The position numbers and the translations under genes are program-made. DNA of 61,030 nt, from positions 1 through 61,030 of the IMG/VR virus record IMGVR_UViG_3300030099_002804. One strand, written 5' to 3'. How positions within the stretch are numbered: the first letter of the stretch is position 1; every line of letters starts with the position of its first letter. The stretch comes from a virus (taxonomy: Duplodnaviria; Caudoviricetes). The notes beneath the pieces are model-generated. The model ran no database searches. It was not told the DNA's origin and saw only the letters and a program-made list of their open reading frames with translations. Of this stretch, positions 1-61,030 are shown one piece after another.

Positions 1-58
1 TGTTAGCAGTTAGCGCAGTACCGCTTGTTTGATTACCAACCCAATATTTGTTTGCCAT
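1..58 (-). CDS. N-terminal fragment (MANKYWVGNQTSGTALTAN) of the virion fibre/adhesin gene that continues from the right window end
   Basis: ATG at 58 follows the stop of 65..457. The frame runs off the left end, and the YWVG peptide fits the ANW...P..DD.IF sequence open at the right end. Confidence 0.65.
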   Translation of the reverse strand, partial: MANKYWVGNQTSGTALTAN

Positions 59-64
59 TTAGCA

Positions 65-457
65 TCAACTCGAAGTTAGACGAGTTGTTGTTTTACCACT
101 TGCGAATGCTGAACCTTCACCTTCTGAGATTAATTTCAGTGCTTGGTCTGCCCTTGTTTGAAAGGTCTTAATCTGTTCAGCAAACCGGCGGTCATATACA
201 CTACGCTCATCTTCGCTATAATATGTTGCCACCGTATTGATTAGGATATTTAGACAGTCAAGAGCAACCAGCATTTTGATTGCCCCTTCTTTGAGGTCAG
301 TAGTAACTTCGTTATCAGCCGTAACACCGTAACGGGAGCCTCGGGCAACCTTGTTGACTTCATTAGTGCGAATGGTAATCATTTCACTAATGGTTCCTTC
401 GTTTAGACCCTTTGGCCTGTTGAGAAGGTCACGAATGTTATCAGTCGTTACTGCCAT
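65..457 (-). CDS. putative head-tail connector/head completion protein
   Basis: ~130 aa helical protein two genes after the major capsid protein. Start MAVTTDNIRDLL follows a GGTGGG RBS. Called by position. Confidence 0.45.
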   Translation of the reverse strand: MAVTTDNIRDLLNRPKGLNEGTISEMITIRTNEVNKVARGSRYGVTADNEVTTDLKEGAIKMLVALDCLNILINTVATYYSEDERSVYDRRFAEQIKTFQTRADQALKLISEGEGSAFASGKTTTRLTSS

Positions 458-797
458 CAGTCCCACCTACACCCCATCTGTCGTTAAAGTCTTTTGGAAC
501 ATCAAGGACTACGCAATCTTGGGGTATGAGGGTTGAGCGACCTATGATATACACCAACTGTGACTCAGCAATCATCTCAGCAAACCTACTGTTTGGCACC
601 CAGTATAGGGTTTCAAACTCCAATAGATTTGCTGGATTACCGGGCTTGCGGGATGGCGGGATGGCTAATCTAAATAGAAAGCCATTCCCGTCAATCCAGT
701 GTTCCGCCATATGGCGTAAATCGGCAACCTTGGTATTCAAGGTTGGCGTAATCCCCTTAGCCTTTAGTGCTTTGAGTAGTTTAGTCTTATCAGACAA
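441..797 (-). CDS. hypothetical head-module protein
   Basis: ORF directly after the capsid gene, overlapping the next gene. Confidence 0.5.
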   Translation of the reverse strand: MSDKTKLLKALKAKGITPTLNTKVADLRHMAEHWIDGNGFLFRLAIPPSRKPGNPANLLEFETLYWVPNSRFAEMIAESQLVYIIGRSTLIPQDCVVLDVPKDFNDRWGVGGTDGSND

Positions 798-810
798 GTA
801 AAACCCTCAA

Positions 811-1737
811 TCACAGGCAACCGGTGATGGTACAGATTCTCATGTTTTTGCCAGCCGCCGCACCGTCTTGGTGTTCGTGGATGACGCTACCCATGTAAGA
901 AGTTAGAAGCCATGAGAAACCGACACCCTCGATACGAGTCAATTCGGTCTCTTGGAATCCAGCACCGTTGTATTGGAAAAACTCAGCAGTTTCAGCACCC
1001 GGTACCATTAGGATAGCACCGACTGTACCTGCTCCACCAGCAGGGATAGCGTTGCCTGTTCCGTAGTCACGGGTGTAGTAAATGTCAAGTCCGATTTGGG
1101 AGTTTAGTCTCTCCTGTAGGGACATCAATACATTTGTGTAAAGGCGAGTGTTTAGCATGTCACCACGCAATTCAGCAGGTAGTACAAGTGCAAGTCTCTC
1201 GTTACCGGAAACTCTTGCGTTCTTGAAAATCAAGTCCATAGCGTTTAGGACATCTGCCTCCGGGTCTGCTCCACCAGCACTCCATAGTGCAGTAGCCGCT
1301 TGAGCCTGTCCAGCACCAGCAACCAACTTTGTTAGAATGTGGTTGTCGATTAGGTCTGCTCTTGCTTGGATGATAGCCATTTGTTGACGGTTCATGTTTT
1401 CCCATGTTTCGCCACGAAGTAGTGTGGAGTCAAGGAAAACACATCGGCCCTGTCCCTTCTCAAGTTTGACTGAGTAGTTTTCGGTTCCAATCTTGGTTGG
1501 GTCAACAACTGCGTTGTCATCAAGTGGGTATGTGAAGGTTCCGCTTGCACCAGTGTACCATGTGAAGGATAACCAGTTAACATTACGGGTTCCAACCAAC
1601 TTTGTTCCAATAGCGATTGTAGTGGACTGAAGTTGGATAAAGTCCCTAAGTGTTTGCTCTAATACTGCGTCACCCTTGCCGAATGGGCCAGTTGCCGCAG
1701 ATACATTCAAGATATTTTCTAAAGATTCGTTTGCCAT
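811..1737 (-). CDS. major capsid protein (HK97 fold)
   Basis: 308 aa, strong GGAGATG RBS, canonical order portal-protease/scaffold-decoration-capsid. Confidence 0.75.
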   Translation of the reverse strand: MANESLENILNVSAATGPFGKGDAVLEQTLRDFIQLQSTTIAIGTKLVGTRNVNWLSFTWYTGASGTFTYPLDDNAVVDPTKIGTENYSVKLEKGQGRCVFLDSTLLRGETWENMNRQQMAIIQARADLIDNHILTKLVAGAGQAQAATALWSAGGADPEADVLNAMDLIFKNARVSGNERLALVLPAELRGDMLNTRLYTNVLMSLQERLNSQIGLDIYYTRDYGTGNAIPAGGAGTVGAILMVPGAETAEFFQYNGAGFQETELTRIEGVGFSWLLTSYMGSVIHEHQDGAAAGKNMRICTITGCL

Positions 1738-1766
1738 TTTTCATCATCTCCTATTTTTTATTGTCA

Positions 1767-2231
1767 TCAAGCAATTGCCGCCCCGTGAGTAGCAACTCGA
1801 ATTAATGCTCCTTCAGTAGCACCGGTTGAATCAGTGTTACCACCAAGAGGAGCCGAAAGTGCGGTTGCGGTGTGTGCGCCATCACCGACATATATTCCTA
1901 GTTTTTTGTTTGAACCGACAGTGGAGGTAGCAAGTCCGTTTGCACCGACATATACTGTTGCTCCAATGTTGAAGGTTGATGCCGCATCAACTTGTACAAG
2001 TAGTACGCCACCAAGAGGGTAATATGATACTGTAGCATTAGCCGCTTCAAGAGCCCCTGCTGCATCACGGCTGCTTTCACCAGCAGTTACGCCAATGCAA
2101 ATACCTGCCGCAGCAGTTTCTTGTACTTTGTTTGTGCCGGAGCCGCCGGACCCGTTGATTATTAGTCTGCCACTGCCTCTAAAGTATGTGCCATCGACTA
2201 CATCTGCGTTAATTGGTTGTGTTCTGTCCAT
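1767..2231 (-). CDS. capsid decoration/cement protein (DUF2190-like)
   Basis: Gly/Ala-rich 154 aa protein with a GATVYVGANG...KKLGI pattern, between scaffold and capsid genes. Confidence 0.6.
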   Translation of the reverse strand: MDRTQPINADVVDGTYFRGSGRLIINGSGGSGTNKVQETAAAGICIGVTAGESSRDAAGALEAANATVSYYPLGGVLLVQVDAASTFNIGATVYVGANGLATSTVGSNKKLGIYVGDGAHTATALSAPLGGNTDSTGATEGALIRVATHGAAIA

Positions 2232-2247
2232 CTTTAATCATCTCCAT

Positions 2248-4512
2248 TTAGTTGGTTAACTCCTCATACTTTAGTGCAGGTGTTTCATCAGATGCGATAA
2301 AGCCGTTGTAGGCATTTACCCAACTGTTGTAGCATCTTGCGTATAGGGACTGTGGGGACTCAACGAGTTGACCGTTGAGGTAGTTTGCGACTACCGGTTC
2401 TTCTGATACTTCTTCAGAAGCCTCGACAGGCTGAGAGGAAACGGACTCGACAGGTGCCATATCAATTACTGGCTCGCTGACTGGTTCCGGGCGGGAAGCC
2501 TCCCAAGAAGCAATCATGCTTTCAAGGGTTTCCTTTGTAAAGTCATCGTGGCCGCTTAGTCCCAAATCTGAGGCTTTGCGTACCAATTCCATTCTATCTT
2601 CTTCTGCTCTTGCAGTTTCAGCCGCCTCGAACTCAGCGATTCGAGCCTTTTCCAAAACCAAAGAAGCCTTTAGTGCTTCAATTTCAGAAGCCATGTTTTC
2701 AATTTCGTTAACATCATCGGTCATTATCTTCACCTTCGACTGAACAGGGCTACTATCGGTTTGATACTTAATAGTTTCATTCGCTTCAACCCTTTCGACT
2801 TTTTCTATGTTAGCCTCGGGGTACGCCGGTCTGTGTACAATTGCTAAGTGGTCAAACTTGAAATCGTCTGCGAACCACATAGTAGGCCGACCGCCCTCAA
2901 CTTCAGCCTCAATAACTTCAGACGGGACACCTGTGCCGCCGATAGATACTCCGTAATCGGTCTTCATCCATAGGCCGGACTCAAGAGCCTCAAATAATTC
3001 CGGTCTGCGTACTTCTGCTACATACTTTACTATGTAGCCGCCATTCCTTGCGTGATAGGAACCCTTTGTAACGGTTCCTACAATAGCCTCATCAACTCCA
3101 CCATTCATGTTACGGGTGAATCTGCCGTTTTGTGCTTTAGGATGATTTAGTGTTACATCTGCGCCAACCATATCATCTGCCAGCCTTTTAGCCAACTGTG
3201 GCCTAATACCCCATGAGTTTTTGTTGATTCCTTCGTGGAATGCGGTTCCGCTAATTCTAATAATTGTTTCACCAGTAGTGGCTACAATAGAAGTTTCGAC
3301 TTCAAGAATGTCAATGTCCAAAGTAACTGCAACTCTAACACATTTACCATCACGCATTTCCTTGCCGGGTGGACAGGTGTCACCATAGTCGCTCATGTAT
3401 TCATCCTTCTTTTTGTAACCTTCGACTTCTTCACGCTTCGGTGGAATGTCCTTGCCTTGGTTCTTTTCCATGTATTCTTCATGAGTTTTTCCGGGCATAT
3501 AGACCTTCATTCCATCTTCTTCATGTGTGTGTATGCCATCAAGCCCCATTTCCTTTGCTCTATCCATAGCCTCTCCCGGATTGTCGAATACATCTTTGCG
3601 AATCATCTTGGATATAAACTCCTCAAACATCTGCTCCTCAGAAGCCTTTCGTGGGTGTCCCTTTGGCAATAGGTCATTGTCTTGTGTGTATTTAGGATTA
3701 GATGGCTTGCCGCTTCTAACTAACTTTAGGAATGCGTTGACTCTTGCCATAGACCAAGCCGCCCTTGAAACTCCGGGCCTGTGAGAAGTGGAGTATGCGC
3801 CTGCACCCCTACGATAAACCGACTTGAGCATACCAAGTGTTACTTTGCGGTCAGATTTTTCGTTATGTTCGGCTACCTTCTTTTTTAGTGAGTTAGTAAC
3901 TGCTTCTGAAAAAGTAATCTTGCCGCTTGAATCTTTAGCAGAATCCTTTTTGTTTTTTGGAGAGCCTTTGATTCTATCTTTTTTAGGGGCTGGTGTGTCC
4001 GGGTCACTTGCGCTAAGTGGTTCGTCATCACAACAGTCGCTACCGCAACCACAATCTTCGTCAGCCTTTACCTTAGCACCACTGCGCCATTGATAGCAAG
4101 ACCAGTATCGGGCTTTCCACTTTGGGCCGGGACTTGCACAATTATGTCTGTCACGGAATGCTTTGCGTCGAGCAGGGTCATCACGCTTGATTTCCATGTT
4201 AGGGTCGCCAAAACGGACTATGACTACTTTGCCGGATTCATTCTTTGTATATACTGCAAACTTTTTGCTTTCGCCCGGTGTGCGGAATGGTTTGTTTAGT
4301 GTGACTTTGCGACCTTGATATTCAGCCGCCGTTACATCTTCTGCGCCCCAATCTTCGTATTCTTCTGAGGCGGTTTTATCTTTGTCATCATAATAAGAAC
4401 TGCATACTGCGGCTCTTTGTTGAGGATTACCAAACTCGTCATTCATTTTATCATCGGCCATACAACGGCTCATAAAATCATCACGGCTTTCGCTCGGATT
4501 AGGGGTTGGCAT
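2248..4512 (-). CDS. prohead maturation protease/scaffold fusion with N-terminal accessory domains
   Basis: Protease-like motifs GTAFHEGINKN, TLNH, VSIGG, DHLAIVHRPAY followed by an acidic coiled-coil C-terminus. Confidence 0.7.
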   Translation of the reverse strand: MPTPNPSESRDDFMSRCMADDKMNDEFGNPQQRAAVCSSYYDDKDKTASEEYEDWGAEDVTAAEYQGRKVTLNKPFRTPGESKKFAVYTKNESGKVVIVRFGDPNMEIKRDDPARRKAFRDRHNCASPGPKWKARYWSCYQWRSGAKVKADEDCGCGSDCCDDEPLSASDPDTPAPKKDRIKGSPKNKKDSAKDSSGKITFSEAVTNSLKKKVAEHNEKSDRKVTLGMLKSVYRRGAGAYSTSHRPGVSRAAWSMARVNAFLKLVRSGKPSNPKYTQDNDLLPKGHPRKASEEQMFEEFISKMIRKDVFDNPGEAMDRAKEMGLDGIHTHEEDGMKVYMPGKTHEEYMEKNQGKDIPPKREEVEGYKKKDEYMSDYGDTCPPGKEMRDGKCVRVAVTLDIDILEVETSIVATTGETIIRISGTAFHEGINKNSWGIRPQLAKRLADDMVGADVTLNHPKAQNGRFTRNMNGGVDEAIVGTVTKGSYHARNGGYIVKYVAEVRRPELFEALESGLWMKTDYGVSIGGTGVPSEVIEAEVEGGRPTMWFADDFKFDHLAIVHRPAYPEANIEKVERVEANETIKYQTDSSPVQSKVKIMTDDVNEIENMASEIEALKASLVLEKARIAEFEAAETARAEEDRMELVRKASDLGLSGHDDFTKETLESMIASWEASRPEPVSEPVIDMAPVESVSSQPVEASEEVSEEPVVANYLNGQLVESPQSLYARCYNSWVNAYNGFIASDETPALKYEELTN

Positions 4513-4523
4513 AACTACCTGTG

Positions 4524-5000
4524 TTAGCGGTCTGACTTAATATCATTTCTCCATATTTGCTGGCCTTCTAAAACTATACTTTCATATAACCAGTCGGGCA
4601 TCAAATCTTGAATATCTTCTGCGGTGTTGACTTTAGTGTAGCCTAATTTTGTTACAACCTTGACTAAGTTTTGCATTTGTGTATCTTCAATTGGATTGAT
4701 GACTGTTACCTTGCTTATGTTCTGCATATGTGGTGCATTGTTTCTATACTCTAATAGTAAAGTATGTAGTCCTTTGCCTCTCCAACCCCTACGAACATAA
4801 GTGTTGCCAACAAACGCATAATCACTACTCATTCGTAGGGATGATGTATATGCTATTGGTAGGTTATCTTCATACAAAACCCAGTAACAGGCTTTGTCAT
4901 AAATACCGGGATAGCCTTTATCGCTGGCTCTTGGTAACTTAGAGCCCCAAGCATTCTCTAAACCTTCGTGCGTTAAGATATAATCAAAGTGCAGATTCAC
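4524..5000 (-). CDS. GNAT-family acetyltransferase
   Basis: Acetyl-CoA binding motif A, YVRRGWRGKGL, plus C-terminal KLGY. Confidence 0.7.
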   Translation of the reverse strand: MNLHFDYILTHEGLENAWGSKLPRASDKGYPGIYDKACYWVLYEDNLPIAYTSSLRMSSDYAFVGNTYVRRGWRGKGLHTLLLEYRNNAPHMQNISKVTVINPIEDTQMQNLVKVVTKLGYTKVNTAEDIQDLMPDWLYESIVLEGQQIWRNDIKSDR

Positions 5001-5004
5001 TTTA

Positions 5005-5454
5005 TCACTTCTTTTTCTGAACAGGCTTTAGAGTAGCGACATTCAAATCGCCTCTTAGTTTATCCATTTCCTGTGAATGCTCTTGAGCCATTTGTGCAAG
5101 AAGGTGCTTGTGCTTTTGCTCTAACTTCTCTAATTCAATTACATGCTCTTTGTGCGCTCCGTCACGCTCTCGCTCATGCTTTAATTCAATAGGGATATTG
5201 TCAACTTCTTGAGTCTGCTCAGACTCCCACATACGCAACACAGTTTGTAATGCAGGTGCCGCAGTTCCGCCAATAATAGCGATAAGTGCAATAAATCCAT
5301 CAAGATTCATCAACACAACATCGGGTTTCCATATACCCATAGCAACCACTGAACCACAGGCCATAAGCCATAGATAGATTGCTGGTATAACTGTGCGCTT
5401 TACCATACGGTCGTTAAACGACTGATTCTTTTTATTCTTCATTTGTTTCACCAT
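5005..5454 (-). CDS. two-TM membrane protein with coiled-coil tail (holin-like)
   Basis: Two hydrophobic segments followed by a charged His/Glu-rich helix. Confidence 0.5.
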   Translation of the reverse strand: MVKQMKNKKNQSFNDRMVKRTVIPAIYLWLMACGSVVAMGIWKPDVVLMNLDGFIALIAIIGGTAAPALQTVLRMWESEQTQEVDNIPIELKHERERDGAHKEHVIELEKLEQKHKHLLAQMAQEHSQEMDKLRGDLNVATLKPVQKKK

Positions 5455-6832
5455 CCAAGTTTTCGGGCTTATTCTCGTTTTGCCGAGGCATCTCTCCCAT
5501 ACCGGTCTTAGTCGGAGCCTTGTATCTTTGTTTGCCTAACTCGGGCGACTCTCTCGGTAGGTCTAATTGCATACGGGCTTCGTTTAGGGTAGTAATACCT
5601 GCTTCATAAGCCAACACGGTTCTTCGAGTTGTTTCAAACGGCGATTCTTCATCCATAGGGTCAAACTCCAATTTTGGTATATCTCCTTTTCGATGAGGGA
5701 TGCCTAGCAATTCTAAGTGCTTAGAGAATAAGCGTTGAATAGACTGTCCTAAAATTGTTTGTAATCTGCGGATAGATTGCACCGACCACTGAGAAGCGTT
5801 AAATGTTGCGGCAAAGGTTGAACCACGCTCTTGACCCATAGAAACTCTAGGGACATGAAGCACTGCTGAAATGTCTGCGTTAACATTGTCTAGGAATGTT
5901 GAATTATCCGGCACTGTATTTTTCAAATCCACGAACTCCATATTAACATAATGCGGTAGGATAGGCACTTGGTCTGAGCGTAGTCCATCAAGAAGGGAAC
6001 CAACACTATCCATGATATGCTCAAGGCGTTCTGCGGCTTCATCGGGGTCTTGGATATTCTCAATAGCCTCGGGGCCAATAGTAATGTATTGTTTTGTCAG
6101 ACTATCTTCAAGTGCGATACGGTTATTCATACTGTTATACTTAGCACGAATCGCTTGTTTTAATGCGGAGAAGCGGGATGCTCCCCACACACCGTATGTC
6201 CAGCGACCCATTCTATCCATATACCAGTGAGAACGATAGTCAATCTTAATGTGCATGATTTCTTTTACAGAATACTTTGCTTTGTTTGGTGCGTTTTCCT
6301 TGTACAAGTAAAACTTAGGTTCATAGATAGCGTATTCTTTTGTAGCCGAGAATGGTATCTTTCTATCATCAACAATAGTAACTTGGCTAACAGGTAGTGA
6401 TTGAATAGCGGTTATACCAATCCCCGATTTACCTACCAATTTGTTAATATCATTTCCATAAACCATCAAATTACGCATGGCATTTATCAGGAAATCGTCG
6501 AAATCAAGAACATCTTCTGTCAAATCTTTGATTGCGCTTCTAATCTGAGCGTTGCGCCCACCAATTAATCGGTATTTGTTAGCGGTTAGTGCTATAGTCC
6601 TAACTGCTCCGTTCAACTCGGGGTCAAAGTTTAGCATGTCATCGTATAAATCAAACTCATTTGTATTGTTAAATGTAGTTTGGGTCATATCCTCAGTATC
6701 TTTTACGATATTACTAATACTAGCCGACATAATTTCAAATGGACTTTTCATTCCTTTACCAGTAGTAATCTTAACCGGTACTGGTTCTGCCGCCACGACA
6801 GAAGTTTTTTTGAAAGGGTTCCACCATGCCAT
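5432..6832 (-). CDS. portal protein
   Basis: 466 aa downstream of terminase, with motifs LMVYGN, EIMHIK, WGASRF, ALHVP-like and GITTLNEAR. Confidence 0.85.
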   Translation of the reverse strand: MAWWNPFKKTSVVAAEPVPVKITTGKGMKSPFEIMSASISNIVKDTEDMTQTTFNNTNEFDLYDDMLNFDPELNGAVRTIALTANKYRLIGGRNAQIRSAIKDLTEDVLDFDDFLINAMRNLMVYGNDINKLVGKSGIGITAIQSLPVSQVTIVDDRKIPFSATKEYAIYEPKFYLYKENAPNKAKYSVKEIMHIKIDYRSHWYMDRMGRWTYGVWGASRFSALKQAIRAKYNSMNNRIALEDSLTKQYITIGPEAIENIQDPDEAAERLEHIMDSVGSLLDGLRSDQVPILPHYVNMEFVDLKNTVPDNSTFLDNVNADISAVLHVPRVSMGQERGSTFAATFNASQWSVQSIRRLQTILGQSIQRLFSKHLELLGIPHRKGDIPKLEFDPMDEESPFETTRRTVLAYEAGITTLNEARMQLDLPRESPELGKQRYKAPTKTGMGEMPRQNENKPENLDGETNEE

Positions 6833-6859
6833 GCAATTACCTACTTATCGTGCGTTATT

Positions 6860-6994
6860 TCAAGGTTCAGTGTCCCAAATAGAGTTTTTTTGCTTTTTGC
6901 GTTTATACACCCACACCGCAACCCCAATCCAAAACAGGACTTCTAAAATTATGAGGCCGATAACACCAATGCCTATGCCATATATCTCATCCAT
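6860..6994 (-). CDS. small single-TM membrane protein (44 aa, not in ORF track)
   Basis: MDEIYGIGIGVIGLIILEVLFWIGVAVWVYKRKKQKNSIWDTEP fills the terminase-portal gap. Confidence 0.55.
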   Translation of the reverse strand: MDEIYGIGIGVIGLIILEVLFWIGVAVWVYKRKKQKNSIWDTEP

Positions 6995-6998
6995 TTAA

Positions 6999-8516
6999 TC
7001 ACAACCTAACATATTTACTCGATGATGGTCTGCGTTTATTAGTTTTTGGGTTCTTTTTATTCTTAGACCAGCCACCCATGCTGGTTGTTTTAGAAATCAT
7101 AGGCATTTGGTCGTTTTGCTTTGGTTTGAATTGGTCTATGGCATGTGCTAATGCCATAACTGTATCGTTATGTTTTCCAACATCAACAATCTCGCCGTTT
7201 TTCCAAACATGAGCCTCTAACTCATCGAGAATAATGTTGACCTTTTTCCTAGTAGCGTCATCTCCATAGGGGAATACTACTAACTTGCGCTCAAACCAAA
7301 CACGCAAGCGGTTCATTAGCCCTTGTTTGAGTCCTTTGTTGGATGCTTTGGATGGGCGATAGTCTAAGTGTCCCCCTTTTTGCTCTATGACTGTTTGGTA
7401 TAGTCGCTGAAAACCTACATCTTCAGCCGCAACTGGGGCACCGTAGTGTTTTGCCCACTCGATAATTGTGTCTGCTTGCCTATCCGGCGGGAAATCATTT
7501 TTGCGCCACATATCAACAAAATGAATATACCCCTGTTCATCTTGACGCAAACATATTAAGACGGAGTAATCTTTGCCTATACCATGAGCAGGGTCGAAAC
7601 CGAGGATGAAACGGGAACCATCGTGGAGTTGACCGTCGAAACCACTAATGGCTCCTATGTCTATGTGTTCTCGGATGAGGTGCCTGTTGAAAACTTGGGA
7701 GTCATCATCCACGACCTTGCACAAATACTCCTGTGCGAAAGCGAGGTCATCGTCTATGCTGATTTTTTGTTCCAACAAAAACTCGGTGGGTCTAAACTCG
7801 GGCCACAGTGGCAGTAGTGGGATATTATCGGGGTCGGCTCTATGCTCATCCCAATTGGGAAACGCAGACCACACGCCGGATTTCCAAACCTGCTTTGCTT
7901 TTTCGGATAGCATTTCAGTATGGTACAGGTCGGTATGAGACATTGGTGTGCCTACACAAAATAGTGATGTACCGGGGTCAAGCATAGGGGTTACTACCTT
8001 CTTAAACCATTCAGCAACGGTGTCCATAGTCATGTCACCCATTTCAGCGAGGACATCATCAAGTGCTACTACGGCTGGGTGTTCTCCACGAATAGCAGAA
8101 CCTACACCGGTCGCTTGAATCCAAGCCCCGTTAGTAAATTGAATCCTTTGTTTGTTAGAACGCTTATCATCAAGATACTTTCGTAATTCGGGATGGCGGC
8201 GCATATCCGTTTTAATTTCCTCAAGACGGTTTGTAGCCTGTCGTATGCTGGCCGAAAATAACCATATTTCCATAGGTTGCCCGTGTCTTTGCTCGAATAG
8301 ACACATATGTAGCAGTTTTACTCGGAGAGTAGCCGATTTACTGTGGGAGCGAGGAGCGATAATGCAGACACGGTGGACTTGGGCACCTTTACGATTGCCG
8401 TATAATTCCATCCACTCATCTATGTGGTCTGCCCACTTGTATTCGGGCGAGAGCCACTCATAGAAATGTTTAATGTCATGGCGTGAACGCTCGAAGTTAA
8501 AGTTGGGCATTACCAT
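6999..8516 (-). CDS. terL: terminase large subunit
   Basis: Walker A variant APRSHSKS, IRG, Walker B VVALDD, GTP motif, RNase H-like GFDPA and HNDTVMALA. Start set at the TAATG overlap with the upstream ORF. Confidence 0.92.
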   Translation of the reverse strand: MVMPNFNFERSRHDIKHFYEWLSPEYKWADHIDEWMELYGNRKGAQVHRVCIIAPRSHSKSATLRVKLLHMCLFEQRHGQPMEIWLFSASIRQATNRLEEIKTDMRRHPELRKYLDDKRSNKQRIQFTNGAWIQATGVGSAIRGEHPAVVALDDVLAEMGDMTMDTVAEWFKKVVTPMLDPGTSLFCVGTPMSHTDLYHTEMLSEKAKQVWKSGVWSAFPNWDEHRADPDNIPLLPLWPEFRPTEFLLEQKISIDDDLAFAQEYLCKVVDDDSQVFNRHLIREHIDIGAISGFDGQLHDGSRFILGFDPAHGIGKDYSVLICLRQDEQGYIHFVDMWRKNDFPPDRQADTIIEWAKHYGAPVAAEDVGFQRLYQTVIEQKGGHLDYRPSKASNKGLKQGLMNRLRVWFERKLVVFPYGDDATRKKVNIILDELEAHVWKNGEIVDVGKHNDTVMALAHAIDQFKPKQNDQMPMISKTTSMGGWSKNKKNPKTNKRRPSSSKYVRL

Positions 8517-8662
8517 TATCGCACCACCCTCATGTTGCCGCAATAAACTGTGCGCTTTTGTTTTGGACACCATTTGGTGCATGAAGTGTAACAGGCGTTT
8601 GCTTCACGACCACAGTTGTTACATTTGCGTAACTTTCTATGGAATCTGTGTCCTCCAGCCAT
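8516..8662 (-). CDS. small Cys-rich zinc-finger protein (48 aa, not in ORF track)
   Basis: MAGGHRFHRKLRKCNNCGRE...YCGNMRVVR, with a GAGGAG RBS, translationally coupled to terL. Confidence 0.5.
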   Translation of the reverse strand: MAGGHRFHRKLRKCNNCGREANACYTSCTKWCPKQKRTVYCGNMRVVR

Positions 8663-8664
8663 AC

Positions 8665-10032
8665 TTACTCCTCATGGACTACTGGTGCGAATAGAGAACC
8701 GATGTAGCCCTCCTTTTCGTCAATTAGATATGCGGCCAAACCTGCGGTGCTGGTAGTGTAACCTGCTCTTGCGTGGTATCTGTCGTGACCTGCAAGGGAT
8801 GGCATCTGTACAATTAGGCATCCGTCTTTTTCAGTTAGGCGTTGGTGGTGAAGGTGTCCGTGGAACCATACTCTATGGTCTGTCTGTCCCCACTGCTTCT
8901 TTGCTTCGTTAGCCATTAGCCCAGCAAGGCTATTGGTCTTTTTGAGTCCGTCACCGTGGGTGAATCCAAGCAGTGTTGAACCGTACACTAGGTAACGGCG
9001 GTTAAAGGAGGATATGGTAATTGTGACATCATCACAACCTTCGTATGCCGCAGATAGGTACATCATTAGTGCGATAGTGGAATGACGGTCGTGATTACCA
9101 GCCATCATTACTACTTCGACAGGTGCGATTTGTCGCATCAAGTCAATGTGTTCTCGGGCTAACTTGCATCCGGTAATAAGGATTTCAGCAGGGGAACCAC
9201 ACATATCTTGCAGTGTGCCTTTTGTGGTGGTGCCTTGGTCGTTATCAACATGGAACCAATCGGAACCAGCACCGACATAGATTTTTTCGGGAGCAGATGG
9301 GATTCTGCTAACGAGGCTTTCGGTCTTTTCCATTAGACGCTTTCGTGCCTCCTCGAAGTTGTATGTCTCGCCTACTTCATCCTCCCAGCCGTGTTTTCCC
9401 CAATGGAAATCGGTAGGGCATACTACTAGAGCGTATGGTGACGGGGCCACAGGTAATTTTAGTTTCGGCACTTTAAATGCGGCTTTTGGTAGGTCTTTGA
9501 GATAGTTTAGTTTCCACTCAAGGTCACGCCACTTAACCGCATCTTCTTCGAGTGCCTTGCGTTCACGCTTGTATATTTCCTGTGCGGCATTGTGTTTGCG
9601 CTGGGATAGCAAGTCCTCAATGTGTTGCTCGGGTTCATCGAGCAGTTGCTCGTTAGATAGCGGGACTGTGGAGTGTGTTACTTTGTGCGCTCTTTTCCAA
9701 GCCAAGAAGTGTTCAACGGGCATATCGTATTTGATTGCCATTTCGGAGGCGGTCAACGGGGTGCCGTCAAAACCGGAGTAGTCACGGAGCATGGCTCGGT
9801 GCTTTTCACCGGACATGCTGATGTCCCCAAAGGTAAGGGCCGTAATGTATGTGTCGGAGGACTCGTCGTAGGAGTATGAATCGTCTTTGACTTCGCTCTC
9901 GTAATTGATTAGGCGCATCTCCCACGCCTTCACTGTTGAGTCGGGGTAGTATTGGTTTAGTAGTCGTGCGTAGCCGATTCTGCTACCGGGGTGTTCATCC
10001 ATGTGCTTTAGTATCGTGTCTTGATGGGACAT
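8665..10032 (-). CDS. calcineurin-like metallophosphoesterase with N-terminal extension
   Basis: Motifs DFHWG, GSDWFH, GNHD, HGD and GHLH in canonical order. Confidence 0.85.
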   Translation of the reverse strand: MSHQDTILKHMDEHPGSRIGYARLLNQYYPDSTVKAWEMRLINYESEVKDDSYSYDESSDTYITALTFGDISMSGEKHRAMLRDYSGFDGTPLTASEMAIKYDMPVEHFLAWKRAHKVTHSTVPLSNEQLLDEPEQHIEDLLSQRKHNAAQEIYKRERKALEEDAVKWRDLEWKLNYLKDLPKAAFKVPKLKLPVAPSPYALVVCPTDFHWGKHGWEDEVGETYNFEEARKRLMEKTESLVSRIPSAPEKIYVGAGSDWFHVDNDQGTTTKGTLQDMCGSPAEILITGCKLAREHIDLMRQIAPVEVVMMAGNHDRHSTIALMMYLSAAYEGCDDVTITISSFNRRYLVYGSTLLGFTHGDGLKKTNSLAGLMANEAKKQWGQTDHRVWFHGHLHHQRLTEKDGCLIVQMPSLAGHDRYHARAGYTTSTAGLAAYLIDEKEGYIGSLFAPVVHEE

Positions 10033-10047
10033 TAGTTGTTGGGTGTA

Positions 10048-10063
10048 CCCGCCACTTTATCAA
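10048..10063 (-). promoter_or_regulatory. class II viral promoter (TTGATAAAGTGGCGGG)
   Basis: Near-identical to the plus-strand motif TTGATATAGTGGCGGG at 24788, and just upstream of the phosphoesterase start. Confidence 0.55.
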
Positions 10064-10195
10064 TGTTTTCCAAAAAAAATTATCAAAAAAACGCATGGTG
10101 CTTGGCTGTCCCTATATACACAGGAGAGCCGATTTTTGGCGGCTCTCGCATTAGTAAAAACAGGGCAGTTTTTCGTGATGCCCAGCACTAGAGAT

Positions 10196-10396
10196 TCAAT
10201 TCCTCAAGTCAAGAATCCACTTTGCAGCGTCTGAAGTGCCCCAGTTATCCGGTAGCATCTCAAACGGTACACAGCACCCAAATCCAAGGTTGGCCTTGGT
10301 TGCTAGTTTCTCTCCTACAATCTTCAGTGTACCACATCTGATACACCTAATCATGTTCGTCTTGTACATCTCTCTCAATTCTTTGTTACTTATCAT
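10196..10396 (-). CDS. small Cys-rich hypothetical protein
   Basis: CIRC motif, GGAGG RBS, abuts the upstream ORF. Confidence 0.5.
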   Translation of the reverse strand: MISNKELREMYKTNMIRCIRCGTLKIVGEKLATKANLGFGCCVPFEMLPDNWGTSDAAKWILDLRN

Positions 10397-10594
10397 TCAA
10401 TTCTCCTCCATCTGAATGAACACATTGTCATCATCACTGATGACGAATAATACGCCACCGTGACAACGGCATCGTGCCCCGTCTTTGTTCTTCTTTACAT
10501 AATTCAGTCCACACATTGAGCAGACTTCGCTTAGTTGCTTGGTTCCTCGCACCATGCTACCCCGTATGCACCTACCCTTATCAATACTGCCCAT
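10397..10594 (-). CDS. small Cys-rich hypothetical protein
   Basis: CSMC...CRC motifs. Confidence 0.5.
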   Translation of the reverse strand: MGSIDKGRCIRGSMVRGTKQLSEVCSMCGLNYVKKNKDGARCRCHGGVLFVISDDDNVFIQMEEN

Positions 10595-10656
10595 GTTTGC
10601 ACCACATAGACCACGATTTCAAGACCTAATCCAAATCACCACGAAATCAGACAATC

Positions 10657-10729
10657 AACATATATCAGTAAGGTACTGCCCGCAAACTCAATAATAGAGA
10701 GAGAAAAAGAAAAGGAGAGAGAGGGGGGA
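10657..10729 (+). repeat. oriented intergenic repeat, copy 1
   Basis: ATATATCAGTAAGGTACTGCCC...CTCAATAA followed by a GA-rich tract. Confidence 0.85.
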
Positions 10730-10780
10730 GCCCCCGCCACCGGCGAACCGGTGACGAGGGCAAATCACTGATTGCTCAGT
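10730..10780 (-). ncRNA. conserved 3' two-hairpin RNA element, copy 1
   Basis: ACTGA-GCAA-TCAGT, then GCCCTCGTCACCGG-TTCG-CCGGTGGCGGGGGC, then a pyrimidine tract. Confidence 0.6.
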
Positions 10781-10958
10781 TACCTAGGATTTCAACCCAT
10801 AGGTTGTTTTTTTGCCAGCAATAGGCACAATAGAACGCCTGTCTAGGTTTTGCGTTCTGTGTGTGTGCTTCTTGGATAGTGGCTAGGTGCTTGTTCTCAT
10901 CACCTACCATTCTCCAATTACATGTCCCACAGTATTCGCAGGTTGTTATTTCAGCCAT
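10776..10958 (-). CDS. small zinc-finger protein
   Basis: CEYC...CAYC, GGAGGTGA RBS, own TATA box (TTTAATA). Confidence 0.7.
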   Translation of the reverse strand: MAEITTCEYCGTCNWRMVGDENKHLATIQEAHTQNAKPRQAFYCAYCWQKNNLWVEILGN

Positions 10959-11054
10959 TTATTTCTCACCTCCTGTTGTTCCTCAACAATCTATCCGAGG
11001 AGTAGTCCCCTATTAAACCCAGCGATTGAGCAAATCAGACATGCGGTAGTTATG

Positions 11055-11117
11055 ATATATCAGTAAGGTACTGCCCCCGGCTCAGTAATAGAGAGAAAAA
11101 AAGAAAGAAAAGAGAGA
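11055..11117 (+). repeat. oriented intergenic repeat, copy 2
   Basis: ATATATCAGTAAGGTACTGCCC (22 nt identical to copy 1)...CTCAGTAA followed by a GA tract. Confidence 0.85.
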
Positions 11118-11168
11118 GCCCCCCAGTGGAGCGAACTCCACTGAAGGGCGGCTTACTGATTATTCAGT
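11118..11168 (-). ncRNA. conserved 3' two-hairpin RNA element, copy 2
   Basis: ACTGA-ATAA-TCAGT, then GCCCTTCAGTGGAG-TTCG-CTCCACTGGGGGGC. Confidence 0.6.
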
Positions 11169-11195
11169 TATACAATACTGCAACAATTGATTGAA

Positions 11196-11438
11196 TCAAT
11201 TGTAACTCTTCACTAGATGATGAGCGAACTTAGGCCACTTGTACACAAACTCAAATGGGTTTGTGTTCCAAATGTACAATTGCTCCTTCTGATAACCGCC
11301 GTAGCAGTGCTGAGGGTACATTGAAGCCCACTCAGCCAAAAATTGTTCATCTGTCATGTTACTCCTAACAACCGCCAACGCCTTGAACGCTGATTGGCTG
11401 ATATTGTAATCGCCGTTGGTCCATATCCTGTATGTCAT
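11196..11438 (-). CDS. hypothetical protein
   Basis: GGAGGTGA RBS before MTYRIW, upstream TATATATA box. Confidence 0.65.
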   Translation of the reverse strand: MTYRIWTNGDYNISQSAFKALAVVRSNMTDEQFLAEWASMYPQHCYGGYQKEQLYIWNTNPFEFVYKWPKFAHHLVKSYN

Positions 11439-11607
11439 ATTTTTCACCTCCTTGTTTGACGCTTCGTTCATTCTATTATCCACCATACGCTTCGCCTCTT
11501 TGACTCACTTCATCCTCTATCTGATTTCCGTATTGGTCATACTAACAGGTATGTTGTATATATACCCTTCTCGAAATCATCACCAAAATGCTCATTCAAT
11601 CAATACA

Positions 11608-11682
11608 ATATATGTTAGTAATACTTCCCTCTCGTCTTAGTAAGAAAAAAAAAGAGAGAGAGAGAGTTAATCGTGGTACTGC
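11608..11682 (+). repeat. oriented intergenic repeat, copy 3 (diverged)
   Basis: ATATGTTAGTAATACTTCCC...CTTAGTAAG, GA tract, then GTACTGC. Confidence 0.7.
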
Positions 11683-11743
11683 GTGGCATTTTTCATTTTC
11701 CACGGTTGGCCGTGAAATCCAGCCGTGGGTTTATGTACTACCA

Positions 11744-11910
11744 CCTGCTCGTCGGTGTATATCCGAGCAACGATAACCGGTAATCAGCAATCACACGAAA
11801 GTTGGTTTGACAGGTTGTTTGGAACGAAACTGGTAACAGAACGGGGAGCAACCCCGATGTCAAAAGCAGGATGTTTCTCCCATGAGTCCAGCGAGACAAT
11901 TCATGGAGAC
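11744..11910 (+). ncRNA. structured 5' leader
   Basis: Stems CCTGCT/AGCAGG, TTTGACA/TGTCAAA, CGGGG/CCCCG, and TCTCCCATGA/TCATGGAGA covering the RBS. Confidence 0.4.
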
Positions 11911-12604
11911 GAACATGATACACGAAAAGGAGGAAACAGTTGGAGTGATTCGACGCACCATCAACGCATTGTTGTTGGCCGTCATTCACATGTTGGGCTA
12001 CCAACAACCAACTGCGACCTTAGCAAGCAAGATGAAACAACTGGACCACCTATACACTGAGTATTTGGACCACTGTGCAACCGACTGGGTTGGATTCAAT
12101 CCACCCAGCAAGCGAACACAGACCATCCTCAGAAACAAGTGGATTAAAGTGATGAACCAACTTGCCAAGCAAATACTGAAGGAACTGGTCAAAATTGACT
12201 GTTCCTACTGTGGACTTGGTAATGTGTCTGAAAGTGACAAATGCGCCGGTCGAAAGGTCGGCAGTGGATTTGAAATCCAAGCATGGCAGAAGTCACCAAA
12301 GGCACCTAGAGTTTGGGTACTTGACACCGAAGAACACTGGATTAGACCTTGGGAGTCAGAATCCGGCGACTGGGAGTTTGTCGAGGAATCCGGGCACTGG
12401 GAATGGGGTAAATTGTACCTACCAGCACAGGGCAACTGTGCAGTAGGTCACGGACCCTACGAAGGTTCAGATAGACCAATGCACAACGCATTGGCTCATC
12501 TTGACAGTGAATCAGCACAACTGGTGCTGAATCACTTGGAATACGGCGACATTCCTAGCCGAATCCGAGTGGCACTAAACGAACTGGTTTCAGACCGAGT
12601 TTGA
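11882..12604 (+). CDS. hypothetical Trp-rich protein (likely start 11915)
   Basis: 240 aa ORF with own TATA box and terminator, CSYC motif. Confidence 0.7.
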   Translation: MSPARQFMETNMIHEKEETVGVIRRTINALLLAVIHMLGYQQPTATLASKMKQLDHLYTEYLDHCATDWVGFNPPSKRTQTILRNKWIKVMNQLAKQILKELVKIDCSYCGLGNVSESDKCAGRKVGSGFEIQAWQKSPKAPRVWVLDTEEHWIRPWESESGDWEFVEESGHWEWGKLYLPAQGNCAVGHGPYEGSDRPMHNALAHLDSESAQLVLNHLEYGDIPSRIRVALNELVSDRV

Positions 12605-12605
12605 T

Positions 12606-12725
12606 ACTGAGTAATCAGTTATTTGCCCTCCCCAGCACTTCGGTGCTGGGGAGTGGCTCCCTTTCGGGGGTGTCCTAGGCGAAGAAGCCGGGGCACCCCC
12701 ACCCCTTTTTATTATTTTTTTTATT
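12606..12725 (+). terminator. conserved 3' two-hairpin RNA element copy 3, extra GC hairpin and T tract
   Basis: ACTGA-GTAA-TCAGT, CTCCCCAGCAC-TTCG-GTGCTGGGGAG, GGGGGTGTCC/GGGCACCCCC, then poly-T. Confidence 0.7.
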
Positions 12726-12727
12726 TG

Positions 12728-12797
12728 AACATATATTAGTAAGGGTACTGCCCGCACTCAGTAAAAAAAAGAGAGAGAGAGAGAGAAGAGAGAGAGG
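12728..12797 (+). repeat. oriented intergenic repeat, copy 4
   Basis: AACATATATTAGTAAGGGTACTGCCCGCACTCAGTAA followed by (GA)n. Confidence 0.85.
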
Positions 12798-12811
12798 CGG
12801 CTTTCATTCTC

Positions 12812-13252
12812 TCAATTTACTCCCTCCAAATACATATCATAGGTGAAAGTCTGAGGGGGAAACACTCCATGCTTATCTAAGTATAGAGCCTGTTCTGCCG
12901 TTTCAATGTGCATGATACGCTTCAAGGTGTTAAGTCCTAGAATATCACAAATCTCGCCTTGAATCCTTGATGCTTTCAATTCACCCTCTAAAGTGAACGG
13001 GCAGTCATATTTTAGGTGTATAGTGTCATGTAATGCCCTAAATAGGATATTGAAGGGCGCACTGCCCCATATAGTTGAATGACTCTCTCCGCCCCATATC
13101 GGCATGGGTAACATTTTGTTATATGCCTCAATGACGGGCTCAAATCCCCTATCCTCAATTGTGACATAGAAGGGGTACACCCCGACATAATCACAGACCT
13201 TGAGAAGTCCGTTTTGTACTGCTTGCGTTAGTTCGGTAGGTATTGCGACCAT
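12812..13252 (-). CDS. hypothetical protein with FRALHDxxH...GE motif (possibly metal-binding or zincin-like)
   Basis: FRALHDTIHL...FTLEGE. Upstream CGCTGGGTT+TATA element is shared with the 10776 unit. Confidence 0.6.
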   Translation of the reverse strand: MVAIPTELTQAVQNGLLKVCDYVGVYPFYVTIEDRGFEPVIEAYNKMLPMPIWGGESHSTIWGSAPFNILFRALHDTIHLKYDCPFTLEGELKASRIQGEICDILGLNTLKRIMHIETAEQALYLDKHGVFPPQTFTYDMYLEGVN

Positions 13253-13313
13253 GTACCCCCTACGATACCCCACTATATGAACCCAGCGTTTCAGCAAATA
13301 GTCAATGAATCAA

Positions 13314-13382
13314 GTATATATCAGTAAGACTTCACTTATCACGGCTCAGTAAGAGAGAGAGAGAAAAGAGAGAGAGAGAGAA
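13314..13382 (+). repeat. oriented intergenic repeat, copy 5
   Basis: TATATATCAGTAAGAC...GGCTCAGTAAG followed by (GA)n. Confidence 0.8.
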
Positions 13383-13383
13383 C

Positions 13384-13416
13384 CCTATCATGAACGGCTT
13401 TACCTATCATGAACGG
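13384..13416. repeat. 14 bp direct repeat CCTATCATGAACGG x2 (possible operator)
   Basis: Exact copies at 13384 and 13403, upstream of the amidoligase unit promoter. Confidence 0.7.
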
Positions 13417-13514
13417 GCCGCCGACCCCCTCTCGGCGGGTGTTTTTTGACCCCCTTGAGTATTTAAAGAACCGAACATGTTCGTTAATTCTTTATACCAA
13501 CAGGGGGTATTCCG

Positions 13515-13900
13515 AGATTGCCCGCAAGGGCCGAAGCAATCGGACGCACATCCGAATTGAGGGAACCCCACTCAACCAAGCGCAAGTGCGGGGGGTTGTC
13601 GCTCTCAACACAAGTCCTACGGTGAAAATCCGTAGGCACCCTAGGTATCGCCACAGGCCTCAGTCGCTAGGGATAGGAGGACATGATTACTCACCATGTC
13701 ACCATGTCAATTCGAGCGTTTAGCCTTGGCATGATACGGTCTGAAGGACCACGCTATGTTCCAACATGGGACCTCATGAATCCTCCTTCGTTCTTTTTTC
13801 AAATCCTATTCACCTAGATTGAGGAGATGCAATTCAATGATTCAATCAATCCAACTCCCTGTCCGACGATATACAAAGTCGGGTCACAGGCGAGGAGCGT
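13515..13900 (+). ncRNA. long, densely structured leader or ncRNA
   Basis: At least eight consecutive hairpins after a TTTATA box at ~13492. Confidence 0.5.
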
Positions 13901-13909
13901 GAAATGTAA

Positions 13910-16432
13910 ATGCAAACAACAACAACAACAGGAAATATACTGTTGGACCTAGTTGTGGTATTGTTGGCACTATTGCCAATTATGATGCCACTTCTTGCTG
14001 TCCTAACAGTACTGAGAAATGAACGAATGAACATGCGAATAGGTCTTGAGATTGAAGCAATCAAGAAGGCCCACATTCGTGAGTCACCACATGAGAAGAT
14101 GGCACACTGGATAATGAAGTGTGATGAGAAGATGTTGAAACTAATGTCCTCTCGAACACGGAAAACCATTCGTGCCCTCAAAGTCTCATTCCGTGGCTAC
14201 ACTCACGAAGTCATGAGCGAAACGAAGATTGTCACAGACTCATCATTGAGTCGTGGCGGCTTTGAGATTGTGTCACCCCCACTAATCGGGCGTGGCGTGG
14301 TTATGTCGTGGATTAGTCGGATGATGTCACACCTTCGAGGCGTGGCTGAAGTCGATAGGTCATGCGGCCTTCATGTCCATGTGGGTCTGAAGGACTACGG
14401 CGCAAGGGCAAACCCCGTCGAGTTAGGCTTTACCGAGCCTTCAGACAACCTTAGTCCCGAGGACTACGCCAAGGCCGTTACAGGCCGTGTGGCGTGGGCT
14501 TACGGGTACTTTCAACATGCAATCAATCTGATTGTTAGCCCAAGCCGCCGTGACGGTGAATGGAGCCGTAATGTCTCCTACATCAGCCAACAATATCGCA
14601 ACCCAAGCGAAGTACGCTTCGCCCAGCGAAAGTGGAATGATGAACATGGAATGTATGTCCGAGAATGGCATACCGAAACCGACCCCGCAAAGGTTGGCAT
14701 GGTATTCTATGACCGACTGTACGAAGGTAATCCCGACTACGGTGACTCTCGCTATCAGTGCGTAAATCCTCAATCACTACCGAAATACGGTACGATTGAG
14801 TTTAGAGCGCACCAAGGCACCACAAACGCAACCAAGATTCAGAATTGGGTGCAATTTTTGCACCTACTGGTCAGCCGTTGTGCGAGTAACTATTGGACCG
14901 ACATCACCAATTTCCGTGGTGACTCAATCCATGACCTATTCACTTGGCTTGGTTTGGCAGACGATGACCCACTCTATGTGGCTATGGTTCGCCGTATCAA
15001 GGCACTGAATGGAAACAACCCTAGTGTATTCCGTAATGACCCAATCTTGGCACACAACGCACTTTTCAAGGAGAGCGTAGTTTGCTCCCGATGTGGTTCG
15101 GCTTCTTGTGACTCAGATGAAGTGTGTGGCACCAACTACACACAAGATTTGATGGAGGAAACCGAGGCTCACTTTTTGGACTTGGATAGGGCATGCGATA
15201 CATGTGGCACATTACTTCGGGAAACCGAAGCACACATGCGCTATGACTACGGCGACCATCATGAAGCACACTGCCCTAACTGCGGCGATATGAGAGTGTT
15301 CAACGCTATGGGAGGAGTTATCCTCTCAGTCATGCTTGGCACCCTACCACTCGCACTGGTTATTGTAGGATGTGGCATTGGTGCCATACATGCGGCGGCT
15401 AAGACCTTCAAGGCCAAGCGATTGTCAACTAGACTCTTCAAGGCATTATCAGCCCGAGGCAAACAAGCCTCGGGCTTTGCCTTTGAGAATGGAAAGGGAG
15501 TGTACTATGTGAAAGCACCACACTCCTCAATCGCTATGGCTCACCATGTCCCGAAGCAACTACGCAAGCAAACTCAGTGGAGTATGTTTCACACCCGCTT
15601 CGCAACTCATGGTGCCAACAACAAGGCAAACGCTCACCCTCACTTTGGTCGCAAGGCTAAGGTAACGCTAGTACACAACGGCGTCGTACACAACCACGAC
15701 GATGTATGGATGGCATTGGGCGAGAAGCCTACTGGCCCTGTGGACTCACAGGCCGTAGCACAGTGCCTAGAAGTTGGTGGTATCGAGAAGGTAGTCGAGT
15801 TATGCAAGGGCTCAATGTCCTTGATTTGGTCTGATAATCGTGACCCACAAGGTACCCTCAAGTGCTGGACTAATGGAGGCAATCCATTGGTTATGGGTCG
15901 CATAGACGACGCAAGCAACGGCCCCGTAGTAATTGCCTCAACTGAGGCACTACTCAAGGAGGGATGTGGCAAGCGACTCAAGACACATTGGGATGCAACC
16001 ATAGGGCGTGAATACACAATCTCGCCTACCGGTAGCATCAGCAAGCGTGACATCGAGGGCAGTGAAGCAACCGCCGGGGTCGTCTATGATTGGCGCACCT
16101 ACAAGGTCGATGACTACTACTACACCTACGGCGCAAACTACTCGACTACCAAGACCAAGAAGCGACACCTACCTTATCGCATCAAGCAAATTGCGAAGAA
16201 GGAGTTAGAGCGCCTTGGTAGTTGGGAGCCAATCGAAGGCAAATGGGATGGCTTCGACCTTCATACCTTCAGTGGCATCCACGCCGCTAAATGGGATAAG
16301 GATGGCAAGCCCTTGACCTACGCACTACCGCAGTACATCAACCCGATGCACTATGATAGTGACCTTGAGGAGATACTCATGGGGTCGCACAGACCCGATG
16401 AGTTGGACTCATGCACATATGAGGCCCCTTGA
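13910..16432 (+). CDS. amidoligase (COOH-NH2 ligase, GS fold) fused to class II (Ntn) glutamine amidotransferase
   Basis: Ligase motifs GLEIE, DSSL, FEIVSPPL, SCGLHVHVG, TIEFRAHQGT. GATase motifs CGI, RG..ASG, HTRFATHG, NAHPH, HNGVV, VDS. Confidence 0.85.
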   Translation: MQTTTTTGNILLDLVVVLLALLPIMMPLLAVLTVLRNERMNMRIGLEIEAIKKAHIRESPHEKMAHWIMKCDEKMLKLMSSRTRKTIRALKVSFRGYTHEVMSETKIVTDSSLSRGGFEIVSPPLIGRGVVMSWISRMMSHLRGVAEVDRSCGLHVHVGLKDYGARANPVELGFTEPSDNLSPEDYAKAVTGRVAWAYGYFQHAINLIVSPSRRDGEWSRNVSYISQQYRNPSEVRFAQRKWNDEHGMYVREWHTETDPAKVGMVFYDRLYEGNPDYGDSRYQCVNPQSLPKYGTIEFRAHQGTTNATKIQNWVQFLHLLVSRCASNYWTDITNFRGDSIHDLFTWLGLADDDPLYVAMVRRIKALNGNNPSVFRNDPILAHNALFKESVVCSRCGSASCDSDEVCGTNYTQDLMEETEAHFLDLDRACDTCGTLLRETEAHMRYDYGDHHEAHCPNCGDMRVFNAMGGVILSVMLGTLPLALVIVGCGIGAIHAAAKTFKAKRLSTRLFKALSARGKQASGFAFENGKGVYYVKAPHSSIAMAHHVPKQLRKQTQWSMFHTRFATHGANNKANAHPHFGRKAKVTLVHNGVVHNHDDVWMALGEKPTGPVDSQAVAQCLEVGGIEKVVELCKGSMSLIWSDNRDPQGTLKCWTNGGNPLVMGRIDDASNGPVVIASTEALLKEGCGKRLKTHWDATIGREYTISPTGSISKRDIEGSEATAGVVYDWRTYKVDDYYYTYGANYSTTKTKKRHLPYRIKQIAKKELERLGSWEPIEGKWDGFDLHTFSGIHAAKWDKDGKPLTYALPQYINPMHYDSDLEEILMGSHRPDELDSCTYEAP

Positions 16433-16484
16433 GCCAAGTGTTCATTCGTGACAACACAAGATACGACACACAGATGTCGAAGCC

Positions 16485-16710
16485 GGATTGTGGGGGGCCT
16501 CGGCCCCCCGCAATCCTCCCCCCTAGCATTACAACACTCCTCACCTATCACAATCACACTTACCACGCTTCTCTTAGAGGCGAGCCGCCTAGACAAGTGC
16601 GGGGTATCAAATCGGTCTAGCCACTGGAGTTTTCATCTCCTTTTCCAGTGGTTTTGGGATGTCGAGGCCCGTTCATAGCCTCGGCATCCCTCCTACTCCC
16701 TTGGAGGCAT
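16485..16710 (+). ncRNA. structured intergenic RNA
   Basis: Long hairpins at 16485-16516, 16589-16620, 16620-16651 and 16656-16690. Confidence 0.45.
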
Positions 16711-16714
16711 TACC

Positions 16715-16954
16715 ATGAGCGATAAACCGACCATGAAGTATTGTCCCCACATCGAATGTGGTGGTAAATTACAACCGCATTCATTTGACTCGGCAACGGG
16801 TTGCTTGGACTGTGATGGCCCATGCTCCCCCCGCCGTGTTCAGATGTGGCGAGACAATTTGAAGCAACCAACCGAGGAACCCGAACCTAGACTGGTCTAT
16901 CAAGGACCAGTTACCAAGGAGGTTTGGGAGGGCTTGTGCTACTGGAAACAGTGA
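16715..16954 (+). CDS. small Cys-rich protein
   Basis: CPHIEC...CLDCDGPC, GGAGG RBS. Confidence 0.6.
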   Translation: MSDKPTMKYCPHIECGGKLQPHSFDSATGCLDCDGPCSPRRVQMWRDNLKQPTEEPEPRLVYQGPVTKEVWEGLCYWKQ

Positions 16955-17051
16955 ATGCACAGTCCACTCGAATAGAGGATGGCGGTGGCCTACAACCCAC
17001 CCCTTCAGATGGCATGAGGTAGCCAACCCGGACTGAGTGACAAACCGGCAA

Positions 17052-17130
17052 ACACACAAATGGGGTCGCCCTTCGGGGCGGCTCCAAATATGTGTGTTTT
17101 TTTTATTTTTTTTATTTTTTTTTATTTTTA
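17052..17130 (+). terminator. UUCG hairpin and long T tract terminator
   Basis: GGGGTCGCCC-TTCG-GGGCGGCTCC nested in ACACAC/GTGTGT, then ~30 nt of T. Confidence 0.75.
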
Positions 17131-17136
17131 ATGTAC

Positions 17137-17430
17137 ATTAGTAAGACTATAGTCTTACTGCATAAAAGAGAGAGAGAGAAAGTTGAGAGAGAAAGAGAGA
17201 GAAGTAAAGAGAGAAAGGGGGAGAGAGAGCATTAGTAAGACGAGAGAGAGAGGCGCATGTGAAAGAGAGAAGAGTTAAATAGTGGAGAGAGAAGTCTTAC
17301 TTAGTAAGACGAATGAATTGGCGAGAGAGTCGCTATGAAAAAGCCTTAGTAAGACGAAAAGAAGGAAAAGTATATAGCGAGAGAGAGAGGCTAAACGGTG
17401 TACTGCGAGCCTGTCGAGAGAATAGAGAGC
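17137..17430 (+). repeat. oriented repeat copy 6, expanded cluster of TTAGTAAGAC boxes in a GA-rich tract
   Basis: TTAGTAAGAC at 17138, 17232, 17301 and 17346. Palindromes AGTAAGACTATAGTCTTACT and GTCTTACT-T-AGTAAGAC. GTACTGC at 17400. Confidence 0.8.
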
Positions 17431-17669
17431 CAAAAAAACTGTCAATGCGTATGGAATGGAGTAGGTAAATCAGGTGTTTCCAGCAACACCTACTGTTATC
17501 TGCTACCACCTACATTCAAGTAACAACTCCGGCAAAAATCACAATATCCGGCAGTGCCAGCCGACACGCCCACAACGCCAGCCGAAACACGCACCGCTAA
17601 ACGCACCCCTGCTCGGCCATTCACCTATCAACATTCATATACTCACCCCCGATTCTTGCCACCACCAAC

Positions 17670-17695
17670 TTGATATACCGGCGGCCCCATATTAG
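17670..17695 (+). promoter_or_regulatory. class I (early) viral promoter
   Basis: TTGATATA-CCGGCGGCCCC-ATAT. Confidence 0.65.
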
Positions 17696-17715
17696 AACCA
17701 ACGGAGGCAACCAAC

Positions 17716-17871
17716 ATGGTAACGAAACAACAACTACAAAACATGCTTGACGAAACGATTGAAGAATTACAGAAGCCGAATGCGGCTATGCAGTTTCAGC
17801 GATATAGGCAACTGATATTCCACAGGGCCAACTTGGAAATGAAACTGAGGGACATGGGGGAATCACAATGA
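17716..17871 (+). CDS. small helical protein (51 aa, not in ORF track), paralog of 18068..18226
   Basis: MVTKQQLQNMLDETIEELQ, GGAGG RBS. Confidence 0.65.
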   Translation: MVTKQQLQNMLDETIEELQKPNAAMQFQRYRQLIFHRANLEMKLRDMGESQ

Positions 17872-18071
17872 ACCAAGAAGCAGATATGAAACGAAGCACA
17901 CAAAGGATGCTGGAAATTATACGAACCTCGGGGCGCAAGAAGTTTAGTTACACTGATGTTGATTGCGTGGGATGCGGTGAAAAAATCAGCATTTACAACT
18001 ACCACCTTTGGAGGCAGACACCTTGCTCATGCGAGGACAAGAAGGCACTTTTCGTGGAGGAATCACAATGA
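17868..18071 (+). CDS. small zinc-finger protein
   Basis: CVGC...CSC, ATGA overlaps on both sides. Confidence 0.6.
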   Translation: MNQEADMKRSTQRMLEIIRTSGRKKFSYTDVDCVGCGEKISIYNYHLWRQTPCSCEDKKALFVEESQ

Positions 18072-18226
18072 GCCAACTAAAGCAACTACAACTACTGCTT
18101 GACGAAACGAATGAGCGATTGCAGAACACAAGTGCGCCATACCAAAGCCACGAATACCTGCAACTATTAGCATACAGGTGTGAATTGTGGCGCAAAATAG
18201 ATGACCTAACGGAGGGATTGGCATGA
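18068..18226 (+). CDS. small helical protein, paralog of 17716..17871
   Basis: MSQLKQLQLLLDETNERLQ. Confidence 0.65.
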   Translation: MSQLKQLQLLLDETNERLQNTSAPYQSHEYLQLLAYRCELWRKIDDLTEGLA

Positions 18227-18333
18227 AAATTAGAGTGCCTACAAAGATTTGGTGCGCTTGGCTGGTCTTGACCCTGCCAATCGCCGTAATCAACCTACTG
18301 CTCTATATCACAGGTGTCGTGGAGGTCGGCAAC

Positions 18334-18357
18334 TATAAATAGGGGCGGCCCCATATA
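18334..18357 (+). promoter_or_regulatory. class I viral promoter
   Basis: TATAAATA-GGGGCGGCCCC-ATAT. Confidence 0.75.
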
Positions 18358-18385
18358 CAGACTGAAGCAACCGGAGAGGAGCAAC

Positions 18386-18550
18386 ATGGAATACAACAGA
18401 AAAAACAACGGACAATTCGACACCCCACAAAAGGTGTCATACCAATGCGAAGAATGCAATCACCAGCATATCGGATTTGAAATACATGGAATGAGAATTA
18501 CATGCCCCGAGTGTGGGTTCTCATTTGTCGTGGGGGTTGACGACCAATAA
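18386..18550 (+). CDS. small zinc-ribbon protein
   Basis: CEEC...CPECG, GAGGAG RBS. Confidence 0.65.
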   Translation: MEYNRKNNGQFDTPQKVSYQCEECNHQHIGFEIHGMRITCPECGFSFVVGVDDQ

Positions 18551-18551
18551 G

Positions 18552-18575
18552 TATTAATAGGGGCAGCCCCATTAT
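18552..18575 (+). promoter_or_regulatory. class I viral promoter
   Basis: TATTAATA-GGGGCAGCCCC-ATTAT. Confidence 0.75.
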
Positions 18576-18612
18576 ACAAATGAAACAACCCACCAAAACA
18601 GGAGGAATAAAA

Positions 18613-18789
18613 ATGGAAAAAACATATACAATAAGCGTAACATACGAAGCACAAATAACAACAACCGCAACACCTACTGAAATCGAAGAAGGGATTTGGG
18701 TAGGCGACATAGAGATAGCAAGACTGGGACACGGAGGCGGGATTATCGTTCTCGCTAATGCGACAGACATAGACATACAGGAGGAATGA
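18613..18789 (+). CDS. hypothetical protein
   Basis: CAGGAGGAATAAAAATG leader, identical to that of 19287. Confidence 0.6.
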   Translation: MEKTYTISVTYEAQITTTATPTEIEEGIWVGDIEIARLGHGGGIIVLANATDIDIQEE

Positions 18790-18792
18790 AGA

Positions 18793-19284
18793 ATGAGAAC
18801 ACAACGAGAATACGGAATTGAAGCAAGAATACTACTGAAAAAACTACAAGAGGCAGGTTGCCAATTTATCAAGACCAGCGACTCGTATGGCGATAGTTAC
18901 TACGACATACCATGCGAGGGACTGAGCATTGGTAAAATCGCATACAACCTATGGAATCTTGAGGACTCAATGCTGATTATCAGAAACCCCGATGGTAAAA
19001 AAGCATGGGCACGATTCGTTTTCGGCAACGGCTGGGGCGAATTGATGGCTGATTACTCAGTGAACCTGCTCGGCAAATCTTTGCCATACGAAGAGGCCCG
19101 CCAGCGTGAGCGAGATGTAGGACTATTCGACTACTACGATTGGAGAATCAACGATGTTCTCAACTTCTTTGGAGTCACAAAAAAACTGACAGACATCATT
19201 GATGAAGCGGTGAATATAAATAGGGGGAGCCCCCATATAGAAAATGAGGCCGACTCAGAAACCGGACACACACAGGAGGAATAA
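18793..19284 (+). CDS. hypothetical protein
   Basis: 163 aa ORF in the early operon. Confidence 0.6.
   Translation: MRTQREYGIEARILLKKLQEAGCQFIKTSDSYGDSYYDIPCEGLSIGKIAYNLWNLEDSMLIIRNPDGKKAWARFVFGNGWGELMADYSVNLLGKSLPYEEARQRERDVGLFDYYDWRINDVLNFFGVTKKLTDIIDEAVNINRGSPHIENEADSETGHTQEE
19215..19238 (+). promoter_or_regulatory. class I viral promoter (inside the 3' end of the upstream ORF)
   Basis: TATAAATA-GGGGGAGCCCCC-ATAT. Confidence 0.7.
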
Positions 19285-19286
19285 AA

Positions 19287-20549
19287 ATGGAAAAAGCAAC
19301 AACAATAAGAATGACGAAGGACGAAAAGGACATTATGCAACTGCACACGGCGGCCCGAGGGCTACAAGAAGTGCAGCAGGCAATCGTCGCCGAGTTTAAC
19401 AGACAACATGCCGACTTCGATGGCAACGCTGAGTTTGATGGCAATTGGCCTAACAAGACGCTGAAAAAGGGTCTGACGATGCAAAGATTTAGCATCAGAA
19501 GAGGCACCTTGCCACAGGTCGAAGCCAAGTTTGACTGGACACCGGAGTATGTCAAGAAGCAAACTGAGATTGCTGAGGAGCAAAATCGCAGACCGTATCT
19601 GTATAGCGCAGGTCAATACCGACCAATCAATCCACAGATTACTGACGAAGATGGCAAGCCAGTCAAGCATGATGACGGCACAGACAAGTATCGCTGGGAG
19701 TGGACACCGCACATCGTAGCAGGTATCGAAACCTACATGGAAAACTGCATGAAGGCGGCGTTAGCAGCCACAAAGCGTGACTTGACCGAGCAAGAAGTAA
19801 AATACAGTCGTGACGGGAGAGTGCAAGAAGTATGGAATGTCGTGCAAAGACTACAACAATTCCAAGCATACATCACATTGGATAAGACCTACTACGAGAA
19901 CGGCGGCAGAAGCCTTGTATCGAAGCGAGCAAGCCCATACGAGCATCAACACTATGTCTTGCGTGGTGACGGCTCCAACCCAAGCGATAGTGACTACTAC
20001 ATACACCCGCTACTCGGGCTTGGTCTGAAGTGGTCGCTCATCAGCAAGGGCAAAAAGATTCTGCAAGCATTACAGAATATGCACACTGCCTACAACACAT
20101 ACAACAACAAGCAAAGGAACCGCAAATACACGCAAACCAATGTTGAAGCCTATGTGAAGAATGTGGAAATGAACGAGCAAGCCTACGAGGCCTTAATCAA
20201 GAGGCACACTAATTGGGGAACCGAAGATGAAATCACAATTGAGGATGCAATCAAGGCAGACAACGCTAAGAGGGCTGAAGTTGAAGAATACTTCAAGAAC
20301 ATGCCACACGCTGACATGCTTTCGACAGGAACACGAACACCTGCATTCTGCCGCCTATCAATTAGCGAGCAAGTTAAGCAAGCCGAGAATCGCATCGTGC
20401 AAAGCAAGGCTACGCTTGCCCGTGAGCAAACCCGTCTGACTGAGGAGACATCTGACCTACCTAAGTTGGAGTGGCAAATCACAATGATGGAGGCCGAAAA
20501 AGTAGCCGCACAATACGGACTACTCAATGACGGGGGTGAAGAGGAATGA
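19287..20549 (+). CDS. hypothetical coiled-coil protein
   Basis: 420 aa, strong RBS, heptad-like C-terminal half. Confidence 0.75.
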   Translation: MEKATTIRMTKDEKDIMQLHTAARGLQEVQQAIVAEFNRQHADFDGNAEFDGNWPNKTLKKGLTMQRFSIRRGTLPQVEAKFDWTPEYVKKQTEIAEEQNRRPYLYSAGQYRPINPQITDEDGKPVKHDDGTDKYRWEWTPHIVAGIETYMENCMKAALAATKRDLTEQEVKYSRDGRVQEVWNVVQRLQQFQAYITLDKTYYENGGRSLVSKRASPYEHQHYVLRGDGSNPSDSDYYIHPLLGLGLKWSLISKGKKILQALQNMHTAYNTYNNKQRNRKYTQTNVEAYVKNVEMNEQAYEALIKRHTNWGTEDEITIEDAIKADNAKRAEVEEYFKNMPHADMLSTGTRTPAFCRLSISEQVKQAENRIVQSKATLAREQTRLTEETSDLPKLEWQITMMEAEKVAAQYGLLNDGGEEE

Positions 20550-20827
20550 GTCTAAACACTAACCCCTCAGACACAACACTAAGCGAGCATAGTCGTGCGG
20601 CTTGGGTTCTCAAGGAATGGGCAGAAGATTTGAAGTGCCTCGATGGGATGGAGAAGAGTGATTTTAGGTCACTGTTTTTCCGTGATGCGACAAAGGACTA
20701 CTTTGAAACAAAATGGGATTTGTTTTGCAGTGACAAGTTAAGATTCATTTGGGGAGTCATTCATAATATCGACCTGTTGGAACGGATTATGTATTACATC
20801 AGTTGGAGTAAGGGGATGGTTGAATGA
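20546..20827 (+). CDS. hypothetical protein
   Basis: ATGA-coupled ORF. Confidence 0.6.
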   Translation: MSLNTNPSDTTLSEHSRAAWVLKEWAEDLKCLDGMEKSDFRSLFFRDATKDYFETKWDLFCSDKLRFIWGVIHNIDLLERIMYYISWSKGMVE

Positions 20828-21039
20828 TTGACCTACTACCGATTATCGCTGGCATAGAGGGGGAATGGATTGACCTATGCGGTCGAAAAGTTTTCCAGCA
20901 CAGGATTCACAACACCCAGTATATGCCCGGTTCGCACCCAGCCGTTGAGGCTGGTGTGACCGAGGAATCTGAATGGTATCTGATGATTGAAACTGATGGC
21001 CGGACTTGGATTTGGGATGGCTGGATTATGGAGGGATGA
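20824..21039 (+). CDS. hypothetical protein
   Basis: ATGA-coupled ORF. Confidence 0.55.
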   Translation: MIDLLPIIAGIEGEWIDLCGRKVFQHRIHNTQYMPGSHPAVEAGVTEESEWYLMIETDGRTWIWDGWIMEG

Positions 21040-21264
21040 GCATGGGCTGGATGAATAATAAGAGCGAGCAAGAGCATGAGTACTACGAGTCTGAGCCTGT
21101 GTATAATTCCGCAGGGATTAAAGTAGGCGCAATCATAGTCCGAAAGGAGGATTCAGAATGAGTTACTGGGGAACCGCATACTCGCAGGTCAAGCAAGCAT
21201 TCAAGTGCCGCAGGTGCGGCGAGATTGGATTGCGATACGCACATGAAAAATGCGAATGCCAAAG

Positions 21265-21288
21265 TATAAGTAGGGGCAACCCCTATAT
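21265..21288 (+). promoter_or_regulatory. class I viral promoter
   Basis: TATAAGTA-GGGGCAACCCC-TATAT. Confidence 0.7.
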
Positions 21289-21308
21289 CAAATCGGAGCA
21301 GTGATACA

Positions 21309-21557
21309 ATGGATAAACTGAAGAATGCAAAACTAATACTAGAAGAATACAAGCGAGCGATTAACCCGATACTCGACCACTTTGAAAGTGCGAGTATCAA
21401 GTCGCTACGCTTGAAGCAAGGCAACATGCTGACATCTGAAGAGTATCATTACTTAGACCAACGCATAGCGGAGGCTGAGTCAATACTTAGAGGCGTGTTG
21501 AATGACTACGAAGAATTGATGTACGAAGCATTAGATGAGAAGGAGGACTTGGAATGA
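21309..21557 (+). CDS. hypothetical helical protein
   Basis: First ORF after the promoter. Confidence 0.6.
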   Translation: MDKLKNAKLILEEYKRAINPILDHFESASIKSLRLKQGNMLTSEEYHYLDQRIAEAESILRGVLNDYEELMYEALDEKEDLE

Positions 21558-21778
21558 ATGACGAAATAAAAAATAAAATTATGGAAACACTGAACGCAAG
21601 GGACAAGACAGTGGGATTGGGTAGCGGAGGCGAAGTACATTACTTGTGCGGTGCTATGGAAATGTATCTGCTACTGAACCCCGAATCAGAAAAGGATGGG
21701 TCTTGGTGCCCGCCATCATGGGTGATACCCATTCTGAGTGGAGATAGCCCTTTACAGGCATGGAGGAATAAACAATGA
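21554..21778 (+). CDS. hypothetical protein
   Basis: ATGA-coupled, GGAGG RBS. Confidence 0.6.
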   Translation: MNDEIKNKIMETLNARDKTVGLGSGGEVHYLCGAMEMYLLLNPESEKDGSWCPPSWVIPILSGDSPLQAWRNKQ

Positions 21779-22110
21779 GAACATTATACGGAACCGATAG
21801 CAAGCACAGACTGTGGACTAAAACTGAATATGCCGATGGCAGAATCGAGATTCAGATGCAGAAAAGGTTTGGTGGCAAGCCAGTGAAAGTTACACCCTCA
21901 CACAAAAAGGGTTTCGTGTGCTTTGAATCGGGCAACAGTTGTTATCACAGACCAATAGAGTACATCAACTGGACTACGGAAAAACACACCGAGCCGATTT
22001 CGACAGGCTACCAAAGACAACCACCGAGGCCACCGATGTCGGCTCCGGCGTTAGAGTGGCTCATCCGTGAAATAGAAACTTGGAGGGAGGACAGTGGTTC
22101 AACTGAGTAG
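21775..22110 (+). CDS. hypothetical protein
   Basis: ATGA-coupled, GGAGG RBS. Confidence 0.6.
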   Translation: MRTLYGTDSKHRLWTKTEYADGRIEIQMQKRFGGKPVKVTPSHKKGFVCFESGNSCYHRPIEYINWTTEKHTEPISTGYQRQPPRPPMSAPALEWLIREIETWREDSGSTE

Positions 22111-22381
22111 GTCTAAGATGTGGTGGAGCAAGGAGGACAAGGAATGGTATGTGCAGGTTGCATCAGACCATGAGCGAGCCATGTTCCGCCCCGATTGGTG
22201 GGAGGGAACGGAAAAGGTTCTGAGCAAAGGCTATGATTACAGTAACAAGTACGGCTGGTTCATCATCGTGGGTGTACCAGTCAAGCAGTACTTGAAGCAC
22301 CATCCCGAAGATGTGTACTTGGTACAGGCCGTGTTAGATGAAATCAAAAAGCGTGACGATAGGAGGCGTAAAGAATGTTGA
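22094..22381 (+). CDS. hypothetical protein
   Basis: GTG start after GGAGG. Confidence 0.55.
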   Translation: MVQLSRSKMWWSKEDKEWYVQVASDHERAMFRPDWWEGTEKVLSKGYDYSNKYGWFIIVGVPVKQYLKHHPEDVYLVQAVLDEIKKRDDRRRKEC

Positions 22382-22632
22382 GTGACCACCAAGATTCAGA
22401 ACACTTCATGGGAGTGCGTAGCGAGGATGAGTTACTAGACATGCTCGACCGAGCCGAGCGCAGGCAGAACAATATGCTGGCCCACCTAAGTATGATTGGC
22501 AATCGCAAAGCAACACCGGCTATACGCAAAAAAAGAATATACTACATGAGGAATTACAAAGCACTTGAGGGCGTAGTAAAGACCCTCCGATGGGCACTTG
22601 GGGACATGAATGTGGAACACCCACTGGAGTGA
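22375..22632 (+). CDS. hypothetical helical protein
   Basis: GGAGG RBS, ...TLRWALG C-terminus. Confidence 0.6.
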   Translation: MLSDHQDSEHFMGVRSEDELLDMLDRAERRQNNMLAHLSMIGNRKATPAIRKKRIYYMRNYKALEGVVKTLRWALGDMNVEHPLE

Positions 22633-22642
22633 GCCGGCATCG

Positions 22643-22666
22643 TTAAATACCGGCAACCCCTATAAC
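22643..22666 (+). promoter_or_regulatory. class I viral promoter
   Basis: TTAAATA-CCGGCAACCCC-TATA. Confidence 0.65.
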
Positions 22667-22682
22667 AAAATGAGGATTTGAT

Positions 22683-22916
22683 ATGAGTAATACATACGAA
22701 ACAGAATATGGAGAAGCGAAGGCCGAATGGCTGGATGAACCGCAGAAATGGCAAATCAATCTATACCCTAACAGTATAGCAGATAGACGACCACTTTACA
22801 AAGCGGTAACAAAAAGACTACACGAAGATGGATTTACTACATCTATTCTTCAGCAACGCAACAACAAGTTGCGATTCACATGCTGGAAATCAGAAGCAGT
22901 GGAGGCGGGCGAGTGA
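22683..22916 (+). CDS. hypothetical protein
   Basis: First ORF after the promoter. Confidence 0.6.
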   Translation: MSNTYETEYGEAKAEWLDEPQKWQINLYPNSIADRRPLYKAVTKRLHEDGFTTSILQQRNNKLRFTCWKSEAVEAGE

Positions 22917-23043
22917 CTAAGCGTATAGTCACCTGCTCATACTGTTGTGAACCAATCACCTTAGAGGAGATTGGTGAAGGCATGTTGAGAGTTTTCAAGA
23001 CCTGCGGTTGTGACCGTGGGCCAATGACACAGGAGATGATGTA

Positions 23044-23310
23044 ATGAAAAAGTATAGTGAATATTTAGCAGAAAAATACGAGCCGATGACGGCTGAAGAT
23101 TGGAAAGTTTGGTCTGAGGCCAATGGGACAGGTATGGGAACAGACCACATAGGTCTTGACCAACTTGTTGATGAGATTGCATACCTACGAAGCGTGTTGG
23201 CCGAGTGCTATATGTGGATGGGGCGCAAGGTTCACAGTGGTTCGATTACCAAGAAGTATCAGTGGGCTATGGCCGAGTGCTACCGCATCAGACAGGAGGA
23301 TAAAGAATGA
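23044..23310 (+). CDS. hypothetical protein
   Basis: GGAG RBS. Confidence 0.55.
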   Translation: MKKYSEYLAEKYEPMTAEDWKVWSEANGTGMGTDHIGLDQLVDEIAYLRSVLAECYMWMGRKVHSGSITKKYQWAMAECYRIRQEDKE

Positions 23311-23410
23311 GCGAGATTGTTAGACAGACTATCGTGTTCGCTGACGGGAGCATGGTGATTATGGTTCGCCAACCCGACGGCACATTTAGTTACGAAAGGA
23401 GGCAACGCTG

Positions 23411-23710
23411 ATGGTAGGGACATTGTTACACATACCAGTGGATGCACCAGCAAAGACCATAGTCACTATGCCTATGGGCGCAACACTAGATGATGCGAAT
23501 TACTTTGCGGCAGACCTGTTGGATGCTGAGTACCCACTAGAGATGCACAAGATTGATTCGGAAATCAAGGTGTTCACGCTGGTTCAAGACGGAACATACG
23601 ACTACAATCGAGGACTGACTATTGCATTGGATGAGTTACTGGGAATCAAGGTAGCACTTGAGGGGCCAGTAGTTATCTGCATGATGCCGCCGGAGATGTT
23701 AAGTAGGTGA
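23411..23710 (+). CDS. hypothetical protein
   Basis: GGAGG RBS. Confidence 0.55.
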   Translation: MVGTLLHIPVDAPAKTIVTMPMGATLDDANYFAADLLDAEYPLEMHKIDSEIKVFTLVQDGTYDYNRGLTIALDELLGIKVALEGPVVICMMPPEMLSR

Positions 23711-23722
23711 AACCCCTATATC
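23699..23722 (+). promoter_or_regulatory. class I viral promoter (diverged)
   Basis: TTAAGTA-GGTGAAACCCC-TATAT. Confidence 0.55.
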
Positions 23723-23740
23723 AGTTTGGAGAGGAACGAC

Positions 23741-24298
23741 ATGAACATATTTGTTTTAGATAAGAACCCAATACGAGCCGCACATTACTTAGACGATGTT
23801 AGAGTGCCTAAGATGTGCGTGGAAACCGCACAAATGATGGCATCAAGTCTGCGCCGACACGGTGCTACTGATGAGCAGATGCCACTAACACAGAAAGGCA
23901 CACCATACAAAGGCGGTTATCACAACCACCCTTGCACAGTATGGGCTGGCGAATCGCTGGATAACTTTGCTTGGCTGGCTACCCACGGTGCCGCCTTGTG
24001 TGCAGAATACAAAGTGCGCTTCGGTAAAGAACATGCGTGTGAAGGACCGATATGGCAAATGATTGAGTTGGCAGACCAGCATGTATTCTTGCCCGACATC
24101 GGCCTAACGCCATTCGCACAGGCTATGCCGGATGAGTACAAAGACGATGACGAGGTTGTAGCATACCGAAGATATTATCAATCTAAAGCCCATAGCAAGG
24201 GCGGAGTCCGGTACGACAAGAGTACCCACGGCTGGCCCGATTGGTGGGTCGTGGACACGGACTTTCTATACGGAGTAAAATACGAGGTGACAGAATGA
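23741..24298 (+). CDS. pyrimidine dimer DNA glycosylase/endonuclease V-like protein
   Basis: MNIFVLD...KMCVETAQM...YK..HNHPCTVW...TPFAQAMPDEYK...AYRRYY. Confidence 0.8.
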   Translation: MNIFVLDKNPIRAAHYLDDVRVPKMCVETAQMMASSLRRHGATDEQMPLTQKGTPYKGGYHNHPCTVWAGESLDNFAWLATHGAALCAEYKVRFGKEHACEGPIWQMIELADQHVFLPDIGLTPFAQAMPDEYKDDDEVVAYRRYYQSKAHSKGGVRYDKSTHGWPDWWVVDTDFLYGVKYEVTE

Positions 24299-24516
24299 GT
24301 GACAGAAAATTAGTTGAGGCGGCGAAGCACATACTGAGATATGTGGTGATTAGGAATAATAGCACAATACCATTGACGCTGATGGATGCGGCAAAGGTTA
24401 TCTATTTGGCGGTTGACGAGCATGCGTTAGAGGATGCTTACAATACCTTGCAGATGGAGGAGGCACAACGCTACGATACCGAGCGAATGCGTATCGAGAT
24501 GGGTGATGTACTATGA
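24295..24516 (+). CDS. hypothetical protein
   Basis: GAGGTGA RBS, ATGA-coupled. Confidence 0.55.
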   Translation: MSDRKLVEAAKHILRYVVIRNNSTIPLTLMDAAKVIYLAVDEHALEDAYNTLQMEEAQRYDTERMRIEMGDVL

Positions 24517-24791
24517 TGTCTAACAGGTTACATCGTGGTGGCTACATAAACAAGAAGGATAAACTGATTGAGTTTATCTGTCTTGAGTGCGAGACCTGTC
24601 ACAAGGTTGGTGCTATGGAGGGCTCTCTCAAGGAGATACCTAAAGACAAAGGCGTTCATTTGATGTTCGACCACAAACCAACCGTGATTTACTTCAAGGA
24701 AACTGAGGATGGGAAAAAGTATGAACCGTTGTGCAGACAATGTTCAGACAGGATTTCATTAGTCGTGGTGGAGAAGGCTCAGAAATGTTGA
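24513..24791 (+). CDS. zinc-finger protein
   Basis: CETC...CRQC. Confidence 0.55.
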   Translation: MMSNRLHRGGYINKKDKLIEFICLECETCHKVGAMEGSLKEIPKDKGVHLMFDHKPTVIYFKETEDGKKYEPLCRQCSDRISLVVVEKAQKC

Positions 24792-24810
24792 TATAGTGGC
24801 GGGCATAAAG
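24788..24810 (+). promoter_or_regulatory. class II viral promoter
   Basis: TTGATATAGTGGCGGG, with related copies at 26281, 33377, 37122, 39405 and 10048 (minus). Confidence 0.6.
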
Positions 24811-24917
24811 AATAGAATGGAGCAGGGTCGAGATTTTGTGTGTTTCTCCCATCTAATTTAGATGGTTCCTCAAGGTTGCTTGCTTCGTTCCTTTCCCTCG
24901 GCCCTGCCCCACTATTC
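24810..24917 (+). ncRNA. candidate small RNA or structured leader closed by a long terminal stem
   Basis: GAATAG..TGGAGCAGGGTCGAG pairs with CTCGGCCCTGCCCCACTATTC. Inner hairpin CCATCTA/TAGATGG and pyrimidine-rich loops. Confidence 0.5.
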
Positions 24918-24949
24918 AACAAGCAACCAATTACCGTAGGTGATATACT

Positions 24950-25255
24950 ATGAGAAGAAAACAATTACATATTTTTGCAGACAAGGTGGCGGCTATGCTT
25001 TTGGAGAACCCAAAGGGATTGTCGTCATACGAGATATACAATAGACTTGCTGACGATAGAAGCAACATGAGATGGCTACCAGCACGAAACACCATAGGCT
25101 CACGCCTGTCAAACATTATTGGTGTGGAACAGGTAGGCCAATCATTCGAGGCATTCCGGGCACACGACTTGGCTCCCGGCAGACAGGTTGTGTTATGGAG
25201 ATTAGACATAGAGCGATTCAATGAGTGGAGGTTTGGTAATGAGCCAACTCGGTGA
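24950..25255 (+). CDS. putative winged-helix DNA-binding protein
   Basis: LLENPKGLSSYEIYNRL...P..NTIGSRL pattern. Confidence 0.55.
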   Translation: MRRKQLHIFADKVAAMLLENPKGLSSYEIYNRLADDRSNMRWLPARNTIGSRLSNIIGVEQVGQSFEAFRAHDLAPGRQVVLWRLDIERFNEWRFGNEPTR

Positions 25256-26021
25256 ACCATTAGTGGTGAATCTATCCGACATTGACTTTGTGACTACTAA
25301 GCCATACACTCGCAACGCTAGAGGCGAGTTAGTACAGATACCGTACATAGAGATTAAGGTCAACAAAAAGTTACCTAAGTTTATGATGATAGGCAAAGGT
25401 CTGATGTGGTCGTACTTAGATGCACTGTTTGAAGATGACCCGCTACCTAGAGGCCCGGTCAACGAGGACATATTCGCACCGAAGGTGGATGGTCCGTCAC
25501 TGTATTCGCTACTCAACTCATTTACCCAAGAGGTAAAGGATGAGGGAACAGACTACATTGTGATGTATCATAACGATTTTGTAGTCACATACTTTGAGTC
25601 ATTCAATGCCTCGGTGTTGTCGGACATCAATGTTTTGGCTGAGGGGCTGGCGCAACTGTGCCCAAAGCCTGTCGAAAAAAGACCATTCGTGTATAAGTCT
25701 AGTAAAGTTACCATTAGACCATCACTTATGATGCCTATTAACGGGTGCTTGCTCGAAGTAATTGACATCGGGCAACGCTGGTATTACCGACTGACCGCAC
25801 AGGCTGGCAATAATGTGCTTATATCGCTGATACAACCTACTACCACCAAGAAGAATGACAAGGGTGAAACATTTGCTAAACTACAATCGCTGATTGGTAT
25901 AGCATCAAGAGTGAATGTGTTGCATATTGACGGCCACCACTTAGGAACACCTATGACTAACAAGGGTATGAGGACTAATGAGATTGATGCGATTCTATAC
26001 AGAAGGGGGTTGACTATTTAA
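25239..26021 (+). CDS. hypothetical protein
   Basis: ~260 aa ORF, GGAGG RBS. Confidence 0.65.
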   Translation: MSQLGEPLVVNLSDIDFVTTKPYTRNARGELVQIPYIEIKVNKKLPKFMMIGKGLMWSYLDALFEDDPLPRGPVNEDIFAPKVDGPSLYSLLNSFTQEVKDEGTDYIVMYHNDFVVTYFESFNASVLSDINVLAEGLAQLCPKPVEKRPFVYKSSKVTIRPSLMMPINGCLLEVIDIGQRWYYRLTAQAGNNVLISLIQPTTTKKNDKGETFAKLQSLIGIASRVNVLHIDGHHLGTPMTNKGMRTNEIDAILYRRGLTI

Positions 26022-26028
26022 CTTTGAC

Positions 26029-26273
26029 TGAATTAATTTTATTATTTCAGTAACTACAAAATTAATTAAATGGGGCACTGCTCGCATGTTGGCCGAATTA
26101 ATTTATTTCTTCAAAGGCATTTATACAAAGGGGCGTAATACTATACTACTAACCTATGATATATACTTAATATAATGTTAAATGTTCTAAGGGAAATAAA
26201 TTAATTAGCGCAATATCCACGCAGTAATTCGTTTATTTAATTTTACGATTACAAAATTAATAGAATTAATTCA
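26029..26273. repeat. AT-rich ~245 bp imperfect inverted repeat, candidate replication origin
   Basis: Arms 26029-26123 and 26179-26273 are reverse complements with mismatches, rich in AATTAATT, upstream of the MCM-like operon. Confidence 0.65.
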
Positions 26274-26301
26274 ACAACAGTTAAATACTGACGACGGATT
26301 A

Positions 26302-27126
26302 GTGATTATTATGAGAACGAAGTACGATACAATAGACATATACCACGACGAACCGCTACCAAAACTAGGCGGTGTAGTGGTATTTACTGAGAATGAATAC
26401 GGAATGGCATCACTGTTGGCAGGGACAACTATCATTGGTGATAGGGAACCCGATGCAATAGTGATGAGTCATCTTCTGAGCGAGTTGGCTTTCAACGCCG
26501 CACCGAAGATGGCTAGAGTAGGTTGGGAAATCTATTTTGAAAAGAACCATGCTGGTGATACCATAGCATTTGTTATGCTCACCAACTGGCCTAATGTTCA
26601 ACTGTTCCCGCCGGAATCAAGCAAGGCTACATGGATTTACACATACCCTACTGTTAGGGATTTGGTGATTAGCCTACAGGAATTAGGCGCAGAAGAGTTG
26701 CGCTTTTTGTCAAGCACCACTATACATGAGGCTCTTGACAATGATACCTACGCCCTGCTCTCTCCAAAGACCATAAAGAATTATGTGTATGGTAGTGACA
26801 GTAACGAGGATGATAACCTATTCTTCTCTCCGCCAACATGGTTATTCCCATACTTGGCGCACAAGATAGGTTACGATAGAGCCGAGATTATCATGTCCGG
26901 TTGTGATGATGATAAGAAGGTTGATGATGTGGCGGGCTGGACTTTGGCTGGCTACTTATCTGACTACATGGGCAACAAGTTACTCAAGCGTGACTACAAC
27001 AAGATAGTCAAAGACTTCAACAAACTCATGCAAAAGCATGAGAAGATGCACGATGACATGGTTGAGAACATGAAGGCAGTTAGTGAGGCACAGACTATGG
27101 CACCAAGCGAACATATGTGGGGTTGA
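26302..27126 (+). CDS. hypothetical alpha/beta protein, weakly PAC2 (proteasome assembly chaperone)-like
   Basis: GMASLLAG..II and LQELGAEELRFLS segments recall the PAC2 family. Weak. Confidence 0.4.
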   Translation: MIIMRTKYDTIDIYHDEPLPKLGGVVVFTENEYGMASLLAGTTIIGDREPDAIVMSHLLSELAFNAAPKMARVGWEIYFEKNHAGDTIAFVMLTNWPNVQLFPPESSKATWIYTYPTVRDLVISLQELGAEELRFLSSTTIHEALDNDTYALLSPKTIKNYVYGSDSNEDDNLFFSPPTWLFPYLAHKIGYDRAEIIMSGCDDDKKVDDVAGWTLAGYLSDYMGNKLLKRDYNKIVKDFNKLMQKHEKMHDDMVENMKAVSEAQTMAPSEHMWG

Positions 27127-27130
27127 TACA

Positions 27131-28447
27131 ATGAACATTTTTGAAACAATGCAAGATTATGTGGACAGGAACCACTACATTGATGTGGCAGATAAGATAC
27201 CAGTGTTTCTATGTTCGATAGGCACACACATATTCAACGGACTAAACAAGTGTGGAACCTGTCCTTTCATACCTGTTGGTGATGATGAAGAAGGATTTGC
27301 CATAGACTCCTGTATTCTAAGGCACGATAAAGCCCCGTTATACACCCCTATGAGCCATGTAGCAGACACTAGGCTACATATCCTCATGCGGGGTATGAAA
27401 GGCTCGGGAAAGTCCGTTCTAATCAATTTATTTTTGGCACCGGGAACAGGGTTGCTTAACAACCCTCTCAATGCCGCAATAGGTATGGCTTTCAGAACGG
27501 ACATCGGCCCTAACTCTATTACCGAAGCAGGTATGTTTGGGTCTGTCAATGAAGAAGGTGAAATCATGGGCCGACCATTGGCCCGTGAAATGTGCGGTGG
27601 GTTCCTCGGGTTCGAGGAGTTTTCCTCACTGGTTGATGCCGCCAAGAAAGACCATAGCACAGACATGACTAACCAAATGCTAACAAGCGTTGACAATGGT
27701 CGTGTCAAGAAGGCTATGCGAGCAGGGTGGGTTGAATATACTACTCGCTATACTCTATGGGCTGGAACCCAGCCGGGCCGATTCGAGATGGAGTCCGGTA
27801 TGGATAGGAGATTCTTCATCATTGACATTGACATGAATCCCGAGAAGGAGATACTATTCAAAAAGGCACAGGCTAAACAGGCTAGTATGTCCAACATGGA
27901 GCGACTAGAGTTAGCCGATATTGCTATCAAGATTAAGGACTTCTTTACCGAGAGGGCTATGGAGGTTATCATGAACCCACCTACCGGACTATGGTTCGAT
28001 GATGAGTTTAACGAGTGGCTTTTCAAGCCCGAAGTCCGTAGCCATGAGGCGGATTTATTCCGCAGATTGGCTATCGGCTATGCCATCATGTCACCCGACT
28101 ATGTAGGCGGTGACAAGTTGGCAATAAAAATGACTCCACAACTAAGGCAAATATTAGACGACTGTTTGAAGATGCGCCGTAATGTTATGGATGGCGACTT
28201 GCTTCTCATCAAGACGGCGTTTTGGAATACCCAAATGTCAAGAAGCAACCTGTTGAAAGAAGTATCACGCATGATTACTAATGGTGACTACCAAGCGGCG
28301 AAGCGTTGGGTGGAGGATAACCTTATCATTCAGCCGTGGTATAGCGAAGAACGGAGTGCCTCAAGTGGTCGAGGCCGAAAGGGTGTGTCCGTGTTTATCG
28401 GATATGAACCCAAGACCATAGACGCAAAGGCGGTGAAACTAGAATGA
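27131..28447 (+). CDS. mcm: MCM-like AAA+ helicase
   Basis: LHILMRGMKGSGKS (Walker A), SITEAGMFGSV, GGFLGFEEF (Walker B), AGTQP, MDRRF arginine finger. Confidence 0.7.
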   Translation: MNIFETMQDYVDRNHYIDVADKIPVFLCSIGTHIFNGLNKCGTCPFIPVGDDEEGFAIDSCILRHDKAPLYTPMSHVADTRLHILMRGMKGSGKSVLINLFLAPGTGLLNNPLNAAIGMAFRTDIGPNSITEAGMFGSVNEEGEIMGRPLAREMCGGFLGFEEFSSLVDAAKKDHSTDMTNQMLTSVDNGRVKKAMRAGWVEYTTRYTLWAGTQPGRFEMESGMDRRFFIIDIDMNPEKEILFKKAQAKQASMSNMERLELADIAIKIKDFFTERAMEVIMNPPTGLWFDDEFNEWLFKPEVRSHEADLFRRLAIGYAIMSPDYVGGDKLAIKMTPQLRQILDDCLKMRRNVMDGDLLLIKTAFWNTQMSRSNLLKEVSRMITNGDYQAAKRWVEDNLIIQPWYSEERSASSGRGRKGVSVFIGYEPKTIDAKAVKLE

Positions 28448-28788
28448 AACGAAGAAAACCAGCGTGGCGTAATGCCGCATACGAATACATAAAGACTAAT
28501 GGCCCATCAACTTCTGAGAGGTTGATTTCGGATATGAGAACCAAAAGAGGCAAGTTATGGTCTGAGAGTAACAAGGGACCAGCACACCCTAATGGTGCAT
28601 CTCAGTTGTTGAAATCAGACCCACGATTTACATGCGGCTGGGTTAATAGAACAATGGAAACGGGTATAAGCACCAGTAACCGTGGTAAGCACATGGGCGG
28701 TCGTGGGAGTGCGAGCAGACAGTATTCCAATTACAAGGTTAGGGAATGGAGGATTATAGATGAAGAGTCGCAGACAGATACAGAATAG
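28444..28788 (+). CDS. winged-helix protein (DUF3860-like)
   Basis: YEYIKTNGPSTSE...SQLLKSDPRF. Confidence 0.6.
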   Translation: MKRRKPAWRNAAYEYIKTNGPSTSERLISDMRTKRGKLWSESNKGPAHPNGASQLLKSDPRFTCGWVNRTMETGISTSNRGKHMGGRGSASRQYSNYKVREWRIIDEESQTDTE

Positions 28789-29392
28789 ATTGAATGATGA
28801 AGCGGATAACACTGACTTCTTGGCCGCCCTTGAGTGGGTGTTAACTCCCGATGGTTGCCCCATGTGTGCGGTTGCTAATAGGCGAGAGTTAGAAGTCAAG
28901 GTTCATCGTGGAGAAGTAACCCCTACATTCTTAGAAACTAAGAATGGTTGGCCTACCGGCACCGTTATGTCCCACATGGATGAACACCTTGAGTATGACC
29001 CTGCCGAAGCGGCATACATGGAGAAGATGCGTGGTGAATCCATATCCACTCTCAATGTAGCCGAGGACTTAGCCCAGCGACTTGTGTCTTGGGTTGGTGA
29101 ATTGGAAACACGCAAGGAAACTGAAGGTCTGACATCTGAGTGGATTGGTGATGCAACCAAACTACTCGGGCAGGGACAAGGGTTCCTCAAGTTGATAGGT
29201 CAACTCAAGAAGGAGATTGGTGTTGATTCACAACTCCTACTGGCTGACCGTAAAGTTGAGCAGATGATGGGCATACTTGTTGATGTTCTCAAGAGCGAGC
29301 CTGTGTATTTAGACCAAATACAACTGCGTCTTGCTACACTAACTGCTCCGACTCAGCATATACAAGAGGCTGACTTCGAGGTGATTGAATGA
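28760..29392 (+). CDS. hypothetical Zn-binding helical protein (possible terminase small subunit-like)
   Basis: CPMC...HMDEH followed by long amphipathic helices. Confidence 0.45.
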   Translation: MKSRRQIQNRLNDEADNTDFLAALEWVLTPDGCPMCAVANRRELEVKVHRGEVTPTFLETKNGWPTGTVMSHMDEHLEYDPAEAAYMEKMRGESISTLNVAEDLAQRLVSWVGELETRKETEGLTSEWIGDATKLLGQGQGFLKLIGQLKKEIGVDSQLLLADRKVEQMMGILVDVLKSEPVYLDQIQLRLATLTAPTQHIQEADFEVIE

Positions 29393-30168
29393 GTGACGAA
29401 TTAGTATGTATGATTTGCGGCTTTGCTTGTGATGCGGACGACCCCGAAAGGATGGATATACACATGGATGCCTACCATATGGACACCGAGTTGCTTGAGC
29501 AAGTTGACGAGGGTTATGAATACCCCGACAAGCAATTGAATACAGTTTATTCAAGTAACCAAGAGGCTATGGATAGCATTATGAAAGTTTATGGGCGTGA
29601 AGGTATGATTGTAGCCGATGTTACATATGGTTCCGGTGTATTTTGGAAAAACATAGACACCAGTAAGTATGCCTTTTTCCCTTCGGACTTGAAAACCAAC
29701 GGGGTTGATTTTACAGACCTGCCTTATGAGGATAACTCGATGGATATTGTAGTGTTTGACCCACCATATAGATACACTCCATCTAATAATAAACAAACAC
29801 ATCATGCCGAGCGTTACGAATTGAAGCCGCACATGAATATACGAACCACTAAAGATGTGATAAACTTGTATCGCTTAGGTATAGCCGAGTGTGAGCGTGT
29901 TCTCAAGAAGGGGGGATTCTTAATCATAAAGTGTATGGATAACATAGAGGCGGCGAAGCAGTATTGGGTTCACATTGATGTGATGGGCATGGGTGACGAC
30001 TTAACCTGTCGAGATTTGGTAGTAGTTACTCCACCTTCGACCGTTGCTTCAAGATGGAAAAGGCAGAAGCATTTGAAGAAGTCGCACTCTTATTTCATAG
30101 TAATGCGTAAGGGCGGTGCTTGGCCCTTCGGCCAAAAGGCTACTTCTCGTAGGCAGGTGGTTGAATGA
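29389..30168 (+). CDS. amino (N6A/N4C) DNA methyltransferase
   Basis: SAM-binding ADVTYGSG, catalytic FDPPY, ERVLKKGG. Confidence 0.85.
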   Translation: MSDELVCMICGFACDADDPERMDIHMDAYHMDTELLEQVDEGYEYPDKQLNTVYSSNQEAMDSIMKVYGREGMIVADVTYGSGVFWKNIDTSKYAFFPSDLKTNGVDFTDLPYEDNSMDIVVFDPPYRYTPSNNKQTHHAERYELKPHMNIRTTKDVINLYRLGIAECERVLKKGGFLIIKCMDNIEAAKQYWVHIDVMGMGDDLTCRDLVVVTPPSTVASRWKRQKHLKKSHSYFIVMRKGGAWPFGQKATSRRQVVE

Positions 30169-30422
30169 AGTTTAAGCATAAGCGTTGGCGTGATGCAGTG
30201 GTGCGACACTTGAAGGAGAAGGGGCCGCAACTCCTATCTCAGATAATGGATGAGTTGAGGAACACGGATGGGCGACCTTATGTTTCGGCACCGAGGCTGA
30301 ATGCCGCCTCTAATTTATTACACGCTGACCCACGCATTAGTGTGCGTGAAGTCAAGAAGGTTGGTAGTGGTATTAGTGGGCCATACAAGGCGTATGAATA
30401 TGCGGTGTTTGACGATGACTAA
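30165..30422 (+). CDS. winged-helix protein (DUF3860-like), paralog of 28444
   Basis: WRDAVVRHLKEKGP...NAASNLLHADPRI. Confidence 0.6.
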   Translation: MKFKHKRWRDAVVRHLKEKGPQLLSQIMDELRNTDGRPYVSAPRLNAASNLLHADPRISVREVKKVGSGISGPYKAYEYAVFDDD

Positions 30423-30609
30423 GCGCAGGTGTAAATCACCCGGATGCAGGGCGGAATTGACCGACCGCAGCAAGGGTTATTGTAGCCGACACATTTATCA
30501 TGTGGAGAGGCTAAAGGACACTGTGGAATGGTTGACATGGAGGAGATGGTTTGAAGCGGAATTGGCGAAACAAGACGAAGAACATGCTGAATACGAGGCC
30601 GATTTATGA
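30415..30609 (+). CDS. small zinc-finger protein
   Basis: CKSPGC...GYCSRH. Confidence 0.55.
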   Translation: MTKRRCKSPGCRAELTDRSKGYCSRHIYHVERLKDTVEWLTWRRWFEAELAKQDEEHAEYEADL

Positions 30610-30820
30610 GGCTGAGTTTCCGGCACTTGCGAAGGCTATGGCTGAGGATGGATTGACCCTTAGAGTAGTTTCAAAAGGTAATGGTTATGAGTGGCTTGTT
30701 GCTGATTACATACTCCCGGCGAAGAGTGTCCGTGAAGTATGGGGTTTAACCCCACATCAGATGCGAAGATTCACCGCTTGGTTGCTGGCTTTTAACACGG
30801 AGTTGATACAATGGGAGTAG
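30584..30820 (+). CDS. hypothetical protein
   Basis: Overlapping ORF in the operon. Confidence 0.5.
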   Translation: MLNTRPIYEAEFPALAKAMAEDGLTLRVVSKGNGYEWLVADYILPAKSVREVWGLTPHQMRRFTAWLLAFNTELIQWE

Positions 30821-31479
30821 TTATTTTTACAAACGATGACGCAAGATACCGCAAGGGTGATTTCATATGTATGTATGGCGAGATTACAGTGCCTCCTACT
30901 ACACCCGATACCACATTTATCCTTCATAACAAGTCATTCAGCGAGGCTGATGTCCTATACTGGGCACCAATCATACGACACCGCTTGGTAGTAGTGGTTG
31001 ACAAGTTGCCTAAGTTGAGTGAAGCAAGCGAGGACTATGTTATCATAGACCAAGCACTGAAGGTTAAGGATAAGGACTTCACTCGTTCTATTCGTGCGGC
31101 TCTATGTTGGGTTGACCGTGACCGAGCGTTGACCGCACTTAGACCTGTCCCTCTTGCTTTGATGAACGCTTTCATCAAGGCTAATGTGGATAACATGCAG
31201 GTCGGCAGGTTGCTTGCTCGATGCCGATTTACTTTGCATGATGACTATACCCGAGCAGTTATGGCATACGGTATTTATCCTGTATCTAATTTCAAGTGGC
31301 CTAAGAAGTCACATAACAATACTAATATACTGCCGAGCGAGATGAGAAGAACAGACAAGCACTTGGGTGTCATACTGAATAATGACATCGTAGTATCTAA
31401 TGCAATCCGTAGGGATGCACCGGACACTTTGCCCAAAGGCTTGCCTAAACGAAAACAGAAGGCGATAGAATGGCTATGA
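30811..31479 (+). CDS. hypothetical protein
   Basis: 222 aa ORF in the operon. Confidence 0.65.
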   Translation: MGVVIFTNDDARYRKGDFICMYGEITVPPTTPDTTFILHNKSFSEADVLYWAPIIRHRLVVVVDKLPKLSEASEDYVIIDQALKVKDKDFTRSIRAALCWVDRDRALTALRPVPLALMNAFIKANVDNMQVGRLLARCRFTLHDDYTRAVMAYGIYPVSNFKWPKKSHNNTNILPSEMRRTDKHLGVILNNDIVVSNAIRRDAPDTLPKGLPKRKQKAIEWL

Positions 31480-31826
31480 ATGAAGTATTTGTGTATGGAA
31501 CACTGAAGCGAAACCAACATAACAATGACCTACTTCGTGATTCACAATTCTTAGGTGAATACGAAACCGACCCACGCTGGGGCTTAGTAACACTGGGGTC
31601 TTTCCCCGGCATGGTTCCCGGCAACTTGGCGGTAAAGGGTGAAGTATTTTTGGTGGATGATGATGTATTGGAGGCTCTCGATTTATTAGAGGGTGTGGAG
31701 CATGGCCTGTATAACAGGCACCGCATCCCTATTAACTGTCCTGTGACGGGCGAGAAGCGTAATGTGTGGGCTTATCTATACGGTGGTATAGTGTATATGC
31801 CCGACATCTTCGAGGAGTGGTCTTGA
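31470..31826 (+). CDS. gamma-glutamylcyclotransferase (AIG2-like)
   Basis: VFVYGTLK, FPGM, VKGEVF, LDLLEG, Y.R, WAYLY. Confidence 0.9.
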   Translation: MAMNEVFVYGTLKRNQHNNDLLRDSQFLGEYETDPRWGLVTLGSFPGMVPGNLAVKGEVFLVDDDVLEALDLLEGVEHGLYNRHRIPINCPVTGEKRNVWAYLYGGIVYMPDIFEEWS

Positions 31827-32005
31827 TGTTAGGTGTTATAATTGCATGGTTAATCTATGTCACACTTAGTATAATTGCTAACTGGGATGATACACCGTGG
31901 ACTATGGGTACGCAAAGGGAAACTACTTATCGACCTAAAGGGTCTGCGGTTAACGGCGAACACAACCTAAGCCATGCGGCTATGTTCATGAACATAGATG
32001 AATGA
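31826..32005 (+). CDS. small membrane protein
   Basis: N-terminal hydrophobic helix, TGATG-coupled. Confidence 0.5.
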   Translation: MLGVIIAWLIYVTLSIIANWDDTPWTMGTQRETTYRPKGSAVNGEHNLSHAAMFMNIDE

Positions 32006-32442
32006 GGGTGAAATACCAAACACTCATAAGACGGTCTGTGTCAGCCAACAATAACAACAAGCGGGTTCGTCGAGCGATAGTCGAAATACTCTTGAAACAC
32101 GGGGCGTGTACTCGGGAGCAGGTAGCGGAGCATCTGCAAACCTACAAGGGGGTCAAGAATGTTCCATCTCCTAATTCTCTATCGGCTCTTATGTCGAAGA
32201 ATCCGCAAGTTGTCATTGTCGGGCGTGAAAAGGTCGAAATGACAAGTGGTATCAATACACACCACATGCTCTTTGATATTGACCGAACCGTAATCAAGAC
32301 TAAGGATGATTTAATCCTAACAAGACCTATTTCTGTTATGACTCCTAGTGAACGCAAGAAGGCTAGGCAGTGTGGCAAGTGTGGTAGGACAAGGATTATG
32401 CCCGAAGGCAGTGATACTTGTTTAACCTGTCTGCGACAGTAG
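32002..32442 (+). CDS. winged-helix protein with C-terminal zinc finger
   Basis: ILLKHGACTREQV...PNSLSALMSKNP, then CGKC...CLTC. Confidence 0.6.
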   Translation: MRVKYQTLIRRSVSANNNNKRVRRAIVEILLKHGACTREQVAEHLQTYKGVKNVPSPNSLSALMSKNPQVVIVGREKVEMTSGINTHHMLFDIDRTVIKTKDDLILTRPISVMTPSERKKARQCGKCGRTRIMPEGSDTCLTCLRQ

Positions 32443-32473
32443 TTTTATAATGTGCCGACACTAATGGTTAACC

Positions 32474-33373
32474 ATGCGAGAAGTATGGGCAACGAAACAC
32501 AGGCCTAATAATCTTGATGATTTCGAGGGACAGGGGCATATTGTATCTGAAATGGCATCCATTATTGATGGTAATAGTCAGATGCAACACTACATATTCT
32601 ATTCTCCCGAACCCGGAACAGGCAAGACTACATTGGCTCACATATTATCTGAGCAATTAGGCTATCAGATTCACAAGTATAATGCTTCATCCAAGCGTCA
32701 GCGTGGTATTGAGTTTATTGAGGAGGAGTTGGCACCTATGACCCGGCTCGGTCAATACGAAAGCATATACTTCTTAGACGAAGCAGACCAACTAACACCT
32801 GCCGCACAGTCAGCACTCAAGGGAGTGATTGAGGATTCACAGGGATTCTTCATCCTCACTTGTAATGACCTAAGCAAGATTAGTCCGTGGCTTCAATCCC
32901 GTTGCCAAGTGCGAGTATTCCAACCCCTTAACGATACTGATATGTTTTACAGGCTAAATAAAGTTGATGCCGCAGAAGGATTTCAAACCGCAACCGAACA
33001 CTTGGATGCGATAGTCAGTGCTAACAAGGGCGACCTGCGTAACGCAATCAACGCACTGCAAGCCTATCATTCTATTCCCGAAGCAGACCGTGAATCATTC
33101 CTGCTAGGGTTGGGTCAACCAGCCGTCGATGCACAGAAGATACTCACGCTTTGTATGAAGGAGCAACAGGTTGAAGAGGCCGTCAATTTGATGGGTTCTT
33201 CTAATCTTAGACAAGTTATAGATGCCGTGTTTAGATACGGCGTTGATTCTCCCGCCAAACCTACTAGCAAACTAAAGTTGGTTGAGGCCGCAACCCAAGC
33301 GCACCGTGATTTACTCATGGGCGTGGAGGCCCATTATGTTGTATGGGACTTCTGTCGGAGGCTGGCATCATAA
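32474..33373 (+). CDS. rfcS: replication factor C small subunit (clamp loader)
   Basis: WATKHRP, PGTGKTT, NAS, LDEAD, SRC, GDLRNAINALQ. Confidence 0.92.
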   Translation: MREVWATKHRPNNLDDFEGQGHIVSEMASIIDGNSQMQHYIFYSPEPGTGKTTLAHILSEQLGYQIHKYNASSKRQRGIEFIEEELAPMTRLGQYESIYFLDEADQLTPAAQSALKGVIEDSQGFFILTCNDLSKISPWLQSRCQVRVFQPLNDTDMFYRLNKVDAAEGFQTATEHLDAIVSANKGDLRNAINALQAYHSIPEADRESFLLGLGQPAVDAQKILTLCMKEQQVEEAVNLMGSSNLRQVIDAVFRYGVDSPAKPTSKLKLVEAATQAHRDLLMGVEAHYVVWDFCRRLAS

Positions 33374-33403
33374 CGGTTAAATAGTGGCGGGACTAAAGGA
33401 TAT

Positions 33404-34627
33404 ATGGAGGCAAAAATTATGGCAGATATAGACCAAATGATTGACAGAATAAGCAAGAACATAGGCGCAAGCGAAGAAACAGTACGCTCTCGAATGGACA
33501 TCGTTCTATCCGAGAACAAGAACACTTGGCTTGATGCTGGAAAGACCGAAGATGAGTGTTCACTCAACGCACTTAGAATTGCTGGTAGGCAGATTAAGAG
33601 CGAGAGTGAAAGACTAAAGCGCAGTGGAGCAACACTATACGAAGGAATGTTTGTTAGCGTTCCACGCTACAAGGACTGGGCAGACTTGGCATACAAGAAG
33701 GCCGCAGGGACTATCTCACAAGGTATTGATACAGTGATTGATTCACTTATCGAAGATGGTAACACTATTCTCTATGAGGATAACAATGACGGTACCTTTA
33801 CCAAGAGATACAACCCATCCTTGGCTCAGAAAGCGGATTTCGAGTCCGGTAGCGCAAGCACCGACATTGACGCACTACCCAAAGGCACATATGATGCAGG
33901 TAACGGAATACATTTCCACCTAATTTGGGACAAGGCGAACCCAACATTCCCAAGCGGGGATGCTAATTGGAAATACGGTAAGCCAAGGCCGCTAACCGAA
34001 AAGGACAGGACTTGTTTATTCTTAGGCCGCCCACAGGGCAGTAAAGACGACATGCGAATCTATTCTATGAGATTCAACGGACAGTTAGCCGAGGAGCAAC
34101 ACCCAACATTTGTTGCTGGTACTATCGCTATGCGACCTGCTCGCAACGGTGATGTAGCATACGGCAAGGCTGGTGTTTCAGTATTCAACCGTGACGATGC
34201 AGTACAGGCATCCTTCAGTGGTAGCCCGGATGCACTAATCGCTGGACTAGACCAAATCAAGACTCTTGAGAACGGTCTGCAAGACATCGAGGCGTATGTC
34301 GGTACACTATCTGACAAGGAACGCTGGGATGCTTTAGCGGCGGCTATTGTCGAAGTGATTCACATTGACCCAAGGGATAACGGTGGTTACATTATCACAG
34401 TAGGTGACTTGGATATTATGTCCACTGCTGGCACCGTTGACATCTATGTTACTACAAAGCATGAGTCACTTGTTGACTTCGCAGTTGGTAGTACCCTAAT
34501 GGTTGTTGGTTCACCATACATGAGCCGTGATGATGAGGCTAAGTTGGCCGTCACCGGTTGGTGGTGCCACGAATCTATGGCGGCATCAGCACCCGAGCAA
34601 CTACCGGATGAAGGAGGCTGGGACTGA
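33404..34627 (+). CDS. putative RPA-like single-stranded DNA-binding protein
   Basis: N-terminal helical bundle, OB-fold-like C-terminal beta pattern and acidic tail, in the replication module. Confidence 0.5.
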   Translation: MEAKIMADIDQMIDRISKNIGASEETVRSRMDIVLSENKNTWLDAGKTEDECSLNALRIAGRQIKSESERLKRSGATLYEGMFVSVPRYKDWADLAYKKAAGTISQGIDTVIDSLIEDGNTILYEDNNDGTFTKRYNPSLAQKADFESGSASTDIDALPKGTYDAGNGIHFHLIWDKANPTFPSGDANWKYGKPRPLTEKDRTCLFLGRPQGSKDDMRIYSMRFNGQLAEEQHPTFVAGTIAMRPARNGDVAYGKAGVSVFNRDDAVQASFSGSPDALIAGLDQIKTLENGLQDIEAYVGTLSDKERWDALAAAIVEVIHIDPRDNGGYIITVGDLDIMSTAGTVDIYVTTKHESLVDFAVGSTLMVVGSPYMSRDDEAKLAVTGWWCHESMAASAPEQLPDEGGWD

Positions 34628-35556
34628 TGACTTGGGCAACAACCAGTGCTAAGACGGAAACTGCTCCCCGCAAAACATTTGGGGTGGAGCATTACCGTCA
34701 ACTCTTCGACCGCAAGCGAGAGGCTATGGCCCCAATTCGCATGGCGTTGGTAGGCAAGGAGAACACGGCTAAGACAGGGCTTGCCCTTGACTTAGCCCTC
34801 TCCCACACCGATAAAGAAGTAGTTATCATTGACTGTGACAACTCAGCACAGAACACAGTGGACTACCTTATCTCGACAGGTGCCGCAGATGCAGACCGCA
34901 TCCGTGTAATCCCTATCATTGATGAGTTAGATGACGCTATGTGGAATGATGACAACACTACTAACTGGATGGCAGTAGTTGACAAGATTGAGTGGTTCGC
35001 ATCCTTCTTGGGCGAATCCTCCGATAATGTTGGCGCAGTTATCTTTGATGGTGGCTCGACATTCCTAAAGTGGTGCGAGTTTGTGATGACAGACCGACTA
35101 ATCCGCCGTGGTGTTATCAACGACAGTGGTGACGGTTTCAATCAGAAGGAATGGCGAGAGCGTAACAGTGTGTTCAAGGGTGTCCTTGACCGCCTAACTG
35201 CGCTACCAATCCCATACATCTTCTATACTTTCCACTTGAAAGACCAAAAGCAATACATGGACATCGGTGACGGTACAAAGGCACTGATGAAAGTTGGCGA
35301 GAAGGTTGATTGGGTGGATGGAACCCAGCGATTCGTGTCCCAACAGGTATGGCTAAGGCGTTATACCAAGAAGGGTGACAAGGCGGCTGGTGTTGAGGCT
35401 GACAAGGCTCTCGCTGATGATGAGTTTGCCATTCGTGCAAAAATCGAGGAGATGAAGGGTCGTAACATGGAACACTTGGGTACTACCCATGAGGTTCTAA
35501 ATGTTAAGGATAGCAAAGTCACTTGGAACGGATTACCTTTGAGGTGGAGTGATTGA
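34627..35556 (+). CDS. RecA-fold/AAA_24 ATPase (Sak4-like recombinase)
   Basis: GKENTAKT P-loop, IIDCD, AVIFDG, adjacent to the SSB-like gene. Confidence 0.7.
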   Translation: MTWATTSAKTETAPRKTFGVEHYRQLFDRKREAMAPIRMALVGKENTAKTGLALDLALSHTDKEVVIIDCDNSAQNTVDYLISTGAADADRIRVIPIIDELDDAMWNDDNTTNWMAVVDKIEWFASFLGESSDNVGAVIFDGGSTFLKWCEFVMTDRLIRRGVINDSGDGFNQKEWRERNSVFKGVLDRLTALPIPYIFYTFHLKDQKQYMDIGDGTKALMKVGEKVDWVDGTQRFVSQQVWLRRYTKKGDKAAGVEADKALADDEFAIRAKIEEMKGRNMEHLGTTHEVLNVKDSKVTWNGLPLRWSD

Positions 35557-35750
35557 CTGACGAGGCCACCACAAGGGAGTTGATTAGATTAGCCAAGAGG
35601 GTTAAGTCTCTTGAGCGTGACATTGACGATATGATGGGTAGGTTCTCTATGGTCGGCAAACTATGGGATGCCGTCAAGGAATTACAAGACCACGCCAATA
35701 GAAACGGTGACTTCTTAGTACATACCCTACTATATCGTGAGGTGAAGTGA
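35553..35750 (+). CDS. small coiled-coil protein
   Basis: Coupled ORF. Confidence 0.5.
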   Translation: MTDEATTRELIRLAKRVKSLERDIDDMMGRFSMVGKLWDAVKELQDHANRNGDFLVHTLLYREVK

Positions 35751-36557
35751 ATGAAGATACCTAGGGATTTATTGTTACAGTTGCTTGGAGTTACCAAGCG
35801 TGAGCAGACCATTAACGGCAAAGCACAGGCTCAAGTAACAGGTTGCGTCTTGACTCTTGGTGACAAGAGGCTATCCACCACAAGTATAGTGAAGGATGGT
35901 AAAACCAGCCTATCGAGATTCTCATTCACTTGTGATGACGACAGTGAAAGCACTATCCCTGTCCCCGATATTGATAGACTCATGGGAGTCTTGAAGTATC
36001 ACGGCGAAGTAGTTAAGTTATCATATGATAATGAAACTTCTAAGGTGTTAATCAAATCTAAGTCCAAGCAGACTACGCTTGTTGGTGGACTATCCGCCAA
36101 AGCGTTCCCTAACAGTCAGCAGAACCTTTTGGAGTGGCATAAGGCCAGTATTGAAAGGGCCGCACAGATTAAGGGCAGTAGTTATGTGATGGCTAACGGA
36201 GAATCCCGTTCACCATTTACTACTATCACTGTCGGCAGTGAAGTTTTGCATGATGCGCTAAGGTGTGATGGGATGAATGGGCAGAAGTTGAATAGATACA
36301 CATTCACTTTGAAGGATGGTGATGTTGTAGTCACAGTGGGCGACCACTTCAAGGGGCTAACTGAAACAACTATCGCTACCGACTACTCGGATGATAACTT
36401 CGAGGCCGTCTTTGAGGGTGGTCTTGAGAATATACTCAAGTATTACAAGGGTAATGTCAGCCTATCATTCTTGGATTTCAAGAATGAAGGCCAAGGCACT
36501 CGCTTGATTATGTCTTTTGACAACGGTGACTGGGTATTCCAAGCGGGGGTCTTGTGA
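35751..36557 (+). CDS. putative PCNA-like sliding clamp
   Basis: 268 aa with two repeated alpha/beta halves, located between RFC and PolB. Confidence 0.55.
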   Translation: MKIPRDLLLQLLGVTKREQTINGKAQAQVTGCVLTLGDKRLSTTSIVKDGKTSLSRFSFTCDDDSESTIPVPDIDRLMGVLKYHGEVVKLSYDNETSKVLIKSKSKQTTLVGGLSAKAFPNSQQNLLEWHKASIERAAQIKGSSYVMANGESRSPFTTITVGSEVLHDALRCDGMNGQKLNRYTFTLKDGDVVVTVGDHFKGLTETTIATDYSDDNFEAVFEGGLENILKYYKGNVSLSFLDFKNEGQGTRLIMSFDNGDWVFQAGVL

Positions 36558-36886
36558 TGAAACATAGCACACCTAGGGGAGTGTCATTCCGTGAATACGA
36601 GGAGATGCTGGCAACTGGTCGCTACGCTGAGTTTATCACACGCAAGAAGCGTAACAAACGCATTAGGCAGTTGGTGTCAGCAGTTATCTTTTTTGATATG
36701 GATATAGGCGAGGAATGCACCATAGAGCATATGATAAATCACGCATGGAAATACAATCCCATAGGCCCGAGTGCTATGGCACTATCTCCTCAACAGTTTG
36801 GTTCATTATTGGGCACTATGATTAGATATGATATTGTTAGCAAGCGTGTTGAGAACAACAAAAGTTACTACAAGAGGTTGGTATAA
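36554..36886 (+). CDS. putative winged-helix protein
   Basis: LSPQQFGSLL...SYYKRL wing-like end. Confidence 0.45.
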   Translation: MMKHSTPRGVSFREYEEMLATGRYAEFITRKKRNKRIRQLVSAVIFFDMDIGEECTIEHMINHAWKYNPIGPSAMALSPQQFGSLLGTMIRYDIVSKRVENNKSYYKRLV

Positions 36887-37104
36887 TGAAATGCAGTAAA
36901 TGTGGACATGAAGAAGTTGTTGAAGTGAAGGAGGACTACCGTTTCGCTACTTGGTTACATCAAGAGTATGTAGTCAAGCGTAGGTCTATGGAGAGCATAG
37001 CCAAGGAACAGGGTGTCACTCCCACTACGATTAACAACTGGCTCAAGCGATTTGGCTTGCCAACAAGAGGTCGTGGTGTCCGTTCCGGCTTGTTTGACAT
37101 TTGA
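36886..37104 (+). CDS. HTH DNA-binding protein
   Basis: RSMESIAKEQGVTPTTINNWLKRFGL. Confidence 0.75.
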   Translation: MKCSKCGHEEVVEVKEDYRFATWLHQEYVVKRRSMESIAKEQGVTPTTINNWLKRFGLPTRGRGVRSGLFDI

Positions 37105-37150
37105 ATAATAGTGCTAACTACTATATACTGGCGAGTCATATTTTAGTATT

Positions 37151-39397
37151 ATGCAAGTAACACATACAAGTGGTCGCAAGATTACTATACGAAGGCGTGA
37201 CCCCGAGACTTTAGAACGAATACAGGAGACTATTGAAACCTACCCATACTGCTTTGTACCAACGGCTAAACTAACAGACACTTATGGTTTAGTTAGGACT
37301 GAGCCGGGTTATGAGGGAGTGTACGGGACTGAATTGACTAAGGTTTATTTTAGGAATGAGTTTGACCGTAGGGACTGGGTTCGAGCAAACCACACTTGGG
37401 AGGGCAACATATCGTTTGCTAATCAAGTGCTGAATGATAGGATAAAGGACAAGGAACCTTATCCTAACTATGAACACAGGGTATGGTATATTGATGGCGA
37501 ATGGAAAAAGGACTCTGAGGAAATTACAGTCCTTAGTGCATACGATTCCTATACCGGCAAAATGTTCACATGGGTTCAGCACCCCGACATTACGCCGGGC
37601 TACCATAGTAGTCTGCCCTGCAAGAATCACCCCGATGGTTTGACAGAAGTGCATTTTGAAACACAAGTCAAAGCATTCGTCAATGAGCGTCAACTGCTCG
37701 CTGATTTTGCGGCACACATGAAGAAGAATGACCCCGATATTCTAACTGGTTGGTATTTCGTGGATGCTGATGTATCAACTATCAGCACCCGCATGAGGAA
37801 ACTAGGGCTTGACCCACGCAAAATGTCACCGCACAATCAACACAATTACAAGTATGGTGTAACCGAAAAGCGTTGGACTCAGCCTATCCCCGGTCGCACC
37901 TGTATTGACTTGATGATTGCTTTCAAGAAGTTATGGACTATCAAGAATGGGCAACTAGCAAGTCAAAAGTTGGATGATGTTGCAGAGTTTGTGCTGGGTG
38001 AGCGCAAGGTTGAGTTGCCCGATGGGCACGACACCTACTACACTGATATAGGCACATATGTTGATTACAATAGGCAAGATGTCAGACTGTTACCAAGATT
38101 AGATGAAGAGTTGAATGTAATAAACTACTACACATCACTACAACACTTAGTCCAGTGTGACATAGAGACTGTCCCTATGACTACTGCGCCTGCTACCAGC
38201 CTGTTCATACAGGATGAGGAGTTTGAAGGGCGCATCCCCGATGACCCACGCTTTGCTATGGTCGAGTATCAAGGTGCTGATATACAAGAGCCGGAGCCGG
38301 GTCGCTATGAAAACATGGCGATTATGGACATCAAGGCCATGTATCACTCTAATGTCAAGTTGCATAACATTTCATGGGACACGCTGAGTGACGGTGGTAA
38401 AGACTGTGGTAACGGTAGCAAGTTTTTACAGGATAAACCCGGTCTGCTTGGTAGGGTCATGGATAAATTGACGGTTAAGCGTAATGAATACAAGGCTTTG
38501 ATGAAAGCGGCTACCACTGATGCTGAGAAGCGCAAGTGGGATGCTATGCAGTTTGCTACAAAGTCAATGGTTGCATCCCTATACGGTGTGTCCGGCGATT
38601 CAAAGTATGGTATGTATCACCCCGAGATTGCGGCGGCTATCACATACACAAGCAGACAAACACTATTCCGTCTGCGTGATGAGTGTAATGACCGTGGCTA
38701 TCCTGTGCGATACGGCCACACAGACTCTATCTTTTGTGAAGTCCCTACACCCGAGGAGGGTATGAAGTTGGTTGAGCAAATCAACGAGTCTATGGCACCT
38801 ATCGAAACCGAGTTTGAGAAGTGGTGCGAGTCTATGATACTCAAGGCTAAGAATCGCTACGCTGGCAAGGTGACATGGACTGACGGCACCCACCATGAAC
38901 CACAGTATTATTACAAGGGGCTTGAGTTAAAACAGGCTCGTATGCCAAAGGCCATGAAGGAGGCTATGGATGGTACACTAAGGGGTATTCTTGACGGTAA
39001 AGACCGTGAGGATATTGACGATTACTTGGCTGGACTAATCAAGGCTGGTAACGATGGCGAGTTGGGCGAATCCCTTTTAATGAAAGGAAAATTACGCAGA
39101 CCTATTCATAAGTACAAGAGCATTAGTGGTGCTATTGCTGGCGTAGTATGGGCTAAGGATAATCTCAACAGGATTTATGAAGTGGATGAGTCGTTCTTGA
39201 CGGCTATCGGTGCCGGTGGGCAATACTATGCCTTTGATAAGGTGGAGGACTTGGATGGTATCGCTAAGATTGATTGGTCGGAGATGACTGAGCGATTTAT
39301 AGTCAACAAGGCTTGTGACATCTATGACCTAGTTAACTGGGACACTCAGCCCCTATGGAACGCTCATCGTGGTATTGGTAATGTTAAGTGGTTATGA
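37151..39397 (+). CDS. polB: family B DNA polymerase
   Basis: Exo I YIDGE, Exo III YNRQDV, DIKAMYHS, K...ASLYG, YGHTDS, KNRY. Confidence 0.95.
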   Translation: MQVTHTSGRKITIRRRDPETLERIQETIETYPYCFVPTAKLTDTYGLVRTEPGYEGVYGTELTKVYFRNEFDRRDWVRANHTWEGNISFANQVLNDRIKDKEPYPNYEHRVWYIDGEWKKDSEEITVLSAYDSYTGKMFTWVQHPDITPGYHSSLPCKNHPDGLTEVHFETQVKAFVNERQLLADFAAHMKKNDPDILTGWYFVDADVSTISTRMRKLGLDPRKMSPHNQHNYKYGVTEKRWTQPIPGRTCIDLMIAFKKLWTIKNGQLASQKLDDVAEFVLGERKVELPDGHDTYYTDIGTYVDYNRQDVRLLPRLDEELNVINYYTSLQHLVQCDIETVPMTTAPATSLFIQDEEFEGRIPDDPRFAMVEYQGADIQEPEPGRYENMAIMDIKAMYHSNVKLHNISWDTLSDGGKDCGNGSKFLQDKPGLLGRVMDKLTVKRNEYKALMKAATTDAEKRKWDAMQFATKSMVASLYGVSGDSKYGMYHPEIAAAITYTSRQTLFRLRDECNDRGYPVRYGHTDSIFCEVPTPEEGMKLVEQINESMAPIETEFEKWCESMILKAKNRYAGKVTWTDGTHHEPQYYYKGLELKQARMPKAMKEAMDGTLRGILDGKDREDIDDYLAGLIKAGNDGELGESLLMKGKLRRPIHKYKSISGAIAGVVWAKDNLNRIYEVDESFLTAIGAGGQYYAFDKVEDLDGIAKIDWSEMTERFIVNKACDIYDLVNWDTQPLWNAHRGIGNVKWL

Positions 39398-39433
39398 TAA
39401 CACATATATACTGACGAACACAAAGGTGATAAT

Positions 39434-39718
39434 ATGGCAGAAGAACCTAGAAAGCCCAAGAAGATGACAACACAACAACTGACCTACGCCGTTCATTCAC
39501 TTGAACAGGCATTCAACAATATAGCCGCCGCTATCGGTAACGATATGGCACAGGTTATGAATGTCCTCGGCGGAATGCTAAGGCATTTGGATTTACTAGT
39601 GGACATCAAATGTCCCGATTGTGGTACTGAGTTGAGTCACCCTAAGATGGATGGCGTACCTATGCCTACAGAATGTCCGGCGTGTGGCGGCAAGTTGAAC
39701 CTAGACGAAGAAGAATGA
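39434..39718 (+). CDS. zinc-ribbon protein
   Basis: CPDCG...CPACG. Confidence 0.65.
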   Translation: MAEEPRKPKKMTTQQLTYAVHSLEQAFNNIAAAIGNDMAQVMNVLGGMLRHLDLLVDIKCPDCGTELSHPKMDGVPMPTECPACGGKLNLDEEE

Positions 39719-39747
39719 TTATTAAACAAACTGAGGGTGGAGTAAAT

Positions 39748-40050
39748 ATGGCACGAATACTTGTTGTGACAGATGATGCGGAGATTATCTCCGAAGCACT
39801 TGATACCTATGGTCGAAGAGATGTGTATATAGCACTAGATAACACAGTTGCTAACAGGCACAAAGCGGAGGCACTTGGGATTGATAGCAGATTAAATCTT
39901 GTTGGCTCCGATGCAGACCATGACCTATTCGACACCGTTCTTGGTGGCTCAAAGAAGCCCACTAAGAAATCCGCCCCAAAGAGCAAGAAGGAATCACTTG
40001 CTAAAGAAGTTGAGGCGGTAGTAAATGAAGAGTCCAAAAAAGTACTCTAA
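39748..40050 (+). CDS. hypothetical protein with Lys-rich tail
   Basis: GGAG RBS before MARILVV. Confidence 0.55.
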   Translation: MARILVVTDDAEIISEALDTYGRRDVYIALDNTVANRHKAEALGIDSRLNLVGSDADHDLFDTVLGGSKKPTKKSAPKSKKESLAKEVEAVVNEESKKVL

Positions 40051-40987
40051 GGAATGGTATGCGCAAGAGGGGGCTAATCACGGCCACTCTAACCCAATCA
40101 AAGCGTCTGCTAACGGATGGCCCGTTAGGTTATCTAAGTCGGCATTTATGACCTATCTTGGTTGCCCCCGTAAATACTGGTGGAGTAATGTAGCCGAGAT
40201 TCGCACACCGCAGAATCATTACATGGCTCATGGTACAGGAGTCCATAGAGCATTAGAAAATCTATACGGCAATTGGAAAAATGAAGATGGTGAAGCCTTT
40301 CAAGACTTGGCTCTCATTGATTGGGAGGATGGGTCGACCCATCAGCCTTTTTTGGAATGGAATAAAGACCAACAACAGGTCTATTCTGACTCCATAATTT
40401 CACTTTTCCAATTGGAAAATGAGAGATTAGAGCGTTGGGGCGAGGAACATTTCGCTCCTGTTGAGTTTGAAATTAAGCATGTTGTTAATCATCCCAATTC
40501 TAATTTCCTATTGGTGGGCAAGATTGATGGTGTACATAGGCATCCCGACGGCGGCCTTGTAATTACTGAATTGAAAACAGGAAAAGCAACTAAGGGTAAA
40601 TTGACTAAGACTCGCAAGGAGTTATGTTTCTATCGCCACATGCTATCCCTACTAGGATTCGATGAGGCAGTGTATTTCTATTACCTGTTCCCCGAGGCTA
40701 CTAACACCGACTTGTATCTCGAATTAGAGGGCAAGAAGGACACTGAGGTTTGGCTTGGTGAGAAGCAGGGCATGGCGGTGCTTGAGAAGGTCTCTAAGCG
40801 TTCAGTCAATGCCATGTACAAGTCCTTAGACAAGGCTATCGAGGGCATTAATGGCGACATATGGGGTATGAAGTGGAATGACTACTTCTGCACTGAATGG
40901 TGTGAGTTTTCAATGTCATGTGAAAGTCAAATGGTTGGGTTAGATGATGACCCAACACTTTCATATAGTGGAGAAGAGGAGTGGTAG
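40025..40987 (+). CDS. Cas4/AddB-like PD-(D/E)XK exonuclease
   Basis: CPRKY, GTGVH, GKIDG, ELKTG, C-terminal C..WC....C Fe-S ligands. Confidence 0.85.
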   Translation: MKSPKKYSKEWYAQEGANHGHSNPIKASANGWPVRLSKSAFMTYLGCPRKYWWSNVAEIRTPQNHYMAHGTGVHRALENLYGNWKNEDGEAFQDLALIDWEDGSTHQPFLEWNKDQQQVYSDSIISLFQLENERLERWGEEHFAPVEFEIKHVVNHPNSNFLLVGKIDGVHRHPDGGLVITELKTGKATKGKLTKTRKELCFYRHMLSLLGFDEAVYFYYLFPEATNTDLYLELEGKKDTEVWLGEKQGMAVLEKVSKRSVNAMYKSLDKAIEGINGDIWGMKWNDYFCTEWCEFSMSCESQMVGLDDDPTLSYSGEEEW

Positions 40988-40988
40988 T

Positions 40989-41180
40989 ATGATGAGCGAT
41001 AATGAGTGTCCGAAATGCGATAGCATGATGTCCGAAGAAGTAGCCTTTTTGGTGACAGGTCAAGTAAATGGCCCAAGAGCAACAATTAAGTTACTGGTCT
41101 GTGACGATTGCGGCCATACTATGAAAGGTGAAGATGATGACGAAGCAACTACTGACATACCCGAGGGAGATAGGTCTTAA
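40989..41180 (+). CDS. zinc-ribbon protein
   Basis: CPKC...CDDCG. Confidence 0.6.
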   Translation: MMSDNECPKCDSMMSEEVAFLVTGQVNGPRATIKLLVCDDCGHTMKGEDDDEATTDIPEGDRS

Positions 41181-42171
41181 ACGGGCTATTGCTAAGAATG
41201 GTAGGGTGTATTCTGACTACCTTAGCAAAATGAGAAGCAAAACTTCTTGTTACACCAGCCTATATTCCTTCGCTAAGATGGATAATGATAATAAACCGGA
41301 CTACAGATATGCAGTGATAGACCGAGCGTGGTGGGATTTTGATGCGGGAGAACGAGGAGGAATTGAACAGGTCAAGCAAGATGTCGCCCAACTCATCTCT
41401 CGCTTGGAGGGTGATGTACGGGTCGTGGCGACTGGCCGTGGATTCCATGTCCACCAACTATTCAACAAGAGCGTGGTCGGACAGGAGTACAGACTACCCC
41501 TTGAACACTACCAAAGACGAAAAGCAAGAGGATTAGTTACGCTTGATGGCGTAGGGTTTCCCGAGAAGATGACTCGTATTCCTAACACATACAATCCTAA
41601 GCGTGGTCGCTGGTGCGTAGTCATACCTACTGAGGAGTTTGTTAACAACCCTATGGGTTACGATATACCTACTATGCCTATGCGCTTAGATAGAAAACAT
41701 CACCCCTTTGGTGAAGCAAATACAGGCGTGGAGGCGTTTGATTTCCTTGCTTGGTGCGCTAATTACCAACCTATACAGGATGATTATACCTTCGCAGATA
41801 GTGTGACTCTTGACAGTGACACCTTGACGGCAGGCTCAGTCCCGCTAATGCCATGCTTGGCAAGAGCGATACACCAAGACAAGCCTAATCACCATGTTAG
41901 AGTAGCGTTGGTTCAGCATATGGCAGATACTCTTAGGGACTTTGCCGACCCCGAGGCGATAAGCACCGAACAAAAGCGTGAGATTGAGGATGAGATATTC
42001 AACTTCGTCAAAGGTCTTGGTTGGTCTAACTGGAATGCTACTGCATCCCGCAAGGGGATTAGAAGTACGATGAAGTATAGGCGTGTCCCGTCATGCTCAT
42101 GGTTCGTAGCCCGTGGTATGTGCGCTAAAAAATGCTGGAGATACGATGGTTCGGCAGACATTCCCGAATGA
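41128..42171 (+). CDS. archaeo-eukaryotic primase, PriS catalytic domain fused to PriL-like Fe-S domain
   Basis: DFD, TGRGFH, RIPNTYN, then MPC, H..R and PSC...C...C. Confidence 0.85.
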   Translation: MKMMTKQLLTYPREIGLKRAIAKNGRVYSDYLSKMRSKTSCYTSLYSFAKMDNDNKPDYRYAVIDRAWWDFDAGERGGIEQVKQDVAQLISRLEGDVRVVATGRGFHVHQLFNKSVVGQEYRLPLEHYQRRKARGLVTLDGVGFPEKMTRIPNTYNPKRGRWCVVIPTEEFVNNPMGYDIPTMPMRLDRKHHPFGEANTGVEAFDFLAWCANYQPIQDDYTFADSVTLDSDTLTAGSVPLMPCLARAIHQDKPNHHVRVALVQHMADTLRDFADPEAISTEQKREIEDEIFNFVKGLGWSNWNATASRKGIRSTMKYRRVPSCSWFVARGMCAKKCWRYDGSADIPE

Positions 42172-42204
42172 GGTTAAATAACCAAAAGCACCCAGCGTAT
42201 AGTA

Positions 42205-42933
42205 ATGCTAGTGGTGGATGACCGAGAGAATGACCTTTTGATTCACAAACTATATGCGTCTATGGGCCGCCATGATGAAGGCGGTCATGTTAAAGTCAAG
42301 CGGCTACCTTCTGCCGATTATGTTATCGGGGAGATAGGGATAGAGGCTAAGGAGATAAATGACTTGTATCATTCTATCATGGGTCACGGTCGCTCTCGCA
42401 CAATCATTGGGCAGTTGGTGGATTTACAGGAGTCATTTGAGCGACCTATGTTAGTAGTCTATGGCACCAAGTTGAAGCCGTATCTGCCGGGCAGAAGGCC
42501 CAATCGTGCTGAGATTGCTAAAGAGATGAAAAAGATGCAAGCAGTAATCAAGAAGTTTAAGCAAAACTTCGTGATTCAATTCCCAAACATTCAATTCATG
42601 GAGTTATCAAGTATGGATGATATGGTGGATTGGTTATCATCTGTGCATCACAATCTGCGTATTAGACAGAAGCCTATATCTGAACCTGCCGAAAGAACCC
42701 GCCGAAGCAATCGCAAGGTGGACTTGCGTGTTAGAGTCCTTGCCGCAATTGACGGCATCTCGGAGAGAGCAGCCCATGATTTGTTAACCGAGTTTGGCTC
42801 TATTCCACGCCTGTTGCGCTCTCGCACAAGCCAGCGAAAACTCATGGAGATAGAGGGTATAGGTCGTAAAAGAGCCAAGGCTATTTTATCCCTGCGTGAA
42901 CGCTACCCCGACCAGCCCGACCGTCACTCGTAA
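42205..42933 (+). CDS. ERCC4/XPF-family nuclease with HhH2 domain
   Basis: VDDRE, ADY, IEAK...DL..SI, tandem HhH (IDGIS, IEGIG). Confidence 0.88.
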   Translation: MLVVDDRENDLLIHKLYASMGRHDEGGHVKVKRLPSADYVIGEIGIEAKEINDLYHSIMGHGRSRTIIGQLVDLQESFERPMLVVYGTKLKPYLPGRRPNRAEIAKEMKKMQAVIKKFKQNFVIQFPNIQFMELSSMDDMVDWLSSVHHNLRIRQKPISEPAERTRRSNRKVDLRVRVLAAIDGISERAAHDLLTEFGSIPRLLRSRTSQRKLMEIEGIGRKRAKAILSLRERYPDQPDRHS

Positions 42934-45900
42934 CTCATTTGGTTGGACTGACTATCGCCGGACACAGAACGGCTATCAAACCCTACCTGTATGTTGTGTA
43001 GTGTTACGCTACTGTATTGTGCAGTATCGGGAGATACACCTGCGGCACGACTAATTTTAATCTCGATAGTGTTATTCGGTATATCTAAGCCGTCTAATCC
43101 ACCATTAAATAATGTCACAGAAGAATTGGTACCCACTGCTAAAGTAACAGTTCTATTAGCAGTAGCGCCGGTTTCGACACACTTTACTTCTATATCCAAA
43201 GAAGCAACACCGCTTGCGGCACCTAATGTGTACCTACCCATTATGTTTGCTTGCCTACTGTTGCTATTTTGAGGGACTCTAACCACTGTTGTGAACTCGT
43301 TATACGCTTGGGCCGCATCAGTAGCACCAGCAAAAGACATTCCGTTGCTAGTCATAACTGCGTCACCCGAGGATGGGGTGATGAATGAATCCACACCCTC
43401 AACTCCCGATGTCTTTTTTGGTGCAATCGCTGGCTTCTTTTGACCCAAAACTGCGAAGTTACCACCCAAAACGCTGTCATTGTTGAACTCCATACTACCC
43501 TTAATTTTGTTACTAAGCCCACTACTCAATATGTTACTACTAATAGTCTTGGGTGAGTTACTAGATAAGTTAGTACCATCCACATTAGGCCCGGTACCTA
43601 CCTGTGTTAGTGGATTAAAGTCCACGCCAGTAGTAGTCCCAAACCCAACTCCGCTAGTACCGCTACTATTCCAAGCACCACTAACAGGAGTACCGCCAAA
43701 TCCACCCCAATCAAATGTACCGGAGCCTTGGGGTTTAGATGTATCACCACTGGGCCCGCCCCTACCACTTGTGCCACTACCGGGGGTCTGTGTTCCCCCC
43801 TTGTTAGTTGCTGGCAAAAGCAAAGAAGCGAAGTTCTGAATGCTTCTGCTAACATCTCTCTCTAGTGTTAATTGTACTTGTTGCCTATCGGCACCCCTAG
43901 CAGACCACTGTACCTGCTTGATACCCATAACTTCATTACTTAATTCTAATACCGAGTCCGTGTATGAAACTTGAGTTCCCGGTACAAAGTTTATATCGTC
44001 ACAGATGTGCAAGCGAGGAGCGTACCACTCAGACCTGCGCCCCATATAATTTACTTCAGTCTCATTCCACTTTCTCATCCCAAGAGGGAATAGACTATCT
44101 CCATTTATAGTTGAGTGAGTCGAGCCACCATAAACACTACCATTTGCTAATGTTCCTGTACCACACCTATTCTTTGCTACCGCTAAAAGATAGTCATAAT
44201 TAACTGATAGTACAATTCTTTCAGTGCCATCTCGACCTGTCCAATATGTGCTAGGAATATCTATTTCATAATAACCGTTTGAATCAACCGAAACGCTGGT
44301 GCTACTTCTTGCGCTTGCTACGAAATCTCTATCTGTCCAATCGTAGTCTATTAGTCGCACCCTAAAGACTGGATTTATTGCAGTAGCGGCGTATGAATCA
44401 ATTGTACCGTCACCTACTTCAACAACAAATCTCAGTTTGCCGTCTGCATTTATGTTTGAACCAGCAGGTGTTTTCATTGTTGTTTTTGGCATGTCCCTTG
44501 GTATGTGTACTACCTGCAAAGCATAACTCAAAGATGCCGCACCATACCAATAATACATTATATCATATGTTTTTTGTGTCATAGGGATTATGTAATTAGA
44601 GTTACCATCCCTACCGTTAAGAGCAGACACCATACCGGGGAATAGATTGCCTCCCCATATGCTAGTCCATGCCCACGCTTTATCCTCCACATAAGAACCA
44701 CCTGTGCCATATGTTCTCGGGATGGTTCTTGATTGGTCGGCAATATAACCGTATCTTGCTCCATTAACCATCATGTCATCAAGACCGGACATTCTGTAAC
44801 TATTGTCGAAGTTCAGTATTTGAGCGTCTATTGTCAACGGTGCCCCCTTATTCTTCTCATATTCTGCCTTTGCTACTGCCAGTGCTTCTGCATTCGTAGT
44901 TACAGAAGGCATATTGAGTATCTCCCAGCGTGGAGTTTCGCCCAAAGTGGGGGTAGGGTAGTCAACAAATGACCCACCAGCACCATAAAACACCCTAACA
45001 TTGGTGATTTGTTTGTTGGACTGAGTGTTGAGGGTGGAAACCCTAACATTATCTCTATTAAGAGCCAAGTTCATATCATAGTTTGGTCTGTATGAGGGCT
45101 TAGAGTCACGCCCCATCAACCATGAGAATACCTGTCTAACTCCATTAGTTCCTCCTAAACCAGCAAGTGATTGTGAACTTGAGTATATTGTAGTTATTGT
45201 AGTGTTTCTGCAATCATTTACGCCGCCGAAATCATCAACCGAATTAGTCAATCTCCACCTACCAAAAGAACCCGACCCTGCTACTGATGTAGTGTTGGGT
45301 ATGGTAAAAGTATCATTAGCAGGTACCGCAGTGATTACTTCAGTCTTAGTTTTTCCTAATAGGCTGATTCTTTCACTATCTATTACTGTAACACTGTCGC
45401 CTACGGACAAGCCGTGTGGTACTCCTGTGGTAAAGGTGGATGAACCACTACTAGGGGCGGTTATCGCCGTGATTATCCCTCCCCTACCAGTGGTGTTACA
45501 GTCAGTAAATACTGTTGCCATATCCCTTGTGATTGGTACTGTGCTAATATCGTGCATACCGTATAGTCTTGATTGGCTTATCCAATTCTTAGTTAGACAA
45601 TCTAAGTACGACATTCGCAACTTTTCACTATCCCACCAAGTACCACTTGCTTTGTTTTCAATAAACCCGTTAAGTGCCATAATAAGGCGCATAGGAAACA
45701 CATTACCTAACCCACCATAAACAAGAGCGTCTGTGTATGAGTTTTGGTTGTCGGGGTTTAGTGAAATACCTATCTCCGCTTCGTTATTAGGTATTGTTAT
45801 ACTACCAGTAGCACCGGTGTATGTTAAATAAAATGCAGCGTTAACGCTACCGTAACCCTCCCCATTCCATTCGCCAGCAGTAGTGGTGTTTTTTACAGGC

Positions 45901-48900
45901 ATACCTAACGATAATAATGTTCTCAATGGTCGTGTGTTTAAGGCATCTAATTTACCTGTGCCCGCACTAATAGTAACACCCGCATCAATAGCAATTGTCA
46001 GCGTGGTTGTTGCCGCATAGGGTGTTGCTGGGTTAACTGCATTTATACGAGATATTGTGTAGTCCCCATCTATACTCGGAGTAGTTGTGCTATCTCTAAT
46101 CGTAATTTTATGACCGGTCCTGTACATATGGCCTATTCTATTAACTGCACCCGAAGTATCTGTGATTGTGACAAACCCTGCGCCGTCTGCCGCAAATGAA
46201 ACTGCTCTATCCTTAAACGGATAAGCCGAACCATCCCATGTTCCGGTTGCACTATAGGTTGCGAAGTGGAAAATTGTATTTTTTTCCTCGGAACGGATTT
46301 GACCTACTTGTGTGTCAATTGGAGGCAACACGCTTGCGTTAGTCAATTGTATAATCTTATCACCAATCTCTATTTCAGTTTCTAATGTAGTAGGGTCATT
46401 TACTAGGTAAATGTAATTACTATTCCACGAACTACTGTTAACTATGTTTTCGTATGTGGTTGGGGCTTTAGTCCAATAGTTGTCAATTAAAACAGGGAAC
46501 CCTTCAGTTTCCACTAGGTAATCACCAATCTCCTTTCGCCCTCCCGAAGCCTGTCCGGTTTTACCACCGTTGCTAACAGTGTTTAGGTTGAAAAACTTTG
46601 AGGAATCTATGATAACAAAGGAACCACCTTTTTCCTCCCAGTTATGGTACTTAGTGTTAGATTCGTCATTAGAGGCACCGGTGGCACTGCTCCACGGATT
46701 ACCTGTTATGGGGTCAGTAGTAGCATCAATCTCCCAAATATCAACATCTTCGCCTATTTTCAAATCAACAAATCTTTCCCTATCCTGTACTGCTGATATG
46801 TTTGTGTCAGCGATACCCAAAGACAATTCGTAGTTGCCCGAATAAGGTGTCATCAAACCAAACTGCTTTTTCCTACGAGAGTTGTCTGCATCAGCACTGC
46901 CATCATTACGCATGTCGGCCCAAAGAACCCAAATGTGTTTATAATCATTTTTATCGAGCCTTCTTATTGCATAATTAGAACCCGAAGGGTGGCTACGCTG
47001 GAAAAAGTTGGTTTCGGGCAAAGTCAAAACAGTTTGCCCGTATTTGATTGTAACTCCAGTGTATTCATCATTTACTCGATAGTCATTAGGTATGGTATTA
47101 TTTCCAGCAATCACTTGAGCATTAGTTTGAGTAGGTAATCCGGTATCTTGATATGCGGTATTTGGACTAACTGCTCCAGTAGGGCTATTCGTTTGCCCTA
47201 TCCATCTAAATTGACCGTTAAGTACACCACCCGAACCGGATGAATCATTAGGCCCAAATCTTCTCATACGATAAGCCCAATAATCCACGCCATCAATTGT
47301 TAATTCCCTAGGGTGATTACCGAGAGGAGTTCCGGGTATATATGATGTCTCATTCATGGCTAATGTGTATGACTCAAGCATTACCGATGGCAACCCACCA
47401 CCCTCGATAGTCATAGTATCTGTGTTTAGTCCTATGTCGCCGTGATTTGCATATGCTGTTTTTGGTACAAATAACATTATTTCGTAAATATAACCGGTGT
47501 AGTCGGGGGCTGTTGCGCCATACTTATTGATTAACTTGTAATAGTGTCTGCTGTTGGCTTGTGTGGCAGATGCGTTAGGGTCGGACAAAATCCTTCCTTC
47601 ATACACCCTAACTATACAATTTGTTACCGTATTGGTAGTGCTTATGCCTGTATAAACTCCCGAATCAACAAATAAGTCATCGTCAATAAACTCAATACTA
47701 CCAGTGGAACTAAGATTGGTCGCTACTCCGTTTATTGTTATTGTTGTGTCGCCGGGAGTGAAGTCTGAAGAAGTGGTGCTTATGCTCCTCCAACCGTTAT
47801 TACCGTTACGAGCAGTTCCGTAGTATGTTGTATCTCGCCCTAATACATTCATAGGAGTTTTTTCGATTTTGGAAAATAAGTGTGTGAACCACGGAGATAG
47901 TCTTAGGTCTTTTATCCATCTTGAGTGAATGCTGCGATATGCTGTGTCTGCGGTAGCATGGCCGCCTGTGATAGCCGAATCCCAATCATCATAAGCGTCA
48001 TTTGGCCCTTTTGTATCTTCACCGGAATACATCTGAATAGGGTGGGCAGACCTGTTCCTCATCCTACTATCCAAATGCCATTTCCATGTACCCGTTCCGT
48101 CTTGTACTTCATTGAAACCTAAGTCTTGGTTTGCTGATTCTAGTAGGGATGCACCGAAGTAATAAGCGTTAAGTTGATTTTGTGCCTCGCTTCTATCATA
48201 AGCCACTTGTGCGGTAGTGTCACCTTCTGCTCCTTGACCCATTTCCCATGTAGGTAATTGAGTATCAAGATTAGCGAAATAATCAACTGCATTAATCTTC
48301 ACCGTTGGGGTTCTCCCATTACCATCTTGCGAGTATGACATTCCCGTTATGCCGCCTCTCCATAGGGGGCGGTCAATACGATTATGGAACATTAACAAAG
48401 ACCATTCGGAGTAGGATGATTGATTAAAGAATGAAATTAACTTTAGTTGAGCATCGTCATCCACTACACTAACCGATAAACTAGAGGATGCGTTAGTTGT
48501 TGCGGTACAGTCGAAGTCAACTGCGGGTGGCATTTCGGTAGTGCTTAGTGGGTAGTCGTTTAGTGGTCTAATCAACCCTACTCTATCAATCAACACGCTA
48601 ACTTTTTTTGCCGCCTTCTTAACATCTAACTCCCAACCGTACATATCAGCCGCAGTGAATTGAGAACCGTCGGCCTTCGTTCCTATTGAGTTACCTGTCG
48701 ATACAGATGCGCCATTTTTAACGATGTCATATGTCCCTGCGGTGTAGTTCATAATGAAGTCGTAATCATCCCATAGAGTGTCCATACTGGTTCCGGCATA
48801 TGTAGTCATCTCTTGGAACCCTATGGGTGTTATTTCGTAATCAATAGCGGCTCTTGTGTAACCAGTATCTCCACTAACAGTTGATGTAAAAGCAGTGCCT

Positions 48901-49850
48901 TCACAACCAATACGAAGTCTAACTCTTGCTAAAGTAGTATCTATTGCCATAGGACAGATACGAATAGTGAATATATCTCCATCACCCTTGCTATTTAATG
49001 TACCATCGTATGAAATAATTGGGTCGTATGAAGTAGTTGAGTTTTGATAGACTTCGGTAACTAAGAATGGTTTGCCGCTTGGGGACTCGATAGGCATTAG
49101 TGCCGCTTTAGGCATTCCGTTATTCAAAGCGTCGTTAAAGGGTACTTCGCCGGAATAAACACCGACTAAGTTGGTTCTAACTATTTTGGCTGGTGCCGCT
49201 AAAACTGCTGATGGAGAACTCATAGGCATACCGGACTCCGGTTCTAAGGCCGGTGAAATCCCACCCGAGTTATACATTGGGTCGTGCATAGATGCCCTAC
49301 CAAATGTGGAGTCGTTGCTACCAGTTGCTACATAGTATCTTTTAGATGTGTCATATCCGTTACACATTATCAAATACCCCTCCACTGCCGCATAGTTAGA
49401 TTTACTAGTGTCAGTTTCGTATGCTTTGGTAGCACCGCCAATAACCCCAGTACCGCCGTCAAACTTTTGGCGATTGGCGTTTGTTAGGGAATCCGGGTAT
49501 TCTAGTTGTGCAAGCCCATCCCATTTGCCGGGGTTGTTTCGGTTAATATCCAGTGTAGCCCACTCGCTAACACCTTTGTTGAATGTGTATTGTATAGAAG
49601 AGGCCACGCTACTATTGTTAAATCTTGCAGAATCTCCGTCACCACGCTCGACCCAAGCGTAGGTATATCTTGGGTTCAAAGTAGCCCAGCCGTTAATAGG
49701 GTTGCCGTGATGTGTTTTAGAAGAATACCATGTTAAAGCAGGTCTATTTTCGTCATCGGGGACTGTTCGTGCCGCCATAAAATCGTCATAGTAACCAGCC
49801 AACCAAAATGTGTATTTGCCTTCATCTATACTTCTAACCATTCTTTTCAC
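42924..49850 (-). CDS. very large tail tip/central fibre protein
   Basis: 2308 aa, beta-rich S/T/G/N composition, directly after tape measure. Confidence 0.7.
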   Translation of the reverse strand: MKRMVRSIDEGKYTFWLAGYYDDFMAARTVPDDENRPALTWYSSKTHHGNPINGWATLNPRYTYAWVERGDGDSARFNNSSVASSIQYTFNKGVSEWATLDINRNNPGKWDGLAQLEYPDSLTNANRQKFDGGTGVIGGATKAYETDTSKSNYAAVEGYLIMCNGYDTSKRYYVATGSNDSTFGRASMHDPMYNSGGISPALEPESGMPMSSPSAVLAAPAKIVRTNLVGVYSGEVPFNDALNNGMPKAALMPIESPSGKPFLVTEVYQNSTTSYDPIISYDGTLNSKGDGDIFTIRICPMAIDTTLARVRLRIGCEGTAFTSTVSGDTGYTRAAIDYEITPIGFQEMTTYAGTSMDTLWDDYDFIMNYTAGTYDIVKNGASVSTGNSIGTKADGSQFTAADMYGWELDVKKAAKKVSVLIDRVGLIRPLNDYPLSTTEMPPAVDFDCTATTNASSSLSVSVVDDDAQLKLISFFNQSSYSEWSLLMFHNRIDRPLWRGGITGMSYSQDGNGRTPTVKINAVDYFANLDTQLPTWEMGQGAEGDTTAQVAYDRSEAQNQLNAYYFGASLLESANQDLGFNEVQDGTGTWKWHLDSRMRNRSAHPIQMYSGEDTKGPNDAYDDWDSAITGGHATADTAYRSIHSRWIKDLRLSPWFTHLFSKIEKTPMNVLGRDTTYYGTARNGNNGWRSISTTSSDFTPGDTTITINGVATNLSSTGSIEFIDDDLFVDSGVYTGISTTNTVTNCIVRVYEGRILSDPNASATQANSRHYYKLINKYGATAPDYTGYIYEIMLFVPKTAYANHGDIGLNTDTMTIEGGGLPSVMLESYTLAMNETSYIPGTPLGNHPRELTIDGVDYWAYRMRRFGPNDSSGSGGVLNGQFRWIGQTNSPTGAVSPNTAYQDTGLPTQTNAQVIAGNNTIPNDYRVNDEYTGVTIKYGQTVLTLPETNFFQRSHPSGSNYAIRRLDKNDYKHIWVLWADMRNDGSADADNSRRKKQFGLMTPYSGNYELSLGIADTNISAVQDRERFVDLKIGEDVDIWEIDATTDPITGNPWSSATGASNDESNTKYHNWEEKGGSFVIIDSSKFFNLNTVSNGGKTGQASGGRKEIGDYLVETEGFPVLIDNYWTKAPTTYENIVNSSSWNSNYIYLVNDPTTLETEIEIGDKIIQLTNASVLPPIDTQVGQIRSEEKNTIFHFATYSATGTWDGSAYPFKDRAVSFAADGAGFVTITDTSGAVNRIGHMYRTGHKITIRDSTTTPSIDGDYTISRINAVNPATPYAATTTLTIAIDAGVTISAGTGKLDALNTRPLRTLLSLGMPVKNTTTAGEWNGEGYGSVNAAFYLTYTGATGSITIPNNEAEIGISLNPDNQNSYTDALVYGGLGNVFPMRLIMALNGFIENKASGTWWDSEKLRMSYLDCLTKNWISQSRLYGMHDISTVPITRDMATVFTDCNTTGRGGIITAITAPSSGSSTFTTGVPHGLSVGDSVTVIDSERISLLGKTKTEVITAVPANDTFTIPNTTSVAGSGSFGRWRLTNSVDDFGGVNDCRNTTITTIYSSSQSLAGLGGTNGVRQVFSWLMGRDSKPSYRPNYDMNLALNRDNVRVSTLNTQSNKQITNVRVFYGAGGSFVDYPTPTLGETPRWEILNMPSVTTNAEALAVAKAEYEKNKGAPLTIDAQILNFDNSYRMSGLDDMMVNGARYGYIADQSRTIPRTYGTGGSYVEDKAWAWTSIWGGNLFPGMVSALNGRDGNSNYIIPMTQKTYDIMYYWYGAASLSYALQVVHIPRDMPKTTMKTPAGSNINADGKLRFVVEVGDGTIDSYAATAINPVFRVRLIDYDWTDRDFVASARSSTSVSVDSNGYYEIDIPSTYWTGRDGTERIVLSVNYDYLLAVAKNRCGTGTLANGSVYGGSTHSTINGDSLFPLGMRKWNETEVNYMGRRSEWYAPRLHICDDINFVPGTQVSYTDSVLELSNEVMGIKQVQWSARGADRQQVQLTLERDVSRSIQNFASLLLPATNKGGTQTPGSGTSGRGGPSGDTSKPQGSGTFDWGGFGGTPVSGAWNSSGTSGVGFGTTTGVDFNPLTQVGTGPNVDGTNLSSNSPKTISSNILSSGLSNKIKGSMEFNNDSVLGGNFAVLGQKKPAIAPKKTSGVEGVDSFITPSSGDAVMTSNGMSFAGATDAAQAYNEFTTVVRVPQNSNSRQANIMGRYTLGAASGVASLDIEVKCVETGATANRTVTLAVGTNSSVTLFNGGLDGLDIPNNTIEIKISRAAGVSPDTAQYSSVTLHNIQVGFDSRSVSGDSQSNQMSYE

Positions 49851-49866
49851 CTATTCTATTCTAATA

Positions 49867-52800
49867 CTATGCGTTTGACAATGAAGGTGCTATTTCATTC
49901 AATGCCTTTCTAATGCGTTCTGCCGCCTCTCTCTCATTAAAGAATCCGTGGAAATTGTTAGACATAACAATATCCATCTTATTGTATAGCACACCTACAC
50001 CTTGCTTTACTACTTGCTTGTACAAGGAACCTGTTACATTACCATACTTGCCACCAAAGAATAACTCTTCTCTAGCATTACCAAAGTCGTACACATCTTC
50101 GGTCAAATTAGCCAGTGCCGTAGCAACATTACCGATATTTTCCGTTGCATCATCGGCAGTATCTTTGTTAAATAGACCTGCTTCAGAAGACTCAGTTAAG
50201 ATTGAATTATTGATAGCGACTATTGCGCCATATATTTCTGCGTCATCTATTAATGTACCTAAAGCCTTTATTTCATCTTTGCTTAATCTCTCTCCTCTTT
50301 CGTGCATATCCTGTAACTCGGCAAATAATTGCTCGAAATCGACATCAACACCCAGTTGATACTTTACTCCAAATGCTCTTGAGTAATGCTTTTCTATCGC
50401 ATCATCACTAAATAATCCCGATTCGACTAATTTATCACCGGCCCGTATTCTATCTCCGCCATAATCTAGTCCCAGTCTTAGTGCCGTTTCGTCAAGTGTG
50501 TTAGAGATTTCAGATAACCCTTCATATGCTTCGTCTATTGTTGCATATGAAACATCAATCATTTCATCATTTAGTGTAGCGGCACCAGTGCTGATGGCAT
50601 ATAAGGCATCAGCCAAACGAAGTGCGGAATCAATAGCCGCTTCTTGCGACCCATCTAACCCATCCATACCCTCTTCTAATTTACCGATAGTGTCCTCAAG
50701 CAAGTCGCTATCATCCCTTAGTTCTTTTAGGGAATGATTAGTTATGCCTAATTTTTCGGCTAAGTATTCGGTTTCGTCTGAAAATAAATGAGTATTGTTT
50801 TGTAGGTCTAATAATGTAGCATCATGTTCCATAGCAAAGTTTTCAGCAACTTCTAATGCTTTAGCACTTTTCGCCTGCTTATCATTGAATACTGCTAAAG
50901 CACCTGTTATCAAAACAAGTGGCCCCATAGCCCTTGTTACTTTACCTGCATAACTTAGGAACGAATTGCCTGCGGTGGCGTTTGCCAGTATTAGTGCTTT
51001 TTGTGTAGTAATAAAATCTTTAGTGGTTTTTGCTAATGAGCCTAGTGCGGGAATTAGGGTGGTTGACATCATTACTGTGGATGCGGTTGCGGCATTCACT
51101 CCGGGTATCATGCCTATTGCGATAGAAGATACTGAGGACAAAGCAAAACCAAACTTTCGTGCTGAGTCGGCGGCGGCTACTTGGGCTTTTTCTAGCCCTT
51201 CATCACCGAGAATATTTGCGTAATGCTTTGTTTCTTCGGCGGTATCAGCCAAACCATCTTTAATTATATTCTCTAAATTAGTCCTCTCCTTTGTTGACAG
51301 GTTCAAGTCCCTTTGGGCTTCTGCTAATTCTCTAATAGCCTGTTCTATTTCCTCGGTTACTGGCCCTAACTCCAGTAATATATCGTGCATTTGACCCTTA
51401 GTAAGCACCGATTCATTCTCAAGGGTGTTAAGTGCAGATTGTAATTCGGTCTGCCTTTGTATCATCATGCCGTGAAGGTCAACGGTTTTGAGTAGGCTAT
51501 CGGTCTGCATTTGATGACCCAGTGTAGTTTCACCAAGCCTACGCAAAGCCGCATCTGATTGTCTATCTATGTTCAACCTTCTCTCATTTACAGTGCCGTA
51601 GTTTTCAATGTACTCATTTAATTCAGTTTCTAAATGGTTATACATTCTCGCTTCGTGTTCTAAATCTTTAACATATTGGTCTTGAGCGTCACTTAAATCC
51701 TTGCCTCGGGACTTTGCTACTGCCGCCGCATTTGCCATGTTGAGTTGCTCGCTTGCATTTTTCGCCATAGCATCGTTTAGTTGGACAATAACTCTTCGTG
51801 AAGCGTGGTACTGGTCTATGTTACTACCAGTATCACGGCGACCACCGCCAGTGAAAGTCTTTTCTCTAAGAGTGTCTGCGGTTTGCTCCGCTATCAACAG
51901 CGTGTTGATTGCGTCAGTTTGTTGTTTGAGCATTCTATTTTTACGCTCAACAAATATAACATCTTCTTTGCTAAGTCTTTTTACTTGGTCGTGTGCAAGG
52001 ACTACTCTTCTCATGTGTGCTTCATGTGCGGCACTCTTTTCATTAAATATCTTATTGTATTGTTTTTGTAGTGTTAATTCACTACCTTGGGCGATTAACT
52101 GCTGGTTGAAGTAAAGAATCCTATCCATCCTATTACCTGCACCACTCTCATTAATGATATTGTACATGCTGGCTAAACTGTTCAACTCCCTTTGTGCTTT
52201 CAAAGATTGCTCATCAAGGTTAAGGCCGTACTCTTCTAGTCTATTCTTCTCATCAAATAGATGCAGATTTTCACGCTCGGCAGTTTTTATTTGTAGGGTT
52301 AAAGCATTCGCCCTCTCCCTGTGCCTGTTGATTAACTGATGGTGATACTGAATGGCCTGTAATAGTACCTTTTCCTCCTCGGTGGCTTGTACATTGAAGT
52401 CAAAGTATGTTGCTTGTTTGCTATGTAATGTTTCATTAGCAATTAGAATACCATGCAGGTCACGCTGGACAGACTCAAACATACCCATACCAATTGCCAA
52501 AGACTGTATTCCCAACCCAAACTTAACAAACCCACCAAACAACTGTCCGAATGCGGTCATCCTACCTAGTATTCTTAACAAGTCCTCGCCAAATGTATCA
52601 GCAATAGCGACTTGCATTTCAAGTATGTCATTCTTGGCTTCTTTTTGTGCTATCAAAAACGGCGACAGGGACTCTCCCATCGACGCTTTCATATTTTCAG
52701 CCGCCGCATCTGCTCTTTCCATTTGGTAGGCAAACGACTCCATAGCCTTCTCGGCCTGTCCTGATGCCGAATCAACATCTTTAACAGCCTGTTCCGCTAA

Positions 52801-53793
52801 CTCAACTGCTCTCGCTTGGTTTTCCATCAACTTGATGAAACGGACATAGTGCCTGTTACCAGCGATAGTCTGTGCAATATTCTGCTTTTGGGCTGAAGTC
52901 ATTCTGTCCCAACCCATATCAACAAGTTGTTGTGTGATATTGCGCATAGTGTTCATATCGCCGCTAGTATTGATTACTTCGACACCCAAAGCCTCTAATT
53001 CACTTCTTGCACCACCGATGTCACCACCCATGCGAGCATAAATCATACGCAAGGCACGACCAGCCGCACCTGCTTCTTCACCTGCTTCGAGTAGCACCGC
53101 AGACATAGCCGCCATGTCCTCGAAACTCTCTTTTACTAACGCTCCCTGTGCGGCGAAGTTTGTCATAGTTTCCACTAATTCACCCTCAACCGCTACCGAC
53201 CGGTTAGCAATTGTGTTAAGTGCGTCAAGAGCAAACGCCGATTGGTCGGTTAGTATTTTTTCCTGTTGTAGTTGAGTAAGTCTTTGAAATTGAGCCGCAT
53301 TCAAATCCCCATATAATATGCCTGTTTGCTGTTGTAGTTTGATAATACCCTTCATAGCCTCTTCGGAGTTTAGGTCAGATATGTTAGATAGGATTTCAGC
53401 CTGTTCAACCAACAGTGGGATATTCTCCTCGCCAACAATGGCCGCTACCTGTGCCGCCCTTGAACCTGCGGATAACGCCTCAGTACCTACCTTAGCATAG
53501 GCCAAACCAACTTCTTTTAGTTCTTCTGCTAATATATCAGCGTCTTGGCCTCCGTAAAACTTCTCGAACTCAACTTGGGCTTTACCCATCTCAATTGTTA
53601 CCTGCTTTAGTTCACCAATGTACACGCCTATGGCTCTCGATACATCTTCGATAGGCTTTAACATAGCCTCGAAAGAGTCGAGGCTAACCGCCCTCATAAC
53701 ATTCATAGCGGTTCTATGGTCTTGAATTAATTTACGAGCGTTAAAGCCCGCAACTACATTGAAGAATACTTGGGATGCGCCAACTCTTGTCAT
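49867..53793 (-). CDS. tail tape measure protein
   Basis: 1308 aa helical, TP901-type core (AGEEAGAAGRALRMIY, LEALGV), follows tail chaperones. Confidence 0.88.
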   Translation of the reverse strand: MTRVGASQVFFNVVAGFNARKLIQDHRTAMNVMRAVSLDSFEAMLKPIEDVSRAIGVYIGELKQVTIEMGKAQVEFEKFYGGQDADILAEELKEVGLAYAKVGTEALSAGSRAAQVAAIVGEENIPLLVEQAEILSNISDLNSEEAMKGIIKLQQQTGILYGDLNAAQFQRLTQLQQEKILTDQSAFALDALNTIANRSVAVEGELVETMTNFAAQGALVKESFEDMAAMSAVLLEAGEEAGAAGRALRMIYARMGGDIGGARSELEALGVEVINTSGDMNTMRNITQQLVDMGWDRMTSAQKQNIAQTIAGNRHYVRFIKLMENQARAVELAEQAVKDVDSASGQAEKAMESFAYQMERADAAAENMKASMGESLSPFLIAQKEAKNDILEMQVAIADTFGEDLLRILGRMTAFGQLFGGFVKFGLGIQSLAIGMGMFESVQRDLHGILIANETLHSKQATYFDFNVQATEEEKVLLQAIQYHHQLINRHRERANALTLQIKTAERENLHLFDEKNRLEEYGLNLDEQSLKAQRELNSLASMYNIINESGAGNRMDRILYFNQQLIAQGSELTLQKQYNKIFNEKSAAHEAHMRRVVLAHDQVKRLSKEDVIFVERKNRMLKQQTDAINTLLIAEQTADTLREKTFTGGGRRDTGSNIDQYHASRRVIVQLNDAMAKNASEQLNMANAAAVAKSRGKDLSDAQDQYVKDLEHEARMYNHLETELNEYIENYGTVNERRLNIDRQSDAALRRLGETTLGHQMQTDSLLKTVDLHGMMIQRQTELQSALNTLENESVLTKGQMHDILLELGPVTEEIEQAIRELAEAQRDLNLSTKERTNLENIIKDGLADTAEETKHYANILGDEGLEKAQVAAADSARKFGFALSSVSSIAIGMIPGVNAATASTVMMSTTLIPALGSLAKTTKDFITTQKALILANATAGNSFLSYAGKVTRAMGPLVLITGALAVFNDKQAKSAKALEVAENFAMEHDATLLDLQNNTHLFSDETEYLAEKLGITNHSLKELRDDSDLLEDTIGKLEEGMDGLDGSQEAAIDSALRLADALYAISTGAATLNDEMIDVSYATIDEAYEGLSEISNTLDETALRLGLDYGGDRIRAGDKLVESGLFSDDAIEKHYSRAFGVKYQLGVDVDFEQLFAELQDMHERGERLSKDEIKALGTLIDDAEIYGAIVAINNSILTESSEAGLFNKDTADDATENIGNVATALANLTEDVYDFGNAREELFFGGKYGNVTGSLYKQVVKQGVGVLYNKMDIVMSNNFHGFFNEREAAERIRKALNEIAPSLSNA

Positions 53794-53797
53794 GTTA

Positions 53798-54034
53798 TCA
53801 CTCTCCCTGCTTTACAACAGGTATGCCCCGTTGCTTTAATAATTCGACTACTTCGTTGCCGCTTAACTCTTGACCCGCCTTGTGTCGGCGTTGTTTAACT
53901 CGCTCCATCATGGCTTTGCCGTCGTTCTTGGCTTTGCCAGTGGCTTTGCTAACTTGGTCGTGCATGTCGTTTAATACGGCAAGGTCATACTCGAATAGAT
54001 ACATTCCCCCTTCAGCAGTATATTTCATCAACAA
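53798..54034 (-). CDS. tail assembly chaperone, frameshift extension (T-like)
   Basis: In the -1 frame of 54088..54444 and open from the slippery site. Confidence 0.7.
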   Translation of the reverse strand: MLMKYTAEGGMYLFEYDLAVLNDMHDQVSKATGKAKNDGKAMMERVKQRRHKAGQELSGNEVVELLKQRGIPVVKQGE

Positions 54035-54087
54035 GTCACTTGGTACGGCTCCTTTGTACGATGAACATAATGCGGGGGCTACCTTGC

Positions 54088-54444
54088 CTAAGAGTCCAAA
54101 GGGATTGCACCCTCCGGCTCTCCAATCCCTCTAACAAAATTAAACACCTGCATCAATTCATCCTTGTCAAGCATGTTGACATCGAAATCATCGGGCAGGC
54201 ATGGGGGAATCATCTCCCTCATTTGTGAATTAACATCTCCACCGACATCTTCAAGAGCCGTCATAAACTCTTCTTGTTGCTCGTCAGTCCACTCATCTTG
54301 GTCTAAACCGAAGTGCTTAAACCTACGGAATGTTTTGGCTAGTAAGGTTTCAAACTTGAGTCGCTCCATACCGGAGGCTTGGCGTACCCAAATCTTCTTT
54401 GTTCCAATTTCAAACTCTTTCTTTAGTATCGGCATCTTTTTCAC
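54088..54444 (-). CDS. tail assembly chaperone (G-like)
   Basis: Between tail tube and tape measure genes, ends at a slippery site. Confidence 0.7.
   Translation of the reverse strand: MKKMPILKKEFEIGTKKIWVRQASGMERLKFETLLAKTFRRFKHFGLDQDEWTDEQQEEFMTALEDVGGDVNSQMREMIPPCLPDDFDVNMLDKDELMQVFNFVRGIGEPEGAIPLDS
54097..54103 (-). other. -1 programmed frameshift slippery site C CCT TTG
   Basis: X XXY YYZ heptamer three codons before the stop. The -1 frame is open into 53798..54034. Confidence 0.75.
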
Positions 54445-54628
54445 TCTTCTTTGCTTTACTTTTCTTTGCTGGCTTTTTTGCCTTAGTTGTCTTTTTCTTT
54501 ACTTCGACAACTGGTTCTTCGACGACTACCGGTTCTTCAACTACCGGCTCATCGTCTTGAATAGAGAGCCCTTTTGTTAGGACTACGGACTTTACTTTTC
54601 CGATTATTTTTCCTACGGATTTTCGCAT
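54410..54628 (-). CDS. small low-complexity Lys-rich protein
   Basis: EEPVVV repeats and a KK-rich tail, GGTGA RBS. Confidence 0.5.
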   Translation of the reverse strand: MRKSVGKIIGKVKSVVLTKGLSIQDDEPVVEEPVVVEEPVVEVKKKTTKAKKPAKKSKAKKSEKDADTKERV

Positions 54629-54638
54629 CTAAATCACC

Positions 54639-55724
54639 TTATGCGATAGAGTATGTAATTCCTGATGCCAATCCTGTTGAAGCCGCAGTGTGGGTTATTA
54701 TTGCTTCGGACATAACATTGTCTGTGTCAACAAGAGCGACGAAGTTTAGGCTTAGGCTTTGTGTGTCACGACCACTAATGTTTGCGGTTGGTGCCTCCCA
54801 GCGTACTTTACGAATAGCCAGTACAAGGGATTGTGTACCATTGGTTAGTGTTAGTTTAATCGCTGGGTCGCCACTCACACCATCGTATAACTTGCCGCCG
54901 CTTGTTAGAAGCATATCGTAACCCGGAACGCTTGTACTGCTTGTTGTCGAAGCGTCTGAGAACTCAATTGTTCCTGTGATTTCACGCATTTGCGGCTCCG
55001 GCTGGCGAATGTATGTTCTGTCACCAATCGAGCAAGCCGCATCGGTGTCAAGGTTCATGTTATACTCAAGGTTGATTGACTTAATCTTAGTTGACTCAAC
55101 TCCTGTTGCACCTGCTTCTGAGAACTTAACTTCACCGTCTGCGAAGTGGTACCCATCAAGTGCGGCACCACCGAAAGACGGTGTAGTGGCTAGTAGGCTA
55201 CTTGTTCCCGATTCAGATTTGCCTGTGAAATCAACGGACATAGTAACATATTCACCGTGGGTGCAGTTAAGGCTAAGTCTGTTAATACACATACCTTTGT
55301 ACATATGCTCCTTTTCCTCACGACCTATTTCAAGGGTGAAAGAAGGTAAAACATTGTCCCTATCCTCTTTCATTGTGTGAGTGAAACCCGAAATTGTGTA
55401 ACCTGCCGCCCCGCCGCCCGGTGATGCGGTTCCGTCACCGTAAATACCATAGAAGCATAGGCCTAGTAGGTCATCCGGTTGTGCGACGAAGTTTATTCCA
55501 CCTTCTGAGTATTCCTTTCCATTTACGGACTTTGCCGCACCGTATCGGCTAACATCTGCTCTTGTCATCAAATCAAATCTGTATTGTATGCTTTCGTCGT
55601 CTATTTCGCCTATCATTTTTCCCGATGCCGTCATAGCCGACGGGACACCGTAAGAACGGGCACCATTTGCAGTCAGATGCTCGGGTGTCATGGCGAAATA
55701 TCTGTATTCAAAATTAGAGGTCAT
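54639..55724 (-). CDS. major tail tube protein
   Basis: SFTLEIG...YKGMCINRLSL, REITGTIEF pattern, upstream of the chaperones. Confidence 0.75.
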   Translation of the reverse strand: MTSNFEYRYFAMTPEHLTANGARSYGVPSAMTASGKMIGEIDDESIQYRFDLMTRADVSRYGAAKSVNGKEYSEGGINFVAQPDDLLGLCFYGIYGDGTASPGGGAAGYTISGFTHTMKEDRDNVLPSFTLEIGREEKEHMYKGMCINRLSLNCTHGEYVTMSVDFTGKSESGTSSLLATTPSFGGAALDGYHFADGEVKFSEAGATGVESTKIKSINLEYNMNLDTDAACSIGDRTYIRQPEPQMREITGTIEFSDASTTSSTSVPGYDMLLTSGGKLYDGVSGDPAIKLTLTNGTQSLVLAIRKVRWEAPTANISGRDTQSLSLNFVALVDTDNVMSEAIITHTAASTGLASGITYSIA

Positions 55725-55772
55725 TTACCTTCACCTGTATGTCGCTACTAATGGTTTGTTATTTGAAGGTTA

Positions 55773-56864
55773 TTACCGATGTAGCATGTTTAATTGACGC
55801 ATGTATGTCAATTCCATACGGTGAACGCAGATAACTTCGTCATTATCCATTTTAGTATCGAAGGTAATAGAGTAATCGGTTAGGCTATCAGTCGTGCCTT
55901 TAAGCCCGGTGTTAGTATAGATTTCATCGAAAGCATCACCAGCAATTTCCATACCTTGACGGTATGCGTTTTTGTAATCTGTGCCTCGGGTAGTTATAAA
56001 CAGGACTAAGGTGAAAAATTGCTTGATTCTTGTACCACCTATTGTGTCAAAGTTTGGTGAATCCATCTTCTGTAAAATTACATGAATGCTGGGGGGAGCG
56101 ATTCTTGAAATCTGCTGGCTAGATATATCGTAGCCGTATAGGATGGATGAATCATCAACAAGGTTTTTGATAAAGAATCGCTTGCTATTCTGCAATAGAT
56201 TTACCACTGAAAGACCCATACGAATAAGACTGTCAGATACAAAGGCACTTGTGGATAATTCATCAGGACTGAACGCACCCATGTTGGTAGTATAGACATT
56301 ATTCCATAGAATCGTTCCATCGTCATTCCCCCACTGTATCTTCTTGGATGAACCTGCACTGCCTGTCACTTCAAGATAGTTGGTAGCCGCTAAATCATCT
56401 TCAACTATCTCTCTCATATACAAACGGGCTTTACCGGTCGCACTATCTAGTGTTAGGCGAAGCATGATAGGCACTGCCTCGAAACCATCTGCTTGTGCTA
56501 AATCTAACTCTCTCGATGTAACAGTAGTAGTGCCTACTAATTTTAGAGTCTGTGAATTGCCGGTAGCATGGACTTCAACCTTGTGTGTTCCGTTATCTAA
56601 TTTCATAAGAACGGTGCCGTCAGATGGTGCCACCGAGTATTTGAAACAAACAACAAGAGTATAGTCATCAGTTGTTGGGGTTACATGCCAAAGTTGACCG
56701 CTACCTGCACTAGCAATCTGCCAAGCCTCGCCAACGGCCGAGCCATCACCGCCTGTTCCTGTTAAGGTAAAGGACTCGTTATCTTGCCCATAGTCGGTTA
56801 GGTTTGATGGGTCGCCACCATTCATACGAGAAGTCCAGTATTGATTAGTAGTTGATATTGCCAC
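55773..56864 (-). CDS. tail terminator-like protein with extra N-terminal beta-sandwich domain
   Basis: C-terminal PSIHV...TLVLFITT terminator-like part, directly before the tube gene. Confidence 0.5.
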   Translation of the reverse strand: MAISTTNQYWTSRMNGGDPSNLTDYGQDNESFTLTGTGGDGSAVGEAWQIASAGSGQLWHVTPTTDDYTLVVCFKYSVAPSDGTVLMKLDNGTHKVEVHATGNSQTLKLVGTTTVTSRELDLAQADGFEAVPIMLRLTLDSATGKARLYMREIVEDDLAATNYLEVTGSAGSSKKIQWGNDDGTILWNNVYTTNMGAFSPDELSTSAFVSDSLIRMGLSVVNLLQNSKRFFIKNLVDDSSILYGYDISSQQISRIAPPSIHVILQKMDSPNFDTIGGTRIKQFFTLVLFITTRGTDYKNAYRQGMEIAGDAFDEIYTNTGLKGTTDSLTDYSITFDTKMDNDEVICVHRMELTYMRQLNMLHR

Positions 56865-57414
56865 GGCCACCACCCCACGCCTCGTTAAAAGCATCTATTA
56901 TTGCCGCCTCAATCTGCGGGCTAACTGCATCTCTCGCTTTGCTCAACCAATCAATTGATTTGAAACCGGGATGCACCATGTTATTACCAGTTTTAGCGTT
57001 GATAAATCCATCACCAGCACCAAAAGTTAGACTATTGTCTATTGTTTTGAATGTGAACGGGTAGTCAAACTTAGGGGAGCCGTACTCAAGATACTGTGCT
57101 AATTTACCACCACGGGAACCTGTAACACCGCCTTCATCAATAGGGTCGGAACCAAAACGCACTTCTGCTTTTTGATTGTGATTTTCACCTATTTCCACTA
57201 TTAGGGAATCTGCTACCTTTTGTGCCATAGCCTGTTGCCTAACTGGTGCGTCACGCTTTATCTGTGACTGTGATGTAGGAATCTGTGCCTTTAGTACATC
57301 GTAAATGGCATCAGCCATAATTTCGGCAGATGTCCTTTCCATCTCCTTGATAGCCGCATCAGTTTGACGGGTATCAATTTCGAGGGAAAATCCCATACCA
57401 AATCTATTTGCCAT
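56845..57414 (-). CDS. HK97 gp10-like tail completion protein
   Basis: AQYLEYG...HPG...WL..A motif. Confidence 0.65.
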   Translation of the reverse strand: MANRFGMGFSLEIDTRQTDAAIKEMERTSAEIMADAIYDVLKAQIPTSQSQIKRDAPVRQQAMAQKVADSLIVEIGENHNQKAEVRFGSDPIDEGGVTGSRGGKLAQYLEYGSPKFDYPFTFKTIDNSLTFGAGDGFINAKTGNNMVHPGFKSIDWLSKARDAVSPQIEAAIIDAFNEAWGGGRGNINY

Positions 57415-57423
57415 CTAATCCCC

Positions 57424-57954
57424 TCAGTCAACAGTCCCCAAATGAGCCAATCTAGTTAGGCTTGCGGTTCCTCTTGCTCGAAGGACATTAGAGCGCACCG
57501 GGTCGGAACCTGCGGTGTGGAATGCGGCTTCATCTTCAAGGTATATTGCCGCCGCTAAATCAGCACAAATCTCTCGGGCTATCTCCGCAAACTCTCCTTC
57601 TTGTACAGGGGATGCGGTATCATGTGCAAAGTCTATACCTGTGCAACCTGTTAGTGTGGCACCGCCTTTACCAGTCCACTTGAATGTGTCGCCATCTATG
57701 TTACCTGTGCCGGCAGTTGAAAAATCAGCGTTACTAACAAGTGTGATTGTAGTAGCACCTGCGCTAACTGCACCGTTTAGTGTGTTTGACGCTATGTAAG
57801 AGGACGGGGCATCACGACCATAATCACGGAATGATTGGTCTATCTCCACTCCCGCCCTACGGATAGCACTTGCTATACGAGTAGCGGCTCTATCACGCTG
57901 GCCGGAATCAAGACCCAACCTAACTGAAACATCTGCCGCCGTACAATACCCCAT
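57424..57954 (-). CDS. head-tail adaptor protein
   Basis: MGYCTAADV...I..A...ID...ICADLAA. Confidence 0.65.
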   Translation of the reverse strand: MGYCTAADVSVRLGLDSGQRDRAATRIASAIRRAGVEIDQSFRDYGRDAPSSYIASNTLNGAVSAGATTITLVSNADFSTAGTGNIDGDTFKWTGKGGATLTGCTGIDFAHDTASPVQEGEFAEIAREICADLAAAIYLEDEAAFHTAGSDPVRSNVLRARGTASLTRLAHLGTVD

Positions 57955-57962
57955 ATTATCAC

Positions 57963-58169
57963 CTACAAAATCAAACTACCCACATCAACGCCGAAGGATG
58001 CCGCAATAAAGATAATTAGTATTCGCACACTGCCGTGTAGTTTGGCAAGTGATACCATCATCTCCGTCTGAGCCTCCCCCATCTTTTCCAATAATTCCTC
58101 ATGCTTGTCTATGCGCTTTTCAATATTATCGAGGCGCACACCATGAGTGGTTCTTGACATGGAAATCAC
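57963..58169 (-). CDS. coiled-coil protein with C-terminal TM helix
   Basis: Heptads followed by ILIIFIAASFG. Confidence 0.55.
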   Translation of the reverse strand: MISMSRTTHGVRLDNIEKRIDKHEELLEKMGEAQTEMMVSLAKLHGSVRILIIFIAASFGVDVGSLIL

Positions 58170-58354
58170 TCCTTCTTTTCATCCATGACATCATCCACGA
58201 CTTCTTTAATGTCGTCAACTATGTCACCTAATTCGTCAATGGTGATTTTACCATCATCAAGGTAATATCGCTTGTATATCTGATATGCGCCAGTAACGAT
58301 TATTCCCGCTATTCCCACATATAGTGCTATTGTTGTTATATCCATCTTAATCAT
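58166..58354 (-). CDS. small membrane protein (holin-like)
   Basis: N-terminal TM helix, DGKITIDE. Confidence 0.55.
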   Translation of the reverse strand: MIKMDITTIALYVGIAGIIVTGAYQIYKRYYLDDGKITIDELGDIVDDIKEVVDDVMDEKKE

Positions 58355-58511
58355 CTCTATATTCTATTTGTTTTACTGCCGAGGTCGGTATAAAAGTAAA
58401 AGGCTTGCTTTCGCCGGGCCTATACACTGCGTAGCCGTGGTCTGTCTTTTCAATGTTCACATTGGTATAACATCTCTCGGGAGGTTGATAGACTATCTTG
58501 CCTTTACGCAT
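58347..58511 (-). CDS. small hypothetical protein (54 aa, not in ORF track)
   Basis: MRKGKIVYQPPE...FIPTSAVKQIEYRDD, GGTGG RBS. Confidence 0.5.
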   Translation of the reverse strand: MRKGKIVYQPPERCYTNVNIEKTDHGYAVYRPGESKPFTFIPTSAVKQIEYRDD

Positions 58512-58623
58512 TTTTTCCACCTGTAATTAAGTCCTTTTTTTGTTCTTTTTCGGCCTTATCTAATTCTTTCGACTTAGCATCAAACCATGTATCTAACATT
58601 TTACATCTTGTCATTTTATCACA

Positions 58624-61030
58624 TCACGGAATTGGCCCCGGAATCGCAGTTTGCGCCCACGAAGCCAATCTATTAATTGCTTCTTCTATGGTATTAGGAG
58701 GCGCACCCACCCAATCAGTAGGCGCACCCGGCGGGACTATGTTGAAAGGTTCTGCACCGGCTGAACCGGATTGAACATATACTGCGTCTTGGAGATTAGA
58801 TGCGGCACTTATATCTCCGTTACCGTCAGCAACAAGAACGGCTGATGTAGCGTTAGATTGACGAATTGTGCCATTAACATCAAGTGTTGAAGCAGGGCTA
58901 CTTTTTTTAATACCTACTCTGTCGTTTGCGGCATCCGTAAATAGTAGGAATTGTTGAGTATCTCCTTCGACTCTAAAGTTAATATCGTTCCTCCCTCCGT
59001 CATTTACACATACTTCCCCATCTGCGGCTGAACTACCTGTTACAGCAAGGGCTTGATATTGCGCCCCTTTATGACCCGCAAAGAATAAGATTTCTCCTGC
59101 TTCTGCCCCATCAGAAACATTGAGCATTTGAGCCATGATGTAAGAATAGAGATGATTTGCCCCTGCATCATTTTCTCCTTCAAATCTAATTATACCTAAA
59201 TCATCAGATGCGACGGGAGAAGCAGTGTTCTTCATAAATCTAATAGTTGCCTCTTGATTATCGGCATTAGTATTTTCTAATCTTAATTCGGGCTGTTGAG
59301 TTAAAGCGGAGCGTATATGTAATTGTGCGCTTGGTGAGGTGATACCACCTATTCCAATTCGACCATCATCTCCACTAATTCTTAAAACTTCAGTTGAAGC
59401 ACCACCATCATTTACTTTGAAGATAATATCTTTATCTTGGGTAGTATTTTCAATAATTGCGTGATTAGACGAAGTTGAGAAGTCTAACCCTGCTTCGCCT
59501 TCGATTGCGGCAATAGCATCTGCGTCAGTGTAGGTACTACCACCACCACCACCGGAACCAAGTGTAGTGTCTGTGCCGTTTTCGTCTGTAAATATAAGAG
59601 TATTTGGTGTAGTTGTTTTAACCCATAGGACACCGTAACCACTACCGGGGGCGGTTCCGTGGTCTGAGGCTTCTGTAATTTTTATGCCTCTATCAACATG
59701 CAAGGTATCGTCACCAAATGATAAATCATTGTCACTGATAAACTTGCCAGCGTGGTCTGATAATTGGACATTACCGCCTGTACCATGAGAAGGAGTTACT
59801 AAGTAGGTATCGCTTAGGACTGAAGAATATACTCCGTCTGCAACTTGCGAAAAGTTCCAAGCCCCCTCGATAATAGGTCGTTTGACCGAAATTATGACTG
59901 AGGATGCGCTTTGACCGGTTGTTTGGTACCCCTCTAATACTGCACCACTTTCTATTTTTAATGAATTAAGTGATAAACTTCTGCCTTGCGGTATAGTAGT
60001 CTTGAAGCCAGCAGTATCAACCTGCAAAACTACATCATACCATAACCCTACAAATGTTCCGTCGTTAGCACCGTATGAGGTGGAGCCACTAACAGGAAAC
60101 GGCCAATTAGTAGCGTTTAAGTTAAAAATCCATTTACAAAACCCAGCGTCAAATATGTTACCATTGTAGTCAAAGGTTGAAGTATTTAGGACTCTAAACA
60201 CCTTTGTAACATCATCTCTAACTGTATTTCTTGCTGATGTCATTTCCACTGATGAATTAGTCAACGCTAAAGAATACATTGTGACTTCTCCGTGGGCATT
60301 TGAAGTAGGTGCCCTATGATATTCGCTTCTAAAACTAAGTTGTTGAGCCGATGTCACTTTTGGGTATGGTCCGTCATCAAAATATACTGAGGAACCACTT
60401 GCGATACCGGAACCAAAGTCGTATGTAAGGTCGCTTTGGTTGTATATCGCCGCATAGTCACCGTTGGTTATGTATCTTGTGTCCGAATTGGCTATGCCTG
60501 TAAATGTGATAGTTGAGTTTGCTCCCCTTGTATTTTTTAATGCACCATTTAGTGCAAGCGCAGTTTGCCCGGATGAAGTATTACCAAGTGCAACATCAGT
60601 GTACACATCAATAGAGGACTCAGAAGATACTGTTACACTAGGCCCAGCCGCTTCATCATGAGTTACGGAGTTGATGGTTATTTCACCGCCACCTGCGGCC
60701 ATAGCAGTAATGTAAAATGAACCACTGTTATTAGCAGAACCGGATATGGTGATGTACATTCCTACTCTAAATCCTAATCTATCCCACCTGCGCCCTGCCA
60801 TTGTTAATGTATTTGTGCCTTTAGCAAAAACTATGTCCGTAGCAGTTACGGTAGTGCTATAACGATAACCTTCTTCGACTGTGATACTTTGGACTTGGCC
60901 CAAGTCCCACCGACACACCGCATTACCTTTGTTGGCGGCTAATGTGTCTGCGTGTCCGAATATACAATCATCTGTTGTGCCGGGAACGCCTGCCGTACCA
61001 CTACCGTCTGCGACAGTATTCCAGTTAGCG
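58624..61030 (-). CDS. virion fibre/adhesin protein (5' end wraps to window start)
   Basis: Frame open to the window end. Tail-fibre-like repeats GRIGIG..SPSAQLHI and RVGI...SPASTLDVNG. Confidence 0.7.
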   Translation of the reverse strand, partial: ANWNTVADGSGTAGVPGTTDDCIFGHADTLAANKGNAVCRWDLGQVQSITVEEGYRYSTTVTATDIVFAKGTNTLTMAGRRWDRLGFRVGMYITISGSANNSGSFYITAMAAGGGEITINSVTHDEAAGPSVTVSSESSIDVYTDVALGNTSSGQTALALNGALKNTRGANSTITFTGIANSDTRYITNGDYAAIYNQSDLTYDFGSGIASGSSVYFDDGPYPKVTSAQQLSFRSEYHRAPTSNAHGEVTMYSLALTNSSVEMTSARNTVRDDVTKVFRVLNTSTFDYNGNIFDAGFCKWIFNLNATNWPFPVSGSTSYGANDGTFVGLWYDVVLQVDTAGFKTTIPQGRSLSLNSLKIESGAVLEGYQTTGQSASSVIISVKRPIIEGAWNFSQVADGVYSSVLSDTYLVTPSHGTGGNVQLSDHAGKFISDNDLSFGDDTLHVDRGIKITEASDHGTAPGSGYGVLWVKTTTPNTLIFTDENGTDTTLGSGGGGGSTYTDADAIAAIEGEAGLDFSTSSNHAIIENTTQDKDIIFKVNDGGASTEVLRISGDDGRIGIGGITSPSAQLHIRSALTQQPELRLENTNADNQEATIRFMKNTASPVASDDLGIIRFEGENDAGANHLYSYIMAQMLNVSDGAEAGEILFFAGHKGAQYQALAVTGSSAADGEVCVNDGGRNDINFRVEGDTQQFLLFTDAANDRVGIKKSSPASTLDVNGTIRQSNATSAVLVADGNGDISAASNLQDAVYVQSGSAGAEPFNIVPPGAPTDWVGAPPNTIEEAINRLASWAQTAIPGPIP

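What the first reader, a model, noticed from the sequence alone, without database searches (positions are those of the whole stretch)
10640..17430. Island of stand-alone transcription units punctuated by six same-orientation DNA repeats
Seen: six intergenic elements at ~10657, 11055, 11608, 12728, 13314 and 17137 share ATAT(A)YAGTAA, a second YAGTAA-like box ~20 nt later and a 25-60 nt GA-only tract. GTACTGC accompanies five of them. All six face the same way, whether the flanking genes are tandem-minus (1, 2), divergent (3, 5), convergent (4) or tandem-plus (6). They therefore cannot all be simple terminators or promoters. The units between them appear to carry their own TATA box and 3' end. 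Inference: a strand-polarised DNA signal at the junction of the two genome arms. Candidates are a protein-loading or nicking array, staged DNA injection or packaging signals, or recombination points that let gene cassettes be swapped.
Basis: partly seen in the sequence, partly recalled or inferred. Interest (0 to 1): 0.82.

Follow-up and report, generated by a model that had tools for sequence, protein, structure and literature searches.

The report
Strand-locked GA-tract repeats in viral island
Six copies of a one-directional DNA repeat (an AT box, two YAGTAA boxes and a purine-only GA tract) punctuate a fast-changing gene island of an uncultured marine tailed virus; they most likely act as combined start and stop signals for transcription and as the seams at which small genes are swapped.

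Summary
A profile built only from relatives' elements finds exactly six window hits (E ≤ 8e-6), all on the + strand. All purine-only tracts of at least 18 nt lie at 10696-17229 on the + strand. Relatives keep the architecture in the same orientation (114 GA tracts against 4 CT), while the small genes between the repeats turn over.

Best reading (confidence 0.45): a compound, strand-polar regulatory cassette.
- Read leftward, the tract is a C/U tail. It directly abuts a hairpin capped by a UUCG loop at the 3' end of leftward genes, so it looks like their terminator.
- Read rightward, ATATAT plus a second YAGTAA box 22-25 nt on has archaeal TATA-to-start geometry. In rightward-gene contexts the GA tract is followed by conserved + strand T-runs, which suggests GA-leader transcripts.
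- Direct repeats also explain cassette gain and loss. One relative's element is a chimera of window elements 1 and 2.

The closest analogues are the promoter-bearing intergenic repeats of halovirus HF2 and the PeSL cassettes of T4-type phages.

No RNA evidence could be obtained. Transcription direction, the role of purine-only composition, and the host domain remain inferred. The nicking, packaging and injection ideas were not tested.

The parts
10660..10730 (+). Element 1: ATATAT, box CAGTAAG, GTACTGC, second box-like CAATAA, GA tract 10696-10730
   Evidence: E 6.1e-06
10731..10780 (-). 3' module of leftward gene 10776-10958. A GC hairpin with a UUCG loop on the - strand directly abuts the tract, plus the ACTGA..TCAGT stop-codon motif.
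   Evidence: dG -26.7 on the - strand, -18.5 on the +. I1 (inverted copy of 12606-12649).
11055..11118 (+). Element 2: ATATAT, CAGTAAG, GTACTGC, CAGTAA, GA tract 11090-11118
   Evidence: E 3.7e-08
11118..11149 (-). Terminator-like hairpin (14 pairs, loop TTCG) of leftward gene 11196-11486, followed on the - strand by TCTCTCTTTT
11610..11666 (+). Element 3: ATATAT, TAGTAAT, TAGTAA, GA tract 11642-11666. Followed by GTACTGC (11676) and a + strand T5 (11689-11693).
   Evidence: (E 1.5e-07)
12731..12797 (+). Element 4: ATATAT, TAGTAAG, GTACTGC, CAGTAA, GA tract 12763-12797. It lies between the T-run terminator of the + gene and the stop codon of - gene 12812-13252.
   Evidence: E 8.2e-08
12606..12727 (+). 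3' module and terminator of rightward gene 11882-12604: stop-codon motif, two hairpins (UUCG loop on the + strand), then T-runs
   Evidence: I1
13316..13382 (+). Element 5: TATATAT, CAGTAAG, CAGTAA, GA tract 13351-13382
   Evidence: E 1.9e-10
13384..13448 (+). Two direct CCTATCATGAACGG boxes, then a + strand hairpin and T6 (13418-13447). Conserved in relatives.
17137..17430 (+). Element 6 array: palindromic AGTAAGACTATAGTCTTACT, four TTAGTAAGAC boxes, inverted GTCTTAC copies, GA tracts 17164-17229 and shorter ones, GTACTGC at 17400
   Evidence: E 8.1e-06
17060..17136 (+). Terminator of the rightward amidoligase unit: hairpin with UUCG loop, then about 50 nt of T-runs, merging into element 6
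   Evidence: read directly
11016..11035 (-). Shared 20-mer (AACCCAGCGATTGAGCAAAT on the + strand) next to a TTTAATA box upstream of leftward gene 10776-10958. Candidate promoter belonging to the cassette itself.
   Evidence: D14. The TATA reading is by eye.
13280..13299 (-). Second copy of the 20-mer, next to TTCATATAG about 24 nt upstream of the ATG at 13252 of the leftward gene
   Evidence: D14. Read by eye.
10196..13252 (.). Hyperplastic sub-island of small cassettes: 10196-10396(-), 10397-10594(-), 10776-10958(-), 11196-11486(-), 11882-12604(+), 12812-13252(-)
13910..16432 (+). Amidoligase plus class-II glutamine amidotransferase fusion. It is the conserved anchor gene flanked by elements 5 and 6.

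Best explanation
Each repeat is a compound, strand-polar regulatory cassette that also serves as a recombination seam.

(1) Read leftward, the purine tract is a C/U-only tail, often with an internal U-run. It lies directly against a GC hairpin with a UUCG loop that ends the leftward gene. It therefore takes the place of the T-run of this virus's rightward terminators and stops leftward transcription.

(2) Read rightward, the AT box (ATATAT) and the second YAGTAA box 22-25 nt downstream have the geometry of an archaeal TATA box and initiator. Transcripts would start at or just before the GA tract and carry a purine-only leader.
- Upstream of rightward genes (elements 3, 5, 6) this is the sense promoter or leader, often followed by a short T-run (a small RNA or an attenuator).
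- Behind leftward genes (elements 1, 2, 4) it would give antisense or convergent transcripts.
- The first YAGTAAG box, which is multiplied and palindromic in element 6, is probably a binding site for a viral regulator.

(3) All copies are direct repeats, so homologous recombination between them deletes, duplicates or inserts whole cassettes. This both explains the turnover of the island and keeps all copies in one orientation.

Shown: the repeat family, its polarity, its conservation, its context classes, the strand of the hairpins, and cassette turnover with one crossover inside the repeat. Inferred: promoter activity and its direction, terminator activity, regulator binding, and why the tract must be purine-only.
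For: Family and polarity:
- 6 of 6 hits on the + strand; nothing else below E = 0.78.
- 114 GA tracts against 4 CT tracts across 22 sequences (405,492 bases) of window plus relatives. The 4 CT tracts are weak 16-19 nt stretches outside the islands.
- Whole relatives: G001 has 62 forward and 0 reverse purine 20-mers, G002 has 65 and 0, all inside their islands.

Leftward terminator:
- 57 of 93 element clusters are followed within 48 nt by a hairpin of dG ≤ -12. The commonest loop is TTCG on the - strand (32 loops).
- Among 54 such tracts the hairpin abuts the tract with gap 0 in 31 and gap ≤ 2 in 39. It is more stable as - strand RNA in 50 of 54, by 5.1 kcal/mol on average.
- The scan flags 11149-11118(-) as terminator-like.
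- The 3' module flips with gene orientation (10737-10780 against 12606-12649, 77% complementary) while the core element does not.

Rightward promoter or leader:
- 31 of 31 elements of the close clade have (T)ATAT/CAT, then YAGTAA, 25-39 nt (median 29) before the tract.
- Second-box offsets are 22, 22, 22 and 25 nt. This matches a TATA box starting at -26, as measured for the HF2 repeats (PMC8707807, Results read).
- Elements are retained at syntenic positions upstream of the amidoligase gene in 14 of 14 islands, and downstream of it in 12 of 13 (maps, read by eye).
- In contexts without an abutting hairpin, a + strand T≥5 lies within 120 nt in 22 of 41, against 8 of 52 with a hairpin. Background is 2.06 runs per kb, about 22% per 120 nt.
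- The hairpin plus T6 after element 5 is conserved in W, L004, L005 and L006.
- Leftward genes have their own shared upstream 20-mer (D14).
- Sigma-70-like sites are fewer than in shuffles (5 against 11.5).

Recombination:
- L004's element matches the left part of window element 1 and the right part of element 2. It therefore lacks the 395-bp cassette between them.
- A further cassette in L004 is bounded by elements, and ORF bodies are replaced between conserved flanks.
- Translated similarity covers 0.00-0.86 of the sub-island over 12 pairs, and at most 0.45 in 9 of the 12. The left arm is 0.95-1.00 in the 10 pairs with a full arm, and the amidoligase gene is 0.43-1.00. Both members of every pair still carry 3-7 tracts.

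Precedents: HF2 intergenic repeats carry promoters and counter-transcripts exist. PeSL cassettes are described in the abstract of PMC2839356.
Against: - No RNA evidence of any kind.
- The AT box is palindromic, so the promoter could fire leftward. That reading puts 4 of the 6 window elements in sense context; the rightward reading puts only 3 of 6.
- In some clades the most TATA-like stretch lies only 10-20 nt from the tract (for example L024, L027, L031). This does not fit one fixed TATA-to-start distance.
- Only 57 of 111 tracts contain A≥4 and 43 contain A≥5. A U-run terminator cannot explain every tract, and termination at a plain (CU)n tail is unproven.
- A terminator does not need strict purine-only composition. 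The virus's rightward terminators use T/A runs instead.
- Hairpin-plus-tail terminators are typical of bacteria, while the promoter reading assumes an archaeal host. The host domain is unsettled.
- The test for homology breakpoints falling in elements was weak: 12 of 73 inside, against 10.6% expected.
Confidence: 0.45

Rival explanations
1. All function lies on the leftward strand. The C/U tract plus hairpin terminates the upstream leftward gene. The boxes and AT box form a leftward promoter for the next leftward gene, with the boxes acting as BRE or upstream activator sites. Copies in other contexts are insulators against leftward read-through, or relics.
For: - 4 of the 6 window elements (1, 2, 3, 5) have a leftward gene start on their AT-box side.
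- No other TATA-like box is visible between element 1 and the start at 10594 (by eye).
- 57 of 93 clusters sit behind leftward 3' hairpins.
- The AT box is palindromic.
Against: - Elements 4 and 6 have no leftward gene to serve, yet keep their boxes intact in W, L004, L005 and L006.
- Leftward genes 10776-10958 and 12812-13252 carry their own shared promoter-like 20-mer plus a TATA-like box (D14).
- The conserved blocks would all lie upstream of the TATA box, with nothing conserved between TATA and start.
- This reading does not explain the conserved + strand T-runs after the tract.
- CTTACTR is not purine-rich as known BREs are. That comparison is recalled, not tested.
Confidence: 0.15
2. The elements are DNA-level polar signals for replication. 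Possible forms are an origin cluster (iteron-like YAGTAAG boxes beside AT-rich unwinding stretches), transcripts whose purine RNA forms stable R-loops on the pyrimidine template and primes rightward DNA synthesis, or polar fork barriers or triplex-forming (H-DNA) tracts.
For: - Element 6 has four direct and two inverted boxes next to a stretch of about 50 nt that is 100% A+T.
- The island sits at the cumulative GC-skew minimum.
- The strict purine/pyrimidine strand asymmetry is the sequence class known to favour purine-RNA:DNA hybrids and H-DNA. This rests on established knowledge and was not tested here.
- Polarity is independent of local gene orientation.
Against: - The skew minimum coincides with the switch of transcription direction, so it is confounded.
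- Six dispersed origins in 7 kb is unusual.
- 57 of 93 clusters are tied to gene 3' hairpins, which points to transcription.
- A separate AT-rich repeat region at 26022-26310 is an alternative origin candidate.
- No initiator protein was identified.
Confidence: 0.15
3. The repeats are mainly by-products of cassette traffic. A module of element plus gene spreads by homologous or mini-circle integration into resident elements, which automatically gives same-orientation copies. The tracts are slippage-prone microsatellites with little function of their own.
For: - The chimeric element in L004.
- Cassette indels bounded by elements.
- Low similarity of the sub-island with repeats retained.
- Tract lengths differ between close relatives in 2-nt steps.
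- The PeSL precedent with mini-circles (abstract of PMC2839356).
Against: - The architecture and polarity survive down to about 57-62% exonuclease identity, although the box sequences have changed.
- Elements are retained at the same syntenic sites flanking the amidoligase gene.
- Boxes are conserved while spacers vary.
- Hairpins abut the tract at gap 0 in 31 of 54.
All of these indicate selection for a function.
Confidence: 0.15
4. The elements are sites of strand-specific nicks, packaging (pac) signals or staged-injection signals.
For: - One-strand polarity.
- The island lies 2-3 kb from the large terminase gene 6999-8582.
No other evidence was obtained.
Against: - The elements are confined to intergenic seams of a 7-kb island and tied to gene ends.
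- The contig ends differ between relatives, and a gene runs off the window's end. The records therefore look circularly permuted, and no terminus maps to the island.
- The read-level test was not possible.
Confidence: 0.05

Closest known systems
Intergenic repeats (IR class I and II) of halovirus HF2 and other Haloferacalesvirus (Russ, Pfeiffer and Dyall-Smith 2021, PMC8707807; abstract and Results read)
   Same: - Short repeats confined to intergenic regions of an archaeal tailed virus.
- Motifs unique to the repeats.
- An AT-rich TATA box about 26 nt before a conserved start-site block.
- Positions conserved across related viruses.
- Antisense (counter) transcripts exist in that virus.
   Different: - No sequence similarity.
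- HF2 repeats have no purine-only tract and no abutting terminator hairpin.
- Some HF2 repeats are named as complement copies (IR1c, IR11c, IR12c), so they are not all on one strand. Here all copies face one way regardless of gene orientation.
- Promoter activity was measured for HF2; here it is only inferred.
PeSL (promoter-early stem-loop) mobile regulatory cassettes in hyperplastic regions of T4-type phages (Arbiol et al. 2010, PMC2839356; abstract read)
   Same: - Small repeated promoter-plus-terminator cassettes between small, mostly unknown genes in a hyperplastic region.
- Insertions, deletions and replacements between relatives are mediated by recombination between the repeats.
   Different: - PeSLs combine sigma-70-like promoters with stem-loops. 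Here sigma-70-like sites are depleted and the AT box fits an archaeal TATA.
- The purine-only tract and the fixed genome-wide polarity irrespective of gene orientation are not part of the PeSL description.
- Mini-circles were not looked for.
Intrinsic (hairpin plus U-tract) transcription terminators
   Same: A GC-rich hairpin directly followed by a pyrimidine tail at the 3' end of leftward genes. The gap is 0 in 31 of 54.
   Different: - The tail is C/U-mixed and 16-46 nt long.
- Only about half of the tracts contain a U-run of 4 or more.
- The same tract also occurs where no leftward gene ends.
Integron attC recombination sites
   Same: Same-orientation sites that bound gene cassettes whose content turns over.
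   Different: - No integrase was found among the proteins scanned.
- There is no attC-like long imperfect palindrome.
- The crossover seen is compatible with plain homologous recombination in a shared stretch of about 27 nt.

Membership tests
HF2-type promoter-bearing intergenic repeats | Repeat sequence confined to intergenic regions and absent elsewhere in the genome | tested here: met
   The profile finds 6 hits, all intergenic; the next hit has E = 0.78. GA tracts occur only at 10696-17229.
HF2-type promoter-bearing intergenic repeats | AT-rich TATA box about 26 nt upstream of a conserved start-site block | tested here: inconclusive
   The geometry fits in the close clade: second box at +22 to +25 from the first box, and the box 25-39 nt before the tract in 31 of 31. 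In L024, L027 and L031 the AT box lies nearer the tract. No start site was mapped.
HF2-type promoter-bearing intergenic repeats | Positions conserved among related viruses | tested here: met
   Elements flank the amidoligase gene in 14 of 14 (upstream) and 12 of 13 (downstream) islands (read by eye).
HF2-type promoter-bearing intergenic repeats | Measured promoter activity in the native orientation | not testable with these tools
   Needs reporter assays or 5'-end mapping. No RNA reads could be laid.
HF2-type promoter-bearing intergenic repeats | Sequence homology to the HF2 IR motifs | not tested
   No HF2 sequence was fetched. The motifs quoted in the paper do not resemble YAGTAAG by eye.
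PeSL mobile regulatory cassettes | Repeated promoter plus stem-loop terminator unit between small genes of a hyperplastic region | tested here: inconclusive
   Hairpin-plus-tail units occur at 57 of 93 clusters, and the hyperplastic region is shown. The promoter part is inferred only.
PeSL mobile regulatory cassettes | Sigma-70-like early promoter | tested here: not met
   5 sigma-70-like sites against 11.5 ± 3.5 in shuffles, none at the elements in the native orientation.
PeSL mobile regulatory cassettes | Indels and replacements between relatives with junctions in the repeats | tested here: met
   Chimeric element. Element-bounded extra cassette and ORF replacements. The global breakpoint test was weak, 12 of 73.
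PeSL mobile regulatory cassettes | Mini-circles formed by exchange between nearby repeats | not testable with these tools
   Needs PCR or read-level junction evidence.
Intrinsic terminator | GC-rich hairpin immediately followed by a U-rich tail on the transcribed strand | tested here: inconclusive
   Hairpin abutment and strand are shown. The tail is C/U-mixed, with U≥4 in 33 of 54. No 3' ends were mapped.
Integron attC | Tyrosine integrase next to the array and structured attC palindromes | tested here: not met
   No integrase family among the proteins scanned. Short inverted repeats are barely above shuffles (4.84 against 4.38 pairs).
Iteron-type replication origin | Clustered direct repeats beside an AT-rich unwinding element, with a cognate initiator gene | tested here: inconclusive
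   Element 6 has 4 direct and 2 inverted boxes beside a T-rich stretch. No initiator was identified.

The most novel reading that the evidence does not exclude
The elements form a one-directional promoter regulon that makes purine-only (GA) leader RNAs. These RNAs are sense for the rightward genes and antisense for the leftward cassettes.

Every leftward cassette mRNA ends in the complementary C/U tail, so GA RNAs from any element could pair with all of them in trans and shut the cassettes off together. Alternatively, the purine RNA stays on the pyrimidine template as an R-loop that primes rightward replication.

Either version would be a virus-wide switch encoded by composition rather than by sequence. 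It would explain why the tract must be purine-only and why polarity is set at the level of the genome.
Probability: 0.15. Interest if true: 0.8.

Novelty: new variant of a known kind. Interest (0 to 1): 0.58.

Why it matters
This is a large, abundant and wholly uncultured clade of marine tailed viruses. 223 relatives of the exonuclease were confirmed in IMG/VR, and there are hundreds of PolB relatives. Its proteins are mostly unannotated.

A conserved, easily recognised punctuation element gives three things:
- a handle on where transcription units begin and end;
- a marker for the hyperplastic island where accessory or host-interaction genes are exchanged;
- a concrete, testable case of a regulatory repeat whose polarity follows the genome and not the neighbouring gene.

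If the purine-only tract proves essential, as an RNA leader, an R-loop or a polar terminator, that would be a new design principle. It would go beyond the promoter repeats of HF2 and the PeSLs of T4-type phages.

Tried and rejected
- RNA evidence: no RNA holder was listed for 10400-17700. One metatranscriptome of a shared sample held about 0.04 of the words. No read-level statement is possible on expression, nicks, termini or tract-length variation.
- Rfam: no family at gathering score in the whole window. Only two sub-threshold chance-level hits in 10400-17800. No tRNA genes.
- Small inverted repeat after the first box. It is clear in some copies (10 pairs in element 6). Over 95 elements the best stem averages 4.84 pairs against 4.38 in shuffles. 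G·T against A·C extensions (99 against 71) do not decide a strand. I therefore dropped the claim of a conserved small hairpin.
- Global test of homology breakpoints against elements: 12 of 73 inside, against 10.6% expected. The test is too crude, so I rely on the individual junctions.
- Central A-run or mirror-repeat idea: only 57 of 111 tracts have A≥4, and its position is not central.
Uninformative.
- My first composite pattern for the window's own record was mis-specified and found nothing.
- Host assignment is left as probable only. The genome-contig scan gave one 2.8-kb MAG contig labelled Rhodobiaceae. The protein search gave almost no organism names. The Atlas gave only viral clusters.
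- Earlier findings of this scan: nothing on this genome, on its exonuclease or on the key words.
- Literature: 'archaeal virus' plus 'polypurine' gave 0 papers. 'magroviruses' plus 'repeats' gave nothing relevant in the passages seen. Supplements were not opened.
- Pfam found no DNA-binding family in 24 small or unannotated proteins of the island and the start of the right arm. Many small products are Cys-rich and look like zinc ribbons by eye.
Full report
**What the window is.** The window is a whole IMG/VR virus record of 61,030 bp, classed as linear and estimated 100% complete by CheckV. It is a tailed virus:
- large terminase 6999-8582(-), portal 5432-6832(-), Mre11/SbcD-like exonuclease 8665-10032(-);
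- tape measure 49867-53793(-), tail tube 54639-55724(-);
- family B DNA polymerase 37151-39397(+).

Leftward genes run from about 10.6 kb down to 1, and from 61 kb down to 42.9 kb. Rightward genes run from about 17.7 to 42.9 kb. The finding therefore lies where the two arms diverge, at the minimum of cumulative GC skew. A gene runs off the window's end, and the island sits at other coordinates in near-identical relatives. The record ends thus look like assembly break points and not termini.

The host is probably archaeal but this is not settled.
- For an archaeal host: the clamp loader scores best as archaeal RFC small subunit (E 1.8e-42); a nuclease scores as Hef (1.2e-19); PolB is nearest to haloarchaeal tailed viruses at about 24% identity; sigma-70-like promoters are fewer than in shuffles.
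- Not decisive or against: the Atlas neighbours of the clamp loader are viral clusters with phage-style names, and the terminators have a bacterial-looking hairpin-plus-tail form.

- ATAT..YAGTAA occurs only on the + strand at 10660, 11055, 11610, 12731 and 13316. The sixth site (17137) is an array with four TTAGTAAGAC boxes.
- All 8 purine-only tracts of at least 18 nt are on the + strand within 10696-17229.
- GTACTGC accompanies five of the six elements.
- A profile HMM built only from 25 elements of relatives finds exactly these six sites (E 1.9e-10 to 8.1e-6, all on the + strand) and nothing else below E = 0.78.
- The 12-mer box with 2 mismatches is at background (13 against 11.3), so the composite element is what is distinctive.

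**Relatives.**
- The exonuclease has 223 confirmed relatives in IMG/VR, of which 80 loci were kept.
- Pyrimidine tracts on the exonuclease strand, which are GA tracts in window orientation, occur in 21 of these 80 loci. They occur in 7 of 7 loci with at least 80% identity and in several at 57-63%. They are absent from others with full flanks (L021, L034). Among the 48 loci at 55% identity or less, only three (L036, L057 and L074) have any such tract, one or two each. Many loci lack the relevant flank.
- Across window plus 21 loci (405,492 bases) there are 114 GA tracts against 4 weak CT tracts.
- In two whole relatives every purine 20-mer is on one strand and inside the island (62 and 0; 65 and 0).
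- The architecture is kept although the box sequence changes between clades: an AT-rich stretch, a box, a G+C-richer spacer of 10-20 nt, then a GA tract of 16-46 nt (median 25).
- In the close clade, 31 of 31 elements have YAGTAA preceded by (T)ATAT or CAT, 25-39 nt before the tract.

**Context classes.**
- Of 93 element clusters, 57 are followed within 48 nt by a strong hairpin whose commonest loop is TTCG on the - strand (32 loops).
- For the 54 such tracts, the hairpin abuts the tract with no gap in 31 and with a gap of at most 2 nt in 39. It is more stable as - strand RNA in 50 of 54.
- These hairpins therefore belong to leftward transcripts, and the tract read leftward is their C/U tail.
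- The two rightward units of the window end in hairpins with a UUCG loop on the + strand, followed by T-runs (12606-12727 and 17060-17136).
- The 3' module of a leftward gene (10737-10780) is the inverted copy of that of a rightward gene (12606-12649; 44 nt, 77%). The gene-end module thus flips with the gene, while the core element never flips.
- The remaining elements sit at conserved sites ahead of rightward genes: before the 240-aa gene (element 3 type), 0.4-1.2 kb before the amidoligase gene (element 5 type, 14 of 14 islands), and as an array after it (element 6 type, 12 of 13) (by eye).
- In contexts without an abutting hairpin, a + strand T≥5 follows within 120 nt in 22 of 41, against 8 of 52 in hairpin contexts. 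The background expectation is about 22%.
- Element 5 is followed by two CCTATCATGAACGG boxes and a hairpin plus T6, conserved in four genomes.

**Promoter reading.**
- In halovirus HF2, 58-bp and 29-bp intergenic repeats carry promoters. Their TATA box begins at -26, a conserved block lies at the start site, their positions are conserved in the genus, and long counter-transcripts exist (PMC8707807, abstract and Results).
- Here ATATAT is followed by the second YAGTAA box at +22 to +25 from the first. This places a rightward start at or just before the GA tract.
- The conserved part of the element runs from the AT box to the tract, while the left flank is not conserved.
- Two leftward genes have their own shared upstream 20-mer next to a TATA-like box (D14; TATA reading by eye).
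- These points favour rightward firing, but the AT box is palindromic and no RNA data exist, so the direction is inferred.

**Turnover.**
- Between the window and its nearest relative (L004; arms 94-95% identical), one whole cassette (10724-11051) is missing. L004's element equals the left half of element 1 joined to the right half of element 2, with the crossover in the shared stretch of about 27 nt.
- L004 has an extra element-bounded cassette, and two ORF bodies are replaced between conserved flanks.
- Translated similarity covers 0.00-0.86 of the sub-island over 12 pairs (at most 0.45 in 9 of them). The left arm is at about 1.0 where complete, and the amidoligase gene at 0.43-1.00. Both genomes of each pair keep 3-7 tracts.
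- This matches the logic of PeSL cassettes of T4-type phages (abstract of PMC2839356).
- Recombination at direct repeats also preserves a single orientation without any further assumption.

**What remains open.**
- Why the tract must be purine-only is not explained. Only about half of the tracts contain a run of four or more A, and the virus's rightward terminators manage with T/A runs.
- Candidate reasons are a polar terminator, a pyrimidine-free RNA leader, a stable purine-RNA hybrid, or triplex DNA.

**Verdict.** This is a real, conserved, strand-locked family of intergenic punctuation elements. The best reading is a leftward terminator fused to a rightward promoter or leader, doubling as recombination seams of a hyperplastic island. 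It is a new variant of known promoter-repeat and regulatory-cassette systems, and its mechanism is still unproven.

Noticed in passing
window 26022-26310: An AT-rich non-coding stretch of about 290 bp inside the rightward arm, with at least five copies of an AATTAAT-type motif. It is a candidate replication origin or regulatory region, separate from the island.
   Followed up: no
window 13450-13900 (core 13585-13685); L005:6096-6196, L009:7367-7467, L008:6010-6105: The long non-coding leader before the amidoligase gene holds a segment conserved at 83-85% in relatives whose flanks do not align. It has hairpins that change on both sides (4 of 16 predicted pairs compensatory among 4 sequences). 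The closest relative, L004, carries a different sequence there. It may be a structured leader or a small RNA. No Rfam match.
   Followed up: partly
window 17430-17700: The stretch between the element 6 array and the first rightward gene is C/A-rich and poor in T on the + strand. It has a direct repeat, GCCAGCCGACACGCCCAC and GCCAGCCGAAACACGCAC. AT skew is highest in the genome at 16-22 kb. A relative without GA tracts (L021) has (GT)n-type repeats in its island instead.
   Followed up: no
window 10737-10780, 11150-11175, 12606-12625: Genes of the island end in a shared motif, ACTGA-NNNN-TCAGT, at or just after the stop codon. It forms a small hairpin whose loop varies, followed by TTTGCCC and the main hairpin. 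It contains the same CAGTAA/CAGTTA letters as the boxes.
   Followed up: partly
window 10196-10958, 16715-16954, 17868-18550: Most small proteins in and beside the island carry paired CxxC motifs and look like zinc ribbons. None matches a Pfam family.
   Followed up: partly
window 13910-16432: An 840-aa fusion of an amidoligase domain and a class-II glutamine amidotransferase domain is the one conserved large gene of the island. It is always bracketed by GA elements in the relatives examined.
   Followed up: partly
window 13456-13485: TATTTAAAG, followed by a perfect 10-bp palindrome GAACATGTTC, lies just after the hairpin plus T6 that follows element 5. It is conserved in L004 and L006. It may be a second promoter with an operator for the amidoligase unit.
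   Followed up: no

Follow-up and report, generated by a model that had tools for sequence, protein, structure and literature searches.

A clade-wide two-hairpin RNA module in marine tailed viruses, probably a form of the terminator part of PeSL-like cassettes

A module of two adjacent hairpins, present in four copies in the variable region of a tailed-virus genome, is a real, clade-wide structured RNA that has apparently not been described so far. It combines a small upstream hairpin (HP1) with a following 14-bp hairpin of UUCG type (HP2), lies behind genes and on their strand, and is probably a transcript 3'-end hairpin, acting as a terminator and/or an exonuclease barrier, with HP1 as an auxiliary part. 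From its genomic context, it is most readily understood as a stereotyped form of the terminator part in cassettes that resemble the PeSLs of T4-type phages. The module adds a well-supported structured RNA motif to a group of marine viruses that is uncultured but widespread, with at least 223 related stretches, and indicates that shuffling of cassettes in the PeSL manner is not confined to T4-type phages. Its rigid geometry offers a clean test case for the setting of mRNA 3' ends in such viruses, and the module could be used as a marker of early-gene cassette boundaries and, after 3'-end mapping, perhaps for the assignment of the host domain.

Four copies in a complete tailed-virus genome

The window, that is, the whole stretch of DNA analysed, corresponds to the entire IMG/VR virus record IMGVR_UViG_3300030099_002804, which is linear, comprises 61,030 bp, has a CheckV completeness estimate of 100% and is a complete tailed-virus genome. 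The phage collection holds no close cultured relative of this virus, and a tRNA search of the window found none. Terminase, portal and tail genes are encoded on the - strand, and a replication block with a family B DNA polymerase, a clamp loader, nucleases and a methyltransferase occupies the + strand. Between these structural and replication blocks lies a region of small genes (approximately 10-17.5 kb), adjoined by the gene of a phosphoesterase-type exonuclease (8665-10032, - strand) and by that of an amidoligase-GATase fusion (13910-16432, + strand). All four copies of the module are found inside 10.7-16.5 kb. The genes that precede copies 1-3 (10776-10958, 11196-11438 and 11882-12604) match no family of PHROG or Pfam and, as an earlier sequence-only reading of this DNA had supposed, they are mutually unrelated (best pairwise blastp E = 0.36).

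Copies 1 and 2 are read from the - strand. In copy 1, HP1 (ACTGA-GCAA-TCAGT, 10767-10780) carries the TGA stop codon of gene 10776-10958 inside its 5' arm, and HP2 (10730-10761) is a UUCG-capped stem of 14 bp, two of which are G-U pairs (65.1 bits for the copy). Copy 2, with 76.8 bits, has the same type of HP2 (11118-11149; 14 bp, two G-U pairs, UUCG loop) behind an HP1 of sequence ACTGA-ATAA-TCAGT (11155-11168), and presents an additional 9-bp hairpin, HP0 (11183-11203), across the TGA stop codon of gene 11196-11438. Copy 3 is located on the + strand, where its HP1 (ACTGA-GTAA-TCAGT, 12606-12619) begins 2 nt past the TGA stop codon of gene 11882-12604 and its HP2 (12625-12657; 53.3 bits for the copy) is formed by 14 bp and a 1-nt bulge, with a UUCG loop and no G-U pair. 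These details correct the sequence-only reading, which spoke of mismatches as G-U only on the sense strand. Directly behind copy 3, on the same strand, the fold contains a third GC-rich hairpin (12666-12700) that is followed by T5 and T8 runs and makes up a canonical terminator (12666-12725). These three copies share a 5-nt spacer between HP1 and HP2, the initial GCCCT of HP2 and its TTCG cap, while their inner stems differ completely and nevertheless pair; the sequence-only reading had described all of this correctly, positions and strands included, and had missed the fourth copy. This copy (16461-16522, + strand; 41.8 bits, E 7.7e-9), which is absent from the seed of the model described below, consists of an HP1 with a different sequence (CGACA-CACAGA-TGTCG, 16464-16479), 31 nt past the stop codon of the amidoligase-GATase gene, and of a 14-bp HP2 with a CUCG loop (16485-16516). 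Its tail, C-rich, G-poor and devoid of a T run, is the leader that extends up to the next gene.

The 15-letter pattern shared by copies 1-3 matches three times in the genome, compared with no match of its backwards control. The sense-strand folds of these copies reach -35.2, -31.3 and -64.0 kcal/mol, respectively (z of -5.0, -6.2 and -7.8), and for each of them none of 200 shuffled sequences folded as well as the real one. Only copy 2 passes a simple terminator scan of the window, and three of the four copies have no U run directly behind HP2.

Structure and geometry across related viruses

In viral contigs, the exact 15-letter pattern occurs in 53 stretches, none of which gives a UUCG hairpin on folding, so these are chance matches; for this reason, relatives were sought through the proteins encoded nearby. 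The 240-aa neighbour protein found none as bait, and the neighbouring exonuclease retrieved at least 223 related viral stretches, 80 of which were kept. The window and these 80 related viral contigs constitute the 81 sources analysed (related loci are labelled L057, L059 and so on). A census made with no model at all, which collected every perfect hairpin, G-U pairs allowed, on both strands of the 80 loci and the window (935 kb), revealed a sharp spike in stem length among the hairpins with a 4-nt loop: 98 stems of 14 bp, compared with nine of 13 bp and five of 15 bp. The loop is TTCG in 56 of these 98 hairpins, which reduce to 87 unique ones. An HP1 of at least 5 bp that ends 3-7 nt upstream accompanies 46 of the 87, against 6.1 +/- 2.3 after shuffling and 4 of the 87 on the downstream side, and by these strict criteria it is missing at 41.

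A covariance model, which the sequence-only reading had recommended as a check, was built from seven copies of identical geometry (model R1). At E<=0.01 it gave 91 matches, which are spread over 42 of the 81 sources and four of which are in the window. At the same threshold, 443,388 bases of unrelated DNA, chosen for the most part because they carry the HP1 pattern, yielded 0 matches. In an alignment of 84 distinct rows that is itself fitted to the model, pairing is intact in 97.1% of 1529 cells, compared with 53.4% after shuffling and 45-54% when the partners are slid, and changes on both sides are observed at 19 of 19 base pairs. The rows of this alignment are related paralogues and orthologues, and its cells therefore cannot be counted as independent; the weakness of model fitting does not affect the model-free census or the shuffle test of HP1, and RNAalifold independently predicts both helices. 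In HP2, G-U cells far exceed A-C cells (140 vs 8), which indicates that it is the mRNA strand on which the structure acts. Covariation, G-U excess, shuffle test and RNAalifold together bear out the earlier suggestion of selection on an RNA structure of the sense strand. The sequence-only reading had not recognised the motif as a known family, and a Rfam 15 E-value scan of positions 9500-18500 agrees with this, as it returned two weak unrelated matches and nothing over any of the four copies; the literature searches found no description of the HP1/HP2 module.

HP2 is the more rigid of the two hairpins. In 74 of the 84 unique copies, the 14 bp follow one another without a break beneath a 4-nt loop, and bulged variants account for seven. 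UUCG is the loop of 63 copies, followed by CUCG (seven) and UGCG (four), and the pair that closes the loop is C-G in 54 of the 84. At the foot of the stem there is a G-C pair in 82 of 83 rows, beyond which the flanking letters are able to pair in 0 of 82 rows, pyrimidine facing pyrimidine in 81. The spacer measures 5 nt in 75 of the 84 copies of the model-fitted alignment. Members of one lineage have similar spacer sequences despite differences in both stems; L076 and L077, for example, share TACAAC. HP1 is variable in sequence, stem length (4-8 bp) and loop even within single genomes, the loop ranging from 1 to 20 nt in the 60 rows with all five pairs aligned and from 3 to 11 nt in a free search. 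In L059 and L063, the HP1 sequences are diverse and unlike the TTACTGA-type repeat discussed below, and they still pair. The orthologous copy 3 of the window and that of its closest relative, L057, have the same HP2 and different but paired HP1 stems.

Position behind genes and cassette turnover

Across the relatives, the module follows the orientation of the gene in front of it, as had been proposed from the window. A same-strand ORF of at least 60 codons ends between 45 nt upstream and 12 nt inside in 67 of 79 copies. With the copies read in reverse the number falls to 17 of 79, and random places give 14%. The stop codon usually precedes HP1 by 22-27 nt, and in copies 1 and 3 of the window it is located inside HP1 or right at it. 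The first 24 nt behind HP2 are rich in pyrimidines and poor in G (T 0.38-0.52, C 0.26-0.42, G 0.01-0.13), and the first eight of them contain at least five T in 43 of 79 copies and at most two in 21 of 79.

In the subgroup to which the window belongs, HP2 is followed by a (CT)n tract, two TTACTGA/TTACTAA words approximately 22 nt apart and TATAT, in this order, and the next Shine-Dalgarno sequence and start codon lie 60-130 nt past the repeat element. The partner element of copy 1 (10660-10729, - strand) has TTATTGA and TTACTGA as its two words, approximately 22 nt apart, and is located upstream of gene 10397-10594, whereas that of copy 2 (11054-11117, - strand), with TTACTGA-N15-TTACTGA, is located upstream of gene 10776-10958; the former is promoter- or operator-like, and either may work in this manner on the gene that it precedes. 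The same combination of (CT)n tract and TTACTGA repeat occurs with no gene or hairpin in front of it at 11608-11666 and at 13315-13381, so the tract seems to be part of the downstream element. By a consensus scan, the element is not sigma-70-like.

Close relatives differ by the gain, loss or replacement of entire cassettes of gene and module. Window positions 11052-10723 have no counterpart in L057, and positions 5897-6368 of L057 have none in the window. Both segments are bounded by two copies of the repeat, with the breakpoints in the (CT)n-TTACTGA element. Additionally, the gene at 11196-11433 has been replaced outright between the two viruses. According to Arbiol et al. 2010 (PMC2839356), the PeSLs of T4-type phages are composed of an early promoter and a terminator stem-loop that flank orphan genes and mediate their shuffling, which proceeds by recombination between the repeats (PMC2839356; Comeau et al. 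2014, PMC4122927). A similar motif, with a TATA-like box and an inverted repeat, is reported for the haloarchaeal virus HGTV-1 (PMC3950731). The viruses studied here resemble the PeSL-bearing phages in their short repeated intergenic units, in which a stem-loop is joined to a putative promoter-type element, in the flanking of small orphan genes within a variable region, and in the indels and replacements of whole cassettes with breakpoints in repeats between close relatives. They differ from them in that the stem-loop is a fixed two-hairpin RNA with 14 bp and a UUCG cap, whose geometry is kept while no two copies have the same sequence, in that the promoter-like part is not sigma-70-like in the scan mentioned, and in that a (CT)n tract separates the two parts.

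Candidate functions and the host domain

The sequence-only reading assumed an archaeal virus, an assumption that is not established. The best matches of the DNA polymerase (PolB) and the large terminase (TerL) include haloarchaeal tailed viruses, with only ~24% identity, and the 'Vyasavirus' group associated with Poseidoniales shares the phosphoesterase, the amidoligase and the GATase and is said to lack a DNA polymerase (PMC11706807). On the other side, a relative of 61 kb was assigned to the bin of a bacterium (Opitutales), and many relatives have a U run directly behind HP2, as in bacterial intrinsic terminators. The idea that the module is a terminator of host type was discarded, as it is not convincingly present in genomes of the Opitutales. 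All three model matches of the bin are on the viral contig, and among 151 genomes of that order the model matches in one, where the matches are different 13-bp GC hairpins with no tblastx likeness to the window. A loose pattern, with pairing judged by eye, is found in five of these genomes, about as frequently as its backwards control.

The explanation that accounts best for these observations, and probably the correct one, is that HP2 is a transcript 3'-end hairpin. Across the clade, the module would form the end of the mRNAs of small orphan genes, each expressed separately within a variable region of 'early type', a role for which the GC-rich 14-bp helix, the G-C foot, the UUCG-type cap and the pyrimidine flanks would suit HP2. 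Copies with a U run directly behind HP2 may work as terminators of the intrinsic type, and those followed by a CU-/C-rich tail or a separate terminator may form a stable barrier that halts 3'-to-5' degradation. The canonical terminator behind copy 3 implies that the HP2 of this copy is not needed for termination. HP1, with its 4-8 bp, its usual distance of 5 nt and its compensatory changes, would be an auxiliary part that shields the folding of HP2 from the coding sequence or that serves as a second barrier. Together with the (CT)n tract, the TTACTGA repeat and TATAT, the module may constitute a cassette boundary of PeSL type, terminator-like on one side and promoter-like on the other.

Comparison with known elements brings out likenesses and differences in each case. 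As bacterial intrinsic terminators do, the module places a GC-rich hairpin shortly behind the stop codon, on the sense strand and often with a U run; unlike them, it has a stem of one exact length that rests on a conserved G-C pair and is joined by a second hairpin at a fixed distance, and roughly one copy in four (21 of 79) lacks the U run. A single stem length, a 5-nt spacer alike within lineages and a second hairpin are atypical of a plain terminator and count against one. The extra-stable UUCG cap, frequently closed by C-G, is a feature shared with hairpins that stabilise 3' ends. C(UUCG)G hairpins are exceptionally stable and were first found in phage T4 mRNA (PMC4371310). Structured elements between early genes are a further likeness, in this case to the RNase III hairpins of T7-type phages. 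Cleavage of the latter leaves a protective 3' hairpin, and a site of this type spans about two helical turns of dsRNA and usually has an internal loop, whereas the helix of HP2 has only 14 bp, uninterrupted in most copies, and no internal loop. A role of HP1 as a hairpin promoter of the kind used by the virion RNA polymerase of phage N4 was also considered; it was dropped because the 2308-aa ORF of the window matches no RNA polymerase or other family, and because the module lies behind genes, with a G-U bias that agrees with their strand.

Two further explanations reassign the role of the hairpins. In one, which is improbable, the G-poor (CU)n or C-rich tract would load Rho, transcription would stop further downstream and the RNA would be trimmed back to HP2. 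It applies to a bacterial host only; archaea are not known to have Rho. The tails suit it, being pyrimidine-rich and nearly free of G over ~24 nt, and CU- or C-rich in copies 1, 2 and 4 of the window. Rho recognises 5'-YC dinucleotides of unstructured RNA that is rich in C and poor in G, with exonucleases trimming the transcript later, and the primary site of Rho is said to span 60-80 nt (PMC6144790), against the ~25-30 nt of the tracts seen here. An artificial Rho terminator made of polypyrimidine repeats is in print. The occurrence of (CT)n tracts with a TTACTGA repeat where gene and hairpin are lacking, already described, also speaks against Rho loading. In the other explanation, which is very improbable, the palindromes would be a signal of the DNA itself, either recombination sites at cassette boundaries or operators bound by a protein. 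The turnover of cassettes at module boundaries would agree with it, as would the fact that three HP1 stems of the window share the core of the nearby TTACTGA repeat and that both HP1 copies of L097 contain CGACTAA, the abundant repeat of that virus. Nevertheless, the G-U excess and the prevalence of UUCG loops point to an RNA of one strand, the breakpoints map to the (CT)n-TTACTGA element rather than to the hairpins, the HP1 stems of L059 and L063 pair with no likeness to the repeat, and no integrase family is matched among the 40 larger ORFs scanned, a subset of those in the window.

The exactness of the geometry raises another possibility, unlikely but with observations in its favour, namely that a dedicated RNA-binding or RNA-processing protein, viral or from the host, reads HP1, the 5-nt spacer and the 14-bp UUCG helix as a 'ruler' unit. 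Such a protein would measure the helix in order to cut, protect, sort or anti-terminate early transcripts. The sequence-only reading had proposed a protein-bound protection or processing element of this kind, compared with which a terminator or 3'-end stabilising hairpin within PeSL-like cassettes is the simpler account. The census spike and the exact stem and loop of most copies could be explained in this manner, as could the G-C foot and the facing pyrimidines, which fix the ends of the helix, and the constant spacer of the model-fitted alignment, whose sequence stays alike within a lineage despite differing stems. Copy 3 retains its HP1 in spite of the separate terminator behind it, copy 4 does so with no U run behind it, and the module is absent from the remainder of the bacterial bin that holds a relative. 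However, no candidate protein was identified, and the variation of HP1 in sequence, stem and loop within genomes is hard to reconcile with tight sequence-specific binding. By strict criteria, HP1 is also missing from nearly half of the census hairpins. The constant length of HP2 may equally stem from common descent and from selection against indels in the stem, given the few bulged copies, and pyrimidine-rich flanks cannot extend a helix in any event. If the 'ruler' reading were true, the module would represent a new class of viral cis-regulatory RNA that sets or regulates early mRNA 3' ends in a clade of marine tailed viruses that is abundant and may infect archaea, in which 3' ends are not as a rule set by hairpins.

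With regard to the stop codons, TGA precedes most copies of the module, and a special role for it was rejected since it is the commonest stop codon genome-wide (39 of 58 ORFs). A small extra hairpin lies across the stop codon in 35 of 62 module-bearing genes, compared with 29% of 1643 other stops.

Repeats and the non-coding stretch

A repeat that, read on the + strand, runs from ATATAT through a pair of YAGTAA words, spaced by about 22 nt, into a (GA)n tract is represented by five copies in the window (10660-10729, 11054-11117, 11608-11666, 12731-12797 and 13315-13381). Its genomic orientation is identical in all five, regardless of the direction of the neighbouring gene. When read on the - strand, four of the five copies lie upstream of a - strand gene, while the copy at 12731-12797 has a converging gene ahead of it.

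The long + strand operon is preceded by a 600-bp stretch without coding (window 17090-17400), which includes an A/T-rich run at 17095-17130 followed by at least four TTAGTAAGAC words amid GA-rich tracts, two of these words being in palindromic pairs. This stretch may represent a regulatory hub or an origin. Across 9500-18500, matches to sigma-70-like promoters are rarer than in shuffled sequence (5 versus 11.9).

Other hairpins and inverted repeats

Small hairpins spanning the stop codon, such as the one at 11183-11203 (-) over the TGA of gene 11196-11438, are present in 35 of the 62 genes that carry the two-hairpin 3' module in the window and its relatives, versus 29% of 1643 other stops. Of the 58 ORFs listed for the window, 39 end in TGA. 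A second family of small hairpins, of the form TA-GGGG-loop-CCCC-TATA, is intercistronic and located between + strand genes, directly upstream of the next ribosome-binding site (19217-19248, 21267-21298, 22644-22675 and 23700-23731). Additionally, two + strand ORFs are separated by a 95-nt inverted repeat, whose arms (26015-26109 and 26193-26287) are 74% complementary and lie 83 nt apart.

Gene content and relatives

No tRNA genes were found in the window, and the 2308-aa ORF at 42924-49850 (-), beside a tape-measure-like gene, matched no Pfam or PHROG family. L137, a 61,226-bp contig whose phosphoesterase-type exonuclease is 61% identical and which has been binned with an Opitutales MAG, is probably a whole relative of the window virus. 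The distant relative L097 has an 8-letter word of its own, CGACTAAT, which occurs in intergenic arrays (L097 13250-14560, - strand) of about seven direct copies and then about six inverted ones, and is also present in both of the L097 hairpins that correspond to HP1, the small upstream hairpin of the module.

What the first reader, a model, noticed from the sequence alone, without database searches (positions are those of the whole stretch)
13910..16432. Amidoligase-Ntn amidotransferase polyprotein with a hydrophobic segment in front of each enzyme
Seen: hydrophobic segment (LLDLVVVLLALLPIMMPLLAVLTVL), amidoligase domain, two Cys clusters (CSRC..C..C and CDTC..CPNC), a second hydrophobic segment (GGVILSVMLGTLPLALVIVG), then CGI and a full class II GATase. 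Established: Ntn amidotransferases need the catalytic Cys at a free N-terminus, so fusions normally place the GATase first. Here it is internal with no Met before the Cys. Inference: the protein must be cleaved exactly at G|C, either by autoprocessing or by a host membrane protease recognising the signal-like segment (IVG|C also resembles a lipobox). That would make it a membrane-tethered, proteolytically activated peptide/amide tagging system.
Basis: partly seen in the sequence, partly recalled or inferred. Interest (0 to 1): 0.78.

Follow-up and report, generated by a model that had tools for sequence, protein, structure and literature searches.

The report
Membrane-anchored ligase–glutaminase precursor in phage
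A marine phage makes one long protein in which an ATP-dependent amide-forming enzyme comes before a glutamine-splitting enzyme whose catalytic cysteine is buried behind a greasy helix, so the protein almost certainly has to cut itself at that cysteine to become active.

Summary
Window 13910-16432 (+) is one 840-aa ORF with this order: hydrophobic helix 1, GS-fold Amidoligase_2 ligase, two Cys4 clusters, hydrophobic segment 2, Cys488, intact class II (Ntn) glutaminase, then an unassigned C-terminal domain. It is not an assembly error. Contigs from three other runs bridge the Gly-Cys codons without gaps. 20 IMG/VR loci and 27 of the best 150 representatives at 50% identity share the architecture. 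The Cys and CGIG are invariant in 121 of 121 aligned sequences.

All 27 fused representatives have the hydrophobic segment directly before the Cys. 35 standalone relatives start with the canonical Met-Cys. Soluble split relatives lack both helices.

Cleavage at G487|C488 is needed for Ntn chemistry. The signal-peptidase and lipobox idea is not supported: the charge bias is reversed (acidic before, basic after), the segment is internal, 6 of 121 have N, Q or K at -1, and S-lipidation would block the nucleophile. Autoproteolysis on the cytoplasmic side is the best reading, but it is untested.

The enzyme pair belongs to the known, biochemically untested phiEco32/LUZ24-type phage amidoligase cassette. 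A GGACT-like gene lies at 31470-31826. This scan met that cassette before on other DNA, but not this fused, membrane-anchored form. Verdict: new variant of a known kind.

The parts
13892..13909 (+). Shine-Dalgarno-like GAGGAG (13892-13897) and a minimal ATG-TAA start-stop (13904-13909) abutting the ORF's ATG
   Evidence: read from sequence
13910..16432 (+). 840-aa precursor ORF (stop codon included)
   Evidence: open frame 840 aa, no stops
13937..14014 (+). Hydrophobic helix 1 (residues ~10-35). It follows a short acidic N-tail and is followed by a basic flank, so it is predicted to be an N-out/C-in membrane anchor of the ligase
   Evidence: KD 2.94; AF2 helix 10-40; flank charges N-side K+R 0.18 / D+E 1.75, C-side K+R 4.46 (n=114)
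14015..15034 (+). GS-fold carboxylate-amine ligase domain (Amidoligase_2, residues ~36-375)
   Evidence: Pfam 56.9 bits; PHROG 2443; VIA Z 12.0 to 1tt4 and 3ln7, top 18 rows all GS-fold ligases; invariant E47 E49 E119 H155 H157 R281 E297 R299 H301
15062..15304 (+). Two Cys4 clusters (C392/395/400/406 and C429/432/455/458), Zn-knuckle plus Zn-ribbon-like region
   Evidence: C392 C395 C400 at least 90% conserved; weak Pfam DZR E 0.03; znr HMM hits in 13 of the 20 fused loci (L023's hit lies in an unrelated 70-aa ORF)
15305..15370 (+). Hydrophobic leader / segment 2 (residues 466-487), Gly/Ser/Pro-rich, ending ...L-[LIV]-V-G
   Evidence: KD 2.48; Pro 7-11 residues before Cys in 116 of 121; AF2 pLDDT below 50 for 468-485
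15368..15373 (+). Predicted scissile bond Gly487|Cys488 (codons GGA TGT)
   Evidence: C in 121 of 121; -1: G 110, A 5, N 3, Q 2, K 1
15371..16024 (+). Class II (Ntn) glutamine amidotransferase domain (residues 488-705)
   Evidence: PDB profile search GlmS 1xff E 1.3e-18; Foldseek GFAT/GlmS/PurF E ~1e-12; invariant R563 T566 H576 H578 N590 G591 D612
16025..16429 (+). Linker (726-751, low confidence) and conserved C-terminal domain of unknown fold family (residues ~752-831)
   Evidence: AF2 pLDDT above 84 for 752-831; cterm HMM found only in the 20 fused loci plus L021; no atlas lead
31470..31826 (+). Unlinked GGACT/AIG2-like gamma-glutamyl(amine) cyclotransferase gene, a member of the classical cassette
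   Evidence: PF06094 E 4e-23, 78 bits; ORF; present in 5 of 5 related genomes tested

Best explanation
The gene encodes a membrane-associated two-enzyme precursor. Helix 1 anchors a glutamine-synthetase-fold, ATP-dependent carboxylate-amine ligase to the cytoplasmic face of the host inner membrane. The ligase's first catalytic strand begins about 8 residues after the helix. The downstream class II glutaminase is made with its nucleophile Cys488 masked by 487 residues. It unmasks itself by the intramolecular N-to-S acyl shift typical of Ntn hydrolases, cutting Gly487|Cys488 on the cytoplasmic side. This yields a ~53 kDa ligase that keeps the hydrophobic leader as a C-terminal tail, which could be a second anchor or a re-entrant segment. 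It also yields a ~39 kDa active glutaminase with a basic N-terminal region that keeps it at the membrane. Together they most likely convert a carboxylate on a membrane-proximal substrate into an amide, using ATP and glutamine-derived ammonia. A lipid-linked cell-envelope precursor is the leading guess for that substrate. What is shown: the architecture, its conservation, intact catalytic residues, both folds, the charge bias, and the exclusive link between fusion and leader. What is inferred: cleavage, its autocatalytic nature, topology, ammonia transfer and substrate.
For: (1) The Cys aligns with Cys1 of the glmS and purF models and is invariant with CGIG in 121 of 121. The GlmS-type glutamine-site residues are invariant, so the domain is under selection as an active Ntn enzyme.
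(2) Class II GATs (MEROPS C44) are known to remove residues preceding the Cys autocatalytically (PMC9140057, section 6.1 read).
(3) All 27 fused representatives have the hydrophobic leader, and 35 standalone ones start M-C. 42 of 44 split ORFs start M-C.
(4) When the gene is split within this clade, the leader stays with the GATase ORF and not with the ligase. This is seen in L021, where TGATG overlaps the ligase stop, in the distinct P0162, and in the remote P0182. So the leader belongs functionally to the Cys.
(5) Charge bias puts the junction on the cytoplasmic side. The basic post-Cys stretch is enriched relative to split relatives: K+R 5.6 against 2.9.
(6) Only 1 of 46 split ligase ORFs (L021) has a TM-grade segment, so the helices are a trait of this clade.
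(7) The ligase fold has Z 12.0 to YbdK-like and GshF ligases, and the top 18 rows are all GS-fold ligases.
Against: No experiment or read-level data show cleavage. Known class II GAT propeptides are a few hydrophilic residues, not a 487-residue enzyme ending in a hydrophobic helix. AF2 gives no confident model of the leader (pLDDT below 50), so the precursor geometry at the active site is unknown. The topology is frustrated: both hydrophobic segments have an N-out/C-in charge signature, which one uncleaved chain with two helices cannot satisfy. The -3/-1 residues (aliphatic / Gly or Ala in 115 of 121) would also suit signal peptidase I. The presence of a GGACT-like gene fits a gamma-glutamyl handle chemistry at least as well as ammonia transfer. 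The substrate is entirely inferred.
Confidence: 0.5

Rival explanations
1. Export and signal peptidase I. Segment 2 acts as an internal N-in/C-out export signal, the GATase-like Ntn domain is translocated to the periplasm, and host leader peptidase cuts after V-G. This releases a periplasmic gamma-glutamyl or iso-glutamine hydrolase acting on peptidoglycan, while the ligase stays cytoplasmic.
For: It gives a simple two-helix topology (N-out, ligase in, GATase out). The -1 residue is G or A in 115 of 121, and -3 is L, I, V, A or T in 121 of 121, all acceptable to SPase I. Glutaminase chemistry needs no ATP. PMC5498523 (passage read) lists the cassette's GATase among 'peptidoglycan degradation' genes.
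Against: The charge bias is the reverse of an export signal: the N-flank has K+R 0.39 and D+E 2.23, and the 25 residues after the Cys have K+R 5.3 and D+E 0.17. The uncharged stretch is about 28 residues, which is anchor-length, not a cleavable h-region. 6 of 121 have N, Q or K at -1. The c-region is fully hydrophobic. Soluble relatives pair both enzymes in the cytoplasm. Several conserved Cys lie in the domain.
Confidence: 0.12
2. No cleavage. The protein works as an intact membrane protein, and the GATase-like domain acts with an internal Cys, or only binds glutamine or gamma-glutamyl compounds as a sensor. Segment 2 is a monotopic, re-entrant hydrophobic hairpin (conserved mid-segment Pro) holding both domains on the inner leaflet.
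For: A conserved Pro lies 7-11 residues before the Cys in 116 of 121, with Gly/Ser-rich composition. AF2 does not model the segment as a regular helix. A re-entrant segment would resolve the topological frustration without cutting.
Against: Ntn catalysis uses the free alpha-amino group of residue 1 (established knowledge; abstract and section 6.1 of PMC9140057). The full catalytic set is invariant, which argues for real glutaminase activity. Every unfused relative outside the clade exposes the Cys by starting M-C.
Confidence: 0.15
3. Lipoprotein route. I-V-G|C is a lipobox. Lgt lipidates Cys488 and signal peptidase II cuts before it, giving a lipid-anchored GATase.
For: 104 of 121 junctions fit the loose pattern [LVI][ASTVI][GAS]C.
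Against: The thioether on the Cys thiol would abolish the nucleophile. The segment is internal, not N-terminal. There is no basic n-region, and the sequence after the Cys is basic. 17 of 121 fail even the loose pattern, including N, Q and K at -1. The match is what a hydrophobic stretch ending in Gly-Cys gives by default.
Confidence: 0.02
4. Different chemistry (independent of the cleavage question). The ligase gamma-glutamylates an amine, as GmaS, PuuA and YbdK-type enzymes do. The Ntn domain then hydrolyses or transfers that gamma-glutamyl amide instead of supplying ammonia. The unlinked GGACT-like enzyme removes gamma-glutamyl groups as 5-oxoproline.
For: A GGACT-like gene is present here (E 4e-23) and in 5 of 5 related genomes. 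The nearest ligase folds include gamma-glutamyl ligases (GshF, GCL, GmaS). The glutamine-site residues recognise only the glutamyl moiety. Earlier scan notes read the classical cassette this way.
Against: Fusing a glutaminase to an ATP-dependent synthase is the standard layout of ammonia-channelling amidotransferases (established knowledge). The 5 genomes are kin, so the co-occurrence is not independent. GGACT is 15 kb away. No ATP-grasp (RimK model) was found in the genome.
Confidence: 0.3
5. Artefact. Two genes (ligase; M-CGI... GATase) were merged by an assembly or sequencing error, or the GATase is made from an internal start.
For: Distant relatives are two genes.
Against: Contigs of three further runs bridge the junction with 0 gaps. 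20 IMG/VR loci and 27 representative clusters have the same open frame. No Met directly precedes the Cys in any of the 121, and 15 of 121 have no Met within 40 residues upstream. No start codon or SD sits at the junction.
Confidence: 0.01

Closest known systems
phiEco32 / LUZ24 / RIO-1-type phage amidoligase ('peptidoglycan modification') cassette (Iyer, Abhiman, Burroughs and Aravind 2009, Mol Biosyst; not readable here, known through citing papers PMC10580990, PMC11706807, PMC5498523, PMC3890496)
   Same: Amidoligase_2 (PF12224) plus a class II GATase, with a GGCT/AIG2-like enzyme in the same genome. It is an early or replication-side phage gene and its function is untested.
   Different: Here the ligase and GATase are one polypeptide in ligase-then-GATase order, with two hydrophobic segments. 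No RimK-type ATP-grasp was found. No PF14395 hit was found, but that search's control was silent. GGACT is 15 kb away rather than adjacent.
Arthrobacter phage Ottawa gp65 (carboxylate-amine ligase) and gp66 (GATase domain protein), OQ938580.1
   Same: Closest cultured-phage relatives, 27% identity over 63% of the query in two pieces. Same gene order.
   Different: They are two separate soluble proteins. gp66 starts Met-Cys and neither has a hydrophobic segment.
Class II GATs with propeptides (MEROPS C44; e.g. B. subtilis PurF and glutamate synthase, recalled; review PMC9140057)
   Same: The catalytic Cys is made internal and exposed by autocatalytic removal of what precedes it.
   Different: Known propeptides are a few to a few tens of hydrophilic residues with no function of their own. 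Here the 'propeptide' is a 487-residue membrane-anchored enzyme ending in a hydrophobic segment.
MurT/GatD lipid II amidation complex (PMC3267633; search listing and abstract only)
   Same: It works like the mechanism proposed here: ATP-dependent ligase plus glutaminase amidating a carboxylate of a membrane-bound envelope precursor.
   Different: The folds are unrelated (Mur-ligase-like plus class I GATase). There is no fusion, no TM helix and no self-cleavage. The substrate of the phage enzyme is unknown.
PafA / Dop (Pup ligase and depupylase), YbdK, GshF, glutamine synthetase
   Same: GS-type carboxylate-amine ligase fold (VIA Z 10.5-12.0).
   Different: 9-17% identity. None of them has a membrane anchor, Zn clusters or a fused Ntn domain.

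Membership tests
Class II (PurF-type, Ntn) glutamine amidotransferase, MEROPS C44 | Nucleophile Cys aligned with Cys1 of family models | tested here: met
   glmS, purF and asnB models start at residue 488; C in 121 of 121
Class II (PurF-type, Ntn) glutamine amidotransferase, MEROPS C44 | Cys at a free N-terminus in the mature protein | not testable with these tools
   The Cys is internal in the gene (residue 488). A free N-terminus requires cleavage, which no tool here can observe.
Class II (PurF-type, Ntn) glutamine amidotransferase, MEROPS C44 | Glutamine-site and oxyanion residues (GlmS Arg73, Thr76, Asn98, Gly99, Asp123; numbering recalled) | tested here: met
   Invariant R563, T566, N590, G591, D612; aligned to 1xff
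Class II (PurF-type, Ntn) glutamine amidotransferase, MEROPS C44 | Ntn alpha-beta-beta-alpha fold | tested here: met
   Foldseek E 2.4e-12 to 3.4e-11 to GFAT-1 and GlmS; TM 0.73 on the 1xff glutaminase domain
Amidoligase_2 (PF12224) / GS-fold carboxylate-amine ligases | Profile match above the curated cut-off | tested here: met
   56.9 bits against 22
Amidoligase_2 (PF12224) / GS-fold carboxylate-amine ligases | Glutamine synthetase / gamma-GCS fold | tested here: met
   VIA Z 12.0, rmsd 4.6 over 231 residues (1tt4); top 18 rows all GS-fold ligases
Amidoligase_2 (PF12224) / GS-fold carboxylate-amine ligases | Metal and ATP ligands (ExE, HxH, ExR motifs of GS; mapping recalled) | tested here: inconclusive
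   E47/E49, H155/H157 and E297/R299 are invariant, but no residue-level superposition was made.
phiEco32/LUZ24-type phage amidoligase cassette | Amidoligase_2 next to a class II GATase | tested here: met
   Fused in one ORF
phiEco32/LUZ24-type phage amidoligase cassette | GGCT/AIG2-like cyclotransferase in the cassette | tested here: inconclusive
   Present in the genome (31470-31826, E 4e-23) but 15 kb away, not adjacent.
phiEco32/LUZ24-type phage amidoligase cassette | ATP-grasp ligase | tested here: not met
   PF08443 six-frame search of the complete 61,030-bp record found 0 hits, and the control rang in 13 of 14 genomes. Only the RimK model was tried.
phiEco32/LUZ24-type phage amidoligase cassette | Second ligase, COOH-NH2_lig (PF14395) | tested here: inconclusive
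   0 hits, but the control genomes were silent too.
Bacterial lipoprotein / Sec signal peptide | N-terminal position with a basic n-region before the hydrophobic core | tested here: not met
   The segment is at 466-487. The N-flank has K+R 0.39 and D+E 2.23, and the basic residues lie after the Cys.
Bacterial lipoprotein / Sec signal peptide | Lipobox [LVI][ASTVI][GAS]C | tested here: inconclusive
   104 of 121 fit and 17 do not. The pattern is loose and is expected by default for a hydrophobic stretch ending in Gly-Cys.

The most novel reading that the evidence does not exclude
Ntn self-cleavage is used here as a polyprotein-maturation and membrane-delivery device. The hydrophobic propeptide brings the precursor to the membrane. 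One autocatalytic cut then does two things. It switches on the glutaminase, and it converts the leader into a C-terminal tail anchor that pairs with helix 1 and pins the ligase by both ends. The resulting 1:1 complex amidates a lipid-linked envelope precursor (peptidoglycan stem peptide or a uronic acid of a surface glycan), remodelling the infected cell's surface against superinfection. That would give the 2009 'phage amidoligase cassette' its first mechanistic and locational handle.
Probability: 0.22. Interest if true: 0.8.

Novelty: new variant of a known kind. Interest (0 to 1): 0.6.

Why it matters
The amidoligase plus class II GATase pair is one of the most widespread enzyme modules of lytic phages with no known product. 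It was described by computation in 2009, and the papers I could read that cite it still call its function unexplored (PMC10580990, PMC11706807).

This clade adds two pieces of information that the soluble versions lack. First, it gives a location. Both catalytic cores sit immediately after hydrophobic segments, which argues for a membrane-proximal substrate. That fits the old 'cell-envelope modification' guess better than a DNA or soluble-metabolite role.

Second, it offers a simple experiment. An 840-aa protein should split into about 53 and 39 kDa fragments, with Cys488 as the new N-terminus, and the split should depend on Cys488.

If self-cleavage is confirmed, this would be an Ntn amidotransferase whose 'propeptide' is an entire partner enzyme. 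That arrangement solves the rule that the GATase must come first in fusions. It would also be a rare enzymatic polyprotein in a tailed phage.

Tried and rejected
1. Complex prediction of the ligase fragment (36-467) against the GATase fragment (488-840) scored 0.02 and 0.00 against a mark of 0.32. This is no verdict, and I use it neither for nor against binding.

2. ESM Atlas on residues 700-840 gave best scores of 0.81, which is chance level, so there is no lead for the C-terminal domain.

3. No RNA holder was listed among the sequencing runs, so nothing can be said about expression.

4. Iyer et al. 2009 (PMC3268129) is not held. I relied on passages of citing papers. That paper or its supplements may already mention ligase-GATase fusions or TM segments.

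5. Short database proteins P0022, P0095, P0103, P0111, P0112 and P0114 looked like split TM-GATase forms. They begin inside the Zn-cluster or ligase C-terminal region, so I rejected them as truncated gene calls.

6. The PF14395 search found nothing, but its control was silent too.

7. The promoter scan of 13200-16800 was at chance (4 found, 3.8 expected).

8. The perfect 10-bp hairpin at 15451-15476 is not kept in the 95%-identical L002 or in more distant relatives. It follows from the codons of the conserved R-G-x-Q-A-x-G motif, so I rejected it as an element.

9. Internal translation start: no SD or start codon lies at the junction, and 15 of 121 have no Met within 40 residues upstream.

10. 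Foldseek of the full model returned only GATase matches, so the ligase needed a separate model.

11. Neighbour clustering over 22 loci found no conserved enzymatic partner adjacent to the gene.

12. Literature searches listed no paper describing this fused or TM-bearing form. I saw listings and selected passages only.
Full report
WHAT IS THERE

The window is a complete 61,030-bp virus record. It is a marine tailed phage with a tape-measure protein, minor tail protein, large terminase, exonuclease, family-A-type DNA polymerase, clamp-loader-like ATPase and a DNA methyltransferase. It has no tRNA genes.

At 13910-16432 (+) lies an 840-aa ORF that begins at the first ATG after a stop. Pfam finds Amidoligase_2 (PF12224, 56.9 bits, cut-off 22) in the N-terminal half and GATase_6/4/7 in the C-terminal half. 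PHROGs gives 'amidoligase enzyme' and 'glutamine amidotransferase' families. NCBIfam glmS, purF and asnB models start with their position 1-2 on residue 488.

A Kyte-Doolittle scan gives 2.94 for residues 14-32 and 2.48 for 470-488. The Cys clusters are C392/395/400/406 and C429/432/455/458. The junction reads ...V-I-V-G|C-G-I-G, with codons GGA 15368-15370 and TGT 15371-15373.

IS IT REAL?

Contigs from runs other than the possible source bridge the junction with no gaps. These are X10 record 5 (15267-16061, one substitution at 15577), X9 record 12 (15165-15430) and X8 record 8 (15315-16500).

The big protein collection returned 132 hits, of which 120 are listed. 109 of the 120 carry both Pfam families, at identities from 90% down to 31%. 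111 of the 120 have both hydrophobic segments, and the other nine are truncated entries. In a MAFFT alignment of the query plus these 120, the Cys column is C in 121 of 121 and CGIG is invariant.

In IMG/VR, 125 stretches encode relatives and 80 loci were kept. 20 of them (L002-L020, L022) hold the same fused open frame.

An exhaustive HMMER search of 1.84 billion representatives with the family profile gave 36,745 hits at E<=1e-3 and 439 at E<=1e-30. I classified the best 150:
- 27 are fused (26 by script plus P0229 by eye).
- 35 are standalone GATases starting Met-Cys.
- 2 are standalone GATases with a short hydrophobic leader.
- 75 are ligase only, 8 of them with a TM-grade segment.
- 10 are fragments by script, a count that includes P0229 (it is therefore listed under both headings).
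- 1 is a partial sequence and 1 matches neither domain.

No cultured phage in the 50,697-record collection has the fused form. 5 records matched, and 0 covered 80% or more of the query in one place.

THE TWO ENZYMES

The family alignment A1 has 71 sequences. Its invariant columns include C488, G489, G491, R516, G517, H561, T562, R563, T566, H567, G568, N574-H578, H589, N590, G591 and D612. In the profile-to-PDB alignment these fall on the glutamine-binding and oxyanion residues of the E. coli GlmS glutaminase domain (1xff, E 1.3e-18). The GlmS residue numbering is recalled.

AF2 models the whole protein at mean pLDDT 85.8, with both enzyme cores above 90. Foldseek matches residues 488 onward to GFAT-1, GlmS and PurF (E about 1e-12 to 1e-9).

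The ligase half was modelled alone (pTM 0.81). In a search that aligns every PDB representative, its top 18 rows are all glutamine-synthetase-fold carboxylate-amine ligases. These include YbdK-like 1tt4 (Z 12.0, rmsd 4.6, 231 residues), GshF (12.0), several GS (about 11), plant GCL (11.1), GmaS (10.9), PafA (10.7) and Dop (10.5).

Invariant E47/E49, H155/H157 and E297/R299/H301 look like the ExE, HxH and ExR metal and phosphate motifs of that fold. That mapping is recalled and was not superposed. The C-terminal ~135 residues form a conserved, confidently modelled domain found only in this clade, with no lead to a known family.

THE HYDROPHOBIC SEGMENTS AND THE JUNCTION

In 114 full-length sequences, helix 1 follows a short tail (median 13 residues) that is acidic (K+R 0.18, D+E 1.75). 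It is followed by a basic flank (K+R 4.46). By the positive-inside rule (established knowledge) this is an N-out/C-in anchor that leaves the ligase in the cytoplasm.

Segment 2 shows the same polarity. The 15 residues before it have K+R 0.39 and D+E 2.23. The 25 residues after the Cys have K+R 5.3 and D+E 0.17.

The uncharged stretch before the Cys has a median of 28 residues, is rich in Gly and Ser, and has a Pro 7-11 residues before the Cys in 116 of 121. It ends L(104)-[L/I/V/A/T]-V(103)/I(17)-G(110)/A(5)/N(3)/Q(2)/K(1). AF2 gives it pLDDT below 50 and no regular helix.

CONTROLS FROM SPLIT RELATIVES

Among 81 GATase-bearing ORFs in the fetched loci, the Cys could be located by script in 64. 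17 were dropped because the HMM alignment did not reach the N-terminus. Ten of those 17 show Met-Cys by eye.

Of the 64, 20 are fused and 44 are split. 42 of the 44 split ones have Met directly before the Cys. The exceptions are L021, which has a hydrophobic leader, and L053, which has Ile before the Cys and is probably a start-codon issue.

Post-Cys K+R is 5.6 in fused forms against 2.9 in split forms. Of 46 split ligase ORFs, only L021 has a TM-grade segment. Arthrobacter phage Ottawa gp65 and gp66 are the textbook soluble pair, and gp66 starts Met-Cys. So both helices and the basic patch are traits of the fused clade.

THE INFORMATIVE EXCEPTIONS

In L021 the gene is split inside this clade. 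The ligase still has helix 1 and ends right after the Zn clusters at a TGA that overlaps an ATG (TGATG). The GATase ORF begins with Met and 14-16 hydrophobic residues before N|CGIG.

P0162 is a second, distinct sequence of this type. P0182 is a much more remote standalone GATase with its own 14-residue hydrophobic leader before G|CGVG. On fission the leader therefore stays with the Cys and not with the ligase. That argues it acts as a propeptide or targeting element of the glutaminase, and is not merely a tail for the ligase.

Remote fusions (P0159, P0161, and the 1288-aa P0229) also keep a hydrophobic segment before CGIG.

HOW IT MOST LIKELY WORKS

Class II GATs are Ntn hydrolases. [quoted passage not shown] Given an intact catalytic set and an internal Cys, the parsimonious reading is cis-autoproteolysis at G487|C488.

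The charge bias places that bond at the cytoplasmic face. There neither signal peptidase I nor II can reach it. Lipidation of the thiol would in any case kill the enzyme.

One uncleaved chain cannot satisfy two N-out/C-in signatures. Cleavage resolves this, because the freed leader could then insert as a tail anchor antiparallel to helix 1. A re-entrant hairpin around the conserved Pro would also resolve it. I cannot tell these two apart.

The ligase's first catalytic strand starts about 8 residues after helix 1 (E47/E49), and the glutaminase starts 0-1 residue after segment 2. So both active sites would sit very close to the membrane. This favours a membrane-proximal substrate. The amidation chemistry (ATP-activated carboxylate plus glutamine-derived ammonia, working like MurT/GatD on lipid II) is inference.

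THE REST OF THE CASSETTE

The pair belongs to the phage amidoligase cassette known from phiEco32, LUZ24-like, RIO-1, OM43 and other phages. Passages in PMC3890496, PMC5498523, PMC10580990 and PMC11706807 all cite Iyer et al. 2009, which I could not read. They describe the function as unexplored.

A six-frame search of this genome finds a GGACT/AIG2-like gene at 31470-31826 (E 4e-23). It is also present in 5 of 5 related near-complete genomes. These are kin, so that is not independent evidence. No RimK-type ATP-grasp is found. The PF14395 search was uninformative.

The GGACT gene keeps a gamma-glutamyl-handle chemistry alive as a rival to ammonia transfer.

Earlier notes of this scan on other genomes reached the same 'known cassette, untested' verdict for the soluble multi-gene form.

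VERDICT

The inference that the protein must be cut at G|C is reasonable and, I judge, about 60-65% likely overall. Of that, about 50% is autocatalytic cleavage on the cytoplasmic side and about 12% is by an exported route. The lipobox and signal reading is not supported.

This is a new architectural variant of a known but uncharacterised phage enzyme system. I found no description of it in seven literature searches (listings and selected passages only). The founding 2009 paper and all supplements were out of reach.

Noticed in passing
window 13892-13912: The SD-like GAGGAG is optimally spaced for a minimal ATG-TAA 'start-stop' at 13904-13909, which directly abuts the ORF's own ATG at 13910. 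This could be a reinitiation arrangement or chance.
   Followed up: no
window 15451-15476: A perfect 10-bp hairpin (RNA fold about -27 kcal/mol with flanks) lies inside the coding region about 80 nt after the Cys codon, preceded by a promoter-like match at 15422-15449. It is not kept in the 95%-identical L002 or in other relatives. It arises from the codons of the conserved R-G-x-Q-A-x-G motif.
   Followed up: yes
window 31470-31826 (+): A 118-aa GGACT/AIG2-like gamma-glutamyl(amine) cyclotransferase gene (PF06094, E 4e-23) lies among replication genes, 15 kb from the ligase-GATase gene. It is present in 5 of 5 related genomes tested.
   Followed up: partly
window 16429-16954 (+): Small ORFs directly downstream (63 aa and a Cys-rich 79 aa) fall in a family found at the same relative place in 13 of 22 related loci. 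No family was assigned.
   Followed up: partly
window 42924-49850 (-): A 2308-aa ORF next to the tape-measure gene has no PHROG match at E<=0.001. It is presumably a giant tail or host-interaction protein.
   Followed up: no
window 13200-16800: There are more terminator-like hairpins than expected (9 found, 2.8 +/- 1.6 in shuffles), including a strong one at 13418-13438 (+) in the ~600-bp non-coding stretch upstream of the gene.
   Followed up: no
P0229 (1288 aa), P0096-P0102 and P0155 (about 1080-1130 aa): These larger remote versions of the same fusion have extra N-terminal or mid-protein regions. P0229 has a further hydrophobic segment and a long helical, charged region before the ligase. 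All keep a hydrophobic segment directly before CGIG.
   Followed up: partly
window 8665-10032 (-) versus 13910 (+): The exonuclease gene lies on the opposite strand about 4.9 kb upstream of the fused gene in 18 of 22 loci. So the fused gene is the first large gene of the rightward (replication-side) block in this phage group.
   Followed up: partly
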